64,000 nucleotides of DNA from Nitrososphaerota archaeon. GTDB lineage: Archaea > Thermoproteota > Nitrososphaeria > Nitrososphaerales > JACPRH01. The position numbers were made by a program, and so were the translations under genes. The stretch covers positions 35,233-99,232 of the forward strand of contig JACPRH010000005.1 in assembly GCA_016190055.1 (NCBI GenBank). The letters run 5' to 3'. The notes beneath the pieces were generated by a model. That model was not told the origin of the DNA. It saw only the letters and a list, made by a program, of their open reading frames with translations, and did not search any database. Below, in pieces: positions 1-64,000 of the stretch; within the stretch, counting starts at the first letter, position 1; each line of letters begins with the position of its first letter.

Positions 1-17
1 CCCCCTCTTTTTAGATT

Positions 18-27
18 GCTAGCTAGC
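18..27. repeat. GCTAGCTAGC 10-bp palindrome, exact copy 1 of 4
   Basis: Exact string read at 18-27. Intergenic, 63 nt upstream of ORF 90-779. Confidence 0.9.
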
Positions 28-89
28 CTCCTGCTTCATCAAGACTTATTTCTAACCTAGGTATCTACCTAAAACTAGGATCTTCGGCG

Positions 90-779
90 ATGCTCAGGAA
101 GAACCTTCCCGCCACCGCAACTCTTGCTGCACTACTACTATTCACGGCGCTGCTGCTCCCTGAGTCAGTCTCAGCCATAAGTGGGCCAGGCCCGCCGGAC
201 GTCTATATGGCGGTGACACCGAAGGCGCTGCCTGTAGCGGCAGGATGCCCAGCTACCTTCAACGTTCAGCTAGTCTCTCAAGAAGGCTATCAAGGAGTAA
301 TGAACCTAGATACACTGTCTACGCCAAACGGGGTCGACGCCACCTTCTACCCGAACCCAGTCAGCATCAGAGAATACAGTGAAGCAAATTCAAAGCTCAC
401 AGTAACAGTCTCACCGGACACACCTCAAGGAGTAACAAGCCTATCCCTGAAAGCCGCATCAGCAGACCGAAGAATCAGCCACACCGCAACCGTCACCCTC
501 AACATCGGCCCACCCTGCGCCCAACTACAAAACGGAAAGACGACCACCAGCAGCAGTAACAGCATCATTACCGTAATCTCAGAGGTCACCTTAACTCAGA
601 CGATAACAGCGATTCAAACCAGTACATCAACAATCACTCTGCTAACCACGTTCACAAGCACGACCATTGCATCATCGCTGGAACAAGCTGTAGTACCGTT
701 TACGAGTGTCTGGGCGATTGGAGCCACGATCGTCACCTTGGCGCTGGCTGAAGTCCTGCTTCTGAAAAGAGCAAAATAA
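90..779 (+). CDS. Secreted/surface protein, Thr/Ser-rich, C-terminal membrane anchor (function unknown)
   Basis: N-terminal signal-like hydrophobic stretch (ATATLAALLLFTALLLP). Thr/Ser-rich tract (TTTSSSNS...TSTSTITLLTTFTSTT). C-terminal hydrophobic helix followed by a KRAK tail. Confidence 0.6.
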   Translation: MLRKNLPATATLAALLLFTALLLPESVSAISGPGPPDVYMAVTPKALPVAAGCPATFNVQLVSQEGYQGVMNLDTLSTPNGVDATFYPNPVSIREYSEANSKLTVTVSPDTPQGVTSLSLKAASADRRISHTATVTLNIGPPCAQLQNGKTTTSSSNSIITVISEVTLTQTITAIQTSTSTITLLTTFTSTTIASSLEQAVVPFTSVWAIGATIVTLALAEVLLLKRAK

Positions 780-912
780 CGTAGATAAACTGAATAACTA
801 ACTAATCATTGTAACTTTTTAGAAAGGTTGCAAAGATTTCTTGATGATAGACCGAACTATTATAGCTAGCTTTATACGTTCTTTTGCGGCTCTGAACCGG
901 TGTTTCTCGTAA

Positions 913-2280
913 TTGGGTACTGAGGAGACTGAAGCTAATCCTCACATTCCAAGAATTTTAGTCACCGGTGCCAGTGGGTTTATCGGAGGCCGTTTAGTAG
1001 AAAAACTGTCATCCTCAAGACGATACAAAATCAGATGCCTGACCAGACGCGCCGACACGCTGAAAGAAAGATTCAGCGGAGATGATGTCGAGATAGCGCA
1101 GGGCGATGCTGGAAACTACTACAACTTGGTTGACACATTATCCGGTGTTGACGTAGCCTTCTACCTCATACATTCTATGGAAGGATCCGCATCAGGCTTC
1201 GCGAAGTTCGCAGGGCGAGACAAGTTGTTCGCGGAGAACTTTGCTCGAGCCGCAACCGAGTGCCACGTAAGCAGAATAATCTATCTTGAAGAGCTAGGCA
1301 CGGGTCGAAACGAAGATCTCTCCCACCATATGTGGAGCAGGAGACGAGTCGGCAACATACTTGCGAAATCCACCGCCAAACTCACGGTGTTCAGAGCCTC
1401 CTCAATACTCGGGAAAGGCGGCCACTTATTTGAGATGCTGAGATACCTGGTTGAAAAACTGCCTCTGCTGCTATGTCCGAAGTGGGTTCTGAACAAAACT
1501 CAACCAATATCGGTGGACGACGTGGTAACCTACCTAGCCGAATCAGTAGCCTCGAAGGAGACAGAGGGCAAAATCTTCGACGTAGGCGGCCCAGAAACGC
1601 TCTCCTTCTTTGAAATGATTGAGAGATACGGAAGAATCAAAGGCAAGCAGACCAGAGTCGCTGTAACACCATTCCGCACACCGAGGCTTTCCGCCTACTG
1701 GATTGATCTAGTAACCCCGGTCAAAGCATCAATCGCCCGACCCCTGATCGACGCACTACAACACGATGCGACGGTCAGAGACAACTCAATAAGGCAGCTG
1801 ATCCCCATCAAGCTCAAAAGCTTTGAAGAAACAGTCGAGTCCATAGCAGGCGAGCCTGAAGGCAAAGCAAAGACAACCCAAATCCACCCAGACAAAACAC
1901 TCCTCTACTCCCTATTTGCACTTGAAGTTCTAATGATACCTTACGTAGCCACAACAGCCTTCCTAGGACTATCAAACATACCTTGGATACTCGCAGTCGC
2001 CCTATGGTACCTAGGAGTTGCCTTCGCCATACACTTCATCGACTACGGCGCAAAACTCGGCACACTCTCAGCAGGAATCATAGGCCCACTCTCAATAACA
2101 CTCTGGATAACAAGCGACATAGAGCAGCGGCGACAACTAATCTTAATCACCGGCGCAACAGTGCTCTACAACACCCTCGAAATTGACCTCTCCATACTCG
2201 CCGCAGTCCTAGCTGCAGCATCAGTCTGGGCCCTGCTCAAAACAAAAGTAACACACACTACCACCACCGAACTCCCCTAA
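913..2280 (+). CDS. NAD(P)-binding NmrA/SDR-like protein with C-terminal integral-membrane domain
   Basis: Rossmann motif TGASGFIGG near the N-terminus. The last ~120 aa are strongly hydrophobic (several TM helices). The start in the track is TTG. Confidence 0.75.
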   Translation: MGTEETEANPHIPRILVTGASGFIGGRLVEKLSSSRRYKIRCLTRRADTLKERFSGDDVEIAQGDAGNYYNLVDTLSGVDVAFYLIHSMEGSASGFAKFAGRDKLFAENFARAATECHVSRIIYLEELGTGRNEDLSHHMWSRRRVGNILAKSTAKLTVFRASSILGKGGHLFEMLRYLVEKLPLLLCPKWVLNKTQPISVDDVVTYLAESVASKETEGKIFDVGGPETLSFFEMIERYGRIKGKQTRVAVTPFRTPRLSAYWIDLVTPVKASIARPLIDALQHDATVRDNSIRQLIPIKLKSFEETVESIAGEPEGKAKTTQIHPDKTLLYSLFALEVLMIPYVATTAFLGLSNIPWILAVALWYLGVAFAIHFIDYGAKLGTLSAGIIGPLSITLWITSDIEQRRQLILITGATVLYNTLEIDLSILAAVLAAASVWALLKTKVTHTTTTELP

Positions 2281-2317
2281 CACCTAAACAACCCTCACAT
2301 GTCAGGCCAGCCAGCAA

Positions 2318-2327
2318 GCTAGCTAGC
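2318..2327. repeat. GCTAGCTAGC palindrome, exact copy 2 of 4
   Basis: Exact string, 38 nt after the stop of ORF 913-2280. It runs directly into a GCAA microsatellite. Confidence 0.9.
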
Positions 2328-2333
2328 AAGCAC

Positions 2334-2351
2334 GCAAGCAAGCAAGCAAGC
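2334..2351. repeat. (GCAA)n tetranucleotide microsatellite, ~4.5 units
   Basis: gcaagcaagcaagcaagc read directly, preceded by the imperfect unit gcaagcac. Confidence 0.85.
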
Positions 2352-2514
2352 GAATAGGGGACAGATAGACGTTAATCGCATCTTTAAACAGAAAATCTTC
2401 ACAAAAAATGCTAAACCCGTTCAAGCAAGCAGGCTGTTCTAATCCCTGTACAGGCTGTTCGCATCATTACTCTTAACCTACGCTGACCATATATTAGCTG
2501 CGGAGAATGATAAG

Positions 2515-3615
2515 ATGATGCGAACAATAGGCATCTTGGCAACAGCTGCGATCGTAGCGGCCGGAGCGATTCTACTAATAGCAGCATTTCTGTACCCAGT
2601 TGATCGACAGGTTGGAGGAGTTAACGAACTTACCTTTACGAGAACAGGCGGCTTCATCGGGTTAAACGAGAAGCTGCACATAAAAGAGAATGGAACAGCA
2701 GAGTACACCTCCGACAAATTCGGCAACACAACGATCCACTTAGATAAAACTGAAGTATCGGATCTCCTCAACAGGACCAGTTTCTTCACGGCTGACAAGA
2801 CATACAACCCGATACCGGGCGCTGCAGACTATTTCTTCTACGGATTAGATGTGCAAAGAGGATTTAACGTAACAACAATTCAGTGGGTTGACAGCGGAGC
2901 AGCCAACGAAACTCTGCCCCCACAGCTACTAGATATCCAGAGCCAAATAGAGAGCATAATTCTAAGAGCACGCAATATAACCACGACACCTGGCGCCACA
3001 GAGCAGCAACAGCAAGCAGCCGACATATCTAAAGACTTCATAATTCACGCGCCAACCTTCAAGTTCGACGGAATGAACGAAACACTCCGCGTCATCGACA
3101 CCAAGATACTCGAATCCTTCCCTGAACAATATGTCACTACACTAACCTTCGACTCAAGATTTGCAGGATACGGTAACCGATCCGGACAGATCTTGGCGCA
3201 GGTAATAACCCCGCACACAGCCGTAGTCACCGTAGTCAACAACACCGTAACCTCAGCAATCATCGACGGAAAATGGGACGAACTAAAACAGAAACCGGTG
3301 AACCAACCCATAGTACTGGAGCCTGAGCAGGCCCTAAACCTAGCTATGACCTACATCAAGGAAAAACACCCTGATGCGGCAAAACTAATCAACAGCAGCA
3401 TCACTTGGAACGCAACCAGAACCACACCGGGAGGACTCTTAGGACACGAAACTTACATTTACGAAGGCGGAAACTGGAAAGCAACCATGGAGTGGAGCAT
3501 AGTAGCACCCGAATACCTAACATACAAAATCACAGCGCAACACACATCAGGAATCACTTGGACCGGAGAAGTACACGGAGACCAAGTCACGGAAACAAGC
3601 TTCAAAACCGGCTAA
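2515..3615 (+). CDS. Membrane-anchored extracellular protein, function unknown
   Basis: N-terminal TM helix (IGILATAAIVAAGAILLIAAFLY), several N-x-T/S sequons, and a long uninterrupted ORF starting at ATG. Confidence 0.55.
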   Translation: MMRTIGILATAAIVAAGAILLIAAFLYPVDRQVGGVNELTFTRTGGFIGLNEKLHIKENGTAEYTSDKFGNTTIHLDKTEVSDLLNRTSFFTADKTYNPIPGAADYFFYGLDVQRGFNVTTIQWVDSGAANETLPPQLLDIQSQIESIILRARNITTTPGATEQQQQAADISKDFIIHAPTFKFDGMNETLRVIDTKILESFPEQYVTTLTFDSRFAGYGNRSGQILAQVITPHTAVVTVVNNTVTSAIIDGKWDELKQKPVNQPIVLEPEQALNLAMTYIKEKHPDAAKLINSSITWNATRTTPGGLLGHETYIYEGGNWKATMEWSIVAPEYLTYKITAQHTSGITWTGEVHGDQVTETSFKTG

Positions 3616-3705
3616 GCTAGACCAAGAAGCGACTGCACGAATAATGGGCTCTATGTGGAGCCCAAACGCTTCTTTCTATTTTTCAGGTACTGTTTTCCCA
3701 CTCAG

Positions 3706-4191
3706 CTAGGGGTTTAGGCTCCATATGAAGCCGTTGAGAGCCGCCGCAATCGTCACCCACGCGATATAAGGGACGAGGAGTAGACCAGCCGCTCTGGAAA
3801 CTCTGTAAAACAGCACAATTGTAGCTACGATCGCTATCCACAGCGCCGCAATCTCTATGAGTCCAAGGAGAGGCGATCTTAAGCCAAAGAACAGGACAGA
3901 CCAAAGCGCGTTCAGAACAAGCTGGATGCCGAACACCGACAATGCAGCCCTTACCGAACGATCATCTACGCCTCTGCTCCACACAAGATACAGCGAGACA
4001 CCCATCAAGGTGTAAAGAGAGAGCCAAACAGGAGCGAAGAGCCAGTTAGGAGGCGCAAAGAACGGCTTCTCAAGCCCAGCGTACCACGTCGGAATTGAAC
4101 TGACAGTAAATACAGAGCCGACGATGCCCGCTAACTGGCAAACAACTATAGCCGAGACCAGCCGCGGTAAACGCCTACTATTACTGAACAT
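3706..4191 (-). CDS. tspO: TspO/MBR family tryptophan-rich sensory protein
   Basis: Five hydrophobic segments, Trp-rich, with family-typical blocks (PSWYxxLxKPxFxPPNWLFxPVWxxLYxLMG; LxxNxxWSxLFF). Confidence 0.85.
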   Translation of the reverse strand: MFSNSRRLPRLVSAIVVCQLAGIVGSVFTVSSIPTWYAGLEKPFFAPPNWLFAPVWLSLYTLMGVSLYLVWSRGVDDRSVRAALSVFGIQLVLNALWSVLFFGLRSPLLGLIEIAALWIAIVATIVLFYRVSRAAGLLLVPYIAWVTIAAALNGFIWSLNP

Positions 4192-4489
4192 CCTTGATAG
4201 TTAATCGGTTAACCTCGGAATAAACATTCGATCGAGCGGGACAATGCACAGACATGTCTGGTCTTCCGCTATCAGAGTAGAGCATGTAATCTTTTGTCAT
4301 GGTTATGACCGGTATAATTCAAGGGTCGCCGAGAAGCATAAACTGCAACATCTTCCAAACAGTATTCGGTAAACCTTGCCTGCTGCAACAGTGTTTACTA
4401 GAACCCATGCCGCAGCAAACTGGCGAGAGGAAGGAATAGTGATGCCGCTTTAGGAGCCGGTAGCTCCGCATAATATTAGGGGCCTGCAC

Positions 4490-4900
4490 CTAGCGTTCAA
4501 AGTCGGAATCCCGCAGATCATTGTACTCTCTATCAGATGGTACGAATAGCTCCAAGGCTGCGTCAAGCTTTTGGTACCAGGTCTGAATCTCCTCCTCCCC
4601 ATATTTGCGGTTAAACCTCTCAATTACCTGCTTAACGGCTCGCGGATCAGTCAACGGCTTCGCCACCGAGTTTGCTGACTTGCCGGCTACCGATATGCGC
4701 ACAGAACGGTTTGCCTGAACATTCTTGTACCACTCGGAGTCCGAGCCTTTAACGGGGAGAAGATAGATTCTGCCAGCATCATACACAAACCAGACGGAGA
4801 TGCGACGGCTCTGGCCGCTCTGTCTACCCTTAACAGTGATCTCAAGCTCCTGCGCATTCGACAGCATTGATCTAACGTCTGAAGCGGCCAAGTAGATCAA
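4490..4900 (-). CDS. Small split-barrel (PNPOx/DUF385-like, deazaflavin-dependent nitroreductase-like) protein
   Basis: Size plus the pattern GRxSGxxRxxxVWFVxDxGRIYLLP...WYKNVxANxxVxI resemble the DUF385/PNPOx-like family. Assigned by eye only. Confidence 0.45.
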   Translation of the reverse strand: MIYLAASDVRSMLSNAQELEITVKGRQSGQSRRISVWFVYDAGRIYLLPVKGSDSEWYKNVQANRSVRISVAGKSANSVAKPLTDPRAVKQVIERFNRKYGEEEIQTWYQKLDAALELFVPSDREYNDLRDSDFER

Positions 4901-5078
4901 GACTCTTGAGGGGCATACCGAGACAATAACTTTTCTTGCGGATGCTTCGGCACACAGTAACTCGGGACTATCGCCACGTAAGGCTAGTGACCGCTAACAG
5001 TAGCAGGTCTAGCTGACTAACTATCTAACTGCGCTACTGCTCTTCGAGAGCGACGTTGCTGTTAATTGGTGCAGGGGC

Positions 5079-6293
5079 TTAGAAGAGTGTGACTTTGCCG
5101 TCTATGATGAGCGGAGTTAAGCTGGTGATGTTGGCTAGTTCTTCGTTGAGTATTGAGGAGATTTCGCCGTTGACGTTGGACAGCGATACACCGGGCTCCA
5201 GCACCACTGCGGAGCTGCAGACCTGCGGCTGATCGATTGGTGAGCCGATTCTGCTGAGCAGCCTCACATAAACCTCTTTAACACCCTTGACCTCTGCGAC
5301 AATCTTGTCCGCGGCTCTCTGAGCCAGCACGTTGTAGATCTTGCCTGTGTGGTTGATCGGGTTCTTTCCTGCGCAGGCCTCCATTGAGTACTGCCGCATT
5401 GAAGTAATCAGCCCGTTGTGCCGGTTGCCTCTGCCGGTGTTACCGTCGTCACCAGCCTCAGCTGAGGTGCCTGTGACGGTGAGGTAGTAGACGCTTAGCT
5501 TGGGGCTGTCACCAGCATTCACCTTAACATCCACGTCCAGGTTAGTTAATCTGGATGCGAGATCTTCAACACTCTGCTGCACATCGTTAACTACGCTGTG
5601 GTAGTGGCTAGCATCAGGCATCAGCCTGCTGATCATTGCACTGGCAACTGTGAGGTTAATCTTCTTCTCACGCCGGTATCCCATCACCTTGATGTCTTCA
5701 CCGACCTCCGGCAGCACCTTCTTCAAATCCGGTGAGTTAAGCATCTGCTCTGTCTTAAGAACAAGGTTCTCAGTAGGAGTCAACGGGGCGAAACCGATGC
5801 CGATTGAAGTGTCGTTGCCCAGCGGGATCTTTGAACCGCCGTCGAAAATCGCTACGAGATCTGTGGATCCCTGCTTCACCTTGTACTCGATGTGAACATC
5901 TTTATCGTCTAGGAAGCGGAGCGTTGATTTGAGGAACTCGCTGATAGCTGATTGAGCCAGCACGCCCACCGGTACCTCGTGAACCCCATCTTTCTCCTTG
6001 ATGAGAGATATGGCGCGACCGGCAACCATGATGAAGATAGGCTCAATCACTTCACCCCCACCGAAAACAGGGTTGGATCTGCCGCCGACAAGAATGCCTT
6101 TATCCACATTGTGGTGGAAGACGCGACCGAATTTGCTGAGATAGTATTTGCAGAGAGCTCTGGAGACCGCTTCAGAGGCTCCGTCGATTAGACTGTCAGG
6201 GTGACCCTTTCCCTTCCGCTCAACAATTTCAACTTCTAGATCCGAGACGGGGGCGCATCTTAGCTGTTCAACATGAATTTCTCGTGCACTCAA
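5079..6293 (-). CDS. mat: Archaeal-type S-adenosylmethionine synthetase
   Basis: EIVERKGKGHPDSLIDGASEAVSRALCKYY...HHNVDKGILVGG matches the archaeal MAT N-terminal signature. The ~400 aa length is typical. TTG start. Confidence 0.95.
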   Translation of the reverse strand: MSAREIHVEQLRCAPVSDLEVEIVERKGKGHPDSLIDGASEAVSRALCKYYLSKFGRVFHHNVDKGILVGGRSNPVFGGGEVIEPIFIMVAGRAISLIKEKDGVHEVPVGVLAQSAISEFLKSTLRFLDDKDVHIEYKVKQGSTDLVAIFDGGSKIPLGNDTSIGIGFAPLTPTENLVLKTEQMLNSPDLKKVLPEVGEDIKVMGYRREKKINLTVASAMISRLMPDASHYHSVVNDVQQSVEDLASRLTNLDVDVKVNAGDSPKLSVYYLTVTGTSAEAGDDGNTGRGNRHNGLITSMRQYSMEACAGKNPINHTGKIYNVLAQRAADKIVAEVKGVKEVYVRLLSRIGSPIDQPQVCSSAVVLEPGVSLSNVNGEISSILNEELANITSLTPLIIDGKVTLF

Positions 6294-6313
6294 CTATATC
6301 ACGTCATTAACTA

Positions 6314-6556
6314 CTAAAGATCTGTTTCTATCTTGATGAAGAGGACATTGTTGCCACGTATAACAATTTTCCCATAGTTTGCTGAAAGAGCACCATTGCT
6401 ATGCTCCTCCGCATCAACTAATATTACGTTCATGTACTGGTCGATGTTGATCATTTTACCTTTATACTCCTGATCATTCTTCAGACGAACTGAAACATCT
6501 TTGTTCACTGCCTTCTGCAGCATGTTCAAAGGCTTCTTTACAGAGTCTGACAACAC
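6314..6556 (-). CDS. Sm-like archaeal protein (SmAP/LSm)
   Basis: 80 aa. Sm1/Sm2 pattern: PLNMLQKAVNKDVSVRLKNDQEYKGKMINIDQYMNVILVDAEE...IVIRGNNVLFI. Confidence 0.85.
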   Translation of the reverse strand: MLSDSVKKPLNMLQKAVNKDVSVRLKNDQEYKGKMINIDQYMNVILVDAEEHSNGALSANYGKIVIRGNNVLFIKIETDL

Positions 6557-6627
6557 AAGCTCCTCTTTGGTTACGCAACATCGTCTGTACGTGGAATAAA
6601 AAGGTTGCTCGCAAACCGCGAAATCAT

Positions 6628-7425
6628 CTAAGTAAAGTGTAGATCAAGCCTATCCAACCCTTTAGAGCTATTCTTAGAGAAGACCGCTGCACATTGAGCC
6701 ACATCAACCGTACGGTAATCAACAGACAATGATTTAGCGAGTCGCTTCGCAGCAGGGCGAATGTTGGGCGCTAGGAGGATGCCTCGCAGATCCGGGGAGG
6801 TTTCTCTCATCTGTGAGATGTACCGGTAAAGCTGCTTAACTGCATCAGTGTCAGCGGCCACCCGCTTAACCTCCACCACAGTATATCTTCCTGAACGGTC
6901 TAACCCTGTAAGATCAGCCTTTCCACCACCCAACCCTTTCTGCTCCGAACTGATCCTGAAGCCCGGTTCAATCAAATCAGGATTAGCTCTTAACACACTG
7001 TAGAGATCCTGCTCAGAGATCAGCATGTCAAGCGAAGCATCATCCTTCAGCAAAACTGAGGAGACCAGAGCAACCTCACGGCAAATCACCTCAAGGGTTT
7101 CACGCGGCTTACGCCGGTCAGCCCGGATCACCAGTTCACCCTCCCGCTGAGAAAAGGTGATGCAGCACCCCGGCGGCTGCCAGTTAGCAGCTTCGAAACC
7201 GGTTCTCCTGTGAATCAGCACTGAACCATCCGGTTTCAGCAGAACAACCCGTTCACCCCAACCCATCTTCGAAGAGGAACGGCCATGGTAATCAACCCGG
7301 CAGTCAGCAACCAGTACCGTGAAGCAGCCCCGCGAACAAGCATCAGAAACAATAGACTCAACTTCCTGAAACGTTGGATCGACCTTGACCTGCGGATGAT
7401 TCATACTAACTGACTCCTCAACCAA
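6628..7425 (-). CDS. nucS: NucS/EndoMS mismatch-specific endonuclease
   Basis: Two-domain pattern. The N-terminal half has CRVDYHGRSSS...VLLKPDGSVLIH...ANWQPPG. The C-terminal RecB-like nuclease has GGGKADLTGLDRSGRYTVVEVKR...QLYRY. The true start may be the internal ATG at 7404. Confidence 0.9.
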   Translation of the reverse strand: MVEESVSMNHPQVKVDPTFQEVESIVSDACSRGCFTVLVADCRVDYHGRSSSKMGWGERVVLLKPDGSVLIHRRTGFEAANWQPPGCCITFSQREGELVIRADRRKPRETLEVICREVALVSSVLLKDDASLDMLISEQDLYSVLRANPDLIEPGFRISSEQKGLGGGKADLTGLDRSGRYTVVEVKRVAADTDAVKQLYRYISQMRETSPDLRGILLAPNIRPAAKRLAKSLSVDYRTVDVAQCAAVFSKNSSKGLDRLDLHFT

Positions 7426-7537
7426 CTCTTGACAATCACTGAAACAGAAGAAGTATTCACGATCCTGCTATCACCAGCGGGACGGCTTGTTTAAATGTGC
7501 ATCCACTATCTAAAGAGTAGCCGGAGATCATGCGTAA

Positions 7538-8500
7538 TTGGCCAGCGCACTCATTGAGGATATAGAGTGGATACCGAAGGAGACAGCGAAAGCACTCAGG
7601 GACGCTGGAGTAATATCTGTTCTAGATTTAGCATTAGCACCAAAAGATATCCTCCTGAAGCACGGCATCACTACTGAATCCGCGGCACATATCACTGAGA
7701 AAGCAGTCGGCGAAATCAAGCATCTACAACGGGGAAGCAGCCTACTCGGCAAAGGAGAACAGCGCAGAAAAATATCCACAGGATCCAGCTCACTTGATAA
7801 TCTGCTAGGAGGAGGCGTCTCATCCGGCAGAGTAACCGAGGTTTACGGTGAAAGCGGCGCAGGTAAGACCCAGCTCTGCTTCCAGCTTTGCGTAAACCTG
7901 CTGGCTACGGAACAGAAGAAGAATAAGGAGGAGGAGGAAGAGAGGAAAGGTGACATCGTGTTTATTGATACGGCTGGAACCTTTAGGCCTGAGCGGCTCG
8001 CCCAGATGGCTGCTGACCGCATCAGCGAGGATGAGCTACTCAAACACATCTTCCTCGTGAGTGCTCGTAGCTCAGAGGAGCAGGCCCGAGCTGTTCAGAG
8101 TAGCCAAGAGTCAACGTCCCTGAACACCCAGATGCTTATTATCGACACGTTGACAGACAACTTCGTCTATGAGTTTCAAGGCGAGGATCACATTACCTCT
8201 CGGCAGATATCTTTGGCGCATCACCTCCACGACTTGGCGGAGATGGCGCTGGACAAGGACATACCTGTTGTCGTAACCAACACTGTTAGGACGAGGTTGC
8301 TGGACACAGGCGAGACCCGGATTATCGAAACTGGAGGGAACACTGTTGCGCAGGGTGTTCATCTTCGCCTGAGGCTGGAGCGGCTTAGGGGAAAAGGTCA
8401 AGGGGGGGTAGCTCGTCTAGATGATACCGATATCAAAACGGTACCTAGAGTACGATTTAAGATAGAGAAAAACGGGATCATGGACTGGGAGGAAAAGTGA
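7538..8500 (+). CDS. radA: RadA-like recombinase (N-terminal HhH domain + RecA core), divergent
   Basis: The N-terminal HhH-like segment (IPKETAKALRDAGVISVLDLALAPKDILLKHGITTESAAHITEKA) and Walker A GESGAGKTQ fit RadA, as does IDTAGTFRPERL. The core C-terminal half is divergent and carries an acidic insert (KKNKEEEEERKG). TTG start. Confidence 0.7.
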   Translation: MASALIEDIEWIPKETAKALRDAGVISVLDLALAPKDILLKHGITTESAAHITEKAVGEIKHLQRGSSLLGKGEQRRKISTGSSSLDNLLGGGVSSGRVTEVYGESGAGKTQLCFQLCVNLLATEQKKNKEEEEERKGDIVFIDTAGTFRPERLAQMAADRISEDELLKHIFLVSARSSEEQARAVQSSQESTSLNTQMLIIDTLTDNFVYEFQGEDHITSRQISLAHHLHDLAEMALDKDIPVVVTNTVRTRLLDTGETRIIETGGNTVAQGVHLRLRLERLRGKGQGGVARLDDTDIKTVPRVRFKIEKNGIMDWEEK

Positions 8501-8506
8501 GAAACA

Positions 8507-8893
8507 ATGCCTACATCTGATGGGAAGAGCTTCTTCAACCACATACTGGTTAAGGATGTAATGGCAGCTAAAGCCGTCCTTAAGGAGGAGTTCAAGGTCA
8601 AAGATGACAGGAGTTGGGGTCGATACATGGCGGCACGCGGTATGGTTGGCATGTTGGATAACAAGAACATTGACGACGGCATCTTTGAGGATAAGGAGAA
8701 GATGATGAGGCTAAAGAAGCGGATGACCGAAAGGATAAGCTCAATCTGGTGCGACGAATTTGACAAAGGCTACTTCGACACCTGGATCGGCTTTATCAAC
8801 TACTACCGGCGGCAAGAACAAGAACAAGAGCCGGAGCTACTTGACGCCGCCGGTAAAGAGGGTATTAACCAGAATCCAGATGAAAAGAACTAG
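8507..8893 (+). CDS. Hypothetical protein
   Basis: ATG-initiated ORF 6 nt after the radA-like stop, with a charged C-terminus. No family recognised. Confidence 0.4.
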   Translation: MPTSDGKSFFNHILVKDVMAAKAVLKEEFKVKDDRSWGRYMAARGMVGMLDNKNIDDGIFEDKEKMMRLKKRMTERISSIWCDEFDKGYFDTWIGFINYYRRQEQEQEPELLDAAGKEGINQNPDEKN

Positions 8894-9133
8894 CATAATG
8901 AAGCTCCCTAGCCCTGTGGTAACTATTTTACGAGCCTCTTTCGGCGGGATTTGAGCTGAAACGGTGAAGCGCGCCAAATAGTAGGTTAGGAGATACATCA
9001 ACATGCCGAGAAAAATTCCGTTCTCTCCGCTGAGGCCCGCAAAGACTGTTAACAGTCCTAGAAATAAACCAGTTAAGGTGCCGACAGCGGCCCGCATCCA
9101 AAAGACTTTATCGAGAGGCTTCACTGGAAGCAC
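8837..9133 (-). CDS. Small integral membrane protein (2-3 TM), function unknown
   Basis: Hydrophobic helices (AAVGTLTGLFLGLLTVFAGL; IFLGMLMYLLTYYLA; LGSFIMLVLFIWILV). Its 3' end overlaps the convergent ORF 8507-8893. Confidence 0.45.
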   Translation of the reverse strand: MLPVKPLDKVFWMRAAVGTLTGLFLGLLTVFAGLSGENGIFLGMLMYLLTYYLARFTVSAQIPPKEARKIVTTGLGSFIMLVLFIWILVNTLFTGGVK

Positions 9134-9160
9134 CGTCGCTCAAGGGGGAAGAAGAAACAG

Positions 9161-11128
9161 TTGGAAATATCAGGCATAGAGCTAGAGCACATAACAGCCA
9201 AACTGAACAACACCCTTGCAGGGTATTACGTTAATAATGTTTATCTCATAAACCCCAACGCAGCCCTTATCCGCTTCCACCATAGCGAAAAACCTGATGC
9301 CCAACTTGTCTTGTCAATCAGCAAAGGCATCTGGCTCACCCGGTACGATCTGCCCAGAACAAGCGGCGGCATCGCCTCGAAGATCCGTAAAGAGATTCCG
9401 AGGTCAAAAATCCAGAAGGTAACTCAGCCTAAAGGCGAAAGAATAGCTGTAATCGAGTTCAAAGATGAACCGAACACTCGAAACGTGATACTGGAATTCT
9501 TCGGTGGAGGAAACATCATAGTGACCGACGAAACTCAGGTGATCCAAGCGGTTCTAAGACCTCTGCGGGTCAGACATAGGACGGTGAAGACTGGTGAAAA
9601 ATACCTGCTTCCCCCCGCCCGCGGAACAGACGTCTCCACTCTCGTAAAGGAAGACCTCAAACCTATCATGGAGACAGATTTACTGGTCTCAAGATGGCTC
9701 GGACGAAACCTTTCACTCTCAAAGAAATACATCGAAGAGATACTGGCGCGAGCAGACGTCAACCCTGAAGCACAGGGGCTCAGCCTATCCGACGGCGATG
9801 TTCAGAGACTCTTTGACAGTCTGAAAGAGGTTGTACAGCTGGTCATATCTGGAGACGGTGAGCCCACCGTTGTCTACCGTGAGGGGGTGCCTGTAGACGC
9901 AGCGCCCTTCATGCTTAGAGCCTACAAGGGACTTGAAACCAAGAAGTTCGGAACATTCATGGAGGCTCTGGACGAGGTTTTGACGAATGAGCTTCGCTCC
10001 GAAGCGCAGGGCACAGGCTCCAAGGGGCTTCGAGGTAGAATCGAGGAGCTTCAAAAATCCATTGAGCAGCAGAGTGAGGCTGAGAAGTCCAGCTTGGAGG
10101 CTGCAGAAGCACTGAGAACCTTCGCTAAACAGCTCCAGCAACATGTCTACCAGTCCACGGCGCAGCAGAAGGAGGAACAGGTTGCTGTGCTCCGTGATCT
10201 CGGAGCATCAGAGGTTGCGTCAATGAAGGGTAGGCTGACTATGAAGATCTCAGGAACAAAGATTGAAACTGAAGCCGGCGGCTCCATGATGAAGATAGCT
10301 TCAGAGATATTCGGAGAGGCTAAGCGGCTTGAAGAGAAGATAATCGCTATCCGCGCTGCGCAGCTGAGGCTGGAGTCTGGGCTCAAGGAACTTGAAGATA
10401 GTCTTGAGGAGCAGACGAGCGAGGCGGAGGCTGAGAAACCTGAGATCCGCAGAGAGAAGGCTTGGTATGAGCGTTACCGATGGTTCAAAACATCTGACGG
10501 GCTTCTAGCTATAGGTGGAAGAGACGCTTCATCCAACAGCATCATCATCCGCCGATACATGGAGGAAGACGACATCGTTTTCCACGCGGAGATACATGGC
10601 TCACCCTTCTTCGTCCTGAAAGGCGAGTCGAAGACGGAGAGGAGCATCGCGGAGACAGCGCAGGCCACCGTAGCGTTCAGCAGAGCTTGGGGACAAGGGC
10701 TCGCAGTAGCAGATGCATATTGGATACATCCGCAGCAAGTTAAGAGACAGGCGCCCTCAGGAATGTTCCTAGCGAAAGGAAGCTTCCTGATAGAGGGCAC
10801 GAAGAACTATCTTCGAGATATAAAGACCGAGTGTGCCGTAGGAATCGCGGATGTAGATGGGAATTTGGCGGTTATGGCGGGTCCACCGAGCGCGCTGCAG
10901 CGCAATTCGATCGTCTACGTAACCCTTGTACCTGACAAAGTCAAGGCCAGCGACACAGCGAAGAAGATCAAGGCAGAGCTCATCAGACTCCTAGGTGAAG
11001 ACGCCTCCTCCGCAGCCTACGTGAAGCAGATGTCGTTAGATGACTTTGTGCGGAGCCTTCCGGCAGGCGGAGGCCAAATCGTGTTGAAGGGACGCGGTGA
11101 GCAAAGATATAAGTCTGCGACGTCTTAA
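9161..11128 (+). CDS. NFACT-family protein (Rqc2/NEMF/FbpA homolog, ribosome quality control)
   Basis: N-terminal NFACT-N-like region, central coiled coil, and a DUF814/NFACT-R block (WFKTSDGLLAIGGRDASSNSIIIRRYMEEDDIVFHAEIHGSPFFVLK). Confidence 0.9.
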   Translation: MEISGIELEHITAKLNNTLAGYYVNNVYLINPNAALIRFHHSEKPDAQLVLSISKGIWLTRYDLPRTSGGIASKIRKEIPRSKIQKVTQPKGERIAVIEFKDEPNTRNVILEFFGGGNIIVTDETQVIQAVLRPLRVRHRTVKTGEKYLLPPARGTDVSTLVKEDLKPIMETDLLVSRWLGRNLSLSKKYIEEILARADVNPEAQGLSLSDGDVQRLFDSLKEVVQLVISGDGEPTVVYREGVPVDAAPFMLRAYKGLETKKFGTFMEALDEVLTNELRSEAQGTGSKGLRGRIEELQKSIEQQSEAEKSSLEAAEALRTFAKQLQQHVYQSTAQQKEEQVAVLRDLGASEVASMKGRLTMKISGTKIETEAGGSMMKIASEIFGEAKRLEEKIIAIRAAQLRLESGLKELEDSLEEQTSEAEAEKPEIRREKAWYERYRWFKTSDGLLAIGGRDASSNSIIIRRYMEEDDIVFHAEIHGSPFFVLKGESKTERSIAETAQATVAFSRAWGQGLAVADAYWIHPQQVKRQAPSGMFLAKGSFLIEGTKNYLRDIKTECAVGIADVDGNLAVMAGPPSALQRNSIVYVTLVPDKVKASDTAKKIKAELIRLLGEDASSAAYVKQMSLDDFVRSLPAGGGQIVLKGRGEQRYKSATS

Positions 11129-11154
11129 CCTCTCATGAGGGAGTGAGGAAGAAA

Positions 11155-11748
11155 ATGGCCGAAGTCAATCCCGCTGCACGTGAACGCGTCACGGTGAGAG
11201 AGGTCATGAACAGCCCAGTCATCACCGGAACTGAAGACGAAACCATACAGGCCATCTCAACCAGAATGATCGACTACCAGATCGGCAGCATCATAATCAT
11301 GAAGGGGTCGGAGCCAATAGGCATCGTAACAGACGGAAATATCATAGATCAGGTCGTCGCGAAGAATTTGAAGCCCAGCAGCGTCTTGGCGAAGGACGTA
11401 ATGTCCACCCCACTTCTAACAATCAAAGACGACAGGAATGTATCTGAGGCAGCGAACCTGATGAGGAAAAAGGGAGTCAAAAGACTCGGCGTAATGGACG
11501 ACGGAAGACTCATGGGAATAATATCCATCTCAGACATCATCTCAGTGATGCCTGAGCTCTACGCTATTGCTGCTGAAAAGGCCCGTATGATGGCGAACCA
11601 AGCCACCACAGGACGAACAACAAGTCTAGCAGGCGTCTGCGATAACTGCGGCCAATGGTCAGAGGATCTAGCCCGAACAGACGGACGATACCTATGCTAC
11701 GAATGCCGCACAGAGGTCGTCGCAGAAACCCCGGAAAGAGAAATCTAG
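11155..11748 (+). CDS. CBS-pair domain protein with C-terminal zinc ribbon
   Basis: Two CBS repeats (VREVMNSPVITGTEDETI...; AKDVMSTPLLTIKDDRNV...GVKRLGVMDDGRLMGIISISDI). C-terminal CDNCG...CYEC. ATG at 11155 is preceded by GGAGTGAGG. The track starts at GTG 11143. Confidence 0.8.
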   Translation: MAEVNPAARERVTVREVMNSPVITGTEDETIQAISTRMIDYQIGSIIIMKGSEPIGIVTDGNIIDQVVAKNLKPSSVLAKDVMSTPLLTIKDDRNVSEAANLMRKKGVKRLGVMDDGRLMGIISISDIISVMPELYAIAAEKARMMANQATTGRTTSLAGVCDNCGQWSEDLARTDGRYLCYECRTEVVAETPEREI

Positions 11749-11757
11749 CTAGCTAGC
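11745..11757. repeat. (CTAG)3-C: GCTAGCTAGC palindrome, exact copy 3 of 4
   Basis: ctagctagctagc read directly. The first TAG (11746-11748) is the stop codon of the CBS gene. Confidence 0.9.
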
Positions 11758-11875
11758 CACCGACCGACAGACCTACCTACTGGCCTAACTCGCCGTCGAG
11801 GCGTTAAGAAAGCTTGACGTACCTCCATTCTTATCTATCACCATATTATGCGAATTTGCAGTTGACAGTTAATCG

Positions 11876-12406
11876 ATGAAGAATCGGTTTATCGTTGACG
11901 GGATGCTGGGGAGCTTAGCTAGGAAGCTCAGAATCTTCGGTTATGACACGTTATACAACGCTGATCTGAGCGACAACGAGATTCTCAAGGCCGCGAGCAG
12001 CGAAGGAAGAACAATCCTGACCTCAGATCGGCAGCTCGCAGATAGAGCTTCTAAGAGAAGGATAAACTGCATTCTGCTGAACGAGGAGAACGACGAGGAC
12101 AGACTCGCAACTGTTCTACGCGAAGCCGGTGAAGGAGAGGTTCATCTTAACCCAGAGGAGACAAGATGCTCGGTCTGCAACGGAGAGGTTGAGCTAGTAG
12201 GTCGGGACGAAGTGGCAGGCGCTGTTCCCGAAGGCGTTTTAGCGAAGCAGGAGAAGTTCTATCGATGCAAATCCTGCGGAAAAATTTACTGGATCGGAGG
12301 ACACTGGAAACGCCTCAACGAACTATCTGCAAACCTGAAGAGGAACAACCAAGACAACAAGAAGTCTCCACCTCAACATAACTCACCGCCGGCAACCAGT
12401 CGATAA
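11876..12406 (+). CDS. Mut7-C (DUF82) PIN-like RNase domain protein with zinc ribbon
   Basis: N-terminus FIVDGMLGSLARKLRIFGYDT is the family hallmark. Zinc ribbon: CSVCNG...CKSCGKIYW. Confidence 0.8.
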   Translation: MKNRFIVDGMLGSLARKLRIFGYDTLYNADLSDNEILKAASSEGRTILTSDRQLADRASKRRINCILLNEENDEDRLATVLREAGEGEVHLNPEETRCSVCNGEVELVGRDEVAGAVPEGVLAKQEKFYRCKSCGKIYWIGGHWKRLNELSANLKRNNQDNKKSPPQHNSPPATSR

Positions 12407-12489
12407 TCGAATATCAGCCGCCGGCAGAAGATAACTGGTCTACGGTGGTTTCAACAAATTTAAGTTAAACCCGAAAGTCAGAATACGGG

Positions 12490-13131
12490 ATGAGCGACGA
12501 GGCGCCTGCTGTCGAAATCACTGATGAAGAGGGGGCTATGCTTGTACGCCTCGCACGAGAAGCTATTGAGAAGCATCTCAACGAGAAGCGAACCATCAAA
12601 ACTCCAGCGGGACTAGATGAGAAGTTCTACAGGAAGATGGGTGTCTTTGTCACCCTGAACACTCACAACCACCTCGGAGTTGGAGGCGAACTGCGAGGAT
12701 GCATAGGTCAACCACTCCCTGAGAGACCCCTGTTAGAGGCGCTCATTGACTCCGCTATCAGCTCAGCAGTACACGACCCTAGGTTTGAAAAGGTCAAGCC
12801 TAAGGAGCTTGACAACCTCGTCGTAGAGATAAGCGTGCTCACACCACCCCAGCTGATTACGGTGAAATCCCCGAATGAGTACTGCAACCACATCCACATA
12901 GGCGAGGATGGGCTGATCATTCGCTGGAGCTTCGGAGCGGGGCTGCTTCTACCTCAGGTTGCAGTTGAGTACGACTGGAGCACCGAGGATTTTCTCTGCC
13001 ACTGCTGCATGAAGGCTGGGGCCACACCGGATCACTGGCTCACCCAAGATGCGCAGATCTATAAGTTCCAAGCTCTCGTATTCGACGAGACTGAGCCGCA
13101 CGGTCAAGTTGTGCGGCGGACACTTGAGTAG
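12490..13131 (+). CDS. AMMECR1 domain protein
   Basis: GVFVTL...LRGCIG...DPRF signature blocks. Confidence 0.9.
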   Translation: MSDEAPAVEITDEEGAMLVRLAREAIEKHLNEKRTIKTPAGLDEKFYRKMGVFVTLNTHNHLGVGGELRGCIGQPLPERPLLEALIDSAISSAVHDPRFEKVKPKELDNLVVEISVLTPPQLITVKSPNEYCNHIHIGEDGLIIRWSFGAGLLLPQVAVEYDWSTEDFLCHCCMKAGATPDHWLTQDAQIYKFQALVFDETEPHGQVVRRTLE

Positions 13132-13144
13132 GGTTTACTAGATC

Positions 13145-14317
13145 TTGTCCCGGCGGGTCCACATCGCAGTATTCGGCTCAGGACTGGGCCATGCCGCGAG
13201 AATGAGCCCCGTTGCGCACCTCCTGAAGAAGGAGGAGGGGGTGACAGTTAGATTCTCATCTTTCTCTCATGCTGTCGACTATCTGAGGAAGCAGGGCTTC
13301 GACTGCGATCAAGTAGCACCAGTAGACATTGAGTGGAGGAATGAAGGAGTATCGGTTCGAGACACCTTCAACAAGTCTCCGATGCTAATTACGAACCTGT
13401 TTCGACAGATCGAGAAGGAGAGACAGATTATCAGGTGGTTTCAACCTAACCTAGTTCTCTCTGATACACGGCTCTCAGCAGTAATCGCCGCAGCCCTTGA
13501 AGGAGTCCCCTCGATCACGGTGGCTAACCAGCTCCGCATACATCTACCACCACGTTACCACACGGCACGCCTAAAGTCAATAGAGGGGTTCAGCGCCGAG
13601 ATGCTGGGCCTCTTCTGGTCGCGAAGCCGCCTAACCCTGATCCCGGATATCCCATTACCCTATGCCATCTGCGAGGAGAACACCAGCCCTATTCGAATAC
13701 TCAAAAAGCAGCTAAGATACGTCGGCTTCATGACGTCAACCGCCAAGCCCGCTCTAGGCAAGCTCCGCAAAGTCTCAGACATGCTCAACCTAAGTGACAA
13801 TGGTAAACCGGTCGTGTTCGCCAACATCAGCGGACCTCCTGAGACAAAGAGAGACGTTCTGGACGCAGCAGTCAAAGCGGCTAACCTGCTGAAGGATCGC
13901 TTCACAATCATTGTCTCGCGGGGCGATGTGGGCGGAGGAGAGGAGCCGAGGAGGATAAGCGGCGGGTGGCTCTACGAATGGTGCCCCGTTAAGGATGAGC
14001 TCTTCTCACTAGCTGATCTGGTAATTGTCCGCGGAGGTCACTCAACCATCGGTCAGGCTATCATATCCAGTAAGCCGATGGTTTCAGTGCCAATCCGCAA
14101 CCACAGCGAACAGTACGTTAACGCCTCTAAAGTAGACAAGCTAGGCTTGGGTCGAATGATTCCTACGCCCGATCTATCCGCTAGAAGACTCGCTGAAGCA
14201 GTTGAAGAGGTGGGCAGCAACCCGGCCTACAAGGAAAGGATAGAGAAGGTAGGCGCAGTTGCACGCAGAATGGACGGAATCAGGAAAACCGTCGAGATAG
14301 TGAACTCGCTACTTTGA
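13145..14317 (+). CDS. Glycosyltransferase (GT1/GT28 MurG/UDP-glycosyltransferase-like)
   Basis: N-terminal GSGLGHAAR glycine loop. The C-terminal donor-binding block (VRGGHSTIGQAIISSKPMVSVPIRNHSEQYVNA) is typical of GT-B enzymes. TTG start. Confidence 0.7.
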   Translation: MSRRVHIAVFGSGLGHAARMSPVAHLLKKEEGVTVRFSSFSHAVDYLRKQGFDCDQVAPVDIEWRNEGVSVRDTFNKSPMLITNLFRQIEKERQIIRWFQPNLVLSDTRLSAVIAAALEGVPSITVANQLRIHLPPRYHTARLKSIEGFSAEMLGLFWSRSRLTLIPDIPLPYAICEENTSPIRILKKQLRYVGFMTSTAKPALGKLRKVSDMLNLSDNGKPVVFANISGPPETKRDVLDAAVKAANLLKDRFTIIVSRGDVGGGEEPRRISGGWLYEWCPVKDELFSLADLVIVRGGHSTIGQAIISSKPMVSVPIRNHSEQYVNASKVDKLGLGRMIPTPDLSARRLAEAVEEVGSNPAYKERIEKVGAVARRMDGIRKTVEIVNSLL

Positions 14318-15778
14318 GCCTTTCGCGGCCGCTAGCCGCTCCCGAACCAGCCTGTTAGCCACAGCCGGATCAACACGACCCTTCGTAGCCCGCATAATCT
14401 GGCCTAGGAGGAAGTTAACCGCCTTCGGATCCTTCAGAGCGTCTTGAACGGCCTGAGGATTTTCGCTGAATATCTTATCGATGAGGCTCTCGACGAAGCC
14501 GGTGTCAGATATCACCTTAAGCCCCTTCTCTTCAGATATGGAACGGGGCATCCTGCCGGTCTTCAGCATTTCAACGAACGCTGTTTTAGCTGCGCCCCTG
14601 CTCACCTCGCCGCTGGACACCATGTTCGCCATCTCCGCGAAATGCTTCGGAGTCAGCTTAAGCTCCTCCAAACTCTTCCCGTACTCGTTGAGATAGGCTT
14701 GGAGATCCACAGCCAACCAGCTTCCAAGCTGTCTAGCATCCTTGCTGTGCTTAGCGGCCTCCTCGAAAAAGTCCGCCAGAGCCTTCTCCCGAACCAGTAT
14801 CTGCGCAGTCTCGCCTGAGAGATGATAATCCTTCTGGAACCGTTTCGCCCGCTCCTCAGGCATCTCAGGCATCCCCTTCTTCACATCCTGAACGAACTGC
14901 TTCGTAAGGGTGACAGGCACAAGATCAGCCTCAGGGAAGTACCTGTAATCCTGCTCCTCCTCCTTCAGCCTCAGCGAAATCGTGATTCTCCGAATCTCAT
15001 CCCAGTGCCGGGTCTCCTGCATCACCTTGATACCCTTAGAGGTTAGGCTTCGCTGCCTAGTGATCTCGAAGTTTAACGCCCGCTCCACCTCCTTGAAGGA
15101 GGAGATGTTCTTCACCTCAACCCGTCGCCCACCGGCCATCGAAATGTTAGCGTCACAGCGAACCGAGCCCTCCAGATTAAGATCTGAGACACTTAGATGC
15201 TCCAGTATCGAGGAGAGCTTGTTCAGAAACTCTCGGGCTTCACGGGGACTCTCAAAATCAGGATCCGTAACAATCTCAACCAGAGTTATACCGGCACGGT
15301 TGTAGTCAACAAAGGTCTGAGTCGACGACTCAATAGTCCCGTCGTAGCTGAGCTTCGCCGGATCCTCCTCAAGCTGCATCCTACCGATCCTGATCCTCTT
15401 TCCGCTGTCAAGAGTGATGTGACCGTCTGTTGCAAAGGGGACACCGCCAGCCCGATCGTACTGCGTTATCTGGAAGTTCTTCGCCATATCAGGGTAGAAG
15501 TAGTTCTTCCGGAAGAACAGCATCCTCTCAGGGATCTTGAAGTTGAGGGCAAGAGCAATCATTGCAGCATGAGTAACGGCCTTCCGGTTCAGAACCGGCA
15601 GCGACCCTGGAGTACCGATGCAGACTGGGCAGATGTTGGTGTTCGGAGGCTTACCGCGGTAATCTGATGGACTGCTGCAGAACAGCTTTGTAGCAAGGCT
15701 GGTGAGCTGACAGTGCACCTCCAACCCGATCTTAACACCCTCAGTGTCTTGCTCATGCATGGGTGAATTCACCGGCAC
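14309..15778 (-). CDS. gatB: Asp/Glu-tRNA amidotransferase subunit B
   Basis: IGLEVHCQL...KLFC...PNTNICPVCIGTPGSLPVLN N-terminal signature, plus a C-terminal YqeY-like tail. Confidence 0.95.
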   Translation of the reverse strand: MPVNSPMHEQDTEGVKIGLEVHCQLTSLATKLFCSSPSDYRGKPPNTNICPVCIGTPGSLPVLNRKAVTHAAMIALALNFKIPERMLFFRKNYFYPDMAKNFQITQYDRAGGVPFATDGHITLDSGKRIRIGRMQLEEDPAKLSYDGTIESSTQTFVDYNRAGITLVEIVTDPDFESPREAREFLNKLSSILEHLSVSDLNLEGSVRCDANISMAGGRRVEVKNISSFKEVERALNFEITRQRSLTSKGIKVMQETRHWDEIRRITISLRLKEEEQDYRYFPEADLVPVTLTKQFVQDVKKGMPEMPEERAKRFQKDYHLSGETAQILVREKALADFFEEAAKHSKDARQLGSWLAVDLQAYLNEYGKSLEELKLTPKHFAEMANMVSSGEVSRGAAKTAFVEMLKTGRMPRSISEEKGLKVISDTGFVESLIDKIFSENPQAVQDALKDPKAVNFLLGQIMRATKGRVDPAVANRLVRERLAAAKGSK

Positions 15779-17231
15779 TCCTATCTACAGGCAGAAGATC
15801 CTCAACTAAACGGCCAGCTTGGAAAAGCAGGTCTTCACGGAACGGAGGAGCCATAAGCTGCATCCCAACAGGCAGCCCCTCGCTCACACCGCAGGGAACT
15901 GACAGCGACGGAATCCCAGTGAGATTCGCTGGAACAGTCTCAATATCACACATGTAGAGCTGCAGCGGATCCTCCATCTTCTCACCGAGCCCAAAAGGAA
16001 GAATAGGCATCGAAGGAGCCAGCAGAAGATCGAACCGTTTGAAGGCGCCGTCAAACTCTCTTCTGAGCAGAGTCCTGATCTTCTGAGCCTTCAGATAGTA
16101 CTGGTCAAAGTAGCCGGCGGACAACGCGTAGGTTCCGAGCATGATGCGCCGCCGCACCTCAGCCCCGAAGCCCACTCCCCGATCCTTCGAGAAAACAGTT
16201 CCCCAGTCAAGCGTTCTATCCGGCACCCTGTAACCGTATCTGATCCCATCGTAGCGGGCGAGGTTTGACGAAGCCTCAGACATCGCGATAATATAGTAAG
16301 CAGGAAGCGCGTACTTCAGCATCGGCAGCGAAATCTCTTCAAAACTCAGCTTCACCCCAGCCTTCTCCAGCCTGCTGATCGCGTCTCGAACAGTTTTAGA
16401 AACACCCTCCTGAACACCCTCCTCGAAGAACTCCCGAGGAACACCTATCGTGAGTTTAGGCAGAGACCGCTTCAAGACTAAGTCGGCTGGAAACTTGTCG
16501 CTTGAAGTTGAGTCCCGCGCATCATAACCTGCGATTACACTAGTCAGCAGCGCGCAGCTCCGCACATCTCGGGCGAAAGGCCCGATCTGCTCCAGACTAT
16601 TAGCGTATGAGACCAGTCCGTATCGGCTTACCGCACCGTAGGTCGGTTTCAACCCCACTATGCAGCAGAAGCTAGCCGGGGAACGCACAGAGCCCCCTGT
16701 GTCGGAGCCGAGCGCGAAGGCCGCTTCCAATGCTGAGACTGCGGCTGCGCTGCCTCCTGATGAGCCTCCTGGGACCTTAGATGTGTCCCAAGGGTTCTTC
16801 GTGGGGCCGAAGTAGCTATATTCGGTTGAGGTTCCCATAGCGAACTCATCCAAGTTCGTTTTCCCGATGATGACGCCGTCCTCTCCAAGGATGCGTTCAA
16901 CCACTGTAGCATCGTAGGGGGTGACGAAGTTTTCCAGCATCTTTGAGGCGCAGGTGGTTGTGAAGCCGCGGACACAGATGTTGTCTTTAATCGCTACAGG
17001 AAGCCCGGCCAGCCGCCCCAAGTCTCCACCGCGCCGGATCTTCTTGTCAATCGCCTGAGCCTGAGTGAGAGCAGGCTCCTCGATCAACGTGATGTAGGCG
17101 TGAACATCAGGTTCAACTTCACGAATTCGCTTAAGCGTAGCGGCCACATACTCTTCAGACGTGATCTCTTGCCCTCGGATTTTGTCCGCCGCTTCCCAAA
17201 CGGGTAGCTCAAGGATTCGTTGTTTCGCCAT
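15753..17231 (-). CDS. gatA: Asp/Glu-tRNA amidotransferase subunit A (amidase)
   Basis: Amidase signature GGSSGGSAAAVS and KDNICVRGFTTTCASKML. Overlaps gatB by 26 nt. Confidence 0.95.
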   Translation of the reverse strand: MAKQRILELPVWEAADKIRGQEITSEEYVAATLKRIREVEPDVHAYITLIEEPALTQAQAIDKKIRRGGDLGRLAGLPVAIKDNICVRGFTTTCASKMLENFVTPYDATVVERILGEDGVIIGKTNLDEFAMGTSTEYSYFGPTKNPWDTSKVPGGSSGGSAAAVSALEAAFALGSDTGGSVRSPASFCCIVGLKPTYGAVSRYGLVSYANSLEQIGPFARDVRSCALLTSVIAGYDARDSTSSDKFPADLVLKRSLPKLTIGVPREFFEEGVQEGVSKTVRDAISRLEKAGVKLSFEEISLPMLKYALPAYYIIAMSEASSNLARYDGIRYGYRVPDRTLDWGTVFSKDRGVGFGAEVRRRIMLGTYALSAGYFDQYYLKAQKIRTLLRREFDGAFKRFDLLLAPSMPILPFGLGEKMEDPLQLYMCDIETVPANLTGIPSLSVPCGVSEGLPVGMQLMAPPFREDLLFQAGRLVEDLLPVDRSAGEFTHA

Positions 17232-17233
17232 CG

Positions 17234-17539
17234 CTAAATCATCTTCGGAGCCTTGATGAAGCGATCCTTCTTCTGCGGAGCGTCTTCCAGCAGCATATCA
17301 GGCTGCTGCGGTGTAGGTGTATCATCTCTGAGAACGTTTACTATATCCTGCACATGGTAGGTTGGTGAAACGTTTTCTGTGTCAACCTCATCGATCAACC
17401 GGAAGTAGCCGAGGATCTCGTTCAGCTCTCCGCGGAGCTTCGTAAACTCTTTTTTGGAGAGCTCAAGCTTAGCGAGCTCGGCGAGGTGCTCAACCTCCTT
17501 CTCCGAGATGAACTGTTCCTGCCGCTGCTTCTTCGTCAA
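17234..17539 (-). CDS. gatC: Asp/Glu-tRNA amidotransferase subunit C
   Basis: ~100 aa ORF ending 2 nt upstream of the gatA start, with a GatC-like helical pattern (VEHLAELAKLELSKKEFTKLRGELNEILGYF). Confidence 0.85.
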   Translation of the reverse strand: MTKKQRQEQFISEKEVEHLAELAKLELSKKEFTKLRGELNEILGYFRLIDEVDTENVSPTYHVQDIVNVLRDDTPTPQQPDMLLEDAPQKKDRFIKAPKMI

Positions 17540-17582
17540 TTTAACTCTCCAAGCATTATCGTAGCCATTATCATTATTATTG

Positions 17583-18905
17583 TTACGGTGATAGTCGTAG
17601 TCGGTCGCGTGGGAAGAGAGTGACTTCTCTAATGTTCTCTTCCTTGGTGATTATCATCATGAGTCTGTCAAGCCCCATTCCGAAGCCTGCGTGAGGCGGC
17701 ATACCGTAGTCGAACAGCTTCAGGTGGTACTCGAATGTCCGAGGCTTCAACCCCTGCTCCTTAAGCCGCTTTGTCAGAAGCTTCTTGGAGCTAAGTCTGG
17801 TTCCGCCTGACGATATCTCAAGAGAGCCTTTCATCAGATCAAAGGATTCGCTGATCTCCGGCTTATCTGTTCTCGGCTTGATATAGAAGGGCTTAGCATC
17901 GGTAGGCCAGTCGGTTATGAAGTAGAAGCTTGGGTATATTTCGCTGATCTTCTTGGTCGCCGCGGTGGATATGTCCTCGCCCCAAGCGGTTCTGTCACCC
18001 GCGTCGTGCAGTATGTCGATGACCTCGGTGTAGGTTAATCGTTTGAACGGTAGCTTCGGGATCTCAACCTCGACTCCAAGCTCCTTCAACTCGCTCTTGC
18101 ACTTCTCAGCGACCGTCTTCATGGTGTGGTGCACAAGCTTCTCAAGAGTCTCCATCACATCGGTGTAGGAAACATAGGCTTCCTCAACGTCGATAGAGAT
18201 GATCTCCGCCAGATGCCTCAGGGTTCGTGAAGGCTCAGCTCGGAAGACCGGTCCAATCTCGAAGACCTTCTCAAAGCTCATTGTAAGCTGCTCCTTGTAA
18301 AGCTGCGGGCTTTGAACCAGAAACGCCTCTTTGTCATAGTAGAGGACAGGGAAAAGCGAAGCGCCGCCTTCAGTGGCTGACGCAATAATCTTCGAGGTTT
18401 GAACCTCCAAGTGACCTGTGCTGCTCAGAAAATCTCTGATCGCTGCGAGCGCCGTGTGCCTGATCCTAAAGATGGCCTGAGCCTTAGGTCTGCGAAGCTC
18501 AAGCGAGCGGATGTCAAGCCTCTTATCGATGTTCGGAAGCTCTCCTCCGAAGAGGCTGAACGGCGGGGTTTTAGTGGCTACATTCAGTACACGCATTTCT
18601 TCAGGGCTTACTTCAGCACCGTTAGGCGCCTTATCAATCGCCTTCACTTTACCTTTAACCGCAACCACTGAGTGCGGCGTGAGCGTTTCAACCCGTTTAA
18701 GCACAGATTCAGGTGTCTTTCCGGTTTTAACGGTAACTTGGACGACACCCTCACTATCCTGCAGGATGAGAAAGATGATGCCCCCCTGCCGCCGGATGCT
18801 TGAGACCCAACCCATCACGGTGACCTGCTGACCTTCAAGCTTAGGGCTAAGGTTCACTGATCTATGGGTACGCCGCCAATCACCTAGCTCATCTATCTTG
18901 ACCAT
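17583..18905 (-). CDS. aspS: Aspartyl-tRNA synthetase, archaeal type (probably non-discriminating)
   Basis: OB-fold N-terminus (VTVMGWVSSIRRQGGIIFLILQDSEG). Class II motifs FRAEPS and GFGMGLDRL. Sits directly upstream of gatCAB. Confidence 0.95.
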   Translation of the reverse strand: MVKIDELGDWRRTHRSVNLSPKLEGQQVTVMGWVSSIRRQGGIIFLILQDSEGVVQVTVKTGKTPESVLKRVETLTPHSVVAVKGKVKAIDKAPNGAEVSPEEMRVLNVATKTPPFSLFGGELPNIDKRLDIRSLELRRPKAQAIFRIRHTALAAIRDFLSSTGHLEVQTSKIIASATEGGASLFPVLYYDKEAFLVQSPQLYKEQLTMSFEKVFEIGPVFRAEPSRTLRHLAEIISIDVEEAYVSYTDVMETLEKLVHHTMKTVAEKCKSELKELGVEVEIPKLPFKRLTYTEVIDILHDAGDRTAWGEDISTAATKKISEIYPSFYFITDWPTDAKPFYIKPRTDKPEISESFDLMKGSLEISSGGTRLSSKKLLTKRLKEQGLKPRTFEYHLKLFDYGMPPHAGFGMGLDRLMMIITKEENIREVTLFPRDRLRLSP

Positions 18906-19143
18906 TCGGCTGGATCGCTCCTTCTTCCTTACGTCTCAACCTCATTCAGACGCATTATATATCGTTACCAGCTTGGAGATAGGTGAGGCATAGCATTGTA
19001 CTCTAATCGGTTACTTCGGTTAATGGTTCAAGTTACAAGAAATGGTGGTATAGAGCCAGTCCAACGATTGAGCAAATTAGACTGTACCACAAACAAAGAT
19101 ATTCGAGAGATGCACAAATTATAATCTAAAAAGTGACACAGCA

Positions 19144-19491
19144 ATGAAATGCTTACAGTGTGGAGTTTGCTGCAAGATATTCTTTGTTAACCTGACCGAG
19201 GACGAATACAAGTCAGGAAGATACAAAACAATGTTTGACGAGTACATAGATAATTTTCAAGAGGCTGAAACGGTCGGAGCGAACATTTTAGCCCACAATA
19301 AAGACGAGGAATGCATCTATCTCAAAGACAAGAAATGCAGGGTACACAAAGACAGACCCGCATCATGCAGAACCTTCTTCTGCGACTCCGAAGAAAAAAG
19401 GTTCCAAGGAATGATAAAAGAGATAGAAGACTATAAGCATAGAAAAGAGGTTTTTGAAATAAAAACTGTAGTATCTCAGAAAAAGGTGTGA
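19144..19491 (+). CDS. YkgJ/UPF0153 family cysteine-cluster (Zn/Fe-chelating) protein
   Basis: N-terminal CLQCGVCC motif plus later Cys residues (CIYL...KCRVH...CRTFFC). Confidence 0.7.
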   Translation: MKCLQCGVCCKIFFVNLTEDEYKSGRYKTMFDEYIDNFQEAETVGANILAHNKDEECIYLKDKKCRVHKDRPASCRTFFCDSEEKRFQGMIKEIEDYKHRKEVFEIKTVVSQKKV

Positions 19492-19528
19492 CAGAAAATG
19501 AGCCTGCTTATGCAACGATACAGCCAGT

Positions 19529-20449
19529 TCAGGTAGAGAAGACCCCGTTCAAAAGATCTTGGAAGACCGCATCAACCTTCGATAGATCAACACGCCCAGA
19601 AGCAAACTCAGGCCTACCCCCACCTCGACCACCATACCTGCTTAGAACAGAGCGAAGAAGAGCCCCAGCGTCAAAACCAACATCCTTGCTCCTCGCTAAA
19701 ATCACAGTCGCATCCTCAGTCAAGTTCGCGATAAGCACCACAGCCTTGGTCTGCTGCTCAGTTAGCTCTCCAACCTTCTTCATCAACCGTTTAATGTCAA
19801 GCCCCTCAAACGTCTTAGAGTAGATTTTGACGCCGCTGCGCTCAGAAACCGGAATCTCCTCAGCCGCCTGCTCCGACATCGACGCAAACCTCCGTCTCAA
19901 ACCATCCAGCTCGCTCACCATATTCTCAGCTGTCTTCTCCACAGATCCCAGCGGCGCACCCAAGATGTCTACGATGTTGAGGATGATTTTTGACAACTCA
20001 AGAGCCTTCATCTTAGCTTCATCACCCACCGCAAAATCGACCTGGAAGCCCTTCTGGCCCGCCTTCACGACACGTGTAACCAGAAAGAAACCGCATTCAC
20101 CGGAGTTTGGCGCATGTTCGCGGCTGCAGGCAGCATAATCGTAGCCGTCAATCTCAACTACACGCACCTCGCCGCTGATACGCTCCTCCATCGCGCGGAG
20201 TCCAAGGAAACGCTGCTTAGCCTCTTCAAGAGAAGGGAGGAAATGCTCCCGGACAACCCGGTTCTCGGAGATAGCTTGATTCGCCCTCTTCTCAGCCTTC
20301 AGCACAGTATCCCAATCTAGACTCTCCGCCTCTATGAAGAGGCTGTTCCTATCTTCTGACTGATCCACCTTCACAATTTTGATGCTTGGCTGGATAATTC
20401 GAAGGCTACCGGCGAAGAGATGCTCCGCCGTGTGAGCTGCACGCATCAT
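19529..20449 (-). CDS. alaX: AlaX-type alanyl-tRNA editing protein with DHHA1-like C-terminal domain
   Basis: Metal motif HTAEHLF...CSREH of the Ala/Thr-tRNA synthetase second additional domain. The C-terminal GGRGGGRPEFASG is typical of the AlaRS C-terminal/DHHA1 domain. Confidence 0.8.
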   Translation of the reverse strand: MMRAAHTAEHLFAGSLRIIQPSIKIVKVDQSEDRNSLFIEAESLDWDTVLKAEKRANQAISENRVVREHFLPSLEEAKQRFLGLRAMEERISGEVRVVEIDGYDYAACSREHAPNSGECGFFLVTRVVKAGQKGFQVDFAVGDEAKMKALELSKIILNIVDILGAPLGSVEKTAENMVSELDGLRRRFASMSEQAAEEIPVSERSGVKIYSKTFEGLDIKRLMKKVGELTEQQTKAVVLIANLTEDATVILARSKDVGFDAGALLRSVLSRYGGRGGGRPEFASGRVDLSKVDAVFQDLLNGVFST

Positions 20450-20519
20450 ACTGTGTGCGAAGCAATCTCGCTATATCTGTTTATCCTTCTTTTTCCTTCT
20501 TCTTTCTTTGTTTGTTTGT

Positions 20520-20699
20520 TTAGACTGCTCGGCTGTTCTGGGGACGGTAAATCGCGTTAACCGTGATTTCGAAGGAGCAGGCGTTATGTGTTGAGCAGTA
20601 ATCTTGGCATTCCTGTGCGGTCTCCGGATTAGAGTAGCCGAAGCCGCATTCATCACATAGGTATACTGTGTGATCTCCGATTATTCGCTGAGAGACCAT
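20520..20699 (-). CDS. Small (59 aa) zinc-ribbon-like protein, below the ORF-track size cutoff
   Basis: Hand translation gives MVSQRIIGDHTVYLCDECGFGYSNPETAQECQDYCSTHNACSFEITVNAIYRPQNSRAV*. ATG at 20699-20697, TAA at 20522-20520. The CxxC...CxxxC...C pattern looks protein-like, unlike the overlapping 61-aa track ORF. Confidence 0.5.
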   Translation of the reverse strand: MVSQRIIGDHTVYLCDECGFGYSNPETAQECQDYCSTHNACSFEITVNAIYRPQNSRAV

Positions 20700-20710
20700 T
20701 TGCGCACCCC

Positions 20711-20941
20711 TTAATGGTGCAGATGCCCTGATTCTTTGTACTCAGGCTTAACTTCGAAGCCTATCTTCATTCGCGCCTGATACTCCACCGCTTTGTCCTC
20801 ATAGATCTTCATGTGAAAGCTGTCGACCTCAGCCCAGATTATGCCGTGCACAGTTTTGCTCGCAACTTCAACAGCATCCTTCGCCGCTTCATCGAAGCTC
20901 TTGTTTGATCTTCCAATGACCTCAATTAGTTTGTAAACCAT
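20711..20941 (-). CDS. Dodecin-family flavin-binding protein
   Basis: MVYKLIEVIGRSNKSFDEAAKDAVEVASKTVHGIIWAEVDSFHMKIYEDKAVEYQARMKIGFEV matches the dodecin pattern. I use the internal ATG at 20941. The track extends to TTG 20998. Confidence 0.8.
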   Translation of the reverse strand: MVYKLIEVIGRSNKSFDEAAKDAVEVASKTVHGIIWAEVDSFHMKIYEDKAVEYQARMKIGFEVKPEYKESGHLHH

Positions 20942-21011
20942 TAAACTCACACTGAGTGTAGAGGGCGTTCTAAAATAAAAAGGGTTACCCTTAAGCAAAG
21001 GTTTCAGCCAG

Positions 21012-21503
21012 CTACTTCTTCGGTTGAGGTGAGTATGGTATCTTGACCTTACGCATCATGAAGAGGATTGCGGGCACCAACATGATAATGGCTGCAACTA
21101 CGTATGATCCATACCCCATCAGCGGGTAGAACGATAGAATTAGAGAGAAGTAGATAGCGACGATTAGAGCGGTCAAGCCCCAGAGAATAAAACGATGGCT
21201 ACGATAGTAAATCTTGGTGGACTCTGCCTCAGTGAGCGGAAAGCTATGCAAATGATGATAGATAACTGGGAGCAGAAAAATCACCACCGATACTGATGCA
21301 AAAGATAAGGCCATCAGCAGAACTAGCTGCTCATCTGCACTCGCTATCAACCGGGACGATGAAACATTTAGTAGGAAACCGAAGAGAATCCCTGAGACAG
21401 CCACTAAGAGTCTAAACTCACCAAGAATAGCCCCGAGATCTACACGATACTCATTCCCCAAGATACATCTACCCGACCAGCATGAAGAAATACGGTCAAA
21501 CAA
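21012..21503 (-). CDS. Integral membrane protein (about 4 TM), function unknown
   Basis: Four long hydrophobic segments. No family recognised. Confidence 0.5.
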   Translation of the reverse strand: MFDRISSCWSGRCILGNEYRVDLGAILGEFRLLVAVSGILFGFLLNVSSSRLIASADEQLVLLMALSFASVSVVIFLLPVIYHHLHSFPLTEAESTKIYYRSHRFILWGLTALIVAIYFSLILSFYPLMGYGSYVVAAIIMLVPAILFMMRKVKIPYSPQPKK

Positions 21504-21684
21504 TATTTAAAATAGAACAAACTACCAAGAAAAACAGCTACGCGCTCGCTCAACCAGTTACTTCTCAGCCTAGTTCCTATTAGTGTGATTGACCGAATTT
21601 GACCTGCGACGCAAGTGATGGTTGAGTAACGGATGCTTAGGAATCGCCCGTTACTCTGTCTACGTTGCAGTTACCGCGTCTTGC

Positions 21685-22875
21685 TTACTCTACGTGGACC
21701 CTGAATTGGTCGATGTCTTCGCCGACGACGCTGAGGAGTTCACGGCATGCGCGCTCCACATCCTTCGACTGGGTGATGTAGCGGCCAACTATCAGTATGT
21801 CCGCGCCTTTTTCGATAGCTTCCTTCGCGGTCTCAGCGTTAATGCCTCCTGCGACGGCGACGTAGAGCTTCTTGTCAGCCAGCTCAGTCTTGACCTTCTG
21901 GATGATCTGCCACCTTGTCTTTCCACCCTCCTCTTCATCGATGCCTCGGTGCAGGATCACGATGTCAGGAATATCCTTCAAACCCTTCAGTACAGCCAGC
22001 GGATCCGCGACATCCATCATATCTATAGCGGAGTAGATGCCGAGCCGCCTCGCCTCATAGACGAACTTCTCAAGGGTCGCCTTGGACGCTAAACCTGATG
22101 CGACTACTGCGTCAGCAGTCTCGTTAAAGGATATGTCAACCTCTACCTGACCAACATCCAGCGTCTTCAAGTCAGCTATGATGAAGACATCCTGGTTCGC
22201 CTCGCGGAGATCACGGATGACTTTGAGCCCATACTTCTTTATGAGCGGTGTACCGGCTTCAAGCAGAATACGGTCGCTCTTTGGAAGCTGAGATATCACC
22301 TTCTTAGCTGATTCGATATCAGGGTTGTCTAGCGCAATCTGTAGGTAAGGCCGCATCCATAGACGTGGAACTCTGAAGCCCATAATCGGGTGTTTCGCCC
22401 TATCCTTATCATACATTATCTTTTCGAGGCTCGGATAGTTCTGGAGCGCCCGTTTCAACGCTAGCTTCGTGGCGCCGTAATTGTAGTGATAGATTTTCCG
22501 GTAGTCGGTAGCATCAGGGTGAATGAAGACGCTGATAACTATGACAAGATTCTCAATCTGATCCTGCGGCACAACACCTTCTTCAACAGCATCAGCAACT
22601 GCCTTAGCGACAGCCGCCTGAGCTGGGCCGAATATCTTGGAGGCCTGCTCCATATCCTTGACAGTAACCTTAGGAGTAATCAGAGTGAAGGGTTTAGGCG
22701 GCAAGTTAGGCCGTATAACAGCTAGGAGAGGAGTATGTCCGGCGGAGAGCTGTGTAAAACCGTTCGCAAACGCCTGTCCAACAGGCCCCTCTTTGTCACC
22801 GATCATAAGATCGATGTGCGCGACCTCGTTACCCTCGCCTATGAGAGCTTCACCAATGAAGAACAAACTGATCAC
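21685..22875 (-). CDS. fae-hps: Bifunctional formaldehyde-activating enzyme / 3-hexulose-6-phosphate synthase (Fae-Hps)
   Basis: The N-terminal Fae block is GEALIGEGNEVAHIDLMIG...LLAVIRPNLPPKP...FGPAQAAVAKAVADAV. The C-terminal OMPDC-family HPS block is YLQIALD...LLEAGTPLIKKYG...IIADLKTLD...GADILIVGR. GTG start. Confidence 0.9.
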   Translation of the reverse strand: MISLFFIGEALIGEGNEVAHIDLMIGDKEGPVGQAFANGFTQLSAGHTPLLAVIRPNLPPKPFTLITPKVTVKDMEQASKIFGPAQAAVAKAVADAVEEGVVPQDQIENLVIVISVFIHPDATDYRKIYHYNYGATKLALKRALQNYPSLEKIMYDKDRAKHPIMGFRVPRLWMRPYLQIALDNPDIESAKKVISQLPKSDRILLEAGTPLIKKYGLKVIRDLREANQDVFIIADLKTLDVGQVEVDISFNETADAVVASGLASKATLEKFVYEARRLGIYSAIDMMDVADPLAVLKGLKDIPDIVILHRGIDEEEGGKTRWQIIQKVKTELADKKLYVAVAGGINAETAKEAIEKGADILIVGRYITQSKDVERACRELLSVVGEDIDQFRVHVE

Positions 22876-23101
22876 TCACGAAGGACAGTCGAAGGGCTTT
22901 TAATCTTTACTTTACTAAACCCGGAAACAATTAATTCACTAGCATAACAATAGGAGCAGCACATCCACCTAGACATTGTTACCTTAAACGTCCACGCTGC
23001 TTATTCGACGAATTAAGTAACGCTATGAAAAAATGGGGCCTAGCCCGCCTTGCCTTATGCCCATCTGGCAGACTAGGATTTAGTGCAACTATCTCATTCT
23101 G

Positions 23102-24388
23102 CTAAGACACATTGAACATGTAGCTTATCGAGGAGCTACTACTGCCTGCGGTGATACATCTTTGAGATGAGTAACTGAAAATGGTTTGTCCGCTTGACGT
23201 TTCAACGACACGGAGGTTTCTGACGCAGGAGGAGTAGACGCTCTGCTTGAAGGTTAAAGTGTTCGTGCCGGATATTACGCTGCCCGTTATGTACATCGAG
23301 TAGCTGGTCCATGCGTTGTTATTTCCAGACAAGTATGATGAAGGTAAGCCGGCAACAACCTTCCCGTTAAGAGTGATTGTCACCTCATTAGCGTTATCGT
23401 AGTCATATCCTTCGAAGTACAGTTTGTACGCCTTGTTTGACGTTGACGTGGTTGTTGTGGTAGTAGTAGTTGTAGAGGAGGGTCCGGAGCTGCCATACAT
23501 AGATTGTGTTACTAGCCGCATGGTTCCGCTCTCGCTGACTGTGACGAAGTCGTACTTGCCGCTGACGAAGGTTATGCCTTCGCCTTGACCGTTGTTGAAG
23601 TGGATCTTCCATTCGCGAGAAGGTGAGGTAAAGAAGTCCTTGACATCTGTGGAAGATGAGGATCTCTCTATGATCCATTGATTATCGCTGTAGATAGCGG
23701 CGAGCGCCAATCGTCTTCCATCCTTTGAGATATCTGCGCCTCCGATGTAGCGGTCCTTAGACCAGTAGGTTACTAGTTGTGCGGTAACTGTTTTTCCCGA
23801 GACTATAGGTACCTTGTATACTCTTGCTGTTGGGCTATTAGTGAGGACGTAGGGGGTTCCCTGCCAGACGAAGCAGCTGTCCATATCTTTGGATCCGTCA
23901 GGTAGCCTGAAGTAGTAGGTGGCAGATGGGTAAATGTTGCGGGAGCCGCCGTAGGGATTAGGCTCTGGAACCTTGTAGAATCTGTAGTTGCTTCGCACCG
24001 CATTATTGTCACCGATATCGCAGACCCATAAGTTGTTGTTTGCATCTATAGCGATGTCCTCCCAATTCCAGTTTGATGCACCCTGCAACGGGAACCGACC
24101 TACTGTGCCGCCTTTACTGTTCACAGCGTATACAGAAGTTTGCGTGGATTGACCTGTATAATCAGATACCATCCAGTAAATGCCGGAGTAAGATCTGGAA
24201 GCCACAGTACCAGAGGATTCAGGAACGGAATGGTATCCCATGATAATAGGAGTGACGCTTAACGATGTATACGCGTAGGCCTGAAGAAGAAGTAGTGCTG
24301 AAAGCCCGGTTACGATCAGGACAGAAATAATTCCTTTGCAGAGAATGCGGTTGCTTTTATTTCCAACTCTAAAATATTTTGACGCCAA
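23102..24388 (-). CDS. Secreted protein: propeller-like N-domain, poly-Thr linker, beta-sandwich-like C-domain
   Basis: N-terminal TM/signal (ILCKGIISVLIVTGLSALLLL). WEDIAID...VCDIGDNNAVRSNY block. Linker SSTTTTTTTTTSTSN. C-terminal ~110 aa domain. Function not assignable. Confidence 0.6.
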   Translation of the reverse strand: MASKYFRVGNKSNRILCKGIISVLIVTGLSALLLLQAYAYTSLSVTPIIMGYHSVPESSGTVASRSYSGIYWMVSDYTGQSTQTSVYAVNSKGGTVGRFPLQGASNWNWEDIAIDANNNLWVCDIGDNNAVRSNYRFYKVPEPNPYGGSRNIYPSATYYFRLPDGSKDMDSCFVWQGTPYVLTNSPTARVYKVPIVSGKTVTAQLVTYWSKDRYIGGADISKDGRRLALAAIYSDNQWIIERSSSSTDVKDFFTSPSREWKIHFNNGQGEGITFVSGKYDFVTVSESGTMRLVTQSMYGSSGPSSTTTTTTTTTSTSNKAYKLYFEGYDYDNANEVTITLNGKVVAGLPSSYLSGNNNAWTSYSMYITGSVISGTNTLTFKQSVYSSCVRNLRVVETSSGQTIFSYSSQRCITAGSSSSSISYMFNVS

Positions 24389-24596
24389 TAATTCAGCCTC
24401 AGTTAAGGAAAGGTGGAACCGATATTACTAGTCCATGTGTACTACTAGTTATATTCAAAGCAGTATGTCTACAACATAAAAATAACGATCCTTAATCTGT
24501 ACATAAGATGTCAACAATATACATTAGGTTACAATGAGAATCTATGTAACATCCCTATTCATCAATAGTGAAAGAAGAGACCTGCTCCTAATAATA

Positions 24597-24611
24597 CTGA
24601 TAGATTATCAG
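24597..24611. promoter_or_regulatory. Inverted repeat CTGATA-gat-TATCAG, candidate operator upstream of the ABC ATPase gene
   Basis: Read directly. It lies 74-88 nt upstream of ATG 24685 in an AT-rich 296-nt intergenic region. Confidence 0.3.
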
Positions 24612-24684
24612 TGCATTTAAACCCGCAATCTTTACGACATTGAAAAGAGTTAAAAGCCAAGTTTAGATTAAATCGGGGAATATC

Positions 24685-25788
24685 ATGCCTGAAGTCAGAG
24701 TCGAATCCCTGAAGAAGAGCTTCGGCAGCGAGCTTGTGATAGATAATGTTACATTCACTGCTCACGACGGTATGTTCACCACAATACTAGGACCCAGCGG
24801 CTCAGGTAAAACCACCGTCCTAAGATGCATCGCGGGACTTGAAGAGCCTGACGAAGGAGAAATCTGGATCGGAGAAAACCTAGTGTTCTCCTCAACAGAG
24901 AAGGTGTCGGTGCCGCCTGAGAACAGAGGCATCGGCATGGTGTTCCAGTCATACGCAATCTGGCCGCACATGACCGTCTTCGACAACGTAGCTTACCCGC
25001 TTCAAGTCAGAAACATGCCGAAGAACGAAATTGAGAAACGGGTGAAGGCCAGTCTTGAACTCGTGGGCCTTCAAGGACTGGAGATGAGACCCGCACCCAA
25101 CCTCAGCGGAGGACAGCAGCAGCGAGTCGCACTGGCTCGAGCACTCGTCTATGAACCGAAGGTTCTCCTCCTCGACGAGCCGCTGAGTAACCTCGACAAC
25201 AGGCTGAGAGAGCGAATGAGAACTGAGCTGAAGGAGCTTCAACGAACAATCAAGGTCACCACCATCTATGTGACCCACGACCGGCTTGAGGCAATGGCTC
25301 TGAGCGACGAGGTCGCCTTGATGAGAAGAGGGCGGATTGCGGCTACCGGTAAACCGGATGATCTCTACAACAACCCACCGAACAGGTTCGTCGCCGGTTT
25401 CCTCTGCCGAATGAACATCTTCCTAGGAAAACAGACTGACAACACTAGGAAAGACCTGACGCAGATAGATACGACAATAGGATCTCTCTACTGCAAAGTT
25501 CCTGAAGCATTGAAGGGAGAAAGCGAAGTCATGGTGAGCATCCGGCGGAATGAAATCAGCATCGCCAGAGAAAAAGCATCAGGAGAAAACGTACTGACTG
25601 GAGTAGTGAAGAACAGGCTATTCGAAGGCGACTACGTCGAATACCACGTGGAGGTCGGAAAAGACATCGTGAAAGTTAGAGACGGTGGACCACAAACTAC
25701 CCTAGAGAAGAATGAGAAGGTCTACCTAAGCCTCCCGCCCGAAAACTGCTATGTGATCGAGAAGGCAGAAGCACTAGCAGTTGAGTAA
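24685..25788 (+). CDS. ABC transporter ATP-binding protein (FbpC/PotA-like, C-terminal TOBE-like domain)
   Basis: Walker A GPSGSGKTT, signature LSGGQQQRVALARAL, Walker B LLLDEPLS. The ~120 aa C-terminal extension is typical of the Fe3+/polyamine/sugar importer class. Confidence 0.9.
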   Translation: MPEVRVESLKKSFGSELVIDNVTFTAHDGMFTTILGPSGSGKTTVLRCIAGLEEPDEGEIWIGENLVFSSTEKVSVPPENRGIGMVFQSYAIWPHMTVFDNVAYPLQVRNMPKNEIEKRVKASLELVGLQGLEMRPAPNLSGGQQQRVALARALVYEPKVLLLDEPLSNLDNRLRERMRTELKELQRTIKVTTIYVTHDRLEAMALSDEVALMRRGRIAATGKPDDLYNNPPNRFVAGFLCRMNIFLGKQTDNTRKDLTQIDTTIGSLYCKVPEALKGESEVMVSIRRNEISIAREKASGENVLTGVVKNRLFEGDYVEYHVEVGKDIVKVRDGGPQTTLEKNEKVYLSLPPENCYVIEKAEALAVE

Positions 25789-25819
25789 ACAGGTAAAAAA
25801 AGCCAGCCAAGTTGCTTGC

Positions 25820-26704
25820 TTACTTAGGCATCGGATGACGCGAGAGTCGTTTACGTAGATTCATCAGCGCATCGATATTAGAGTGAATCGCCTTCCTGTG
25901 CTCGAAGAGGAGCTCACGTATAACCCAGCCCTCCTCAAGCAGCTCAAGAGAATCGTCAATTCGGTGAAGCGCAACCTTTAGCGCGACAATGCTCTTAGCC
26001 AAAGCTCGGTCGGTAATCCGCTGCTGCTTCTCTAGATCCGAGTAGGAGTATGGGATGCTGTCTGTAAAGGCGTCGAACTCAGGTAGATTTCCCCGATGAA
26101 TCATCTTAACCATGTCGCGGACGTCGCTTCGTGAGAGACTCTCGCCGACAGCCCTCATCCCGAGCTCAATCTGCTGGTTTTCATCGTCAAGTGAGAGAAG
26201 CTCCTCCCCAACACTCGGACTGATGTTTCGCCTCGCAATCTCAGCCCGAATCTCCTTCGGCAGTGAAAGGAGCCTCAAACGTTTGCTCACATAGACTTGG
26301 CTCTTACCTATCTGCCTCGCTAGCTCGCTTACCCCGCCCCAACCATAATCCTCCACATAACGTCTAAAGGCCTCAGCCTCCTCAACCGGGTTCAGCATGT
26401 TCCGCTGAACATTCTCGACCAGCGAGACCTCGAAAGCCTCCTTATCATCAAGCTCCACTATATGACAGGGAATCTTAATCCAGCCTAGCCTGCGACACGC
26501 CTCGAAACGCCTATTACCCGCAACAACCTCATAACCCTCCTCAACCGGGCGGACCACGATAGGCTGAAGAAGCCCAACCTTCGAGATTGACGCCATCAAC
26601 TCATCTAGGTCGCCGAGATCGCTTCTGAGACTCCGCTGAGCAGGATGAGTCTTCCGCATCTTCACCTCATCGAGAAAACCTGCGAGAGACGGGCCGTCCA
26701 TCAT
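25820..26704 (-). CDS. ParB/Spo0J-like protein (ParB N-terminal domain + HTH)
   Basis: GLLQPIVVRP...GYEVVAGNRRFEACRRLGW (GxRR box). HTH: ARQIGKSQVYVSKRLRLLSLP. The ~120 aa C-terminal region is of unknown type. Confidence 0.85.
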   Translation of the reverse strand: MMDGPSLAGFLDEVKMRKTHPAQRSLRSDLGDLDELMASISKVGLLQPIVVRPVEEGYEVVAGNRRFEACRRLGWIKIPCHIVELDDKEAFEVSLVENVQRNMLNPVEEAEAFRRYVEDYGWGGVSELARQIGKSQVYVSKRLRLLSLPKEIRAEIARRNISPSVGEELLSLDDENQQIELGMRAVGESLSRSDVRDMVKMIHRGNLPEFDAFTDSIPYSYSDLEKQQRITDRALAKSIVALKVALHRIDDSLELLEEGWVIRELLFEHRKAIHSNIDALMNLRKRLSRHPMPK

Positions 26705-26775
26705 AACAGTCAGAAAATCCCCGCAGAGTTATACTTTACTTTAATCCCCGAAAATCCCTGAAAGCATGAAGCCAA

Positions 26776-28482
26776 TTAGGGGGTCACCTTAAACATGAAC
26801 CTTCTACGCGAGACAAGGCTGACTATGATTATAGCAGCCCATAGAGCAAAGGTTAGCAAGATAATCGCAGCTATCGCCTGTTCAATATGTCCGCTGGACC
26901 ACACCCGGAAGAGGGTGGCTGAAATCACCTCGTTACCAGGAGTAAGCAGCAGAATTGCCGCGCCGATTTCTCTGAACGTAATCATAGCTATGTAGGCCCA
27001 GCCGCCTAGTAGAGCAGGCCTAAGCAACACAAGTGTGACCCTCCTGATCGTGTAGAGCGTCGAGGCGCCAGACACTCTTGAGGCGTCTTCAAGATCATGA
27101 TGAATCTGAAGAAGCGGTTCAGAGGTGAAACGCACACCGTGAGCCACATATTTGATAACATACGCGAGTACGAACGCCCAGATTGTTCCATATATCCCAA
27201 TTGGGAGACTGATGAAAGTCCAGAGCAGCCCGACACCGAGCACAAGCCCAGGGAAAGCGACCGGTAGCATAGCGAAAACCTCTAGGATCCCGCGGCCTTT
27301 GACACGACTCTTCTGGGAATAGTAGACGATGAAGACAGCGGCTAATACGGCGATGAAGGCTGAGATACTGGAGACTATGATGCTGTTGACCGCGCTGCTT
27401 GGGAGCTGGGAGTACGAGGTGAGATCAAGGTAGTTGGTGAGACTCAGGTTATCAAAGAGGGTCAGCGGATGCCAGTACGTTTGTAGAGAGGCGATTATGA
27501 GGGTAAAGTATGGGAGGATAACCCCCACGAAGAGATATAGAAGAAGAATAGCTAAGCCAAGGTATCGCCATTTCCCAAGCTTCATAATTCTAGGTGAATA
27601 CCCGCGCCCAGTGATAACGGCGAACCTCTCTGCGCGACGTGTCGCCCTCCGGTAAAGGTAGACGAAAAAGAGTGTGATTACGAACATGATGACAGATTGC
27701 GCGGTCGCTAATCCATAGTTTGGAGGGTTATCATAGAGTGCTGAGATGGTGATTACCGACATGTAGACATCTATATTTCCTGGGATTCCGATAATGGCTG
27801 GAATCTCAAATGATCCGAAGGCGATGATGAAAGAGAGTAAGAAGAGGGAGAGCATTGCGGGGCCCACAAGCGGGAGCGTAACTCGAAATAGCACTGCACG
27901 GACACCTCGGCCTGATATTCGCGCCGCCTCTTCTAGTGAAGGATCAAGGGAGACCATTGCGGATCTCACCCCGACGAAAGCCAAAGGCACCAAGGCGAGA
28001 CCCATCACCCAAATCATTCCTCCGAGGGAGTAAATGTTGAACGGAGGACTGGGAAAACCCAAGAACTGCGTAAAGAAAAGGTTGATCAACCCGGTTCTCG
28101 GAGTCAGCAGATAAACCCAAGCGAGCGATTCGGCGAGCGTCGGAATGACTAGTGCAAAGAAAGGAATGTAGGTGAATATTCGCGCTAACGGCGTATCGGT
28201 GCGTGAAGTTATGAACGCGATAACGGTCGCGATACTTGTCGCTAGAAAAGCGGAGCCCAGAGCAAAAACCACGCTGTTCAGGAGAAGACCGAGACTCCGG
28301 GCTTCACTGAACGTTGCAACATAATTGTCAAGCGTCAGGTGACCCGGCTCACCCGGATTTGAACTCCAAAGGCTTCCGAAGAAGAGCGCTACAGTAGGCA
28401 TTGCTATCAGCACACACATACTGACAATAACCGCCGGAATCAGCAACCGCGAAAGGCTTTTCGAAGCCAAGAGCGCCCTCAA
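26776..28482 (-). CDS. ABC transporter permease, fused two-module type (FbpB/ThiP-like)
   Basis: About 12 TM helices. Two EAA loops (EEAARISGRGVRAVLFRVTLPL and EDASRVSGASTLYTIRRVTLVL). Confidence 0.9.
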   Translation of the reverse strand: MRALLASKSLSRLLIPAVIVSMCVLIAMPTVALFFGSLWSSNPGEPGHLTLDNYVATFSEARSLGLLLNSVVFALGSAFLATSIATVIAFITSRTDTPLARIFTYIPFFALVIPTLAESLAWVYLLTPRTGLINLFFTQFLGFPSPPFNIYSLGGMIWVMGLALVPLAFVGVRSAMVSLDPSLEEAARISGRGVRAVLFRVTLPLVGPAMLSLFLLSFIIAFGSFEIPAIIGIPGNIDVYMSVITISALYDNPPNYGLATAQSVIMFVITLFFVYLYRRATRRAERFAVITGRGYSPRIMKLGKWRYLGLAILLLYLFVGVILPYFTLIIASLQTYWHPLTLFDNLSLTNYLDLTSYSQLPSSAVNSIIVSSISAFIAVLAAVFIVYYSQKSRVKGRGILEVFAMLPVAFPGLVLGVGLLWTFISLPIGIYGTIWAFVLAYVIKYVAHGVRFTSEPLLQIHHDLEDASRVSGASTLYTIRRVTLVLLRPALLGGWAYIAMITFREIGAAILLLTPGNEVISATLFRVWSSGHIEQAIAAIILLTFALWAAIIIVSLVSRRRFMFKVTP

Positions 28483-28599
28483 CCATCTAGCTGCGTAACA
28501 TAAAAGCAGTTTTTCACAGAATCCTGAATAAAGAAAGAATAGGAAGAAAAGATCAGAGCGGACGCTAAGGGTTAACTAGATAAAAAAATATGCGCCGGC

Positions 28600-28627
28600 G
28601 AATAACTTACCTTGAAGTAAGTTATTC
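28600..28627 (-). promoter_or_regulatory. Intercistronic stem-loop (11-bp perfect stem, 6-nt loop) right after the SBP stop codon
   Basis: GAATAACTTAC-cttgaa-GTAAGTTATTC read directly. It abuts the SBP stop (28628-28630) and precedes the permease start (28482). Confidence 0.6.
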
Positions 28628-29782
28628 TTAAGGCTGACTGGTGAAGAGCTTTGTGAAGTAACTCTTGTAAGTTGCGCTATTCTTGACCACGTCGTCGTTC
28701 GGGAAGATTTTTAGATCGTCTGGAGTCTTGCCCGGTAGCACCGTCTGGAGTGTGTATTTTGCAGTGATGTCTTGGCGGGCTGCTATCCTTACCTCGCTGT
28801 TCCCGACCATAGTCTGGCCGTCCTTAGAGAGTATCCAGTCCATGAAGAGTCTCGCGGCGACTGGGTGTGTAGCGTTAGTCACTACGCCCACGGGGAGTAG
28901 GCTTGTCAGCACAGGTAGCCCATCAATTGTGAAGGCGGCTACAGGGGCGCCTTTGTTCTTGGTTCCGAGAAAGTCATGCATATAGACTGATAGGGCGATG
29001 CTTTCTTCGCCGCTTGCAACTGGGTTGATTACATCTTCAAAGGCTGCTTTACGGATAGGCTGGACATTCGTGGCTAGTCGTTCCATGAAGGAGGTCCACT
29101 CTTGTTCACCCATGTATTGCTTTAAGGTGGCGAAGTACTGTGTTCCGACAGTTCCTAGTGTAAGATCGTGGATCGTGTCCTTGCCCTTCCACTTGGGATC
29201 AACAAGTTGATCTACAGTATGTGGAACATCTGAGTCCGGCACTAGAGCGGTGTTACGGACCTGAAGCATTGGGAGAAGCATTGCGGCGACCCAGTGACCT
29301 GTTGAATCTTTGAAGATCGCGGGGTAGGCTGCGGCCTCCGGCGAGTTGTACTGTTCTAGAAGACCCTTGTTTTGCAGGCTAAGCTGAAGAGAAAGACTAA
29401 TCATGACTACGTCAGCAGTCGGTTTGTTAGCTGCCCGCTCAGTCGTTATCTTTGTGAAGATGTTACCAGGCGTATCTGTAAAGAACTGGATACGGGTGCC
29501 CGGGTACTTTTCTTCGAAGACTTTCTGCCACGGAGCGAAGGTCTGTTGATCAACAGTCGTGTAGACAACAAGCGTGTCTTCGGGCTTAGGAGCAGATGTT
29601 GTTGAGGTGCTGGAGGTGGTAGTAGTTGATGTGCTACTGGTGGTGGTTGAGGAGGTGGGGGTGGTTGTGGATGGGTTTAGTGATATGTAGGCTGCGGCTG
29701 CGATGGCGACGATTACTACGATGGCTATTCCTATGTAGGCGTTGCGGTTAACCAATATATTTTCACTACTATGCGAAGACAA
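28628..29782 (-). CDS. ABC transporter substrate-binding protein (family-1 SBP, Fe3+/thiamine-like), membrane-anchored with Thr/Ser linker
   Basis: N-terminal TM (YIGIAIVVIVAIAAAAYISL), linker TTTPTSSTTTSSTSTTTTSSTSTTS, then an SBP fold (LVVYTTVDQ...). Heads the operon with the permease. Confidence 0.85.
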   Translation of the reverse strand: MSSHSSENILVNRNAYIGIAIVVIVAIAAAAYISLNPSTTTPTSSTTTSSTSTTTTSSTSTTSAPKPEDTLVVYTTVDQQTFAPWQKVFEEKYPGTRIQFFTDTPGNIFTKITTERAANKPTADVVMISLSLQLSLQNKGLLEQYNSPEAAAYPAIFKDSTGHWVAAMLLPMLQVRNTALVPDSDVPHTVDQLVDPKWKGKDTIHDLTLGTVGTQYFATLKQYMGEQEWTSFMERLATNVQPIRKAAFEDVINPVASGEESIALSVYMHDFLGTKNKGAPVAAFTIDGLPVLTSLLPVGVVTNATHPVAARLFMDWILSKDGQTMVGNSEVRIAARQDITAKYTLQTVLPGKTPDDLKIFPNDDVVKNSATYKSYFTKLFTSQP

Positions 29783-29863
29783 TAAAGATAACTAATAAAG
29801 ATTTTTCATTCAGACGAAGAGTTGATATCATGTTGCCACCGCCATTAAACTATATATAGAGAG

Positions 29864-31039
29864 TTGGGTTTCATTTTATCCGATTTGAGACTATCGGTTC
29901 CTAGCCGGTTCGAAATGGAGCTGCTGGAGAAGTTTGGGCGCTTTAACAAGAAGTACGGCAGCATCGACAAGATATACGGTTCGCTGCCGAGCTCGATTAT
30001 TGGGCACGGCAGAATCGCAGGGCTAGTGAAGAAGTTCGGAGACTTTGACATGGATCATGTCAGAGAGTTCACGGAGGAAGCGCATAGAATCGGGATTAGA
30101 GTGAACTATCTCGCAAACACACTCTGCCTAGGAGAGGTAGGTTACACTAACGATGGGCGAGAGAAAATTCTCAGCTACCTTGGAGAAGTGTATGAGACGG
30201 GTGCAGACATCATAACCGTCGCCTCACCCTATATTCACCGGCTCGTCAAAACCGAGTATCCTAGCTTGAAGACAGAGATCTCGGTTTACGCTGAAATCGA
30301 CACCGCCCAGAAGTTCAAGAGATGGGAAGAGCTCGGCGCAGACATCATCAACCTGCCTTCGCGAGCCAACCGTGACTTTGAGCTCCTCGAAAGCATCGCT
30401 AAATCCCGCAAAACCGAAGTTGAACTCCTCGTAAACGAATCCTGCCTCTTCCACTGCCCATACTCACTTTACCACCACACAGTAAGCTCTCACCGATCCC
30501 GCATCCCCGACGACGGCGTAGACTACTGCATGCTGGAATGCGTGCAGGATCGGCTAGAAGACCCCTCTGAGCTACTCAAGGCAGCTTGGATCAGACCTGA
30601 AGACATCGCGTACTACGAGAAAACCTACGGTATCGACCGGTACAAGATCCAGGGAAGACAGATGCCGGTTCAATGGATTGAAAAGACAGTCGAAGCCTAC
30701 TCAACCAGAAAGTACAGCGGAAACCTGCTTGACCTAATCAGCCCAACCTACCCAGACTGGTCAGCCCGCTCAGCAGCCAACCAGCAGACTCTGCCAGGAT
30801 TCCAGCCTCAAGACCTAAAGAGACCAGACGTATACATCGACAATAGCCAGCTCGATAGGTTCTTCACAACTCTAGTTAAGAAAGGGGGATGCGCCCCGAC
30901 AAAACCATGCGACACCTGCAGATACTGCAACCAAGCATCGAAGAATCTGGTTCAAATCAGGAACCAGGAACAGTTCAAAACCTATGCGGCTGCGACAAAA
31001 GCGCTTTTTGAACACGCAATAACTGCATCCACTGCCTAG
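29864..31039 (+). CDS. Peptidase-U32-family protein (UbiU/UbiV/RlhA-like putative Fe-S hydroxylase family)
   Basis: TIM-barrel-like U32 pattern: FTEEAHRIGIRVNYLANT...ETGADIITVASPYIHRLVKTEYPSLKTEISVYAEID...LGADIINLPSRANRDFELL...EVELLVNESCLFHCPYS. Four-Cys group: ESC, FHC, DYCMLEC. The TTG start is uncertain, because a TATA-like ctatatata lies only ~10 nt upstream. Confidence 0.7.
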   Translation: MGFILSDLRLSVPSRFEMELLEKFGRFNKKYGSIDKIYGSLPSSIIGHGRIAGLVKKFGDFDMDHVREFTEEAHRIGIRVNYLANTLCLGEVGYTNDGREKILSYLGEVYETGADIITVASPYIHRLVKTEYPSLKTEISVYAEIDTAQKFKRWEELGADIINLPSRANRDFELLESIAKSRKTEVELLVNESCLFHCPYSLYHHTVSSHRSRIPDDGVDYCMLECVQDRLEDPSELLKAAWIRPEDIAYYEKTYGIDRYKIQGRQMPVQWIEKTVEAYSTRKYSGNLLDLISPTYPDWSARSAANQQTLPGFQPQDLKRPDVYIDNSQLDRFFTTLVKKGGCAPTKPCDTCRYCNQASKNLVQIRNQEQFKTYAAATKALFEHAITASTA

Positions 31040-31092
31040 TCAAGACAGGCACGTCGATCTGACCCAGGTAAATCCAGCAAAGTAATGCTTTA

Positions 31093-31515
31093 ATGGTCAT
31101 CGCTGCAGGCTCGGTGAAGCATAAATTGACTCAGTTCTGGTCTAAAGAATTCTTTGAGCAAGCTGGTGAGCGGCTTAATCGTGACGATGAACTCACCAAG
31201 GTTTTCGCCGGTATGAACACTACCATACTCGCAGTAAGTAGTGACAAAGATGAGGCGTTCCTGATCCAGGTGGAAAACGGGAAGATCAGTTCAAGAGAGG
31301 CGCGCCCAGAGGATAAGGCGGAGTTCAAGTTCACATCACTCTATGAAAAATGGGAGAAGATAGCTAAGGGAGAGATGAGAGTCCAAAGCGAAGTAGTCAA
31401 AGGCGGCATCAAGTTCACCGGCTCGATGCCTAAAATGCTGCTCTACCTCGGCAAAGTAGTCCGAATGGAGAAGAAAATTCTCAACATCATCAAATCGATG
31501 AACCTTGAGTACTAA
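31093..31515 (+). CDS. SCP2 (sterol carrier protein 2-like) lipid-binding domain protein
   Basis: 140 aa. SCP2 pattern: ...TILAVSSDKDEAFLIQVENGKI...AEFKFTSLYEKWEKIAKGEMRVQSEVVKGGIKFTGSMPKMLLYLGK. Confidence 0.75.
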   Translation: MVIAAGSVKHKLTQFWSKEFFEQAGERLNRDDELTKVFAGMNTTILAVSSDKDEAFLIQVENGKISSREARPEDKAEFKFTSLYEKWEKIAKGEMRVQSEVVKGGIKFTGSMPKMLLYLGKVVRMEKKILNIIKSMNLEY

Positions 31516-31649
31516 CTGCCTCTATTCACTACTATCATCACCATCAGAGGCATTGCTACTTACATCGCTTCCATAAAATTCCGCCTCAGAAACAGAACCC
31601 CATAACCAAGACAAAATCTTAATAGTATCAGAAAAGTGAAGTTAACCGT

Positions 31650-32585
31650 ATGACCAAGCTAGTCGTATATACATCATTCTCGTTTATCCTCGACACGTTC
31701 GACATATCGCTGAGAGCGAAATACGCAGATGAACACTTTCACCTGATCACCTTCCGCGACCACCCAAAGATGGTTTACGAACGAATTAAGAAGGAAACAG
31801 AGACTGGAGAACGTACCGCCGATCTCGTGATAGGCCCGCATTGGATGATCCTGAACCTCCAACTCCAAGGTCTCCTACGACACTATGACTCACCTGAATT
31901 CGCTGCATACCCGAAGGAGTTCCACAACCCGAAGGGAGCTTGGTGCGCAATGGCACTCTCACCCGTAGGCCTCGCCTACAACACCGACTTGGTCAAGGAA
32001 GATGAGGCGCCGACGACATTAGATGGAGCGCTTGACGAGAAGTGGCGCGGAAAACTAGCCGCCCACGAAATCACCGACAACGTGGAAGGACAGATGGGAC
32101 TCACATACCTGACCGCACTCAACCGCATCATAGGCGAAAAGAAGTGGAACGAAATAGTCGGAAGGCTAGCTGATCTTAAACCGAAGACCTATATGTGCAT
32201 GCCTGAGATGGCACTAAACATTGGGTTAGGTAACAGCTACCTCGGCCTCCCCGCGACCCTGGCCTGCATTTCATACTACCTAGATATCCAAGGCCGGCCA
32301 GTCGCTCACAGAATGCCCACAGACATCCCATACATGGCGACCTTCGCACCCACAATCGCCATCGTAAAGGGCGGCGAGAACGCGGATTGGGCTGAACGAG
32401 CATTCAACTTCGCGCTCTCAGAGGATTGGCAATCCCACGTCGAGGGATTGGGCGGAAAGATTCCGACTAGACCAGGCATGGCTTCTTTAAACCCCGTTCC
32501 GGAAGATGCGAAGTATTTCCCAACCCTTGAAGATGCGAGAAACATACCGAAGTACCTTGACATCTTGAGAAGCAAGATGGCGTAA
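31650..32585 (+). CDS. Leaderless (cytoplasmic) paralog of the ABC substrate-binding protein
   Basis: Collinear similarity to the SBP at 28628-29782. For example, YDSPEFAAYPKEFHNPKGAWCAMALSPVGLAYNTDLV...LDEKWRGK aligns with YNSPEAAAYPAIFKDSTGHWVAAMLLPMLQVRNTALV...VDPKWKGK. It starts directly with the first beta-strand (KLVVYTS) and has no TM/signal or Thr-rich linker. Confidence 0.7.
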   Translation: MTKLVVYTSFSFILDTFDISLRAKYADEHFHLITFRDHPKMVYERIKKETETGERTADLVIGPHWMILNLQLQGLLRHYDSPEFAAYPKEFHNPKGAWCAMALSPVGLAYNTDLVKEDEAPTTLDGALDEKWRGKLAAHEITDNVEGQMGLTYLTALNRIIGEKKWNEIVGRLADLKPKTYMCMPEMALNIGLGNSYLGLPATLACISYYLDIQGRPVAHRMPTDIPYMATFAPTIAIVKGGENADWAERAFNFALSEDWQSHVEGLGGKIPTRPGMASLNPVPEDAKYFPTLEDARNIPKYLDILRSKMA

Positions 32586-32623
32586 GCAGCCTTCCCGAGG
32601 CGCATTCTTTCCGACTAGAAAGC

Positions 32624-32639
32624 CTAGCCGGCCGGCTGG
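32624..32639. repeat. CTAGCCGGCCGGCTGG near-palindrome between convergent genes. Short relative of the 42.9/63.0/63.4 kb repeat core.
   Basis: Read directly. Contains the 12-bp perfect palindrome AGCCGGCCGGCT. Shares the ctagccgg / cggctgg / ttagg blocks with copy C (63397-63430). Confidence 0.5.
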
Positions 32640-32695
32640 TTCTTAGGTTATTGTGTACATCTTCGCAGATGCATTGTAATAGACAGTAGTATGCT

Positions 32696-34132
32696 TTAGA
32701 CGGCGGTTACAGCGTCTTTGTATTCAACGGCTCGTTTGATGATTTCAGATTCCGTGAGGTCTTCACGCTCCAGTCCGAGCGGGTGCTCGATCTTTCCTTC
32801 GCCTAGATCGCGGCAGTAATCGTAATAGTCTTTGAAGCTGCTTCTCAGCCGCCGCATGTTGAACCGTTTCGGAAACAAGTCTATGGGTGAGCCGGGTGTT
32901 AGCCGGAGTGGGACGCATTCAAGCTGATCCTGCGGATTCTGGAACATCTGCGGGTACCGCTTCTTCATTTCAAGCGATAATTTGACAGTTTCTTGGAAGT
33001 CCTGTTCTGTTTCGAATGGGAGGCCACAGATGAACCAGAGAAAGAGCTGTGCACCGCGTGGAGAACCGACTTCCGAGATTTTCTCAACCGCCTTTGACAA
33101 CTGGTTGTTGGTGTAGAACTGCTTGTGGAAGCCTTGGCTGCAGAGCTTGTCTCTGAGCCTCTCGGAGCCGCTGTCAGGAGAGATTTGGATCTCGAAGCTC
33201 CTGAAGCTTTCGCCCACTTGGGAGATCAGCTCGTTTGATGGAAGGTTCCAAGGGAGGAAGGTGAGATCAACATCAAGCGGCTTAAGCTCAGCGAAGAGCT
33301 TCTGGAAGTAGGTTTCATCTTTGAAGGGCCCAAAGTCGAGGAAGAGGCTTTCAACCCCATTCTCACTAAGGAGGTTTGCGTCTCGGACAACATCCTCGAC
33401 GGGGCGAAATATTGAGACTCCGCGGCTGAAGATTCTGGTTGAGCCTGTTTTCGAGGTTCCGCAGAAGCAGCAGTTGTAGCTGCAGCCCTTACCCACATAT
33501 AGGTAGAACTCGCTTGATTTTGTGGATACCTTCTCAACTATTTTGCCGGACGATATCGGAGCGGAGGTGCGGACACGGGTCGTTTTGAGGTAATGATCCC
33601 ACTCATCAACCATCTCATTCATGTCTTTGTTGGCAGCGCTCAGGTTTTCAAGCGATGTCTGATGGTAGGTAATCGGCTTAGAAACAAACTCCCCGTCCTT
33701 CATGAACGAAGCATTCTCAGTACGCTCCGGATCAAGGGTGGAGACGTAGTCAAGAAGCGGCTTCTCACCATCACCTTTAACGATGAGGTCGATTGCCGAT
33801 GTGAAATCCAGTATCTGCTTGTTGAAGTAGGTGGATGTGTGGCCGCCGATTACCACCTTTGTCTCGGGGGACTCGGCTTTAACTGCCTCCGCGACCTTCA
33901 ACGCTTCATAACTGTGAATGTACCAGTGTAGACTGATGCAGGCGACCTTCGGATTAAACTGACGAATCTTCGTTCTCACCGTTTCTTCAGTGTTCTTATC
34001 CACAAGCACGGCGATTCGTGAATCATAGGCGTGTTTCCGGAGATAAGCGGACAGACTTAGCATGCCAAGGGAGATTATCCCGTACTGCTTGCCCACAGCA
34101 GGCTGGAAGAAGAGAACATCCACATCCGGCAT
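32696..34132 (-). CDS. B12-binding-domain radical SAM protein (class B rSAM)
   Basis: N-terminal cobalamin-binding Rossmann-like domain (VLFFQP...ISLGMLSLSAYLRKHAYDSRIAVLV...ACISLHW...VVIGGHTSTY). Radical SAM cluster motif CSYNCCFC (CxxxCxxC). Confidence 0.85.
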   Translation of the reverse strand: MPDVDVLFFQPAVGKQYGIISLGMLSLSAYLRKHAYDSRIAVLVDKNTEETVRTKIRQFNPKVACISLHWYIHSYEALKVAEAVKAESPETKVVIGGHTSTYFNKQILDFTSAIDLIVKGDGEKPLLDYVSTLDPERTENASFMKDGEFVSKPITYHQTSLENLSAANKDMNEMVDEWDHYLKTTRVRTSAPISSGKIVEKVSTKSSEFYLYVGKGCSYNCCFCGTSKTGSTRIFSRGVSIFRPVEDVVRDANLLSENGVESLFLDFGPFKDETYFQKLFAELKPLDVDLTFLPWNLPSNELISQVGESFRSFEIQISPDSGSERLRDKLCSQGFHKQFYTNNQLSKAVEKISEVGSPRGAQLFLWFICGLPFETEQDFQETVKLSLEMKKRYPQMFQNPQDQLECVPLRLTPGSPIDLFPKRFNMRRLRSSFKDYYDYCRDLGEGKIEHPLGLEREDLTESEIIKRAVEYKDAVTAV

Positions 34133-34240
34133 TTAGTATCTCACCACAAAAGACATTCTTCGGCTATTTTAGCACTCCGCCGCCGCAAAACCCTTTAATA
34201 ATTACGTTGGCTCTGACGAATTCACGGTACTGAATAATAG

Positions 34241-34489
34241 ATGTCGGCCTTACGAGATGCTTTCGCTGAGCTAGATGAGAAGCAGACGCTTCTAGCGATC
34301 CAGCAAATGATTGACCGTGGAGAAGATCCTAAGGAGATACTGGCTGAGGCGCGTCGAGGATTACAGATTGTCGGCGAACGGTTTGAAGCGAGGCAGTACG
34401 CGCTTATTGAGCTTGAGATGGCTGATGAGCTTTTCCGAGAATGCGTCAAAGCGGTGGAGGAGAAGACGGATCAGGGGAGGGTGGACTGA
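34241..34489 (+). CDS. Stand-alone corrinoid-protein 'cap' (B12-binding_2 helical bundle) mini-protein
   Basis: 82 aa. LRDAFAELDEKQTLLAIQQMIDRGEDPKEILAEARRGLQIVGERFEARQYALIELEMADELFRECVKAV matches the N-terminal cap of MtaC/MetH-type corrinoid domains. The ORF stops before any DxHxxG Rossmann module, and only 80 nt remain before the next gene. Confidence 0.6.
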   Translation: MSALRDAFAELDEKQTLLAIQQMIDRGEDPKEILAEARRGLQIVGERFEARQYALIELEMADELFRECVKAVEEKTDQGRVD

Positions 34490-34569
34490 ACCTGCGCCGA
34501 TTACCTAGAGAAAAGGAAAGTTGTTGTCAACAAATAACAATCGCCTAGAAGAGATGTGAGGAGCTAACA

Positions 34570-35679
34570 ATGCCTAAAAAAATTAACATGTCGAGGGAGA
34601 GACTTCGAAGAGCCGTCGAGTGCGAGACACCGGACCGTGTTCCAATCACGATTAGGCTTGAGTACGCTGCGGCGCGCTGGGCCGGGATCAGCTTCAAGGA
34701 TTTTGCGCTCGATCCTCTGAAGGCCTCTAACGCGATTGAGCAGACATACGAGAAGATGGGAGGATGGGACGCTGTGGACGCGTCTTGGACATTAGGCACC
34801 CGGTGGAGCAGGCTTGAGGCGGCTAAGGTTCAGTTCCCGGGAGTAGATTTCCCTGAGCAGCTTCCGCATAGAGTAGTTGACTATCCTGTGATGACGCCTG
34901 AGGACTACGGTTTAGCGGTTAAAGGAGGGTTGAATAGCCTAGCCACTGTTCTGCTAGACCGGCTCGGAAAGAAGATAGATAGGAGCACAAGCGAGGAGGT
35001 ATTCATATCGTTTACACCCATTTACAGACACTGGGATGAGGAGAAGGGTGTGCCGGTCTACAGGGGAGGTATGGTGAGGCTCCCGTTCGTACAGTTCTCG
35101 ATGTGGCGCACGTGGCGCGGAATGGCGCATGATCTTCTGAAGCAAGGTGACAAGGTGAAGGAGGCTTGCGATGCGGTTTTAGATGAAGCAATAACGATCG
35201 GGGAGAAGCACAGCCGCATCGTTGGCTGCAAATACATCTTCATGCCCTGTGGCCGCGCTTCAGCAACCTTCCTCTCAGAGAGACTCTTCCTAGAATACGT
35301 TTTCCCACATCTAAAGAAGATCACTGAAAAACTTGTTCAAGACGGGTTCACTCCTCGCCTACACTGCGACACAGACTGGGAGCCGTTTCTACAGTTCTTC
35401 CGTGAGCTGCCGAAAAAGAGCTGCATTCTCGAGCTGAGCCCAGCCACCAACATCAAGCGAGCCAAGGAGCTGCTTGGAGGCCACATGTGCCTGTACGGCA
35501 ATGTCCCGAGAAGCCTCCTTTCAGCAGGCTCCCCCGCTAGCGTAGAGACATACTGCAAGAAGCTAATTGATAATGTTGGGCGAGACGGATTCATCTTAGC
35601 AAATGATGATATTGTTCCATACAACGCTAGGTTCGAGAATGTTAAGATGCTCATAGACGCTGGGAAAAAATACGGGTAA
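34570..35679 (+). CDS. URO-D family protein, MtaA/CmuA-like methylcobamide methyltransferase homolog
   Basis: N-terminus RERLRRAVECETPDRVPI and C-terminus GGHMCLYGNVPRSLL...GFILANDDIVPYNARFENVKMLIDAGKKYG are typical of the family. PRLHCD is a possible Zn-ligand region. Confidence 0.8.
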   Translation: MPKKINMSRERLRRAVECETPDRVPITIRLEYAAARWAGISFKDFALDPLKASNAIEQTYEKMGGWDAVDASWTLGTRWSRLEAAKVQFPGVDFPEQLPHRVVDYPVMTPEDYGLAVKGGLNSLATVLLDRLGKKIDRSTSEEVFISFTPIYRHWDEEKGVPVYRGGMVRLPFVQFSMWRTWRGMAHDLLKQGDKVKEACDAVLDEAITIGEKHSRIVGCKYIFMPCGRASATFLSERLFLEYVFPHLKKITEKLVQDGFTPRLHCDTDWEPFLQFFRELPKKSCILELSPATNIKRAKELLGGHMCLYGNVPRSLLSAGSPASVETYCKKLIDNVGRDGFILANDDIVPYNARFENVKMLIDAGKKYG

Positions 35680-35745
35680 ACCGAGACGTTTTACACCCGA
35701 CAACGGGAAACAATATATTAATGGCAAGACCCGCAGCCGTAAAGT

Positions 35746-37605
35746 ATGACTCGACTTCTAGCGCCTTTGATAATTCTCCTAATCATATCATCCAGTATCA
35801 CGTTACTAATCGCGCCTCAAACAGCAGTAGGCCAGCAGCAGCAACAGCAACCACCGACCGCTGGCGACTGGGTTGCCACAGGTTACGATTACAAACACAC
35901 CGGGTTTAACCCTCAGACGGTGATTAACCGGGACAATGTGAAGGAGTTGGAGTTCAAATGGATTTACCAGCTCCCCTCGAACCCATACCGAAGTATTCTA
36001 CAACCGTCGCTTGGTCTTGAGACGAATCCGCTGGTCGTGAATGGAATGGTTTACTTCGCCGCATCCTACAGCAAGGTGTTTGCAGTCAACGCTTTGACTG
36101 GAAATCTAGTGTGGAGCCACGAGGTGAACGTAACCAAGGCACTTGAGAAGCCGTACATCGGTAACTTTGGAATACAACACGCGATTACATACAAGAGTGG
36201 CCTCATCTATCAGCTGGCAATAGACTGCACCCTTTACGGTCTCGACGCGGCGAACGGTCAAGTGAGGCTGCAGATCGATGACATCTGTAAAGATATACCG
36301 GGGAACAGAGGATTGTACTTCGGAGAAGAGGCGCCTACAATATATGAGAAGGACGGGCGAAGGATAGCTGTCGTACCTGTTGCAGCTGGACTCTTCTATG
36401 CACGAGGCTTCGTCGCAGCCTACGACCTCGAAACTAAGGAACTGCTGTGGCGATGGTTTGTTATTCCTCCTGGTGTAGAAGGGCCTAAGGATAACTGGGA
36501 AGGATACCAAGATGTAAGCAAAGGCAACATCAAGCCTTACCCCGGGGACTGGGGAGACAGCAGCGAAATCTGGGGAGGCTCAGCTTGGGTCTCAAGCTCC
36601 ATCGACGAGGACACCGGTCTCGTCTACACATCCACCGGTTACCCCGGCATCGGCTTGACACTTGCAGGTAATGGAGACGCCTCAAGGAGACCGGGGCCGA
36701 ACCTGTACACCAACTCGATAGTGGCGCTCGACGTGCTGACAGGCAAGATGAAGTGGTATTATCAGGTGACACCGCACGATTTAGTCCAGCACGGCTTCGG
36801 ATGGAACACGATACTCGCCAAAGTCACTATTGACGGTCAGGAGAAGAAGGTCATAGTCACCGGCAGCAAGAACGGGTACGTCTACGAGCTCGATGCGGTT
36901 ACAGGTGAGCCGGTCATACAGCCTGTGAAGGTAGGAGTTCACCTCAACGACTACAACACGAACCTAGGTAACGATGCAGACATGACGATGAACCAGCAAC
37001 CAGGAGTCACCTGCCCCGGAGGAAACGGCGGAATCGAAGCACCGGTAGCCGTCGCGCACAACACCATTTTTGCCGCAGCCCAGAACCGATGCTTTGATTG
37101 GCGACCGGTTCCGAACGCGTACAAAGGAACCGCAGTATGGGTCGCCGGCCCAGTGATGGATAGACCCCAAAACTCAACACTCTACGCCATCGACGCCACA
37201 TCAGGCAACATCAAGTGGCAGTTCAACATGCCTAACCCATACCAAGGAGCTGGCGTTATCGTCAGCGGAGGAGTCGTCTTTGCGCAGGACAGAATCGGAA
37301 CACTATACATGTTAGATGAGCAGAACGGGCAGCTTCTCAGGAGTATCTACTTCGGCGGGCTCGGCGCCGCAGGAGTATCCATCGGCCAGAATCCAAGAGG
37401 AGAAACAATGCTTTTCGTACCCTCCGGCGGAGGAGACATAATTGTACCCACGCCCGGCACACTCACAGCCTTCGCGTTACGTGAAGGATCCTCGTCCAGC
37501 GGAGGAGGAACATTCACAAACGAGGTGGTCTACATTGCGATAGCGGTTGCAATCGTAATGGGAGGAATCGCCTTGGTAAGCCTGAGAAGAAAATCAGTAA
37601 AGTAG
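35746..37605 (+). CDS. PQQ-like beta-propeller (quinoprotein dehydrogenase-like) exoprotein with N- and C-terminal membrane segments
   Basis: The N-terminal block GDWVATGYDYKHTGFNPQTVINRDNVKELEFKWIY resembles the quinoprotein dehydrogenase start (W..G.d....yspL.qIn..NV..L..aW). Repeated propeller blades follow (VNGMVYFAAS, GLIYQLAIDCTLYGLDAANG, GKMKWYY, GYVYELDAVTGE, LYAIDATSGNIKW, GTLYMLDEQNGQ). C-terminal TM plus RRKSVK tail. Confidence 0.7.
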   Translation: MTRLLAPLIILLIISSSITLLIAPQTAVGQQQQQQPPTAGDWVATGYDYKHTGFNPQTVINRDNVKELEFKWIYQLPSNPYRSILQPSLGLETNPLVVNGMVYFAASYSKVFAVNALTGNLVWSHEVNVTKALEKPYIGNFGIQHAITYKSGLIYQLAIDCTLYGLDAANGQVRLQIDDICKDIPGNRGLYFGEEAPTIYEKDGRRIAVVPVAAGLFYARGFVAAYDLETKELLWRWFVIPPGVEGPKDNWEGYQDVSKGNIKPYPGDWGDSSEIWGGSAWVSSSIDEDTGLVYTSTGYPGIGLTLAGNGDASRRPGPNLYTNSIVALDVLTGKMKWYYQVTPHDLVQHGFGWNTILAKVTIDGQEKKVIVTGSKNGYVYELDAVTGEPVIQPVKVGVHLNDYNTNLGNDADMTMNQQPGVTCPGGNGGIEAPVAVAHNTIFAAAQNRCFDWRPVPNAYKGTAVWVAGPVMDRPQNSTLYAIDATSGNIKWQFNMPNPYQGAGVIVSGGVVFAQDRIGTLYMLDEQNGQLLRSIYFGGLGAAGVSIGQNPRGETMLFVPSGGGDIIVPTPGTLTAFALREGSSSSGGGTFTNEVVYIAIAVAIVMGGIALVSLRRKSVK

Positions 37606-37623
37606 AGTAAAGTTTGTTGAGAA

Positions 37624-37639
37624 GCCGCTGAAAAGCGGC
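37624..37639. terminator. Short GC hairpin (GCCGCT-gaaa-AGCGGC) between convergent genes
   Basis: Read directly. Lies between the PQQ-like stop (37605) and the MFS stop (37708). Confidence 0.35.
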
Positions 37640-37707
37640 GAGGAGCAGGCGGCTGAGAACAGCAGTCGACCTGCAACCCTTTCTCTCACTCGGTTGTTCC
37701 TTTCTTT

Positions 37708-39231
37708 TTACGCAGGTTCGCTTTTAGCCTCTTCAGATATGCCGTCAAGAGGCTTTGTTGGTTTCACTATCAACGCGATCAGAAATGCTATGCCGGCGAT
37801 TGCGGCGGAGATGACGAGGGACTGGCTGATCCCTGCGATATACTGTTCTACAACTATTCGACCTCCGCTTAGGAAGAGGTTTGTCGGCAGGTAGAGTCCT
37901 ATTATGGACGCGCAGATTGCGTAGCTCAGAGTTTGGCCTGTGTACCTCATCATGCCGAGTACACCGTTCGCTAGGCTTCTCTGTCTGGGCGGTACTGACA
38001 TCAGGCACTCTGATGTGTTGACGGGTGAGAAGATACCTACACCGACGCCCAGTATTACCAGCGAAGCGAGTAGAAACTCGATTGAGGATTCGGCGGTTAT
38101 GCGGCTCATCAGGAGAAGAGAAAGCGCAGTTACACCTGCTGCAAGTATCCTAACTTCTCTTCGATCATACCGGTCTGAGAACCAGCCACTAATAGGTGAA
38201 ACAGCTGCAGCCACTAGAGGGAAGACAGCGAGTATGAGCCCTGTCTGGAACGGATCCATCAGTTTGACCAGACCAAGGTAGAAGGCGACTACAACGTAGA
38301 TGCTGTAGTGAGCTATGTAGATGAAGAGAGCCTCCAGATTGGTTGAGGCGAACTCCCGATTCTGAATGAATAACCGGAGATCCAGAACTGGAGACTTCAC
38401 CGTGAGCTGAGACACTAGGAAGAGAGTTAGGAATATTAGCCCAACCGCCAGCGTTTCAACCAGAGGTATCGAGATAGCGACGAATGTGTCAACGAAGATG
38501 TTGACGATTGGTATCCAGAAATTTGTGATTATGATGTCGAGGTTGGTCCAAGCCTGCTGCGGACCGAAGGTTATTGCAATAGAGATCATGATAAGTGATG
38601 CTGCCAGCAGTATAGAACCAATCCAATCCATTTTCTGCCCAGTAGCGACAGTGGTTTCACGGATAACAAAGTGCGAAACAACCAAGGTGACCACCGCTAT
38701 CGGGATAAGCATCCAGAAGAGAAAACGCCAGCCCAGATAGCTAGTGATGATGCCTCCAAGAGCAGGACCAAGAGTGTGACCGAGATAGACAACCAGCAGA
38801 TGCCATCCAAGAGCCTTACCGCGCTCGTTAGAGGGGAAAATATCGACTATGACAGAGCGCGTATTCACGATGAGAATAGCTGAGCCGATGCCGGTTAGGG
38901 AGCGGTAGAAGGGCATCTCGTAGATTGTTGAGGCGACCGCGGTTAGAAGAGAGCCGGCGATAAAGGCAACGATCCCGATGTTGAAGTAGCGTTTCCTGCC
39001 TTTAATGTCGGAGAGGAGCCCGAAGAGCGGCATGAACGCGGTCATCATAATGACCTTGGCTAGCGGAACCCAGATAGTTACGTTAACATCGGATCTAAAA
39101 TCACGAGCTATGTTAGGAAGTATCAGAGTCACAAGCCCAGTATCAAAGGATACGAGAAAGGCCGCTAGATTGATGACGATAAGAGCCATCCACTTGTACT
39201 CTAAGCCTCGACGTATCTGCAAGCCCTTCAA
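37708..39231 (-). CDS. MFS transporter, 14-TM DHA2/EmrB-like
   Basis: ~14 hydrophobic helices. MFS motif A-like GLLSDIKGRKRYF. The true start may be the internal ATG (MALIVINL...). Confidence 0.9.
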   Translation of the reverse strand: MKGLQIRRGLEYKWMALIVINLAAFLVSFDTGLVTLILPNIARDFRSDVNVTIWVPLAKVIMMTAFMPLFGLLSDIKGRKRYFNIGIVAFIAGSLLTAVASTIYEMPFYRSLTGIGSAILIVNTRSVIVDIFPSNERGKALGWHLLVVYLGHTLGPALGGIITSYLGWRFLFWMLIPIAVVTLVVSHFVIRETTVATGQKMDWIGSILLAASLIMISIAITFGPQQAWTNLDIIITNFWIPIVNIFVDTFVAISIPLVETLAVGLIFLTLFLVSQLTVKSPVLDLRLFIQNREFASTNLEALFIYIAHYSIYVVVAFYLGLVKLMDPFQTGLILAVFPLVAAAVSPISGWFSDRYDRREVRILAAGVTALSLLLMSRITAESSIEFLLASLVILGVGVGIFSPVNTSECLMSVPPRQRSLANGVLGMMRYTGQTLSYAICASIIGLYLPTNLFLSGGRIVVEQYIAGISQSLVISAAIAGIAFLIALIVKPTKPLDGISEEAKSEPA

Positions 39232-39283
39232 CGTAACTATGGCCTTATCCGACTGTTCTCCGACCTATTAATTTAACTTACTG

Positions 39284-39297
39284 TGTGAAATTTCACA
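39284..39297. promoter_or_regulatory. Perfect 14-bp palindrome TGTGAAATTTCACA flanked by direct ATTAATTT repeats. Candidate operator/promoter of the MFS gene.
   Basis: Read directly. It lies 53-66 nt upstream of the MFS start at 39231. ATTAATTT occurs at 39267-39274 and 39299-39306. Confidence 0.4.
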
Positions 39298-39330
39298 TAT
39301 TAATTTTTACGACGACTTTGCCGGTCGGCA

Positions 39331-39352
39331 GGACACCTACGAATAGGTGTCC
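39331..39352 (-). terminator. Strong hairpin (9-bp stem GGACACCTA/TAGGTGTCC, 4-nt loop) downstream of ORF 39385-39792
   Basis: Read directly. Lies 33 nt after the stop of the minus-strand gene. Adjacent mini-palindrome tgccggtcggca. Confidence 0.5.
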
Positions 39353-39384
39353 GTTGTTGATTAGTTGTTCTGCTTCTTCTGCTG

Positions 39385-39792
39385 TTACCACCCGCTGGCT
39401 TTCTTAGTAGTCTTGAGGTAGCTCAAGACCTGTGCTAAAGCCTCTGGAGGTAATGATTTGATCTCTGCTTCTACGGCCTGTTGTTGTTTCTCTAGATCGC
39501 TTGGAGTTGTGAATAGTTGGAGTTTCGGTGTTACCTTCCTGTAGTCTGCGGCTCTGTCCTCACGTGATTTCTTGTAGTATGTGATCAGGTATTCTTGGTG
39601 TCCGGCTATGGCGTGGGCGGCTAAGTCACTTATTGTGTCTGCGATTTTTGTGAACCCGAATTTCTTGAAGCTGTAGATGTGGATGGTATAGACGTTTTTA
39701 CCGTCTCTCCGCTCAAGCTTCTTTATGGTTGCCTGAAGTGTCGGTGAGTGGTTTCTGTTATGAGACCATTTACGTTCAAGCTGTTTCAGCAT
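39385..39792 (-). CDS. Hypothetical protein (135 aa)
   Basis: ATG start and a protein-like composition. No family recognised. Confidence 0.5.
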   Translation of the reverse strand: MLKQLERKWSHNRNHSPTLQATIKKLERRDGKNVYTIHIYSFKKFGFTKIADTISDLAAHAIAGHQEYLITYYKKSREDRAADYRKVTPKLQLFTTPSDLEKQQQAVEAEIKSLPPEALAQVLSYLKTTKKASGW

Positions 39793-40010
39793 GTCGTTGA
39801 CTTTCTTCTGGAAAAATCTTCGACTGGGGAGGGGAGAGGGATCTTCTGCTTAGCGATGTGGATGAGAAGGAATTCTACAAATTTCTAGAAGGATTAAACG
39901 TGTTCCTGAAGAAGGTTGTAGACGAATTGCCGTAATACCAGTCTGCGATCAGGCACAGTTTCGTGCTAGTGCGTATATACGGGCAGTGCGTATGCTCAGG
40001 CGTGAAGTAA

Positions 40011-40151
40011 ATGGTTCAAGCATATTGCGTCAAATGCCGAACTAAGCGAGATATCAAGAACCCGCAGAAGATCACAATGAAGAACGGAAGAGCCGCCATG
40101 AAAGGTACCTGTCCGGTCTGCGGAACAAAAGTCTTCAAAATCGGCGCGTAG
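40011..40151 (+). CDS. Small (46 aa) double zinc-ribbon protein, DUF5679-like. Missed by the ORF track.
   Basis: Hand translation gives MVQAYCVKCRTKRDIKNPQKITMKNGRAAMKGTCPVCGTKVFKIGA*. The pattern C-x-K-C-R...KNGR.A.KG.CP.CGTK.F+IG is characteristic of this small-protein family. It lies antisense to track ORF 40016-40474. Confidence 0.7.
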   Translation: MVQAYCVKCRTKRDIKNPQKITMKNGRAAMKGTCPVCGTKVFKIGA

Positions 40152-40239
40152 CGTAAATTCCGATAACCCTGCCTTCTTTTTTCTTCCTCAGCATCTAGAG
40201 TGAACAATGCGTCCAGTGCTGACCCAATTCTTTGAGGGA

Positions 40240-40623
40240 CTACTTTCCGAGAACAAGGGGAGGAGCGAGTGTGAAGAGAATCAGGGAGACCGACCCGTAG
40301 ATTGGCTTGTACCAGTCGATGAAGTTGAATGGTCCGCCGAGTGCGAATATCCATATTGCAAACGAAGCGGTTGAGACAGCTATCTGCGCATAAGCAGGTG
40401 GCAGATTCTTCTCTTTTGTTGCCCTCCAAGTGTAAAGTGGCGTGAATATCAGCAACGTAATAAACACCAACCAATAAAGAAACGTTGGAACCGTAGCATC
40501 AACCTTCAGAACACCGTCAAGCGTTACGAAGGTAGCGACAATCTCAGCCGGAATGTACTTTACAACTTTGGTCAGATAATCGTCAGGAACCTGTGATGAC
40601 TGCGCCGGCGCTGGCTCCCCCAC
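40240..40623 (-). CDS. Small integral membrane protein (3 TM), function unknown
   Basis: Three hydrophobic helices after a polar N-terminus. The alternative overlapping ORF 40016-40474 looks non-protein-like. Confidence 0.55.
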   Translation of the reverse strand: MGEPAPAQSSQVPDDYLTKVVKYIPAEIVATFVTLDGVLKVDATVPTFLYWLVFITLLIFTPLYTWRATKEKNLPPAYAQIAVSTASFAIWIFALGGPFNFIDWYKPIYGSVSLILFTLAPPLVLGK

Positions 40624-40824
40624 TGCGGTTGCCGTATCATCCCCCGCTTCCGAGGCCCGCGGCCGAAAACCCCACTCACCGATGTTGCCGCATTGTACTG
40701 CCTTCGAGCCGCAATGTCGCTACTCGAAACAACCCTTCTGAAGCCCCTTGCAACTCACAAGACGCAGGAAGATTATATGCCTTCTGCGAGCAAACCTAAC
40801 AAAGCCGATACTTTACGTGCCTAT

Positions 40825-41313
40825 CTACGCCAGCTCTTCGAACGTATGCTCTTTCTGCTGAGTCTTCAGTTCGATGAAGGTCTCGCTTCGGTTTACTCCG
40901 TCGATGTTGCCTATCTTGCCTGTTACGATGTTGTGCAGATCGTCCAGTGAGCGTGCCTTGACTGTAACCATGATGTCGAAGCGGCCAGTGACCTCCCCAA
41001 TCTCTCTAGCCTCTGGGAGTGACGCGATGCTTTCGAGAATATCCTCTCGCTTCTTCCCCTCCGTGTTGAGTCCTACTAGAGCAGTGACGCCGTATCCCAG
41101 CAGCTCCTCATTCGCAACGATAGTGAACTTCTTAATCAAGCCCCTTCGGACCAGCCGCTTAATCCTGCTGTAGCAAACTGAGGGATTAACCTTTATCTTC
41201 TTGCTCAGCTTAGGAACAGAGATACTGGCATCTTCAGCAAGCGCAGTCAATAATTTAGCATCTATCTCATCGATTTTCAACTGGATACATCTACCGCCGC
41301 CGTATTTCGGCAA
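40825..41313 (-). CDS. Lrp/AsnC family transcriptional regulator
   Basis: HTH: IDEIDAKLLTALAEDASISVPKLSKKIKVNPSVCYSRIKRLVRRGLIKKF. C-terminal RAM/ACT-like domain: ALVGLN...REIGEVTGRFDIMVTVKARSLDDLHNIV. Confidence 0.85.
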   Translation of the reverse strand: MPKYGGGRCIQLKIDEIDAKLLTALAEDASISVPKLSKKIKVNPSVCYSRIKRLVRRGLIKKFTIVANEELLGYGVTALVGLNTEGKKREDILESIASLPEAREIGEVTGRFDIMVTVKARSLDDLHNIVTGKIGNIDGVNRSETFIELKTQQKEHTFEELA

Positions 41314-41624
41314 AACGTTGCATATAAGCTGAATGTCGCGAAAATGGCGAAGCTATTATCAATATTTCCAATCACGGCTATTGCTGGCGATTCGGGCTCA
41401 ATCATCTCAAAACTGATCCATGCGAAGCTGAGCGCGAGGATCTGTCTCGACGTAATCCTTCATCATCCTCAGCAACCTATTCGTAAAGGATTCCTCGTAG
41501 AGCCATCTCTGAATCTAGCTTCCTGTAGAAGCCGCTGACTATCTCCGTAAAGTTATACACACCTCTGTCACGCTCTCTGGCAGCATATTCAAACAACTGC
41601 TTCATCAGCCTGTCAGCTTCCGAG

Positions 41625-42523
41625 TTAATTTGAAACACCTCTCAGCCTCTCTGTGGCTAGCTTCACATACTCAGAATTGAGGTCGCAACCCAGAAAGTGC
41701 CGGCCCAGCCTCCTTGCCATAACCGCAGTGGTCCCGCTGCCGATAAACGGGTCAAAAACAACATCCCTATCCGTGATGACGACAATATAGGCCTGCGCAA
41801 CAGCTCTTCGGGGTATACTGCAAAGTGCGCACCCTTGAAACCATGAGTGTTGATTATCCAAAAGTCTCCGGGATTCTTGTCCAACGGATGAGTAGTGTTA
41901 GGATGAGATTCTTTCCAAGCCTTCCAAGACATCGGTGAGGGCAGCGAATATGGGGGCCTGCTGGTTAGGCTGATGACTTTCCTCTTATGTTGTCTAGTCT
42001 TGATGTAGCTCATGTAGTCTTCCTCACTCGTGAATATCTTCCACTTCTCAAACTCACCTATTCTTACGTGTCTGACAAAGCATTTCTTGTCCGTTTTCAG
42101 TTCCGCAGATTTCTGGAAGTGAATTGCCTCTTCTTCCGTCTTCATCGGATAGGGCCAGTGAAGCAGACACTGCTTTCTTCCGCATTCTGGGCAGACATAT
42201 TTCTCATGCTTGCAGCCTGAAGAGAACCAGCGATCCCAACCGTAACAGGTTCTGCAGGGCTTCGACTTGGTATAGTTCCACTTCGTGACTCCTTGATACG
42301 TGAAGATTTTCCTTCTTCCGTCTGGGAAGATTCTTGTATAGCCATTCAGGTGTTTCTTGTTTCGTTGGTTCTCTTCATTGCTCAAGTCCCGCCAGTCAGG
42401 ATTTCGGCCATAATATCTGTAAGTCTTTGTTCTATCATTGGCTCCATACAACGCCCTGTCTATCTTGAGTATCTTGATAACTCCTTTATCTGCAGTGGTC
42501 ATGTGGAACGTCAAATCAAACAT
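41625..42523 (-). pseudogene. Beta-class N4/N6 DNA methyltransferase, split by a 1-nt frameshift near 41781-41790, with a long Zn-ribbon-containing N-terminal extension
   Basis: Frame 1 (41663-42523) carries SRPPY (motif IV) and HFAVYPEELLRRPI. Frame 2 (41625-41861) carries DVVFDPFIGSGTTAVMARRLGRHFLGCDLNSEYVKLATERL (motif I). Joining them at ...ILSSS/TDRDVVFDPF restores a canonical enzyme. Confidence 0.75.
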
Positions 42524-42854
42524 CTCTTGAGCACTTTATAGATTTAGAATACATAAGCATATGACAACCTAAGACTTGACGGAGCCATACGTATAGACTT
42601 CTCCATTGAGCAATGCGAACATCTTCAGATATTATATTCCTGCAAAAAAATTGAAGGCCAATATCCCCGGCCAAATAGGGAAGAGGTGCCATATGGTATA
42701 GCATTTGGTAGACTGTACTGAGCTACGGCAGACTTACGAAAGAAACATCCTACTTGAACTATCGCACTGACAAAAAGATGTGAGTGGTTTCTGCTATCTC
42801 GCTCAGACACTCTTATGTTTGGTAGGTCAAAACGTTCTGCGGGGAAGGAGAATA

Positions 42855-42945
42855 AAAGAAAAAGAAAGGGGCAGGTGCTCCTTTGCCGGCACCTATCGGC
42901 TGGAAGGATAAATTAATATGTCAAATTTGAAGCAGTAATTTGACT
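42855..42945. repeat. ~90-nt intergenic repeat, copy A (core GCCGGCACCTATCGGCTGGAAGGA at 42885-42908)
   Basis: aaagaaaggggcaggtgctcctttgccggcacctatcggctggaaggata... aligns with copy C (63371-63472) at high identity over ~55 nt, and more loosely downstream. Confidence 0.75.
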
Positions 42946-43069
42946 TACGATTTACCTGTTAATACTTCTGAGTTGGACGCATCTTCTGGAAAGATTTCTT
43001 GCGGTGGAATTTGCAAAAGTAAAACCACAAATTGCCCCAAGATTGATCAGATAAGAGAGGAGATCGAAT

Positions 43070-43765
43070 TTGACCGAAGCAGGTTACGCTAAGAAACGAC
43101 GCGCAATGGTGAATAGGCTTGTGCGCGAAGGCGTGATAAAATCTGAAGCGGTTAAACATGCCTTCCTGACTGTGCCGCGCGAGCTATTCGTCTGGGAAGG
43201 TGGCGAGACCGCTGCTTACGCTGATAGCCCGCAGCCACTAGGCATGACCGATCAAACTATCTCTGCGCCGCACATGATTGCGATTATGCTTGAGGAACTG
43301 GGTCTGAAGGTCGGAATGAGTGTTCTTGAAGTGGGTGCAGGAAGCGGCTACACGTCTGCTCTTATCAGCGAAATAGTTGCACCCTCGGAGAAAGAGTCGG
43401 AGGGTAGGGGGCATGTGACGAGCGTTGAGCTGCTTGATGAGCTTGTTCAGTTTGCGTCAGGGAATCTTGGGCGAGCAGGTTACCCCAGTGTAGTCACAGT
43501 GGTATCGGGGGATGGTACGCTTGGCTACCCTGAGAAGAATAGTGAGGAGATATACGATCGCATTATCGTGACGGCTGCGGCGCCGCATATACCGGTGTAT
43601 CTGCAGATGCAGCTGAAGAAGGGTGGGGTGCTTCTGATTCCTGTTGGGAACCCCTTGGAGCAGCTTCTGCTCCGTGTGTCTAAGAGCGAGGCCGGTGAAG
43701 TTACAAGTAGAAGCGTGATCGAGTGCATGTTCGTTCCGTTAATCGGTGAAGACGGTTTCCATTAG
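43070..43765 (+). CDS. pcm: Protein-L-isoaspartate O-methyltransferase
   Basis: VPRELFV...PLGMTDQTISAPHMIAIMLE...VLEVGAGSGYTSALI...GVLLIPVG signature blocks. TTG start. Confidence 0.9.
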   Translation: MTEAGYAKKRRAMVNRLVREGVIKSEAVKHAFLTVPRELFVWEGGETAAYADSPQPLGMTDQTISAPHMIAIMLEELGLKVGMSVLEVGAGSGYTSALISEIVAPSEKESEGRGHVTSVELLDELVQFASGNLGRAGYPSVVTVVSGDGTLGYPEKNSEEIYDRIIVTAAAPHIPVYLQMQLKKGGVLLIPVGNPLEQLLLRVSKSEAGEVTSRSVIECMFVPLIGEDGFH

Positions 43766-44082
43766 AGTTGTTTGAGGAGAGCAGTGAAGTCCTCCTCCGT
43801 TAGCCCGAAACCGTGGACAGCATTTCTTCGACTTGCTTCTAGCCCATTCTTGAATGCGATTACCGTGGGAACGGCCGGAATATCGTACCTATCCCAGAGA
43901 GGGTTATCGTCGTCGGTGATATCGGCCTTCGCGAACGTGTAATGCGGGTCTCGGCTGTACTGCTCAAAGATTGGAGCAAATCGTCTACTGTATGGACAGT
44001 AGGTGGCGTAGAACATTATCACAACTGGACGTTCGTCTTTAAGAGTCTTCTCTAGTAGAGCATCTGAAGTATCTTCAATCAT
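43762..44082 (-). CDS. Thioredoxin-fold protein with CPYS (CxxS) active-site variant
   Basis: PVVIMFYATYCPYSRRFAPIFEQ places CxxS where thioredoxins have WCGPC. cis-Pro region: IPAVPTVIAF. Convergent 4-nt overlap with pcm. Confidence 0.7.
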   Translation of the reverse strand: MIEDTSDALLEKTLKDERPVVIMFYATYCPYSRRFAPIFEQYSRDPHYTFAKADITDDDNPLWDRYDIPAVPTVIAFKNGLEASRRNAVHGFGLTEEDFTALLKQL

Positions 44083-44189
44083 AGGTAAAGACTGGGTTCA
44101 CACCTTATTTAACCATCATCAGGTTTCGGCGGCAACGGTCTTCTTGTCGTTGAAGGTTTAAGTGAGCGCGCTTTAGCTTCCAGATTTGG

Positions 44190-44744
44190 ATGAGCCGAGA
44201 AGAACGTGAAGAGGGAGAAGGGCTGGTTAGAACCTTAAAACTCTCAGGGCGCCTGAAGAAGGAACATAGGCGAGGATGGGTTATCAAGGTTGGAATACCT
44301 GATCCAGAGTCTGTTGCAGACCACTCTTTTCGCACCGCGTTAATCGCGATGCTTCTAGGTGACTCTAGGGGACTGGATACTGGGAAAATGATGCGAATGG
44401 CCCTGATTCACGATCTTGGAGAAGCCATCATCGGGGATTTGACGCCTCTAGACACTGCGAAGCTAGAGACAAAGAAGCATGATGAAACCGAAGCCATCGA
44501 AGAAATCTTCTCAACTCTACCTAAACAGTTGAGAGAGAAGTATCTGCATCTCTGGCGAGAGCTCCGAGACGGCTCCTCAGAAGAGGCAAAACTAGTATTG
44601 GATGCAGATAAACTAGAAATGGCACTTCAAGCATCAGAATACGAGAAGGAGGGTTACCCAAAGGAGATGCTGAGCGAATTCAAAGCCTCAGCAATAAAAC
44701 GGACATATGACAAAGATATCCTCAACATAATCCACCATCTTTAA
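44190..44744 (+). CDS. HD-domain phosphohydrolase (YfbR-like 5'-deoxynucleotidase family)
   Basis: LKKEHRRGW...ESVADHSFRTALIAMLL...LIHDLGEAIIGDLTP...DADKLEMALQA. Confidence 0.8.
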   Translation: MSREEREEGEGLVRTLKLSGRLKKEHRRGWVIKVGIPDPESVADHSFRTALIAMLLGDSRGLDTGKMMRMALIHDLGEAIIGDLTPLDTAKLETKKHDETEAIEEIFSTLPKQLREKYLHLWRELRDGSSEEAKLVLDADKLEMALQASEYEKEGYPKEMLSEFKASAIKRTYDKDILNIIHHL

Positions 44745-44941
44745 CGTCAATCCAACCCGAGCCAAGCAAAATGGGGTTAAGAAGCGGCACACGCACCATT
44801 ATTCCGATAGGAATAATTTTGTCATCAAACTATTTATAGGCTAAGAGTCCCGCCTTTCCATACAGACAGATAGGTGAGAGAGAAATCGGCGAAGTAACTA
44901 AACTGGTATGCAGAGAATGCGGAAAAGAGTATACACCTACT

Positions 44942-46108
44942 ATGCGGCATCTCTGCGACGAGTGTTTTGGACCGGTTGAGGTGGCGTACGATTACGATAA
45001 GATTAAGCTAACTCCTAGCATGTTCTACGGACGCGTAAAGAGTCTCTGGCGTTACCACGAACTGTTGCCCCTGAGAGATCCTGCGAAGGCAGTGGATTTG
45101 GGAGCAGGCTTCACACCTTTGCATCGAAGCATAGGACTAGCTGAGAGGCTGGGTCTAAAGAACCTCTACATCAAGAATGATAGCGTGAACCCGAGCTTCT
45201 CGTTCAAGGATCGACCTGCAACAGTCGCGGTCTCAAAATCAATCGAGTTTGGGCTTCAAGCGGTAGGATGCCCCTCAACCGGTAACCTCGCAGCCGCTAC
45301 AGCAGCTCACGCCGCGAGAGCACAGATCCCTTGTTACATCTTCGTTCCCGCAGACATTGAACCGACCAAAATCATCCAAGCATCAGTTTACGGTGCACAG
45401 GTCGTAGCGGTTAAAGGAACATATGATGACGCGAACAGAATATTGACTCAGGCCGCTGACATCTACCGGATCGGCGTGGTGAACGTGAATATCAGGTCAT
45501 ACTATGTTGAGGGATCGAAGACCCTCGCCTTTGAGGTTGCTGAGCAGCTAGGGTGGAGAGCACCTGACCATGCGATTGTTCCAACAGCCAGTGGAGCTCT
45601 TCTCTGCGCGATCAGCAAGGGCTTTGACGAACTCATCGAAGTCAATCTGCTGGAAGAATGCGGCACCAAGATTACAGCGGCACAGGGATACGGATGCGCA
45701 CCTATAGCTGACGCCTTCAAGAAGGGTGATGAGATGGTTACACCTGTTGAGAAACCTAAGACGATCGCTAAGAGCCTCGCGATCGGCGATCCGGGAGACG
45801 GTATCTACGCCTTAAGAAAAATTAGAAAGACAGGAGGCTACGCGGAGGATCCGACTGATCAAGAGATTATTGACGGCATAAGGCTGCTCGCGAAGACAGA
45901 AGGAATCTTCACTGAGCCCGCGGGAGGAGTCTCAATTGCGACTCTGAAGCGAATGGTTGACGACGGCAGAATTGATCGGGACGAGACCGTCGTATGCTAC
46001 ATCACCGGCAACGGGTTAAAGACACCGGAGGTGGTGGCTAGCCAGCTGCCGAAGCCGTTAGTTGTGGATCCGGAGATACAGGCTCTGGCCCCAATTCTTT
46101 CAAGGTGA
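44942..46108 (+). CDS. Threonine synthase-like fold-type II PLP enzyme with N-terminal zinc ribbon (5' end probably extends upstream of the first ATG)
   Basis: PLP-lysine motif NPSFSFKDRPA and a glycine-rich loop (PTASGALLCA). The in-frame upstream sequence encodes LVCRECGKEY, completing a CxxC-x11-CxxC ribbon with LCDEC. No ATG/GTG/TTG lies in frame between the stop at 44837 and 44942. Confidence 0.8.
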   Translation: MRHLCDECFGPVEVAYDYDKIKLTPSMFYGRVKSLWRYHELLPLRDPAKAVDLGAGFTPLHRSIGLAERLGLKNLYIKNDSVNPSFSFKDRPATVAVSKSIEFGLQAVGCPSTGNLAAATAAHAARAQIPCYIFVPADIEPTKIIQASVYGAQVVAVKGTYDDANRILTQAADIYRIGVVNVNIRSYYVEGSKTLAFEVAEQLGWRAPDHAIVPTASGALLCAISKGFDELIEVNLLEECGTKITAAQGYGCAPIADAFKKGDEMVTPVEKPKTIAKSLAIGDPGDGIYALRKIRKTGGYAEDPTDQEIIDGIRLLAKTEGIFTEPAGGVSIATLKRMVDDGRIDRDETVVCYITGNGLKTPEVVASQLPKPLVVDPEIQALAPILSR

Positions 46109-46398
46109 GCATGAAGATGGCGAAGATACGTTTCACAGTACCCGGTGTACTCGCAAGCGTCACAGGCGGTAACCGGCAGATTGACATGGAGGCATCCACA
46201 GTGAAAGAAGCGCTCTCCAACCTCGTATCGAAGTATGGGGAGGAGTTCGAGCGCAGAGTCTTTGACGTTACCGGTCAACCGAAGCGGCTACTGAACTTCT
46301 ACGTTAACGGGAAGAATGTTCGCTTCCTATCCAACCTTGATACACAGTTGAAGGATGGAGATGAAGTGATGCTTCTGCCAGCGGTGGGCGGAGGTTGA
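46105..46398 (+). CDS. MoaD/ThiS-family ubiquitin-like sulfur-carrier/SAMP-like protein ending in Gly-Gly
   Basis: ~93-97 aa beta-grasp-sized protein. MoaD-like pattern: IRFTVPG...LLNFYVNGKNV...LKDGDEVMLLPAVGGG*. GTG 46105 overlaps the upstream TGA. ATG 46117 has a GGTGA SD 8 nt upstream. Confidence 0.8.
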   Translation: MSMKMAKIRFTVPGVLASVTGGNRQIDMEASTVKEALSNLVSKYGEEFERRVFDVTGQPKRLLNFYVNGKNVRFLSNLDTQLKDGDEVMLLPAVGGG

Positions 46399-46408
46399 GC
46401 CAACAGAG

Positions 46409-47524
46409 ATGGCGTTTTCACGTGAAGAGATTGAGCGCTATTCACGGCAGATTGTCCTAGACGAGATTGGGTACGAGGGTCAGCTGCGGCTGAAGAAGGG
46501 CAAGGTTCTGCTAATAGGAGTCGGCGGACTAGGCTCTCCAATAGCTCTTCAACTCACCTCGATGGGTGTAGGTAACCTGCGCATCGTCGACCGCGACGTT
46601 GTGGAGCTCTCCAACCTTCACCGACAACCTCTGTACAGCACCGACGATATTGGATACCCGAAGGTTGAGGTGGCTGCAGCGAAGCTCAAAGCCAAAAACC
46701 CAGATGTAAAGATAGAGGCTCTCACAGTCTCAGTTAACCAAGACAGTATAAAGGAGATCATAAAGGACGTAGACGTAGTTGTCGACGGCCTTGACTCCAT
46801 CGAAACCCGCTACGTCGTGAACCGAGCCTGCATCGAGGCCGGCATCCCCTTCGTTTACGGAGCGGCCATCGAAACAATAGGCTCAGCCACAACGGTAATC
46901 CCGCGAGAAACAGCGTGTATCGAGTGCTTCGCACCTAATCTTGAGGACGATCAGCTCCCCAAATGCGGAACCGAAGGAGTCCACCCGTCAATCCTCAGCA
47001 TAATCGGCAGTATAGAGGCGTCTGAAGCAGTCCGCGTACTCATGGGAAAGAAACCGAATCTAGCGGGTCGACTAGCCTATTTTGACGTAAAGGATCTCAC
47101 CTTCGACCAGATCAACATCGAGAGGCAGGACACCTGCCCAACCTGCGGCGACCAGCCGCATCAGGCCCCTAAGCCGATTCACAGAAGGCTGGTAAGGGAG
47201 CTCTGCGGACGGGAGCAGGGAAAACGAGCATTAGCAATAACACCTAGGGAGAACCTGAACCTTGACGTACAGGATCTGACTCAGAGACTCAAGACCAGAG
47301 GCTTCACGATCGAAGTTGCAGCCAAGATGGGCATAACCTTCCGATACAACCCCGAGGTCACCGTCAGCATCCTGTCAAGCGGAGTCGCAGTGGTAGTCGG
47401 AGTCAAAGAGGAGATCGAGGCGCTCACAATATACAGCGACGTCATATCCGAGGAGATGCAGGTCGACCTGAACCGCGTAGATCCAAGCCTACCAACCCTG
47501 CTGGCGAAGCCGCGGAAAATCTAA
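46409..47524 (+). CDS. E1-like ThiF/MoeB/UbaA-family adenylyltransferase with an uncharacterised ~120-aa C-terminal extension
   Basis: YSRQIVLDEIGYEGQLRLKKGKVLLIGVGGLGSP nucleotide loop, RIVDRDVVELSNLHRQ, and a zinc pair CIECF...CPTCG. The C-terminal region is not a rhodanese pattern. Confidence 0.85.
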   Translation: MAFSREEIERYSRQIVLDEIGYEGQLRLKKGKVLLIGVGGLGSPIALQLTSMGVGNLRIVDRDVVELSNLHRQPLYSTDDIGYPKVEVAAAKLKAKNPDVKIEALTVSVNQDSIKEIIKDVDVVVDGLDSIETRYVVNRACIEAGIPFVYGAAIETIGSATTVIPRETACIECFAPNLEDDQLPKCGTEGVHPSILSIIGSIEASEAVRVLMGKKPNLAGRLAYFDVKDLTFDQINIERQDTCPTCGDQPHQAPKPIHRRLVRELCGREQGKRALAITPRENLNLDVQDLTQRLKTRGFTIEVAAKMGITFRYNPEVTVSILSSGVAVVVGVKEEIEALTIYSDVISEEMQVDLNRVDPSLPTLLAKPRKI

Positions 47525-47592
47525 ACAGCCAGCAATCTGATGCGCCGAAAGCTTATAGATACCAGACAGTTTTCGGTGCGGTGTGAGACTGG

Positions 47593-48723
47593 TTGGCTAA
47601 ATACCGAGTTCCCGTTATGCCCGGTGACGGAATCGGACCTGAAATCATAGCTGAAGGCAGAAAAGTCATCGACACAGTGAGCGAAGTCGATTCATTCGAG
47701 ATTGACTGGATTGATTACCCTCACGGCGCGGATCATTACCTCGCTACAGGCGAGTTGATCAGCGAAGACACTTTGAAGGAGCTTAGAAAGTACAGATCAA
47801 TCTATCTGGGAGCACTCGGAGACCCACGGGTTGAACCGGGGATTCTGGAGCTCGGAATCCTTCTACGCCTCCGCTTCTACATGGATGAGTACGTCAATCT
47901 AAGGCCAATCAAGCTCTTTGACGGCGTCGACACTCCGATCAAGTACAAAACCTCGAAGGACATCAACTTTACAGTGGTTCGTGAGAACACCGAGGACTTT
48001 TACGTCGGCCTCGGAGCACGAGTCAAGAAGGGAAAAAGCCACACAAAACTAGACTTGATCCGTGACACATATCAAGTAAAGTTCGGGATTGATGTAGAAA
48101 CAGACGCTGAGGAAGTTGCGTTTCAACTCGGAGTCATGAGCCGTCATGGCGCCAGACGCATAATCAAGTATGCGTTTGATTATGCTAAAGATCATAACCG
48201 GACTAAAGTTACGGCGGTTGACAAGGCCAATGTCATCACAAACTTGTACGGGATGTGGCGCGAGATTTGCCGAGACGTCGCTAAAGGATATCCAGGCATC
48301 GAAAACGACTTCGCCTTCGTCGACGCTACAACCATGTGGTTCGTGAAGAACCCTGAGTGGTTTCAGGTGCTCGTAACACCCAACCTCTTCGGAGACATCA
48401 TAACCGACCTAGGCGCGATGATCCAAGGCGGCCTCGGGTTCGCTGCAGGCGGCAACATCAACCCAGGAGGCACATCAATGTTTGAACCCATTCATGGCTC
48501 AGCCCCCAAGTACAAGGGAATGAACAAGGTGAACCCAATCGCAACAATCCTCTCAGGGGGCCTCCTTCTAGAAAACCTTGGACTCCGCAAATCAGCCGAT
48601 AAGCTGGAGAGAGCAGTAGCTGAAGTCATAAAGGAAGGCAAGGTCAAAACCTACGATATGGGCGGAAAATCAACCACAAGCGACATGGGAGACGCCGTCG
48701 CAGCCAAAGTCAAGACGCTTTAA
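47593..48723 (+). CDS. Isocitrate/isopropylmalate dehydrogenase family protein (tartrate/D-malate/3-IPM dehydrogenase-like)
   Basis: [38 protein letters not shown] and [22 protein letters not shown] blocks. Confidence 0.85.
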
Positions 48724-48879
48724 CTCGCAATTACTTACGAAAGAGAAACAACGCAGATCTGCAGTTGAATTAGCCGGATCTGCGGCTGTCTCCCGCATGC
48801 CCCTCCATACTGCCTCTTCTAGAATAGCGAAACAGTTTTTAGGAATCAACCCGCATGAGGGTTTTCCCGCGATGCCGAA

Positions 48880-49992
48880 TTGGACATAAGAAAGATAGTT
48901 GCGTTCATGTTAGTCGCTGCGTTCCTACTACCTACGCTTCTTACATCTAACATAGTTCAGGGGAAGGAAGGATTTGGTATGGTCAAAGTAGGCAACCCGA
49001 TTCTGATGCGAGATGATTTTTCGAAAGATCCTATCAACTGGACATTTCTTCACGCCGCTCGGTGGGACGCTGGAGCCCAGCAGATTATCCTCACGGAGCC
49101 GGGTTCAGAGCGTGTCGGGGTGATCTGGCTGAAAAGGAATGTTACTTCACCGTTCACCGCGGAGTTCCGTTACCGCGTAGGAGGCGGAACTGGAGCAGAT
49201 GGATTCGTCTTCATGTTCTATAAGGATCCGAATTACGAGCCCGGGATTGGTGGTTACCTAGGCTTTCTATGCAGACCGGTTGAGAAGCCTTGTCCGAGGA
49301 ATGATGCGCCGGGCTACGGATTAGAGGTTGACAATTATCTTAACAGCGAAGAGGCTTACGGTATGGCTGATCCGTCACCCAACCATATTGCGCTTCTCAA
49401 GGATGATATCAACAATCATTTGGTTTATGTGAACGACAGTAGAACTGAGGATGATAAGTGGCATCAGGTTAGATTACTGGCTCAGGAGAATGAGATTGTA
49501 GCCTACGTCGATGAAGGCGAAACCTTACGTTGGTCAGGCCCGATTAACCGCTCCTTCGGCGGTGCAGGTTTCGGCTCAGGCATCTGGGGTCTAAACCATC
49601 GGCATATCATCGATGACTTCCGAATCTATGGAAACAGCATCACCATTCAAGGATTACAGCAAGGCTGGACAGCTGAGCTCGTGAATGAGAATAATAAGAC
49701 TCTTGCAAATGGAGAGGCTGCTAAAAACGGGACCGAAGCAGTCTTGGAAGTCTTTGGGCTCCCGATGCCGCTTGAAGGCCGCTTCCGAATCTATGAAGGA
49801 AACAACAAAACTGTCTACGATTCTCCAGTATTGCGAGATATCTGGGGTGGTGACGTCTGGCTTCTGCGATACTTACCAGATCCAGCTGCAGAAGCCGGCT
49901 GGGACCCTCAGATAGTCGTGGCGGCAGCAGGTATTAGTGCAGTAGCTCTGTCGCTCGGGCTCCTTATCCTTAGGAGAAAAAAGACGTCCTAA
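48880..49992 (+). CDS. Exported L-type-lectin/ConA-like domain protein with C-terminal membrane anchor
   Basis: Signal/TM (IVAFMLVAAFLLPTLL). Lectin-like block GVIWLKRNVTSPFTAEFRYRVGGGTGADGFVFMFY. C-terminal TM plus RRKKTS. Confidence 0.6.
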   Translation: MDIRKIVAFMLVAAFLLPTLLTSNIVQGKEGFGMVKVGNPILMRDDFSKDPINWTFLHAARWDAGAQQIILTEPGSERVGVIWLKRNVTSPFTAEFRYRVGGGTGADGFVFMFYKDPNYEPGIGGYLGFLCRPVEKPCPRNDAPGYGLEVDNYLNSEEAYGMADPSPNHIALLKDDINNHLVYVNDSRTEDDKWHQVRLLAQENEIVAYVDEGETLRWSGPINRSFGGAGFGSGIWGLNHRHIIDDFRIYGNSITIQGLQQGWTAELVNENNKTLANGEAAKNGTEAVLEVFGLPMPLEGRFRIYEGNNKTVYDSPVLRDIWGGDVWLLRYLPDPAAEAGWDPQIVVAAAGISAVALSLGLLILRRKKTS

Positions 49993-50068
49993 CCTCAAGC
50001 AACATCTCAGCACAGATATTCTAAACGTTTAACTACCACTAGTTTTGTCCCGTTTTTCTGAAGCGTAA

Positions 50069-51097
50069 TTGGCTAAGAAGATCGCATTGATTCGAGGAGA
50101 CGGCGCCGGACCAGAGCTGGTCGACGCGATGCTTGCAGTCCTGAATGCAGTTGGAACAAAGGCAAATATCATCACCTGCGATGCAGGGCTTGAGTGGTGG
50201 GAGGAGCACGGGGGACCATCCTTCATCCCACCAGAGACTTGGGATGTTTTGAAGTCTTCAGATGCCTGTTACAAGGGCCCTACCACAACGCTTCCCACCC
50301 CAAACACGCCTAGAAGCGTCGCAGTCGGTATTCGCCAATACTTCGATCTCTATGCGAACATTCGGCCGATAAAGACATTCCCAGGCCAAGTCGGTCCGCT
50401 GGGTGAAGTTGACTTTGTTTGTGTCCGCGAGGGTACTGAGGGCTTATACTCGGGCCTTGAACACCGGTTGAGCGACGACTGCGCAATCAGCATCAGGAAA
50501 ATTACGCGGAAGAGCTGCACCCGAATTGCAAAGTATGCCTTTGACATGGCGCGTGAGAAGAAGTGGAAGAAGGTTGTTGCAATCAATAAGGGAAATATTC
50601 TGAAGGAGACTGATGGAATGTTTCTCAAGATCGTCGAGGAGGTTGCTAAAGGCTATCCGGAAATTGAGTGGGAGCCTTACTTTGTCGATAACTTCAGCCA
50701 GCAACTAATCAAGAATCCACAGCGCTTCAACCAGAATATTGTGATGAGCACCAACCTCTTCATGGACATTCTCTCCGAGGAAGCTTCAGGCCTAGTAGGA
50801 AGCATCGGTTGCATCTACTCAGCTAACATCGGCGAAAAATACGCAATGTTCGAGCCGGCTCATGGAAGCGCCCCTAAGTACAAGGGAATGAATAAGGTGA
50901 ACCCAGTAGCCACAATCCTCTCAGGCGCCTGGATGCTCGAGTACATCGGCGAAAAGAAGCTGTCCGACGCCATCTTCAAAGCAACCATCGAAGTGATCAA
51001 GGAAGGCAAGCATGTCACATACGATCTAGGCGGCAGCGAAACCACCTCAGGCATGGCTAAGGTCATCGCCAAGAAGGCAACTGCAATCCTAAAGTAA
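50069..51097 (+). CDS. Isocitrate/homoisocitrate/3-isopropylmalate dehydrogenase family protein (second paralog)
   Basis: IRGDGAGPEL, YANIRPIK, REGTEGLYSG and [22 protein letters not shown] blocks. TTG start. Confidence 0.85.
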   Translation: MAKKIALIRGDGAGPELVDAMLAVLNAVGTKANIITCDAGLEWWEEHGGPSFIPPETWDVLKSSDACYKGPTTTLPTPNTPRSVAVGIRQYFDLYANIRPIKTFPGQVGPLGEVDFVCVREGTEGLYSGLEHRLSDDCAISIRKITRKSCTRIAKYAFDMAREKKWKKVVAINKGNILKETDGMFLKIVEEVAKGYPEIEWEPYFVDNFSQQLIKNPQRFNQNIVMSTNLFMDILSEEASGLVGSIGCIYSANIGEKYAMFEPAHGSAPKYKGMNKVNPVATILSGAWMLEYIGEKKLSDAIFKATIEVIKEGKHVTYDLGGSETTSGMAKVIAKKATAILK

Positions 51098-51189
51098 AGA
51101 AGTAGCATACAGCAGCGCAACTGAATTGACACCGGTAGAGATATTCAGCGCCTAGCCTTTACCATAGATAGACAGTAGATGGCTGAGAG

Positions 51190-52245
51190 ATGCTGGACGA
51201 AGCGAGCGTAGAGAAGCTCAAGCTTGCCGAGCAGACAATAAGGAAATGCGTCGGTAGAAACGGTTTCTACGCGAGCGCTCAACTCTACAGGAAACAGTAT
51301 TGGATACGTGATCTAACCTACAGCATTGAGCCGTTGCTTGACCTAAACTTCGCGGACACCGTGAAACGTCAGCTCGAACTCACGCTTGAGCGGCAGAAGC
51401 GATCCGGTGAGGCGCCTGAGATGATTATTGAGAGGATACCATCGGTTATCAGCCAAATTAGGCTAGCTAGGATTCTTCTGGAGCGGAACCCGACTCTTCT
51501 GTTCCGGGAGATCCCTACTAGCGACAGTGATGCACTGGCTTTGATCAGCATTGAACGTTACAGTGCAGCTCGACCCGTTGAAGGATTCAAGGAGCTGCAC
51601 GCTACGCAGATAAAGCGGATTTGGCAGCATATTGAGAATAGTGTAACCTCTGATGGGTTAATGCCTGATGCTGATTGGCGTGATGCGATGTTTAACTATG
51701 TGGGTAAGACGAGTTTCTGCAACCAAGTGCTCCTAGTAATTGCCTACGGTTTAACAGGTCGAAATAAGCAGGCTGAAAGAGTCAAACGTAGTCTTGACAA
51801 AATGTTCTGGGATGAGGAGATAGGCTACTATCAAGATTACCCGGGCTCTTCACGGTTCGATGCTTTGGGACATTCGCTGGCTCTGCTGGAAGATATTGTG
51901 CCTGAGAAGCAGGTGGATAGAGCAGTAGAGGCGTTGCAGGATGCTTCAACCCAGTTCGGCGTCAGGAACATCTGGCCGAGCTACCCGGAGCGGGAGTGCG
52001 GTCAGTCTCCGGAGTATTACCAGAACTCCACGGTTTGGCCCTATATTCAAGGCTATGTGGTAGCGGCGCTGGCTAAGGTTGGGCGGCAGGATTTGGCTGA
52101 GGAGGAGTTTCGGAAGCTCAACGAGTTACCCGGGTTTAACGAGTGGTATAACCCGTCCACTGGGCGCGGTGGAGGCAGCAAAGATCAGCTCTGGAGTGCA
52201 GCAGGCTACATCAGAGCCTATAGAAGTGTGCAGAGAAAGTTTTAA
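51190..52245 (+). CDS. (alpha/alpha)6-barrel glycoside hydrolase-like protein (GDE_C/GH63/GH100-like)
   Basis: GFYAS...YWIRDLTY, NSTVWPYIQGYVVAAL and QLWSAAGYIRAY are typical six-hairpin glycosidase blocks. The exact family is not assignable by eye. Confidence 0.6.
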   Translation: MLDEASVEKLKLAEQTIRKCVGRNGFYASAQLYRKQYWIRDLTYSIEPLLDLNFADTVKRQLELTLERQKRSGEAPEMIIERIPSVISQIRLARILLERNPTLLFREIPTSDSDALALISIERYSAARPVEGFKELHATQIKRIWQHIENSVTSDGLMPDADWRDAMFNYVGKTSFCNQVLLVIAYGLTGRNKQAERVKRSLDKMFWDEEIGYYQDYPGSSRFDALGHSLALLEDIVPEKQVDRAVEALQDASTQFGVRNIWPSYPERECGQSPEYYQNSTVWPYIQGYVVAALAKVGRQDLAEEEFRKLNELPGFNEWYNPSTGRGGGSKDQLWSAAGYIRAYRSVQRKF

Positions 52246-52272
52246 ACAACCTTAACATTCTCTCTCCATGAT

Positions 52273-52875
52273 ATGGAGCTTTCTGAACAGGAGATTAAGC
52301 GAGCCGCAGAGATAAAGCAGTGGGCAGAATCAAGAATCGCAGAACTAGAAGAAGAGACGACACGTCTAAGAGAGATACTATCAGTGCTGGATGTTTTCCT
52401 CCGCAAAACTAGCTTCCAGTCAGCCGCCACAATCCCAAAGGAGACTACTCCGGCCCCGGCTCCTAGAGCCAAGAAGGCTACGGCTTCAGAGAAATCGACA
52501 CAGGTCTCTGCTACCGCTGAGTACAAGGAGGTCAAGCCTTTGACGAAGGCTAAGGATGGGCATCTTTTGGCGAACGCGTACGTATCAGATAATTCGGTAG
52601 CGATTGTTCCGGCCAGCGATGTTGTTTTGAACAGCTCAAAGCCTCCGTTCAAATCCTTCTTTCTGAACCGTATTCTAGACGGAATGCGAAGCAAGGACAT
52701 GGAGAACGTTTCAGCGGGCAGGCTGAGTGAAGATGAGGCTCTGAACTATAACGTAGAGGAGCAGAGCGGCGTAATCAAAAAAATTGTCATCAACAACTAC
52801 CGGGATAAGAGCCGGTTAAACGAGGTATTCAACACATCAGCATGGACATTCGCACGGATGCTGGAAAAGAAGTAG
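52273..52875 (+). CDS. Hypothetical protein with N-terminal coiled coil
   Basis: ATG start and a heptad-like N-terminus (EQEIKRAAEIKQWAESRIAELEEETTRLREIL). Preferred over the antisense ORF 52242-52700. Confidence 0.45.
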   Translation: MELSEQEIKRAAEIKQWAESRIAELEEETTRLREILSVLDVFLRKTSFQSAATIPKETTPAPAPRAKKATASEKSTQVSATAEYKEVKPLTKAKDGHLLANAYVSDNSVAIVPASDVVLNSSKPPFKSFFLNRILDGMRSKDMENVSAGRLSEDEALNYNVEEQSGVIKKIVINNYRDKSRLNEVFNTSAWTFARMLEKK

Positions 52876-52966
52876 ACAGATAGCAAGATAAATAACTGAA
52901 CCATCAACCACGTCGAGTAAGCAGCGAATAGCAAGTTAGTGAACGAGGAGGATAGAGAGTAGAAGA

Positions 52967-54517
52967 TTGCCGCCTATACAGCACGGGGAAGAGATACTCA
53001 TCCTTGACTTTGGAGCACAGTACGCTCACCTGATCAGCCGACGGGTAAGAGAGGCAGGAGTCTACGCTGAGCTCGTCCCATACAACATCTCAGCGGCAGA
53101 GATTAAGAGGCGAAAACCGGCAGGGCTCATACTTTCAGGCGGACCTCGAAGCGTCTACGATAAGGACGCTTTCCTCCCAGACCCGGCTATTTACAACCTC
53201 GGCATCCCTATCTTAGGGATATGCTATGGTCTTCAGCTTATCACTCATCAGCTTGGAGGAAAAGTGGCTAGAGGAGCTAAGCATGAGTACGGTAGGGCGC
53301 CGCTTAGAATAGATGATAAATCAGATCTCTTCAAGAGACTTCCAGATCATATCACATGCTGGATGAGCCACGCTGACGCGGCTGAGAGTCTACCCAGCGG
53401 CTTCAAGCCTATTGCGCATACCGAGAACTCGCCTGCAGCCGCTATAGGGAGCAAGGCGCTCAGCATTTACGGCGTCCAGTTCCACCCGGAGGTTGCTCAC
53501 ACCGAGCATGGCTCCGAGATTATTGAGAACTTTCTCTTCCAAGTCTGCAGCTGCCGCGGCGGCTGGAGTATGAAGACATTCATCGAAACCTCGGTGAGCG
53601 AGATCCGGGATAAAGTCGGTGATGAACACGTGCTTTGCGGTTTAAGCGGCGGAGTAGACTCCTCTACAGTGGCGCTTCTGCTGCATCAAGCTATTGGAGA
53701 CAAGCTGACCTGCGTCTTCATCGATCACGGGCTGATGAGGAAGGGTGAAGGTGAGCAGATCGTCAAGACCTTCCGAGAGCACTTCAAGATACAGCTGATT
53801 AACGTGGATGCTTCAGAGAGATTTTTGAGGCGGCTTGACGGTGTAGAAGACCCTGAGAAGAAGCGTAAAATCATCGGCGAAGAGTTCGTCAACGTCTTCA
53901 CCGAAGAAGGGTTGAAGATAGGTGATTTTCAGTGGCTGGCTCAGGGAACACTTTACCCTGACGTCATTGAAAGCTCGAGAGCAGGGAGCCCCGCGGCCAA
54001 AATCAAAACTCATCACAATGTCGGCGGACTTCCTGAGAAGATGAACTTCAAGCTCCTTGAACCGCTGCGAGACCTCTACAAGGACGAGGTTAGACGTGTA
54101 GCTAAACTACTCGGTCTACCTGACGAGATCGTGACCCGTCACCCCTTCCCTGGCCCAGGTTTAGCTGTACGCATAATTGGCGCAGTCACCCCTGAGAAGC
54201 TGAGAGTCTGCAGAGACGCAAGTTGGATCGTAGAGGAGGAGCTGAAGAAGAGCGGAATCTACGATAAAGTTTGGCAGGCCTTCGCCGTCACCGGTGACGA
54301 CCATGCCACAGGCGTACTAGGAGATGAAAGAAATTACGGTCACCTTGTAACGGTGCGGGTAGTCGAATCAGTAGATGCGATGACAGCGGACTGGACAAGA
54401 CTACCGTATCCAGTTATCGAAGAAATCAGCAACCGGATCACCAACGAGGTACCAGGCGTAACTTGGGTCACCTACGCGGTGTCAAGCAAACCGCCCGCTA
54501 CGATAGAACCTCAATAA
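52967..54517 (+). CDS. guaA: GMP synthase (glutamine-hydrolysing), fused GATase + ATP-PPase
   Basis: GATase: ILGICYGLQL...VQFHPE. PP-loop: LSGGVDSS. C-terminal dimerisation domain ending PPATIEPQ. Confidence 0.95.
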   Translation: MPPIQHGEEILILDFGAQYAHLISRRVREAGVYAELVPYNISAAEIKRRKPAGLILSGGPRSVYDKDAFLPDPAIYNLGIPILGICYGLQLITHQLGGKVARGAKHEYGRAPLRIDDKSDLFKRLPDHITCWMSHADAAESLPSGFKPIAHTENSPAAAIGSKALSIYGVQFHPEVAHTEHGSEIIENFLFQVCSCRGGWSMKTFIETSVSEIRDKVGDEHVLCGLSGGVDSSTVALLLHQAIGDKLTCVFIDHGLMRKGEGEQIVKTFREHFKIQLINVDASERFLRRLDGVEDPEKKRKIIGEEFVNVFTEEGLKIGDFQWLAQGTLYPDVIESSRAGSPAAKIKTHHNVGGLPEKMNFKLLEPLRDLYKDEVRRVAKLLGLPDEIVTRHPFPGPGLAVRIIGAVTPEKLRVCRDASWIVEEELKKSGIYDKVWQAFAVTGDDHATGVLGDERNYGHLVTVRVVESVDAMTADWTRLPYPVIEEISNRITNEVPGVTWVTYAVSSKPPATIEPQ

Positions 54518-54574
54518 AAAAAGAAGAGGAGAAGAAGGAAGGCGGCCAGAAAACACCGCCTCTAAATTCTCTAT

Positions 54575-55639
54575 TTAGATGCTCTTTTCAAGCAGTGATA
54601 GGATGCGGGTTGTTGAAGGGGATTCGGCGTCTAAGCTTGAGATGTACAACGCCGCAGCTGCGTTTGCCAGTCTAAGTCGTTCCGGAGGGTCGAGTTTAAG
54701 CAGGTGACCGGTTATGTTCGCTGAGTCCCAGACGTCGCCTGCGCCTGTTGATATCCGTCGCTCAGCCTCGAAGGAGGGAGAGAAGTATGTTACTTCTTCA
54801 TATGAGGAGGCTGAGCCGAAGGGGGTGTGCATATCGACTCTAGTACCTATTACATCTGAGATGAGTTCAACACATCTCGCAATGTGATCAGGCAGATAAT
54901 CTATGGGTAGACGATCAATTGAAAGCATCTCAGCGATAACTCTAGCCTCATTCTCGTTAATGCTCAAGACGTCTAGTGTGCCTTGAAGCGCTGAGAGCAG
55001 CTTAGGGATCTCGCTGCGTCGCCCTGAAACATCCGCAGGTGCAAAGTAGGTCATTACCCCGTTCTCAGAGGCCTCTTGAAAGACATGTTCAGCCAGCTCA
55101 GAGCCCTTCCGGTTAGCAGCCCAGTTGAAGACACCTACGAGATCTGCGTTTCGTATTTTCTCCCAGCAGTCCACAGGCATTTTATCAGGGGTGAAGTCTC
55201 CGACCTCGCCTACATCGCTCAGCATCACGTTGACAAGCCTATCTTGGTGGGGAAATTCGAGCGCAACGGTGTAGCCTGGCCGTCCATCTACGGTGTCGAT
55301 TGACACGTTCGGGAGAGGTGAAAAGACGTGTCTGAGAAGAGCCTCAGCTGACTTGTTCGCCACCGCAATGAGGTTGACTCCGACGCCGAGTCGACCTAAA
55401 CCGTAGGCAACGTTCGCGGCGTTTCCACCACGCATCTCCACCTGTTCGATGGAGTGTATGCTTCCGCCTCCGGCCTCTCGCTTAACTTCTATGTTCGTCA
55501 GAAAATCGCTGAATGAGGGCAGCTTCACGATTCTGTCGATGAAAAAGTCTGGCATAATCACAGTTCGAAACTGTGACAGCTTCTCAATCAGCCGCTCCTC
55601 GGATGTGAGATTCAAACCGGTTATCATCGAGTAACACAC
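54575..55639 (-). CDS. PfkB-family carbohydrate/nucleoside kinase
   Basis: MRGGNAANVAYGLGRLG N-terminal motif and the C-terminal anion-hole motif TGAGDVWDSA. Confidence 0.8.
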   Translation of the reverse strand: MCYSMITGLNLTSEERLIEKLSQFRTVIMPDFFIDRIVKLPSFSDFLTNIEVKREAGGGSIHSIEQVEMRGGNAANVAYGLGRLGVGVNLIAVANKSAEALLRHVFSPLPNVSIDTVDGRPGYTVALEFPHQDRLVNVMLSDVGEVGDFTPDKMPVDCWEKIRNADLVGVFNWAANRKGSELAEHVFQEASENGVMTYFAPADVSGRRSEIPKLLSALQGTLDVLSINENEARVIAEMLSIDRLPIDYLPDHIARCVELISDVIGTRVDMHTPFGSASSYEEVTYFSPSFEAERRISTGAGDVWDSANITGHLLKLDPPERLRLANAAAALYISSLDAESPSTTRILSLLEKSI

Positions 55640-55649
55640 ACCTACCTAT

Positions 55650-56156
55650 CTATCGCTTCAGGGTCAGGCTGTCCACCTGTGCGAGTGACTGTATCTTTCC
55701 GATGGCGTCAGACGGGACACGCCCATCTAGAACAAGCGTCAGCTTCGGGTCAGGGATAAAGTCAGGGTCATCTGCGAGCGCCTGCCTGATAACAACATTG
55801 TAGTCAGAGAGAACAGAGGAGATGCCGGAGATCACACCAGGCTTATGCGGATCGGCGTAGACAACCAAAACGCTGTAACCTAGTTTTTCCGCGACATCCA
55901 CTAAACTCATCCCGATCGGCTTTACCTGTGTAAAGATTGAGCGCAGATCCGGGTCCTGCATAATCTGCTTCACAGTGCTTCGAACAACCCGTCTATCCAC
56001 TCCAGTTGCTTCAGCCAAAGCGGAGTCGCTTACAGCCACATCGCCTACGCGCAGCTGAAAAGGCGGCGCAACACCGATTCCAAGTTCAATCATCTTACGT
56101 ACGACACTAAGCCGTGCCTTCTGCCGCGTGAACCGAGTCTGAATCTGCCGCCACAT
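55650..56156 (-). CDS. Archaeal ACT-domain putative regulator of amino-acid metabolism (HTH + ACT)
   Basis: N-terminal HTH-like region (LSVVRKMIELG...ALAEATGVDRRVVRSTVKQI). C-terminal ACT-like beta-alpha-beta-beta-alpha-beta (LVVYADPHKPGVISGISSVLSDYNVVIRQA). Confidence 0.6.
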   Translation of the reverse strand: MWRQIQTRFTRQKARLSVVRKMIELGIGVAPPFQLRVGDVAVSDSALAEATGVDRRVVRSTVKQIMQDPDLRSIFTQVKPIGMSLVDVAEKLGYSVLVVYADPHKPGVISGISSVLSDYNVVIRQALADDPDFIPDPKLTLVLDGRVPSDAIGKIQSLAQVDSLTLKR

Positions 56157-56180
56157 AACTAATCATAAGCAATGTTACGA

Positions 56181-56188
56181 AATATAAA
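56181..56188 (-). promoter_or_regulatory. TATA-box-like TTTATATT about 29 nt upstream of ATG 56156 (leaderless-type promoter)
   Basis: Read directly on the minus strand. The spacing fits archaeal TATA-to-TSS distance if the mRNA is leaderless. A polypyrimidine (T/C-rich) tract just upstream (56195-56260, minus sense) could terminate the thermosome transcript. Confidence 0.4.
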
Positions 56189-56271
56189 TGTAAGAGAGGA
56201 AAAAGAAAAAGGAACTTTAAAGGGAAAGAAAAGAAAGGGAAAAGGAAGAAATGGGGGTGAGGAAGACTTGT

Positions 56272-57930
56272 TTAGTCTTCGCCCATGCCGCCCATGCCAC
56301 CCATTCCGCCGGGTGGTCCGGCCGGTGCCCTCATTTTGGATGAGGCGATGACGTCGTCTATCCTGAGGATCATGCAGCTACATTCGGTTGCTGACTTGAT
56401 TATCTGCTCTTTGACCGCGACAGGCTCGAAGACATTTAGCTTCTCCATATCCTTGACGCCTCCGTCTAGGGCGCTGACGCCGTACCATGTCTTTCCTTGA
56501 CTCTGCGCAGCCCGAAGCTCTACTTGAGTATCGATTGGATCCAGTCCCGCGTTCTCCGCTAAGGTCAGTGGTATTGATTCGAGGGCGTCGCTGAACAGTT
56601 GGACGGCGAGCTGCTCTCTTCCGCCTAGAGTGTTAGACCATGCGCGTAGCTTACTGGCGATGTGGGCTTCAGGTGCTCCTCCGCCGGCGACCACTGCAGG
56701 CTTCTGGATCACGTCTCGCACTACGCAGAGAGCGTCGTGGATTGATCTTTCAGCTTCGTCGACGATGCGTTGAGTTCCTCCGCGTATCAGGAGGCTGACA
56801 GCCTTAGGGTTTGCTGCGCCTTCAACGAAGACCCATTTGTCCTCCTCGACGTTCCGCTCTTCAACGAGCCCGGCCTTGCCGAGATCGCTCTTTGAGAGCT
56901 CCTCGAGGTTGGTGACCACGCGGCCTCCTGTTGCCTTGGCGAGCTTCTCTATGTCGCTCTGCTTTACTCGTCTAACCGCTATGATGCCTTGCTTTGCTAG
57001 GTAGTGCTGAGCAATGTCGTCGATGCCTTTCTGGCAGATAACTACGTTTGCACCGGATTCTACGATTTTGTCAACCATGCCTTTGAGCATACGGTTCTCT
57101 TCGTCAAGGAAGAGCTTCATCTGCTCAGGGTTGCTGATGTTGATCTTGGCGTCGAACTCTGTCTTCTCAATTTCGAGGGCTGAGTTGAGCAGCGCGATAC
57201 TGGCGCTCTTGACGCTCTTCGGCATTCCGCTGTGGACGACCTCTTTGTCAAGTATGATGCCTTTGACAAGCGATGTGTCTCTGATTGATCCTCCAGGCTT
57301 CTTCTCAACCTTCACATCGTCGATATCGACCTTAAGTCCACCTTTGGTCTTCTCAGCTACCTGTAATAGTGCGTCTACAACTATTGCTGAGAGCACATCG
57401 GATTCTTTGCTGACAAGTTTGGTTGATACGCTTGTCTTCGCGATTTTAATCAGCCATTCACGGTCGTCAGGAGAAATCTTGATTGCAGAGGTGTTCAGGA
57501 TCTCTAGGGCCTTTGCGGCGGCCTTCCTGTATCCGTCTACAATAATAGTGGGGTGCACATCCTTTGAGATGAGCTCCTCAGCCTTTTCCAAAAGCGATCC
57601 TGCAAAGATGACTGCAGAGGTAGTTCCATCACCTACTTCCTGGTCTGTAGCCTTTGAAATCTCGACCATCATCTTAGCGGCCGGATGCTGAACATCAATC
57701 TCCTTCAGAATGGTTGCGCCATCGTTGGTAATAGTGACATCGCCGAGGCTGTCGACGAGCATCTTATCCATTCCACGTGGGCCGAGGGAGGAGCGGACGA
57801 TTTCAGCGATTAGCTTCGCCGCCATGATGTTATTCTTCTGAGCATCTCGTCCTCTTGTTTGAGAGGATCCTTCCTTTAGTATTAGAACCGGTTGACCGGA
57901 TGATGTAACTGCAGGTATAGCTGTTGCCAA
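56272..57930 (-). CDS. ths: Thermosome subunit (group II chaperonin)
   Basis: [28 protein letters not shown] and VVAGGGAPE blocks, plus the C-terminal [12 protein letters not shown] tail. TTG start preceded by GGTGA. Confidence 0.95.
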
Positions 57931-57982
57931 CCTTATTGATTCACCATTAGCTACCGCCAGATAGTCGGCTAATAAACATTTT

Positions 57983-58132
57983 TCAAAATTTCTTGCTTTG
58001 CTTTACGGCTTTCGATCTCTTTCCAATCCACCATACGGTTAGGAAGGAGATCGCGGTAATGAGCAGAAATAGGATCAGAGCTTCCTTGAAGGAGATAAAG
58101 GCAAAGACAAGCGTCGATTCTACTAGCGTCAC
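57983..58132 (-). CDS. Possible small (49 aa) single/double-TM protein upstream of the thermosome (weak call)
   Basis: Hand translation from GTG gives VTLVESTLVFAFISFKEALILFLLITAISFLTVWWIGKRSKAVKQSKKF*. Hydrophobic core plus a basic tail, but no SD or homology support. Confidence 0.25.
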   Translation of the reverse strand: MTLVESTLVFAFISFKEALILFLLITAISFLTVWWIGKRSKAVKQSKKF

Positions 58133-58177
58133 TCATCACTCATCTCTATCTGCTCAGGGCGATTAGCCGAGATATAA

Positions 58178-58197
58178 GTTAAGTTGAGTTAAGTTGA
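58178..58197. repeat. Tandem direct repeat 2 x GTTAAGTTGA preceded by GATATAA
   Basis: Read directly. Lies 60-79 nt upstream of ATG 58257. Confidence 0.8.
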
Positions 58198-58256
58198 AAC
58201 ATGCCTCTTGTTGGCTGAACAATAGCGCAGTAAGAAATCTGTGGTTGAAAGGTTAA

Positions 58257-59510
58257 ATGCGCAAGTCTAGAGTAAGCAGGCTGATGACGGTGCCTGATAA
58301 AGAGTCGGGAAGCTTGGCCGTCGTCCCGAACGATCGAATACTGATACAGCAGGAGGCCACATGGTACTACGGGGGATATGCCCCGTTTAACCGGGTTGCT
58401 CTGGGTCACTTGATTGTGACTGAAAGGAGGCTGCTCTTCTTTGAGCAGAAGCCCGTGGCGCTCAGCCAGTTTTTTTCAGACACCTCGATTGAAACCTTTA
58501 GCTTAGCATTCACGCTGCTTCTGGATAAGTTGAGGAGCGCGCAGGTTGAGTTGCGCATCAGAGGTAAGGGCGGTCGACCCAATTGGCGTGACGCTGAACT
58601 GTACAGGAAAATCATGCTTGGACAGCAGCAAGTCAACCAGCCAGCTGGGTTTCTGGGGCGGAAAAATGAGTATCAGGTGCTCATAATATCTGTTAACAAC
58701 GAAGGTGGTGGAGTCGATAGCCTAGTCTTTGAAGTAGAGAGTCCAGTTGAATGGATGCGTGTGCTGAGGAAAGAGGCGGAGGGGGAGGAGGAACCGCTTA
58801 CTGCTCCTGAGGAGGCGCCTAAGGAAGAGAGTGTCGCTGTAGAGGCGGTGGAGGGCAGGGTTAAGATCGGCATCGCTATGCTAGATGAGATGTTGAACGG
58901 GGGCATACCTGAAGGATACAGCGTTGTGCTCGCTTCACCGTCCTGTGATGAGAAAGATGATATGCTTCAACAGTTCCTCGGTAAGGCGGTTGATGACGGA
59001 AAGATTGCTATCTATGTCTGCGTCGACCCGTTGAAGGTGCAGTCCACTAGTGAAGCTCATCCTAAGAATCTCCATGTGTTAGCTTGCAGCTCACGGACAG
59101 AGGTGTTACCGCAGGGGGCGCTCAATGTGAGAAGCATAAAGGGGTTGGAGAACCTCAGCGATCTCAACATTGGGCTTATGGATATCATAGACAGAGTTGT
59201 CGGTGGAGACAATGGAAAGGGCGGAGTAATTTGCATCGATGTTCTCTCCGAGATTCTGCTGCAGCATAAGATTCTAAACACGCGACGGTGGCTCATGGAT
59301 ATTCTTCCTAGGCTTCGATACAAAGGATACACAGTCCTCGCCACATTCAACCTGTACATGCATAGCTCAGAGGAGACACAGGCGGTGGTCGATGTCTTCG
59401 ACGGAGAGATCAGCCTCTACGACAAGGAAGGCTCAGATGTTAAGTGGATACAGGTCAAGAAGATGTTCAACATAGAATACTCTAGAAAAGCAATACCTTT
59501 CGACAGGTAA
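58257..59510 (+). CDS. Two-domain protein: novel ~165-aa N-terminal (PH/GRAM-like?) domain + acidic linker + KaiC/RecA-like domain with degenerate P-loop
   Basis: The C-terminal half aligns with the KaiC-like protein at 60412. GIAMLDEMLNGGIPEGYSVVLASPSCDEKDDMLQQFL corresponds to GIKGVDEILANKGIPRSYVVFVIGSPGSGKTTLALQFL. The Walker A GxxGxGKT is replaced by ASPSCDEKD. Confidence 0.6.
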   Translation: MRKSRVSRLMTVPDKESGSLAVVPNDRILIQQEATWYYGGYAPFNRVALGHLIVTERRLLFFEQKPVALSQFFSDTSIETFSLAFTLLLDKLRSAQVELRIRGKGGRPNWRDAELYRKIMLGQQQVNQPAGFLGRKNEYQVLIISVNNEGGGVDSLVFEVESPVEWMRVLRKEAEGEEEPLTAPEEAPKEESVAVEAVEGRVKIGIAMLDEMLNGGIPEGYSVVLASPSCDEKDDMLQQFLGKAVDDGKIAIYVCVDPLKVQSTSEAHPKNLHVLACSSRTEVLPQGALNVRSIKGLENLSDLNIGLMDIIDRVVGGDNGKGGVICIDVLSEILLQHKILNTRRWLMDILPRLRYKGYTVLATFNLYMHSSEETQAVVDVFDGEISLYDKEGSDVKWIQVKKMFNIEYSRKAIPFDR

Positions 59511-59596
59511 ACCTCTGCTCAGCTAACATCCCCACCATCGTGTTAGTATTGCTAAGGAGAGTACGCCGAAGTAACTTTCTCTGCCCGTGCATATTG

Positions 59597-59603
59597 TTTA
59601 AAT
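59597..59603 (+). promoter_or_regulatory. TATA-box-like TTTAAAT about 30 nt upstream of ATG 59630
   Basis: Read directly. The spacing fits a leaderless archaeal promoter and supports 59630 as the true start rather than the track start at 59540. Confidence 0.4.
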
Positions 59604-59629
59604 CCTGTGCGCATTTAATCCGTCAAGCG

Positions 59630-60151
59630 ATGAGCTACACCTTCATCCCGGGCGAGCAGATTTCGAAGGAGGAGGATAGGGTCTGGTATCTAGGGGGTCA
59701 CAGCGCCTTCACTCGAATGATGGTAGGGCAGCTGTTAGCAACAACCGAGCGGCTCATCTTCTATGAGAAGAGACCGACAGGCTCGAAGACCCTTGAGACT
59801 ATTGGTTTAGCCTTTGAAATACCGCTTGAGAAGGTGATAGCCGCCAAATTTGAGAAGAGGCTGCGGAGAAGCTCCTCAAGACCACGTTGGGACGACTTCA
59901 GAGTTTACCGTGAAATAATTGGGCAGCAGTTCGCCGCAAACCTGCCTCCAACCCTTCTCGACGGCAAAGAGGTTTACAACATCCTTCTCGTCGCTATCGA
60001 AGGTGATGGGCATCCTGAAAGCCCAACCTTTGAAGTACGGGATCCGTCAGGATGGCTCAAGACGCTTGGAATATCTAGAAGACGATTCGAAGGTGAAGAA
60101 GGAGAAGAGAAAATGAAGAAGACTGAGCCGGAAGCGAATCTAGATCAGTAA
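59630..60151 (+). CDS. Stand-alone paralog of the N-terminal domain of 58257-59510, with acidic tail
   Basis: Shared collinear blocks with the upstream protein: WYxGG; G.L..TERxLxFxExxP; LAFxxxLxK; RPxWxDxxxYRxIxGQQ; Y..L; FEVxxPxxW; EGEE. Confidence 0.6.
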   Translation: MSYTFIPGEQISKEEDRVWYLGGHSAFTRMMVGQLLATTERLIFYEKRPTGSKTLETIGLAFEIPLEKVIAAKFEKRLRRSSSRPRWDDFRVYREIIGQQFAANLPPTLLDGKEVYNILLVAIEGDGHPESPTFEVRDPSGWLKTLGISRRRFEGEEGEEKMKKTEPEANLDQ

Positions 60152-60411
60152 GCGCGAAAACCGTCTTCAGAGAAATTCATCATCGCTTTGCGTTAGAGTG
60201 ACTACTGCTGAATGATTTTAGGCGAGGTTTCTTGTTTCGGATAGCGAAGCCGGAAGAAAGATTATTCAGTCCTGTAGAGAGAGTTACCGGTTGATTCGCG
60301 TTTAGCGGAATGGGTGCAGTGGTGCTCTGGAGCCGATTTAGGTGAAAGATTGTTCTAAAGTTACCATATGCTTAATATTTAGCCGGCTCTGCACGTATGG
60401 AGAGTAAGTAG

Positions 60412-61167
60412 ATGCCAATGAGCGAGAGGGAAGAGTTCGCACGCACCGGAATTAAGGGTGTAGATGAGATTTTAGCGAACAAAGGGATACCGCGAAGCTA
60501 CGTCGTATTTGTAATTGGAAGCCCCGGCAGTGGAAAGACTACGTTGGCGCTACAGTTCCTCTACAACGGCGTCAAAGAGTACGGTGAGAATGGCGTCTAT
60601 GTTTCGCTTGACGAGGAACCTGACGCGTTGGTGAAAAACGCCAAGGCGGTTGGTCTCGATCTCTCCAAGATGATTAAGGATGATAAGTTAGCAATTATTG
60701 ATGCATCGCCTATCAGATTCCTTCCCGGAGAAGTAAAGCTGGGCGATATCTCGGTTGGGAAACGAGAGTTTGCGCTCATCTCTCTGATTGACGCTATTAA
60801 GAAGAATGTGGAGAGGCTTGGTGCAAAAAGACTGGTAGTTGACCCGCTCGCGACCCTTATACTTCAGTACCCTGATGCGGCGGAGCGTCGAACAGCGGTT
60901 CTGGATCTTATGCAGGCAATAGCTTCAACAGGCTGCACGACTCTTCTGATATCTGAGTTAACGACAAGCTCGCTGTACCGGAAGTATCAGTTTGAAGAGT
61001 TCTTAGCTCAAGGTGTCCTTATCCTGAGAAAGATACTGAGGCCCGGTGGAATGCTGAGGATATTCAGCGTAGAGAAGATGCGCGGGGTTGACCATGATAC
61101 GCAGCCTCACCCATATAAGATCGGGGACGGCGGCATAGAGGTCTATCCTTCAGAGATAGCTCTGTGA
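60412..61167 (+). CDS. Single-domain KaiC/RadB-like RecA-superfamily ATPase
   Basis: Walker A GSPGSGKTT, Walker B RLVVDPL, and typical blocks TGIKGVDEIL..GIP and FSVEKMRG..H. Confidence 0.85.
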   Translation: MPMSEREEFARTGIKGVDEILANKGIPRSYVVFVIGSPGSGKTTLALQFLYNGVKEYGENGVYVSLDEEPDALVKNAKAVGLDLSKMIKDDKLAIIDASPIRFLPGEVKLGDISVGKREFALISLIDAIKKNVERLGAKRLVVDPLATLILQYPDAAERRTAVLDLMQAIASTGCTTLLISELTTSSLYRKYQFEEFLAQGVLILRKILRPGGMLRIFSVEKMRGVDHDTQPHPYKIGDGGIEVYPSEIAL

Positions 61168-61217
61168 GAATAGCCTCTTAAGGAAGATAATTCTTCGAAC
61201 AAGCATGATGAAGTGGG

Positions 61218-61736
61218 ATGCGCGTCCTAGTCGTCTACTTCTCTTGGACGGGAAACACCCGAGCAGTTGCTGACGAATTGGTACGGCAGCTTTCACCGCA
61301 TCATAAGGTTGAGGTCTGCAGGATTGAGCCGCAGAAGCAGAGAGGCTACCTCAGATGGCTGCTATTGTCATTTATCCCGTCTTCAAAGGTCAAGATTCAA
61401 CCCGCAGTTGAAGACGTCTCAAAATACGATGCGATTGTTCTAGGCGGCCCGAAGTGGACCTTCAGCTGTCCTCCTGTGAACAGCTATCTCAGCAGGCTTA
61501 GTGGTTGTGAAGGTAAAAATGGGGCGATCTTTATCACGTACGGTGGCTTCGGGGAAGACAGATATCTCAACGGGTTGGTTAAGAAGATGGAGGCTAAAGG
61601 CTTGGATGTGCGTGCAACCTTGCTGGCTCGACGGAGCCAAGTTAGAAGCGGAGAGTATCGTAGTGGGGTCAAGGTGTTCTGCGGTGAAGTTGAGGCTGTG
61701 GCATCTATGAGGAAGGAAACAGGTGTGGTGCAGTAG
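61218..61736 (+). CDS. Flavodoxin-like fold protein
   Basis: N-terminus MRVLVVYFSWTGNTRAVADEL (FMN phosphate-binding loop pattern) and AIVLGGPKW. Confidence 0.7.
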   Translation: MRVLVVYFSWTGNTRAVADELVRQLSPHHKVEVCRIEPQKQRGYLRWLLLSFIPSSKVKIQPAVEDVSKYDAIVLGGPKWTFSCPPVNSYLSRLSGCEGKNGAIFITYGGFGEDRYLNGLVKKMEAKGLDVRATLLARRSQVRSGEYRSGVKVFCGEVEAVASMRKETGVVQ

Positions 61737-61739
61737 TCG

Positions 61740-62348
61740 TTGCCTAACGTTACTACTCGGTTGGTTGTTGGTATTTCAGGTGCTTCAGGCGCCATCTACG
61801 GGGTAAGGCTGCTTGAAGTGTTGAAGAGTAAGGGTGTTGAGACGCATCTCATAATCACTCCGTGGGGTGAAGAGATGATCAGGGTTGAGACAGATATGTC
61901 GCCTGACGATGTGAAGAACCTCGCAACACAGGTATATGATGATAAAGATATGGCGGCTCGCGTCTCAAGCGGCTCGTTCAAGTTCGATGGAATGGTAGTT
62001 ATCCCCTGCAGCATGAAGACTATCTCCGCGATTGCTAACGGATACGCCTCGACTCTCCTCGTTCGCGCAGCAGATGTCACGATGAAGGAGGGGCGGAAGC
62101 TGATTGTTGTTCCCCGGGAAACACCGGTAAACCAAGTGCATCTGAAGAATATGCTTCAGTTAGCCCAAATGGGAGTGACGGTGCTACCGGCGATGCCCGG
62201 CTTCTACCACCGACCCAAATCAATGGGCGACCTCGTCGATCATGTTGTAGGTAAGGTTCTGGATCAGTTCAACATAGAGCATAATCTCTACAAACGTTGG
62301 CAACCTATGAGAGACCAGCAACATCTTGCGGATCAGAAGCACTACTAA
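61740..62348 (+). CDS. ubiX: UbiX/Pad1-family flavin prenyltransferase
   Basis: LVVGISGASGAIYGVRLLEVL, VVIPCSMKTISAIANG and LIVVPRETP blocks. TTG start 3 nt after the flavodoxin-like stop. Confidence 0.9.
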   Translation: MPNVTTRLVVGISGASGAIYGVRLLEVLKSKGVETHLIITPWGEEMIRVETDMSPDDVKNLATQVYDDKDMAARVSSGSFKFDGMVVIPCSMKTISAIANGYASTLLVRAADVTMKEGRKLIVVPRETPVNQVHLKNMLQLAQMGVTVLPAMPGFYHRPKSMGDLVDHVVGKVLDQFNIEHNLYKRWQPMRDQQHLADQKHY

Positions 62349-62360
62349 CTAGCTCAAGAA

Positions 62361-62370
62361 GCTAGCTAGC
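62361..62370. repeat. GCTAGCTAGC palindrome, exact copy 4 of 4
   Basis: Exact string between the convergent stops of ubiX (62346-62348) and the nitroreductase (62373-62375). Confidence 0.9.
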
Positions 62371-62372
62371 CA

Positions 62373-62897
62373 CTACCATTTTTCCCAGTGTACCAGATCT
62401 TTCAGAGGCCTGCGGCTGATATTTGCCAAAACCTCTTCACGCGGTCTGCCTTCAATTGTTAACGGTTGGTTAGGAAGAGGATAGCCGAAGGAGATTTCTA
62501 TCGGAATATCTTTGTTTTCAGGAACATCTAGAAGGGTACGTGCTTGACTTTCGTAGTGGAGTGAAGCAATGCAGGAGCCGACTCCTTCACCCCAAGCAGC
62601 CAGCATCATGTTCTGCGAAGCTCTTCCTATGTCAAATGACGCAAAATGGCTGCGCTCATTTACTATGACAATCGCTGTGTCTGCGCCGCTGATGTGGCTT
62701 GCGTATCGTCCGCATTTGGATAATTTGTTCAACGTATCTTTATCACGTATAACGATGAAATGCCACGGCTCAACATTCTTTGCACTGCCCGTCCAGCGCC
62801 CAGCCTGCAGAATCCGAGTCAAAGTTTCATCAGACAATCGCCGCTTAGTAAAATAACGAACTGCTCGGAGACGGGTAATAGTTTCAAAAAGAGTCAT
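62373..62897 (-). CDS. Nitroreductase-family flavoprotein
   Basis: MTLFETITRLRAVRYFTKRRL is the typical nitroreductase N-terminus, supported by ILQAGRWTGSAKNVEPWHFIVI. I use the internal ATG at 62897. The track TTG at 62954 would run into repeat copy B. Confidence 0.8.
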   Translation of the reverse strand: MTLFETITRLRAVRYFTKRRLSDETLTRILQAGRWTGSAKNVEPWHFIVIRDKDTLNKLSKCGRYASHISGADTAIVIVNERSHFASFDIGRASQNMMLAAWGEGVGSCIASLHYESQARTLLDVPENKDIPIEISFGYPLPNQPLTIEGRPREEVLANISRRPLKDLVHWEKW

Positions 62898-62941
62898 AAA
62901 AAGATCCAAACTGAGAAGAACGCTACTCATAGATAAATTAT

Positions 62942-63030
62942 AGGTGTTTCCCAAGCCGGCACCCGCAGGCTGGAACGACTACGTTGGTTATTGCGTTAAT
63001 TTTGACCTAATCAGAAGCATTAATAGCTCA
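62942..63030. repeat. ~90-nt intergenic repeat, copy B (core GCCGGCACCCGCAGGCTGGAACGA at 62955-62978)
   Basis: The core and the downstream block gttaattttgacctaatcagaagcattaatag align with copy C (gttagtttcgacgtaatgagaagcattattag). Confidence 0.65.
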
Positions 63031-63080
63031 GAAAAGGAAGTCTTCGATTGCTAGCACCGTGTAGGAATTATGCTATTATG

Positions 63081-63317
63081 CTATTTCTTATGGCTCGGCT
63101 TAAACACGAATCCTTCGATAATCTGTCGAACGTCCTTGCCTTCCTTTCTTGACTGCTTCCAAATTTCTTCTTTTCTCCCAGGGGGTAGCTTGTTCCAGTA
63201 TTTCGCTACCTCGTCTTTAACTTCGAACACATAATATTCACCCTGCTTGAACGGGGTTTCGCGGCCCTTCTCTACAATAGGTAACGTCCCATCGTCTCGG
63301 ACTCTGATTGAAACCAT
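63081..63317 (-). CDS. Hypothetical small protein (78 aa), flanked by repeat copies B and C
   Basis: ATG start and a Lys/Glu-rich, protein-like sequence. No family recognised. Confidence 0.45.
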   Translation of the reverse strand: MVSIRVRDDGTLPIVEKGRETPFKQGEYYVFEVKDEVAKYWNKLPPGRKEEIWKQSRKEGKDVRQIIEGFVFKPSHKK

Positions 63318-63370
63318 GTATCTGCTTGCAAGGTCAACCGGTTAAAAAGATTACTTAAAGCGATACGACC

Positions 63371-63472
63371 AAATTAAAAGAAAGGGCAGGTGCATCCCTA
63401 GCCGGCACCTGTCGGCTGGAAGGATTAGGCGAGTTATAATGTTAGTTTCGACGTAATGAGAAGCATTATTAG
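63371..63472. repeat. ~90-nt intergenic repeat, copy C (core GCCGGCACCTGTCGGCTGGAAGGA at 63401-63424)
   Basis: aaattaaaagaaagggcaggtgcatccctagccggcacctgtcggctggaaggattaggc... Same orientation as copies A and B. Confidence 0.75.
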
Positions 63473-63496
63473 GCAAGTTTCGCAAAGACTACGCAT

Positions 63497-64000
63497 ATGC
63501 CGCGGTTCTTCGATCTTCTCGGCCGGAGCAAAAAGGCACAGGGGGAAAAAGTGGATCTTGCTGATCTTGAGGAGTGGCTGAGGAGACGCATTGACGCGGA
63601 GTTCAAGGAGGTTTGCCGAGAGGGTGAAGAGATTCTCCGGCGCGTGGAGGCGGCGCGCTCAGCTGTGAAGGAGGCGGCGGAGGACTTTTCAAAGTCCGAG
63701 ATAAGAACTGGGGAGTTGAATCAACCGCTTATCCCGCTGATTCGGAGTTCAAAGGAAAGTATTGCGGGTAAGGCGTTGAACACTGTTGGCAAAATTGAGA
63801 TTCCGCGTGTACAAGGATTCGAAAGTCTGGTCGAGGCTAGTCGAAGCTCCGTGCAGGCGTTGGCTCAAATGGATCAGACGCTTAGAACTCATGGGCGAGT
63901 CGTTTACTCGATTCTGGACAAGGAAATCCGTCCTCTACTGTCTCAGTTGAAGCAGATGCAGCGTGAGGTGGCCAGCCTCTCCAAATTAGTTGAGCAGCAT
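63497..64000 (+). CDS. Hypothetical coiled-coil protein, 5' partial (runs off the window end)
   Basis: ATG at 63497. The frame stays open to 64000 (168 codons): MPRFFDLLGRSKKAQGEKVDLADLEEWLRRRIDAEFKEV.... Not in the track because no stop falls inside the window. Confidence 0.45.
   Translation, partial: MPRFFDLLGRSKKAQGEKVDLADLEEWLRRRIDAEFKEVCREGEEILRRVEAARSAVKEAAEDFSKSEIRTGELNQPLIPLIRSSKESIAGKALNTVGKIEIPRVQGFESLVEASRSSVQALAQMDQTLRTHGRVVYSILDKEIRPLLSQLKQMQREVASLSKLVEQH

What the first reader, a model, noticed from the sequence alone, without database searches (positions are those of the whole stretch)
32696..35679. B12-radical SAM gene divergently paired with an orphan corrinoid 'cap' domain and an MtaA-like methyltransferase, with no full corrinoid protein
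Canonical corrinoid methyltransferase systems need a corrinoid protein made of a cap plus a Rossmann B12 domain with DxHxxG. Here only the 82-aa helical cap is encoded. It stops at 34489, and just 80 nt of non-coding DNA separate it from the URO-D/MtaA-like gene. The only cobalamin-binding Rossmann module nearby is the N-terminal domain of the divergently transcribed class-B radical SAM enzyme. Two readings are possible. The cap may be a decayed corrinoid protein. Alternatively it may be a trans-acting cap for the rSAM B12 domain or a partner of the MtaA-like protein, which would be a new arrangement.
Basis: partly seen in the sequence, partly recalled or inferred. Interest (0 to 1): 0.6.

Follow-up and report, generated by a model that had tools for sequence, protein, structure and literature searches.

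The report
Conserved stand-alone B12 'cap' protein
A small archaeal gene encodes only the helical 'cap' half of a vitamin-B12 carrier protein; it is not a decaying fragment but a conserved, selected protein that always sits in front of a methyltransferase-like gene, so this enzyme system seems to work with a stripped-down partner.

Summary
Window 32696-34132(-) encodes a B12-binding radical SAM enzyme, 34241-34489(+) an 82-aa B12-binding_2 cap with no Rossmann domain, and 34570-35679(+) a UroD-fold protein. No corrinoid-protein Rossmann module exists anywhere in the 64 kb.

The cap is not a decaying gene. Its dN/dS is 0.075, like its neighbours.

It descends from a truncated corrinoid-protein paralogue. 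The nearest outgroup loci carry a 'His-less' full-length corrinoid protein, then URO-D, then a canonical corrinoid protein. The cap fills the first slot and ends at the position of the DxHxxG loop, with a conserved tail TDxG(RVD).

'MtaA-like' holds only for the fold. By sequence the enzyme belongs with CdmB/MtoB-type substrate:corrinoid methyltransferases. MtaA's zinc ligands H-x-C...C are H-x-D...D here.

The radical SAM gene is a constant neighbour within this clade. One locus has a gene inserted between it and the cap, and neither outgroups nor distant homologues show the pairing.

Best reading (confidence about 0.5): the cap is a docking or accessory subunit of the methyltransferase. Where the corrinoid comes from is unresolved.

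The parts
34241..34489 (+). Stand-alone corrinoid-protein cap (82 aa): a four-helix B12-binding_2 domain plus a short conserved C-terminal tail, with no Rossmann domain
   Evidence: Pfam PF02607 E 3.7e-7. AF2 gives a four-helix bundle, pLDDT 86.5, matching the caps of MetH, MtmC, MtaC and MttC. Stand-alone orthologues are 82-105 aa. dN/dS is 0.075 against L005.
34463..34489 (+). C-terminal tail KTDQGRVD. The core TDxG is conserved in all family members. It aligns with the DxHxxG loop of corrinoid proteins, with His replaced by Thr
   Evidence: Alignments. The spacer length (20-22 aa) matches the linker plus beta1 of His-less CPs. Tail codons vary synonymously between loci. The window copy has lost the 22-aa spacer but kept the tail in frame.
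34570..35679 (+). UroD-fold methyltransferase-like protein (369 aa) of the CdmB/MtoB-type branch. H265/D267/D347 lie at the positions of MtaA's zinc ligands
   Evidence: Pfam URO-D E 8e-22. phmmer against CdmB 9rui E 4e-25. Family profile against CdmB E 7e-68 over full length, MtaA 9e-7. AF2 pLDDT 91. Foldseek best hit is MtaA 4ay7/4ay8. Motifs.
34490..34569 (+). 80-nt spacer between cap and URO-D. It holds no coding remnant. A GAGGAG Shine-Dalgarno-like motif lies at 34558-34563, 6 nt before the ATG
   Evidence: Sequence read directly. No Rossmann remnant by tblastn. Spacer lengths are 13-120 nt and not conserved in orthologous loci. No terminator-like site lies between the two genes.
32696..34132 (-). 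B12-binding radical SAM enzyme (478 aa), transcribed divergently from the cap. It belongs to a narrow family most similar to TIGR04190 (Ta0216 type)
   Evidence: Pfam. NCBIfam TIGR04190 E 1e-44, 153 bits against a cutoff of 500. CX3CX2C at 217-224 and no DxHxxG. Orthologues at 66-94% identity are found only in the same clade.
34133..34240 (.). 108-bp divergent intergenic region shared by the rSAM and cap genes. An A/T-rich TATA-like element TTTAATAA lies about 40 nt upstream of the cap ATG
   Evidence: Sequence read directly. That it acts as a promoter is inference. No Rfam match and no cobalamin riboswitch.
31093..32585 (+). Conserved neighbours: an SCP2-like lipid-carrier-type protein (31093-31515) and a 311-aa SBP_bac_6-like protein whose sequence begins directly at the conserved domain, with no N-terminal hydrophobic segment as in the 384-aa paralogue (31650-32585)
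   Evidence: Pfam. Present in the same order in L001, L002, L005, L007-L009, L013 and L028-L035.
29864..31039 (+). U32-family protein (391 aa). It is a frequent but not universal member of the neighbourhood
   Evidence: Pfam PF01136 E 3.5e-12. Present in L001, L002, L005, L009 and L013. Absent between the SBP and SCP2 genes in L031-L033 and L035. Also found next to the outgroup modules L011, L013 and L023 and the distant rSAM locus L021.
35746..39231 (.). Downstream conserved neighbours: a PQQ-type beta-propeller dehydrogenase (35746-37605, +) and an MFS transporter (37708-39231, -)
   Evidence: Pfam. Same order in L001, L005, L009, L010, L030-L033 and L035.

Best explanation
The 82-aa protein is a conserved, expressed small protein that arose by truncating the upstream, 'His-less' corrinoid-protein paralogue of a three-gene module: His-less CP, UroD-type methyltransferase, canonical CP. 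It keeps the four-helix cap and the loop-equivalent tail. It is most likely co-transcribed with the UroD-type enzyme and acts as that enzyme's docking or accessory subunit. The cap is the part of corrinoid proteins that makes the main protein-protein contacts with their methyltransferases. It cannot carry cobalamin itself. The corrinoid, if the enzyme still uses one, must come from a Rossmann-containing protein encoded outside this window or be handled in another way.

The divergent B12-radical SAM gene belongs to a neighbourhood fixed in this lineage (SCP2, SBP-like, rSAM | cap, URO-D, PQQ dehydrogenase, MFS). It may act in the same pathway, but nothing shows that it is the cap's physical partner.

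Shown: domain content, truncation history, purifying selection, synteny, family placement, absence of the Zn motif. Inferred: binding to URO-D, co-transcription, source of the corrinoid, the chemistry catalysed.
For: (2) The cap is always directly upstream of the URO-D orthologue on the same strand, 13-120 nt away. In L005 a Na+/H+ exchanger gene separates the rSAM from the cap but leaves cap-URO-D intact.
(3) Purifying selection: cap dN/dS is 0.075 (window against L005, dS 0.61), against 0.092 for URO-D and 0.054 for the rSAM. Tail codons vary synonymously.
(4) Origin: outgroup URO-D P0028 (54% identity) and the L023 module have a full-length His-less CP in the cap's slot and a canonical CP downstream. 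The cap's closest full-length relatives are these His-less CPs (48% and 42% identity). A paralogous pair of His-less CP and URO-D (46-47% identity) lies next to, or in the same genome as, the cap pair.
(5) More distant URO-D relatives (34% identity) pair with canonical CPs, so the enzyme family is corrinoid-linked.
(6) The family profile matches the MT I enzyme CdmB at E 7e-68.
(7) Published complexes show the cap domain providing the primary stabilising and specificity contacts with the methyltransferase (MttB-MttC and MtaB-MtaC, PMC9842639). For CdmB-CdmC an AlphaFold 3 model shows both CdmC domains anchored on CdmB (PMC13222342).
(8) The most invariant stretch, F48 and Y53-A61, is the helix 3-4 junction. 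From my own knowledge of MetH, this segment faces the corrin, so the fold and its functional surface are maintained.
Against: No binding or expression data exist, and multimer modelling was not available. No Rossmann corrinoid protein lies within 64 kb. In L009 the only canonical CP near the cluster is a frameshifted remnant, so the corrinoid source is unexplained. The conserved corrin-facing motif and the conserved loop-like tail would fit a cap that still covers a cobalamin in trans just as well as a pure docking role. All cap loci probably descend from one truncation event, so the constant synteny amounts to a single evolutionary observation. The cap-only state and rSAM adjacency appear in the same clade, which a pure 'URO-D subunit' model does not explain.
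Confidence: 0.5

Rival explanations
1. Split, MetH-like system with the radical SAM enzyme. The rSAM's N-terminal Rossmann domain is the cobalamin carrier. The URO-D barrel loads or unloads its methyl group. The stand-alone cap shields the cobalamin's upper face in trans during the exchange. In this reading the rSAM's B12 domain has functionally replaced the lost Rossmann half of the corrinoid protein.
For: The rSAM carries the only cobalamin-binding module in the 64 kb. rSAM and cap share a 108-bp divergent intergenic region. The order rSAM(-)/cap/URO-D holds in all loci that extend far enough except L005. The cap-only state and rSAM adjacency arose in the same clade. The corrin-facing motif and the DxHxxG-loop-like tail are the most conserved parts of the cap.
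Against: In L005 another gene sits between the rSAM and the cap. Outgroup modules with full CPs (L022, L023, L011) have no rSAM. More distant rSAM homologues (36-41% identity) lie in loci without URO-D or cap. In solved class-B rSAM enzymes, from my own knowledge of OxsB, TsrM, Mmp10 and TokK, the cobalamin's upper face points into the rSAM barrel and is not exposed for capping or docking. The rSAM's B12 domain shows no special similarity to CP Rossmann domains (25% identity, E 0.03 in a tiny database). The co-occurrence can be explained by shared descent in a narrow clade.
Confidence: 0.12
2. The cap is a regulatory or competitive decoy. By occupying the CP-docking site on URO-D-type enzymes, either its own neighbour or the paralogue that still has a CP partner, it would control access of a full corrinoid protein encoded elsewhere. 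Alternatively it chaperones cobalamin hand-over.
For: Genome GCA_053537315.1 carries both the cap-URO-D pair (L009) and a paralogous pair of His-less CP and URO-D (L011), and L013 has them back to back. The cap keeps CP-like surface motifs. The ancestral module already contained two different CP-type proteins around one enzyme, which implies that the upstream one had a non-carrier role.
Against: No direct evidence. Strict one-to-one adjacency with its own URO-D gene fits a stoichiometric subunit more simply. It is unknown whether the window's genome has the paralogous pair.
Confidence: 0.15
3. The URO-D enzyme of this clade has become corrinoid-independent, for example a decarboxylase or a metal-dependent transferase using the H265/D267/D347 site. 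The cap then survives only as a structural partner needed for folding or stability.
For: No CP lies in the window. The canonical CP is decayed in L009 and absent from the other cap loci. MtaA's zinc cysteines are replaced by Asp, and His is retained.
Against: The same H-x-D...NDD pattern is present in the outgroup P0028, which is flanked by two intact CPs, so the site change does not track CP loss. The strongest conservation in the cap lies in the corrin-facing segment. The hemE model score is negligible (20.7 bits against 303).
Confidence: 0.15
4. The 82-aa ORF is a non-functional remnant of a corrinoid protein, that is, a pseudogene fragment.
For: It lacks the Rossmann half. The window copy has also lost 22 aa relative to its orthologues.
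Against: dN/dS is 0.075, with synonymous sites at or near saturation in most comparisons. The reading frame is intact in about 16 loci (the chimeric contig L027 breaks off inside the gene) across roughly 50% protein divergence. The 22-aa deletion is in frame and preserves the conserved tail. Tail codons vary synonymously.
Confidence: 0.03

Closest known systems
Corrinoid proteins of methyltransferase systems (MtaC, MtmC/MtbC/MttC, MtoC, CdmC; TIGR02370)
   Same: Homologous N-terminal four-helix cap (Pfam PF02607; fold matches 3ezx, 2i2x_B and 7xcn). It carries the conserved G-x-x-F...Y-x-L-x-E-L motif. The gene lies immediately upstream of a cognate UroD-type enzyme.
   Different: The Rossmann B12-binding domain is entirely missing. 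The protein ends at the position of the DxHxxG loop with TDxG(RVD), where Thr replaces the cobalt-ligating His, so it cannot hold cobalamin as those proteins do.
CdmB / MtoB / MtvB-type MT I enzymes of the UroD superfamily (substrate:corrinoid methyltransferases; CdmB PDB 9rui, PMC13222342)
   Same: Closest solved relative by sequence: family profile E 7e-68 over the full length. No cysteine-based zinc site. Relatives at 34-54% identity are encoded next to corrinoid proteins.
   Different: About 50-60 residues shorter (369 aa against 413-457 aa). It lacks the insertions between the first strands that build CdmB's dimer and hydrophobic channels (gaps in A2). It retains His and Asp residues at the MtaA metal positions. 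No canonical CP, MT II or activating enzyme is nearby.
MtaA (methylcobamide:CoM methyltransferase, MT II; PDB 4ay7)
   Same: Best structural match for the compact UroD TIM barrel (TM 0.73-0.80).
   Different: 18% identity. The scores lie far below the NCBIfam cutoffs (22.6 bits against 400 for the MtaA equivalog NF040654; 44 against 244 for the broader subfamily NF004889). The zinc ligands H-x-C...C are H-x-D...D. The host is a Nitrososphaerales archaeon, and the window contains no methanogenesis genes.
Cap domain of cobalamin-dependent methionine synthase MetH
   Same: Same fold (9cbo, 8ssd; rmsd 1.5-1.7 A). In MetH the cap is a mobile module that covers the cobalamin between reactions with different barrels.
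   Different: In MetH the cap is covalently linked to the Rossmann domain. Here it is a separate polypeptide.
Class B (cobalamin-dependent) radical SAM enzymes, TIGR04190/Ta0216-like
   Same: The neighbouring 478-aa protein has the N-terminal B12-binding domain and a CX3CX2C radical SAM core.
   Different: It scores below the TIGR04190 cutoff (153 bits against 500). It forms a narrow clade-specific family of unknown substrate. I know of no class B rSAM that uses a separate cap protein.

Membership tests
Methyltransferase-cognate corrinoid protein (MtaC/MtbC/MttC type) | N-terminal four-helix cap (B12-binding_2) | tested here: met
   Pfam E 3.7e-7. AF2 and Foldseek match to cap domains. Family profile hits the cap of 4jgi.
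Methyltransferase-cognate corrinoid protein (MtaC/MtbC/MttC type) | Rossmann-fold B12-binding domain (PF02310) | tested here: not met
   The protein ends at residue 82. The 80-nt spacer holds no remnant. tblastn finds no Rossmann match in the window.
Methyltransferase-cognate corrinoid protein (MtaC/MtbC/MttC type) | DxHxxG cobalt-ligand motif | tested here: not met
   The tail KTDQGRVD aligns with the loop but has Thr in place of His. Its closest full-length relatives also lack the His.
Methyltransferase-cognate corrinoid protein (MtaC/MtbC/MttC type) | Encoded next to its methyltransferase | tested here: met
   Directly upstream of URO-D in every locus that extends far enough.
MtaA / MT II methylcobamide:CoM methyltransferase | UroD-type TIM-barrel fold | tested here: met
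   Foldseek best hits are 4ay8 and 4ay7, TM 0.73-0.80.
MtaA / MT II methylcobamide:CoM methyltransferase | Zinc ligands H-x-C ... C | tested here: not met
   They align with H265-C266-D267 ... D347. The Cys adjacent to the His is not at the ligand position and is not conserved in P0028 or the paralogues.
MtaA / MT II methylcobamide:CoM methyltransferase | Score above curated family cutoffs | tested here: not met
   NF004889 44 bits against 244. TIGR01463 34 against 235. NF040654 22.6 against 400.
UroD-superfamily MT I (CdmB/MtoB/MtvB/OdmB) | Full-length sequence relationship to a characterised member | tested here: met
   phmmer E 4e-25. Family profile E 7e-68, positions 3-373 against residues 18-429 of CdmB.
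UroD-superfamily MT I (CdmB/MtoB/MtvB/OdmB) | Insertions between the first beta-strands that form the dimer and substrate channels | tested here: not met
   369 aa against 413-457 aa. The window clade has gaps where P0060, P0067, P0077 and P0094 carry insertions.
UroD-superfamily MT I (CdmB/MtoB/MtvB/OdmB) | Works with a cognate corrinoid protein, an MT II and an activating enzyme | tested here: inconclusive
   None is encoded in the window. Outgroup relatives are flanked by CPs. The rest of the genome could not be searched.
UroD-superfamily MT I (CdmB/MtoB/MtvB/OdmB) | Methyl transfer from substrate to Co(I) | not testable with these tools
   Needs an enzyme assay.
Class B cobalamin-dependent radical SAM | N-terminal B12-binding domain plus CX3CX2C radical SAM core | tested here: met
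   Pfam. C217/C221/C224.
Class B cobalamin-dependent radical SAM | Membership of TIGR04190 (Ta0216 equivalog) | tested here: not met
   153 bits against a cutoff of 500.
Uroporphyrinogen decarboxylase HemE | Score above the TIGR01464 cutoff | tested here: not met
   20.7 bits against 303.

The most novel reading that the evidence does not exclude
The three genes form a split, MetH-like machine. The B12 domain of the radical SAM enzyme is the cobalamin carrier. The UroD-type barrel exchanges methyl groups with it, for example recharging methylcobalamin from a methylated substrate instead of a second SAM. The free-standing cap, with its DxHxxG-loop-like tail, protects or positions the cofactor in trans. 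This would be a link between corrinoid methyltransferase systems and class B radical SAM chemistry that, to my knowledge, has not been described.
Probability: 0.1. Interest if true: 0.85.

Novelty: new variant of a known kind. Interest (0 to 1): 0.5.

Why it matters
Corrinoid methyltransferase systems are thought to need a two-domain carrier protein made of a cap and a Rossmann domain. This locus shows a lineage of non-ammonia-oxidiser-like Nitrososphaerales in which one carrier paralogue has been cut down to the cap alone. That fragment has then been kept under selection for a long time next to its enzyme. The cap domain therefore has a function of its own, separable from carrying cobalamin: docking, regulation or trans-capping.

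The locus also exposes an undescribed ancestral module with two different carrier-type proteins around one UroD-type enzyme, one lacking the cobalt-ligating histidine. It offers a small, tractable pair of proteins (82 aa and 369 aa) for testing what the cap does. If the radical SAM neighbour proves to be the cobalamin partner, it would connect two large B12 enzyme classes in a new way.

Tried and rejected
(1) Pseudogene or decay reading: rejected by dN/dS and by the intact frames across the cap loci.
(2) Hidden Rossmann remnant in the 80-nt spacer or elsewhere in the window: none found by tblastn or Pfam.
(3) Read-through or frameshift fusion of the cap to URO-D: the cap frame meets another stop 15 codons after the TGA and the two genes are in different frames. 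Stop codons differ among loci (TGA, TAA, TAG).
(4) MtaA-type zinc site: absent.
(5) Rosetta-stone fusion of the cap to another domain: P0231 (418 aa, cap at 329-402) is a frameshift-like chimera with a permease fragment. Short distant hits such as P0119 and P0122 are contig-end fragments of ordinary CPs.
(6) rSAM as a widespread lipid enzyme (Grs, Gmm or Cgm orthologue): not supported. The family is narrow and scores below the TIGR04190 cutoff. The literature gives only general context.
(7) Cobalamin riboswitch or other RNA element: no Rfam hit in the window.
(8) Special relationship between the rSAM B12 domain and CP Rossmann domains (domain capture): none.
(9) L027, where the cap seems to lack URO-D: the contig is a chimeric assembly.
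(10) Literature search for stand-alone cap proteins or for this system in Nitrososphaerota: nothing found.
(11) Multimer modelling of cap+URO-D or cap+rSAM was not attempted.

Full report
OBSERVATION. The three genes are as described. Pfam assigns B12-binding plus Radical_SAM to the 478-aa product of 32696-34132(-). It assigns only B12-binding_2 to the 82-aa product of 34241-34489(+), at E 3.7e-7 and above the gathering score. It assigns URO-D to the 369-aa product of 34570-35679(+). The cap's ATG follows an in-frame TAG, and 80 nt separate its stop from the next gene. The radical SAM protein has C217-x3-C221-x2-C224 and no DxHxxG. Pfam scans of the remaining sizeable ORFs of the 64-kb window found no further cobalamin-binding Rossmann module. 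tblastn with canonical and non-canonical corrinoid proteins also found no remnant of one. An AF2 model of the cap is a four-helix bundle (pLDDT 86.5). Its best structural matches are the cap domains of MetH, MtmC, MtaC and MttC (TMq 0.72-0.83, rmsd 1.5-1.8 A). The Foldseek E-values are weak for so small a domain.

THE CAP IS A CONSERVED GENE, NOT A WRECK. A word-indexed search found nine clusters, all stand-alone proteins of 82-105 aa, plus one of 143 aa (P0008) whose extra length is an N-terminal extension and whose cap starts at an internal Met matching the other proteins' Met1. These clusters come from Nitrososphaerales and Thaumarchaeota MAGs and metagenomes. An exhaustive profile search found only about five 50%-identity clusters covering the whole profile. 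The next relatives are ordinary corrinoid proteins of 210-225 aa, or contig-end fragments of them. Genome and metagenome scans added 12 loci. Within the family, F48 and the block Y53-A61 (YALIELEMA) are invariant. A C-terminal tail, KTD(Q/M)GRVD or (T/I)DLG, is conserved, while the 20-22 residues before it are hypervariable. The window copy, with P0001, L026 and L027, has lost exactly those 22 residues in frame but keeps the tail. Nei-Gojobori estimates give dN/dS of 0.075 for the cap (window against L005, dS 0.61). The values are 0.092 for URO-D and 0.054 for the radical SAM gene, and synonymous sites are at or near saturation in most other pairs. The tail codons differ synonymously between loci. 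This is protein-level purifying selection.

SYNTENY. Every locus that extends far enough has the order SCP2-like, 311-aa SBP-like, rSAM(-), cap(+), URO-D(+), PQQ-type dehydrogenase, MFS(-). An ABC transporter and usually a U32-family gene lie upstream. Three variations are informative. In L005 a Na+/H+ exchanger gene lies between the rSAM and the cap, while cap-URO-D stays intact. In L031-L033 and L035 the U32 gene is absent. L027, where URO-D seems missing, is a chimeric contig whose junction falls inside cap codon 77. The cap to URO-D distance is 13-120 nt and the spacer is not conserved. In the window a GAGGAG motif precedes the URO-D ATG, and no terminator-like site lies between the two genes.

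WHERE THE CAP CAME FROM. The nearest outgroup URO-D is P0028 (54% identity; L022, GCA_053537355.1). It is preceded, with overlapping stop and start, by a 218-aa corrinoid-protein homologue in which DxHxxG reads AARLKDYGRE. It is followed by a canonical 211-aa corrinoid protein (GDVHDLGKN). L023 (GCA_053537335.1) has the same trio around another URO-D, plus a second CP-like/URO-D pair, a PEP_mutase-family gene and a U32 gene. Genome GCA_053537315.1 has both the cap cluster (L009) and, on another contig, a 226-aa His-less CP next to a URO-D paralogue of 46% identity (L011). In L013 the two pairs lie back to back. The window cap is most similar to these His-less CPs: P0118 at 48% and the upstream CP of L022 at 42%. 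It is less similar to the canonical ones, at 35-39%. In an L-INS-i alignment the tail TDQGR falls on KDYGR, EDFSR and HDLGK, the DxHxxG loop. The spacer length (20-22 aa) equals the linker plus beta1 of the His-less CPs. So the 103-105-aa proteins correspond to a CP cut just after that loop. L009 also carries, between U32 and SCP2, a frameshifted and N- and C-terminally truncated canonical CP that still reads GTVEGDIHDLGKN. It is 50% identical to the downstream CP of L022. No other cap locus has any Rossmann remnant. The most economical history starts from an ancestral module of His-less CP, MT and canonical CP. In one Nitrososphaerales clade the first was truncated to the cap and kept, and the last was lost from the locus.

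WHAT THE ENZYME IS. By phmmer the only solved relative is CdmB (E 4e-25). CdmB is the chloromethane:corrinoid methyltransferase (MT I) of Acetobacterium. It is a metal-free UroD-superfamily enzyme related to the O-demethylases MtoB, MtvB, OdmB and VdmB (PMC13222342). A profile of the window protein's family matches CdmB over its whole length at E 7e-68. It matches MtaA only partially, at 9e-7. The AF2 model (pLDDT 91) is structurally closest to MtaA (4ay7/4ay8, TM 0.73-0.80), then to HemE. CdmB was released after that library's cut-off, so it could not compete. The protein is about 50-60 residues shorter than the CdmB-like proteins and lacks their insertions. The His is conserved out to the 34%-identity tier. 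That tier has C-E-C where this clade has D-D-I. NCBIfam scores for the MtaA/CmuA models and for hemE are far below their cutoffs. Relatives at 34% identity sit next to canonical corrinoid proteins and HpaB-like genes. The family is therefore corrinoid-linked and MT I-like by sequence, with a compact MtaA-like barrel and a His/Asp/Asp site of unknown role.

THE RADICAL SAM NEIGHBOUR. Its best family match is TIGR04190 (Ta0216 type), at 153 bits against a cutoff of 500. Homologues at 36-41% identity lie in loci with ThiS-like, HGD-D, TPP-enzyme, other rSAM and, once, U32 genes, but without URO-D or the cap. Its B12 domain has no special similarity to CP Rossmann domains. Archaeal B12-rSAM enzymes often modify lipids (10.1101/2025.10.20.683597), and an SCP2-like gene is a constant neighbour. 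No specific assignment is possible.

MECHANISM. Published complexes show that the cap moves off the cobalamin when a CP binds its methyltransferase. The cap then supplies the main stabilising and specificity contacts with the enzyme (MttB-MttC and MtaB-MtaC, PMC9842639). An AlphaFold 3 model of CdmB-CdmC likewise shows both CdmC domains anchored on CdmB (PMC13222342). A cap without a Rossmann domain can keep that docking function but cannot carry cobalamin. The ancestral module already had two CP-type proteins, which suggests the upstream, His-less one had an accessory rather than a carrier role. I therefore consider it most likely (about 0.5) that the 82-aa protein is an accessory or docking subunit of the URO-D-type enzyme. 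Rivals follow. The cap may work in trans with the rSAM's B12 domain in a split, MetH-like system (about 0.1). This is favoured by co-occurrence and by the conserved corrin-facing motif and loop-like tail. It is disfavoured by the L005 insertion, by the independence of the two gene families outside the clade, and by the buried cofactor in known class B rSAM structures (my own knowledge). The cap may instead be a regulator or decoy for CP docking (about 0.15). The enzyme may have become corrinoid-independent with the cap as a structural partner (about 0.15). The pseudogene reading gets about 0.03. What the tail contacts, and where the corrinoid comes from, remain unexplained.

COMPARISON AND NOVELTY. 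Each part belongs to a known kind: CP cap, UroD-superfamily methyltransferase, class B rSAM. Three things are new. One is a stand-alone cap maintained by selection as a separate gene product. The second is its derivation from a His-less CP in a two-CP module. The third is its fixed juxtaposition with a B12-rSAM. Literature searches found no description of such a protein or of this system in Nitrososphaerota. I rate it a new variant of a known kind, with interest about 0.5. It is a clear evolutionary result and a testable small system, but its mechanism is unproven and its taxonomic range is narrow.

Noticed in passing
L009:5909-6450 (GCA_053537315.1, between the U32 and SCP2 genes): A decayed canonical corrinoid-protein gene. 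The cap part lacks its N-terminus, a frameshift falls near position 6095, and the Rossmann part still reads GTVEGDIHDLGKN but is truncated at the C-terminus. It is 50% identical to the downstream canonical CP of L022. No equivalent exists in the window, where only 53 nt separate U32 and SCP2.
   Followed up: yes
L022:5062-5718; L023:6001-6645 (P0118); L011:9317-9997; L013:9330-10001: A subfamily of full-length corrinoid-protein homologues has all three B12 motifs altered. DxHxxG becomes xRL(K/E)D(Y/F)(G/S)R or NREDISH. SxL becomes CG(L/I). GG becomes G(P/A)G. Two of them carry an extra SCGCQ insertion. They are always directly upstream of a URO-D gene, and whether they bind cobalamin is unknown.
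   Followed up: partly
window 35362-35376 (residues 265-269) and 35602-35610 (residues 345-347): His265, Asp267 and Asp347 (LHCDTDW ... ANDDIVP) occupy the positions of MtaA's zinc ligands His, Cys and Cys. Relatives at 34% identity have H-F-D ... G-C-E-C instead. This may be a different metal site or an acid/base site.
   Followed up: partly
window 29864-31515: A U32-family protein is followed by an SCP2-like protein, a pairing reminiscent of UbiU/UbiV with UbiT in O2-independent hydroxylation (my own knowledge). U32 genes also lie next to the outgroup CP/URO-D modules (L011, L013, L023) and the distant rSAM locus L021. However, U32 is missing from cap loci L031-L033 and L035.
   Followed up: partly
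window 31650-32585: A 311-aa SBP_bac_6-like protein (weak similarity to ferric-iron and 2-aminoethylphosphonate binding proteins) starts directly at the conserved fold, with no N-terminal hydrophobic or Ser/Thr-rich segment. It is a paralogue of the exported 384-aa SBP at 28628-29782, so it is probably cytoplasmic. It is strictly conserved next to the rSAM gene.
   Followed up: partly
L027:395-2442: This metagenome contig is 99% identical to the window through cap codon 77, then switches abruptly to high-GC, bacterial-looking DNA. It is almost certainly a chimeric assembly, not a real variant lacking URO-D.
   Followed up: yes
L023:5162-5935 and L022/L023 upstream genes: The outgroup modules sit beside a PEP_mutase-family gene and an NMT1/phosphonate-binding-type ABC transporter. 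The window's SBPs give their best NCBIfam hits to 2-aminoethylphosphonate binding proteins. This is a faint hint at phosphonate or another small polar substrate, and it was not pursued.
   Followed up: no
window 25820-26704 (-): A ParB_N/HTH_ParB protein is encoded between the ATPase and permease genes of the ABC transporter. The same odd placement is conserved in L002, L009 and L013.
   Followed up: no
window 21685-22875 (-): A fused formaldehyde-activating enzyme (Fae) and OMPdecase/HUMPS-like (hexulose-phosphate synthase-type) protein of 396 aa.
   Followed up: no
window 35746-37605 (+): A PQQ-type beta-propeller dehydrogenase homologue with hydrophobic segments at both ends. It scores almost as well against the NCBIfam 'acido-empty-quinoprotein' (non-PQQ) model as against the methanol/ethanol family, and below both cutoffs. 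Further PQQ-type genes flank the outgroup modules (L011, L022, L023).
   Followed up: no
window 1-64000: No Rfam family reaches its gathering score anywhere in the 64 kb (no tRNA, rRNA or riboswitch). Gene content (archaeal-type AdoMet synthetase, NucS, RadA, thermosome, GatB/GatA-type amidotransferase subunits, KaiC-like ATPases) and the nearest homologues indicate a Nitrososphaerales archaeon with about 50% GC. No ammonia-oxidation genes are in this window.
   Followed up: partly

Follow-up and report, generated by a model that had tools for sequence, protein, structure and literature searches.

The window analysed here, a 64-kb stretch of DNA from a soil archaeon, contains three co-directional genes on the + strand (44885–47524). 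They encode a PLP enzyme of the threonine synthase (ThrC) family, a 93-aa protein of the ThiS/MoaD fold (Ubl), and an activating enzyme of the ThiF/MoeB type (E1). The intergenic gaps comprise 8 nt (PLP gene/Ubl) and 10 nt (Ubl/E1). Pfam analysis of the three ORFs displays matches to PALP (9.9e-70), ThiS (3.5e-15) and ThiF (2.3e-75). The three ORFs are present as described in the initial annotation. The features of the locus are:

44830..44838, + strand: ctatttata, putative TATA-like promoter of the operon; motif conserved among relatives, function presumed from archaeal promoter architecture
44873..44877, + strand: Shine-Dalgarno-like GGTGA, located 7 nt ahead of the ATC start
44885..46108, + strand: MetM-like PLP enzyme of fold type II (ThrC family), 407 aa, probably initiated at AUC
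46117..46398, + strand: MetO/CysO-like sulfur carrier (ThiS/MoaD beta-grasp, Pfam ThiS), 93 aa, ending in ...PAVGGG-stop
46409..47155, + strand: E1-like adenylyltransferase core (ThiF/MoeB fold, Pfam ThiF), residues 1–249
47159..47524, + strand: C-terminal TBP-like domain of the E1 (weak Pfam TBP match), residues 251–371, with Cys266 in ELCG

The start of the PLP gene had previously been placed at 44840, which is merely the first codon behind an upstream stop; the PLP ORF contains no ATG, GTG or TTG ahead of the ATG at 44942. The N-terminus of homologs (MGEVSKLVC...) aligns with the ATC at 44885. The sequence ctatttata is found at equal distance upstream of the start in the related loci L010, L011, L001, L096 and L097, and the pair of GGTGA and ATC is common to the window and L010, L096 and L097, three relatives that are 76–86% identical. 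GGTGA is missing from relatives whose start position carries ATG. Since the homolog starts align there and the codon is preceded by GGTGA and the TATA-like box, the PLP gene most likely spans 44885–46108 and is initiated at an AUC codon. Initiation at Met20 would cost the N-terminal zinc ribbon (C9, C12, C24, C27) its first CxxC.

Two alternative starts had been proposed for the Ubl, a GTG overlapping the stop codon of the PLP gene and the ATG at 46117. Both are present in the sequence (GTGA at 46105–46108; candidate ATG codons at 46111 and 46117), and a GGTGA at 46104–46108, a Shine-Dalgarno element for the Ubl, overlaps the stop codon of the PLP gene. ATG 46117 is most likely the start, yielding 93 aa as called in relatives. 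The Ubl terminates in GG-TGA (46390–46398), and the ATG of the E1 is seen at 46409, at the distance from this stop that had been described before. An upstream HD-domain gene and a thioredoxin gene were not accepted as parts of the operon: beside the cluster, the former is conserved in the window clade and two further thaumarchaeal groups only, the latter in the window clade alone.

Carrier protein and activating enzyme

The Ubl passes the subfamily model TIGR01687 (moaD_arch) with 59 bits. Among solved structures it is closest to CysO of M. tuberculosis (3dwg_C, 1.2e-12) and to the carrier chain of 4n6e (1.5e-12); MoaD structures match with E-values of 7e-7 to 8e-3, SAMP1 of H. volcanii with 0.1. 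Identity with a MetO-like protein of Nonomuraea amounts to 36%. Judged by these comparisons, the Ubl is nearer to CysO-type amino-acid sulfur carriers than to MoaD or SAMP1. As the carrier ends exactly at GG, Mec-type trimming would not be needed for its maturation.

The E1 is matched in the PDB by ThiF (1.2e-48) and MoeB (2e-42). It displays a GVGGLG nucleotide loop at residue 37, a Zn tetrad (C170, C173, C243, C246) and a crossover-loop cysteine (C186), all of these cysteines being invariant across 58 sequences, as is Cys266 of the ELCG motif. The Pfam TBP match of the C-terminus is weak (E 0.0016, below threshold); the protein fits the architecture reported by Makarova and Koonin (2010, PMC2948915), in which an E1 core is followed by a TBP-like domain at the C-terminus. 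The score against the MoeZ model is 178.6 bits (cut-off 647), and neither Pfam nor NCBIfam searches reveal a rhodanese domain in the E1, so that a sulfur-loading catalyst is not evident in the operon. The exact protein has no entry in the assembly index.

Archaeal E1 (UbaA) systems are dual-use, and the E1 of the window may also serve other Ubls of the cell. A Ubl/E1 pair devoted mainly to SAMPylation-type modification of proteins, the ThrC-like enzyme being a target or bystander, would agree with this dual use and with the partial matches to the SAMP1 and UbaA models, and would be compatible with the homocysteine route favoured below. However, both matches stay under the curated cut-offs (SAMP1 equivalog: 47.3 bits vs. 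60; UbaA equivalog: 232.3 bits vs. 450), and SAMP1 structures match at the above E-value of 0.1 only. Co-inheritance with one PLP-enzyme clade in bacteria without SAMPylation (see below) argues for a metabolic role. We therefore regard a mainly modifying function as extremely unlikely.

Phylogeny and gene linkage of the PLP enzyme

The PLP enzyme exceeds the cut-offs of the NCBIfam threonine synthase models (NF006050: 310.7 bits, cut-off 303; TIGR00260: 289.1 bits, cut-off 167.1), which counts against a MetM-like reading, and genes of its clade carry the database name "threonine synthase". As the name threonine synthase is attached to Nonomuraea clade members as well, these models evidently fail to separate the MetM-like clade. 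No CysM or CysK models occur among the best 25 of 38 NCBIfam matches, which are headed by ThrC models. Cysteate synthase of the coenzyme M pathway was rejected as a candidate (TIGR03844: 69 bits, cut-off 324.9). Sequence searches of the PDB yielded no structure nearer to the PLP enzyme than canonical ThrC.

The PLP lysine is K108 (codon at 45206). The enzyme is 45% identical to the product of a SAM-riboswitch-controlled Nonomuraea gene, 50–53% to cyanobacterial, Abditibacterium and Anaerolineae clade members, 36–39% to four bacterial ThrCs of solved structure, and 30% to Arabidopsis ThrC. A neighbor-joining (NJ) tree with bootstrap was computed from 44 sequences, including 33 sampled members linked to a Ubl gene. 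The window protein falls inside the Ubl-linked clade (bootstrap 100/100) together with all 33 of these sequences, and the verified ThrCs of T. thermophilus, M. tuberculosis, B. subtilis, A. aeolicus and Arabidopsis lie outside, as do five unlinked long-form "thrC" genes. Clustering with verified ThrCs had been named in the initial annotation as one part of the outcome that would speak against its proposal; the tree places the window enzyme in a separate clade.

Five positions of T. thermophilus ThrC (88, 155, 157, 160 and 188) distinguish the two groups. They are occupied by T, S, N, R and N in 6/6 canonical ThrCs and by L, N, R, Y and S in 33/33 clade members; the window residues at 88, 155, 160 and 188 are L135, N202, Y207 and S236. 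In T. thermophilus ThrC, the substrate/product phosphate is reportedly held by T88, S155, R160 and N188, and this phosphate directs the addition of water (Omi 2003, Murakawa 2011). The clade swaps T88L, S155N, N157R, R160Y and N188S (T. thermophilus numbering) may provide a testable handle on how a PLP enzyme that adds water at C-beta could be turned into one that adds a protein thiocarboxylate at C-gamma.

A genome scan with window-specific peptide patterns retrieved orthologs at no fewer than 80 loci. A same-strand Ubl lies directly 3′ of the ThrC-like clade gene in 84/89 sampled loci (a script total of 83 plus L071, whose Ubl was masked by a long stop-to-stop ORF), and the contig ends there in 3 of the 5 loci without a downstream Ubl. 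The E1 is located downstream in about 59/65 untruncated archaeal loci. Taxa with the Ubl-linked clade include Nitrososphaeria, Bathyarchaeia, cyanobacteria, Chloroflexota and actinomycetes. Among six loci of ThrC relatives outside the clade, a Ubl or E1 is found nearby in none (0/6). The linkage of ThrC-like gene and Ubl is far beyond chance, and conservation of the neighbourhood, which had been suggested as a check, is confirmed by these counts. Nitrosopumilales keep the cluster of ThrC-like gene, Ubl and E1. In ammonia oxidisers the Ubl is fused to the E1, the junction being ...ILPAVAGG followed by S/A-E-L.

These data bear on the current annotation, i.e. an ordinary threonine synthase beside a MoaD/MoeB pair for molybdopterin synthesis or tRNA thiolation. 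It is in line with the database names, the moaD_arch match of the Ubl, and the designation of the thaumarchaeal Ubl-E1 fusion as MoaD-MoeB in the literature (PMC11237513). On the other hand, the clade lies apart from verified ThrCs and has an altered active site, its bacterial members are under SAM riboswitch control (see below), and the linkage is kept across two domains of life, whereas the unlinked long-form thrC genes lack it. With respect to the MoaD/MoeB pair, the Ubl is closer to CysO than to MoaD, the 64-kb window contains no MoaA, MoaE, NcsA or rhodanese genes, and Moco genes are absent from the recurrent neighbours of the 89 loci. Molybdoenzyme and Moco genes are reported missing from most ammonia-oxidising archaea outside Nitrososphaerales, yet Nitrosopumilales retain the cluster. 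We assign the current annotation a very slight chance of being correct.

No second ThrC-family ORF is present in the 64-kb window, and 1.4 Mb of related loci contain none except one in Anaerolineae L069. Besides the MetM-like gene, Nonomuraea possesses a canonical ThrC that shares 65% identity with the M. tuberculosis enzyme, and canonical thrC2 is present in cyanobacteria too. A protein search with the Nonomuraea clade member returned Streptosporangiales matches only, and tblastn of this protein against the plasmid collection retrieved itself and haloarchaeal thrC genes, with no Streptomyces match.

The "moonlighting ThrC" of Microcystis aeruginosa (PMC12172450), encoded beside a metO-like gene and belonging to a lineage distinct from canonical ThrC, forms threonine from O-phosphohomoserine and deaminates threonine in vitro; methionine was not raised in vivo. 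Hence, clade members may keep ThrC activity. This would suit a dual-function enzyme, i.e. the threonine synthase of the cell that also forms homocysteine when the carrier thiocarboxylate is present, with O-phosphohomoserine split between both products. The ThrC equivalog scores and the lack of a second ThrC-family gene in the 64-kb window point in the same direction. However, bacteria with clade members retain canonical ThrC as well, and the residues that we take to position the phosphate are replaced in every clade member. Dual function appears unlikely to us.

Methionine-linked signals and a possible route to homocysteine

SAM riboswitches lie immediately upstream of three bacterial clade genes (loci L009, L069 and L072), one in Nonomuraea (68.7 bits) and two in Anaerolineae (80.3 and 76.3 bits). 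Their presence on actinomycete and Chloroflexota clade genes speaks for homocysteine/methionine rather than cysteine. The window itself contains no Rfam family match, i.e. neither a riboswitch nor another methionine-linked regulatory signal. SAM riboswitches are known essentially from bacteria, and hence none would be expected in an archaeon. A homoserine dehydrogenase gene is located between Ubl and E1 in two Bathyarchaeia, Asd and a JAB domain are encoded near Anaerolineae and cyanobacterial clusters, and a cysteine-desulfurase-like gene is found near clusters of Hecatella, Bathyarchaeia and Hadarchaeota. The ORFs of the 64-kb window include neither a JAMM hydrolase (JAB/MPN) nor a homoserine kinase; these absences, like those of a riboswitch in the window and of a rhodanese domain in the E1, count against the homocysteine route.

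The initial annotation had proposed the Ubl thiocarboxylate as sulfide donor for cysteine, homocysteine or another thiol. A route to cysteine, or to a thiol other than homocysteine, would apply the CysO/CysM logic to an enzyme built like ThrC that takes O-phosphoserine or some other acceptor, and M. tuberculosis CysO is indeed the best solved relative of the carrier. However, the partner enzyme is of the ThrC type and not of the CysM/CysK type, clade members are accompanied by homoserine dehydrogenase, Asd and riboswitches that respond to SAM, not to cysteine, and the cysteate synthase score lies far under its cut-off. In addition, O-phosphohomoserine is the substrate of the characterised relative. 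We consider this option very unlikely. The homocysteine part of the proposal is supported by the SAM riboswitches and the MetM/MetO precedent.

We hypothesize that the operon probably encodes an archaeal protein-thiocarboxylate route to homocysteine of the MetM/MetO type. The earlier suspicion that the ThrC-like enzyme may be something other than a mere threonine synthase gains support from the separate clade, the conserved linkage to a GG-terminated carrier and the MetM/MetO precedent. Along this route, the E1 would consume ATP and adenylate the 93-aa carrier at its C-terminal glycine, as suggested by its ThiF/MoeB fold and the free GG end. Sulfur would turn the acyl-adenylate into the carrier thiocarboxylate (-COSH), and may be provided by a cysteine-desulfurase persulfide or by sulfide, possibly via the invariant C186 or C266 of the E1. 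The ThrC-like enzyme would bind O-phospho-L-homoserine on Lys108 and eliminate phosphate. The carrier thiocarboxylate would then attack C-gamma, in place of the C-beta water addition of threonine synthase; the presumed orthology with MetM and the remodelled active-site positions point to this step. Homocysteine might be released by direct thioester hydrolysis, or by an S-to-N acyl shift and a JAMM hydrolase encoded elsewhere, and would be methylated to methionine.

A more far-reaching reading holds that in Nitrososphaeria, including the globally abundant ammonia oxidisers, the cluster is the main or only homocysteine route and involves a new sulfur-loading mechanism. Here, the invariant Cys186 and/or Cys266 (TBP-like domain) of the rhodanese-less E1 would relay sulfur, the fused carrier of ammonia oxidisers would be freed from the E1 by GG-specific cleavage, and the window would represent the unfused state of their system. 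We put this forward tentatively, as a possible but doubtful extension.

If the homocysteine route is true, genes named "threonine synthase" and "MoaD-MoeB" in hundreds of archaeal and bacterial genomes would constitute the homocysteine branch of methionine synthesis, and metabolic reconstructions of Thaumarchaeota, Bathyarchaeia and cyanobacteria would have to be corrected. It would also give a reason why ammonia oxidisers without molybdoenzymes keep a "MoaD-MoeB" fusion, and would extend across two domains of life a pathway described so far in a single Streptomyces study.

Relation to known systems

MetM/MetO of Streptomyces albulus forms homocysteine from O-phosphohomoserine and the MetO thiocarboxylate (Hasebe et al. 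2024, Appl Environ Microbiol 90:e01247-24, as related in bioRxiv 10.1101/2024.10.14.618325 and in PMC12172450). These sources describe MetM as a ThrC homolog that is often misannotated as ThrC (bioRxiv 10.1101/2024.10.14.618325), a SAM riboswitch upstream of S. albulus metM, and 51.6% identity of the Microcystis clade homolog beside the metO-like gene with S. albulus MetM (PMC12172450). As in S. albulus, a ThrC-homologous PLP gene of the window lies directly upstream of a GG-terminated carrier of the ThiS/MoaD fold with predicted E1 activation. The window protein also shares its clade with SAM-riboswitch-controlled actinobacterial and Chloroflexota genes. It may be orthologous to S. albulus MetM, to which it is linked indirectly, through a chain comprising the Nonomuraea gene with its riboswitch and MetO-like neighbour and the cyanobacterial relatives. 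In contrast to S. albulus, which uses MoeZ (adenylyltransferase/sulfurtransferase), the window has its own rhodanese-less E1 in the operon; its carrier ends at GG and would require no Mec-type trimming, and it features an archaeal host, a probable AUC start codon and no SAM riboswitch. The archaeal operon is most likely a further member of the recently described MetM/MetO system. Since both the chemistry and the pair of genes had been reported in 2024, the operon is no categorical novelty.

The window protein shares about 53% identity with the sampled cyanobacterial clade members. The Microcystis "moonlighting ThrC" has been characterised as threonine synthase and deaminase, whereas the window enzyme is proposed to form homocysteine. 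The CysO-CysM-MoeZ-Mec pathway of M. tuberculosis resembles our reading of the window in that the sulfide donor is a protein thiocarboxylate and the fold-type II PLP enzyme supplied by it has an O-phospho amino acid as substrate. It differs from the window in the partner enzyme (CysM instead of a ThrC-type enzyme) and in its context (serine/cysteine instead of homoserine/methionine). Krishnamoorthy and Begley reportedly described HcyS-HcyF-HcyD-MetY of Wolinella succinogenes, where homocysteine is formed via a carrier and an E1. That pathway involves fold-type I MetY, O-acetylhomoserine and a clustered JAMM protease, in contrast to the ThrC-type enzyme and the lack of a JAMM gene in the window.

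Thaumarchaeal "Ubl-E1-TBP" or "MoaD-MoeB" fusions (PMC2948915, PMC11237513) contain E1-TBP and Ubl parts orthologous to those of the window. The searched portions of these two papers mention no threonine synthase in the context of the fusion and no tie to methionine. As in the window, a gene of the ThrC-like clade adjoins the fusions in ammonia oxidisers; by contrast, the window and its relatives encode Ubl and E1 separately, and the stop codon directly follows GG.

Gene structure of the operon and its surroundings

The operon at 44885–47524 (+) probably encodes an archaeal form of the MetM/MetO-type thiocarboxylate route to homocysteine, first described in Streptomyces albulus. The three forward-strand open reading frames described in the initial annotation are present in the sequence: a PLP enzyme of the ThrC family (407 aa; Pfam PALP, 9.9e-70), a Ubl carrier (93 aa; ThiS, 3.5e-15) and an E1 (ThiF, 2.3e-75).

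Features of the operon
44873–44877 (+), GGTGA, 7 nt 5′ of the ATC at 44885–44887
44885–46108 (+), PLP gene with apparent AUC start
46104–46108 (+), GGTGA, 8 nt 5′ of ATG 46117
46105 (+), GTG overlapping the PLP-gene stop as GTGA
46106–46108 (+), TGA, stop of the PLP gene
46111 and 46117 (+), ATG codons in the same frame as GTG 46105
46117–46398 (+), Ubl gene, protein ending ...PAVGGG, directly followed by TGA 46396–46398
46409–47524 (+), E1 gene with ATG 46409, 10 nt past the Ubl stop

Position 44840, initially taken as the start of the PLP gene, is merely the first codon after a stop and no start codon; the window sequence holds no ATG, GTG or TTG in this frame 5′ of ATG 44942. Homologs of 404–410 aa begin with MGEVSKLVCRECGKEY, and the window protein reads IGEVTKLVCRECGKEY at its N-terminus, with ATC at 44885 and a TATA-like ctatttata about 50 nt 5′ of it. 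The combination of ATC and GGTGA is common to the window and three related loci (L010, L096, L097; 76–86% amino-acid identity), whereas sister lineages carry ATG at this place and lack the GGTGA. The zinc ribbon of the enzyme has four cysteines (C9, C12, C24, C27), and a start at Met20 would lose the first CxxC. The gene thus appears to initiate at AUC, which would explain why automatic gene calls begin at Met20 and thereby lose half of the zinc ribbon; the 388-aa protein records P0001, P0008, P0014 and P0016 are examples of such shortened calls. Of the two Ubl starts considered before, ATG 46117 is adopted and GTG 46105 is not, because GGTGA lies 8 nt before the former and relatives are called at 93 aa. 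The 10-nt gap between Ubl and E1 is as previously noted (stop ending at 46398, ATG at 46409).

The remaining window carries ordinary archaeal housekeeping genes; its genes include SAM synthetase, GatA/B, AspRS, thermosome, KaiC-like ATPases and PQQ dehydrogenase. An HD-domain (YfbR-like) gene (44190–44744, +) lies directly 5′ of the operon; it also adjoins the cluster in groundwater Thaumarchaeota and one marine thaumarchaeal group, and was not seen beside it in ammonia oxidisers or Bathyarchaeia. A divergent thioredoxin gene (43762–44082, −) adjoins the cluster only in the window's own clade. Just 3′ of the operon are two paralogs of the isocitrate/isopropylmalate dehydrogenase family with a lectin-like membrane protein between them: the first (47593–48723) passes the 3-isopropylmalate dehydrogenase model, and the second (50069–51097) resembles homoisocitrate or isocitrate dehydrogenases, under every cut-off. 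The window also encodes a Fae-Hps fusion (21685–22875, −; Fae and OMPdecase-family domains, formaldehyde-activating enzyme/hexulose-phosphate synthase-like). Within these 64 kb, no second ThrC-family ORF and no JAB/MPN, MoaA/MoaE, NcsA, rhodanese or homoserine kinase gene was found, and no Rfam family matched.

Conserved linkage and a separate clade

Contig look-ups, one actinomycete chromosome and a scan of GTDB species genomes yielded 89 loci encoding close relatives of the PLP enzyme. A same-strand ThiS-like ORF follows in 84 of these, nearly always ending ...PAV[GSA]GG-stop or fused in frame to E1; of the five loci without one, three sit where the contig ends. Besides the window's own clade, the archaeal loci represent groundwater as well as marine Thaumarchaeota, Nitrosocaldales, Nitrososphaera, Nitrosocosmicus, Nitrosotalea, Nitrosopumilales, Bathyarchaeia, Brockarchaeota, Hadarchaeota and Hecatella, with E1 downstream in about 59 of 65 untruncated ones. 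Bacterial loci at 50–53% identity are from cyanobacteria, Abditibacterium and Anaerolineae. Neighbourhood conservation, proposed earlier as a check, is thereby borne out, in contrast to six loci whose ThrC-like genes fall outside the clade (32–38% identity; from haloarchaea, Chlorohelix, Aliarcobacter, Azospirillum, Mycobacterium and Bacillus), none of which has a Ubl or E1 within 3 kb. At one relative with 81% identity (L096, 4460–4618), only 52 codons of the E1 gene remain past the Ubl, followed by unrelated sequence, an apparent deletion or rearrangement.

A neighbour-joining tree built on Kimura distances over 331 columns, with 100 bootstraps, groups the 33 sampled Ubl-linked sequences, without exception, in one clade with 100% support. 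Outside lie the solved and biochemically studied ThrCs of T. thermophilus, M. tuberculosis, B. subtilis, A. aeolicus and Arabidopsis, together with unlinked long-form genes. The window enzyme hence does not group with verified threonine synthases, in line with the earlier suspicion that it may not be a plain one. It is 36–39% identical to the solved bacterial ThrCs and 30% to that of Arabidopsis; its closest relatives are from Nitrososphaerales MAGs (84–99%).

A small set of positions separates every clade member from every canonical ThrC in the alignment: T88L, S155N, N157R, R160Y and N188S (canonical to clade; numbered as in T. thermophilus, with the PLP lysine as anchor, K61 = window K108). 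At A189G, glycine is found in 33/33 clade members and alanine in five of six canonical sequences. In the T. thermophilus ThrC structures of Omi 2003 and Murakawa 2011, T88, S155, R160 and N188 reportedly bind the substrate or product phosphate, and the retained phosphate is said to direct water to C-beta. That the clade replacements would hit phosphate-binding positions is a structural reading which we treat as a lead and not as a result.

Methionine-related context and the likely product

Several clade members lie in a methionine or sulfur context. A SAM riboswitch aptamer is located directly 5′ of the member in Nonomuraea gerenzanensis (L009, 5834–5975, 68.7 bits), where a 91-aa GG-terminated carrier follows. 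SAM riboswitches likewise directly precede the ThrC-like gene in two Anaerolineae (L069, 9673–9787, 80.3 bits; L072, 9779–9890, 76.3 bits); no Ubl was detected 3′ of the gene in these two loci, although an E1 lies some 1 kb away in L072. Two Bathyarchaeia carry a homoserine dehydrogenase between Ubl and E1 (L019, 4075–5154, Pfam 2.6e-53; L028, 10559–11710, 1.3e-52). The Anaerolineae and six cyanobacterial clusters have, a few kb off, an ORF with aspartate-semialdehyde dehydrogenase and Prok-JAB (JAMM) domains (L072, 16335–17882); this stop-to-stop frame may represent a single fusion gene or a pair of neighbours. A cysteine-desulfurase-like gene recurs close to the Hecatella, Bathyarchaeia and Hadarchaeota clusters; those of ammonia oxidisers are set among histidine biosynthesis genes. 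The Nonomuraea replicon (NZ_LT559118.1), listed as a 'plasmid', is 11.85 Mb long and carries chromosomal genes, with groEL adjoining the MetM-like gene; it is evidently the chromosome.

A plain ThrC that happens to lie beside a MoaD/MoeB pair is very improbable on these data, as it conflicts with the tree, the signature residues, a linkage that spans two domains of life, and the riboswitches. Moreover, molybdenum cofactor genes are reported absent from most ammonia oxidisers outside Nitrososphaerales, yet the cluster is kept there. Cysteine or another thiol as the product is little more probable, since the homoserine and SAM context disfavours it.

A dual enzyme making both threonine and homocysteine is the most serious alternative, if still an unlikely one. 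According to one study (PMC12172450), a Microcystis 'ThrC' adjoining a metO-like gene shares 51.6% identity with MetM, and in vitro it still made threonine and deaminated threonine. The dual-enzyme reading owes its rank to these data and to the fact that, for this archaeon, the search for a further thrC covered the 64 kb. The same source states that cyanobacteria keep a second, canonical thrC. Nonomuraea resembles them in having a canonical ThrC besides its clade member, elsewhere on the chromosome (at 2.50 Mb, with 65% identity to M. tuberculosis ThrC).

Carrier, E1 and comparison with known systems

The best solved relatives of the window Ubl are M. tuberculosis CysO (1.2e-12) and the 4n6e carrier chain (1.5e-12), ahead of MoaD entries (7e-7 to 8e-3) and H. 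volcanii SAMP1 (0.1). The E1 displays GVGGLG at residue 37, a zinc tetrad (C170/C173/C243/C246) and the crossover-loop C186; C141, C186, C266 and the four zinc-site cysteines are invariant in 58/58 aligned E1 sequences. Pfam and NCBIfam profile searches detect no rhodanese domain in it. Its C-terminal 120 residues match TBP weakly, in agreement with the 'E1-TBP' architecture of Makarova and Koonin (PMC2948915). Cys266 (ELCG, residues 264–267, window 47198–47209), at the start of the TBP-like domain, is a possible sulfur-relay residue in this rhodanese-less E1.

In ammonia oxidisers (Nitrosocaldales, Nitrososphaera, Nitrosocosmicus, Nitrosotalea, Nitrosopumilales), carrier and E1 are one ORF (L008, L016, L020, L021, L027, L029 and about 35 other loci) with a strictly conserved junction, ILPAVAGG followed by S/A-E-L. 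Since this junction would block the C-terminal glycine of the carrier, it implies a putative cleavage after GG. The window and other non-fused lineages represent the split state. Surveys of archaeal Ubl systems and of gene fusions in archaea list the thaumarchaeal fusion as Ubl-E1-TBP (PMC2948915) and MoaD-MoeB (PMC11237513); as searched, both contain neither a threonine synthase in this context nor a methionine link, and Iyer et al. 2006 make no mention of threonine synthase.

Observed here are the order of the genes, a free GG terminus, the motifs of the E1 and the PLP enzyme's membership in the Ubl-linked clade. On the homocysteine route that we favour, E1 would adenylate Gly93 of the carrier, and sulfur would be passed on to give a thiocarboxylate. 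The PLP enzyme would eliminate phosphate from O-phosphohomoserine and accept the thiocarboxylate at C-gamma, and homocysteine would be released. This release may or may not involve a JAMM hydrolase of the kind employed by the CysO and HcyS systems; the window encodes none. A role of Ubl and E1 as a protein modifier would be compatible with this route, but has a very low probability in our view.

Homologs in archaea were reportedly noted by Hasebe and colleagues. In S. albulus, the sulfur-loading enzyme is MoeZ, MetO is processed by Mec (Hasebe et al. 2024, as summarised in the GapMind 2026 preprint, bioRxiv 10.1101/2024.10.14.618325), and a SAM riboswitch lies 5′ of metM (PMC12172450). Unlike that system, the window operon has its own E1, which is devoid of a rhodanese domain; its carrier needs no trimming protease, and there is no riboswitch. 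The core of a MetM-like enzyme and a MetO-like carrier is already known, and the predicted system of the window joins it as an archaeal member whose accessories vary from the known ones.
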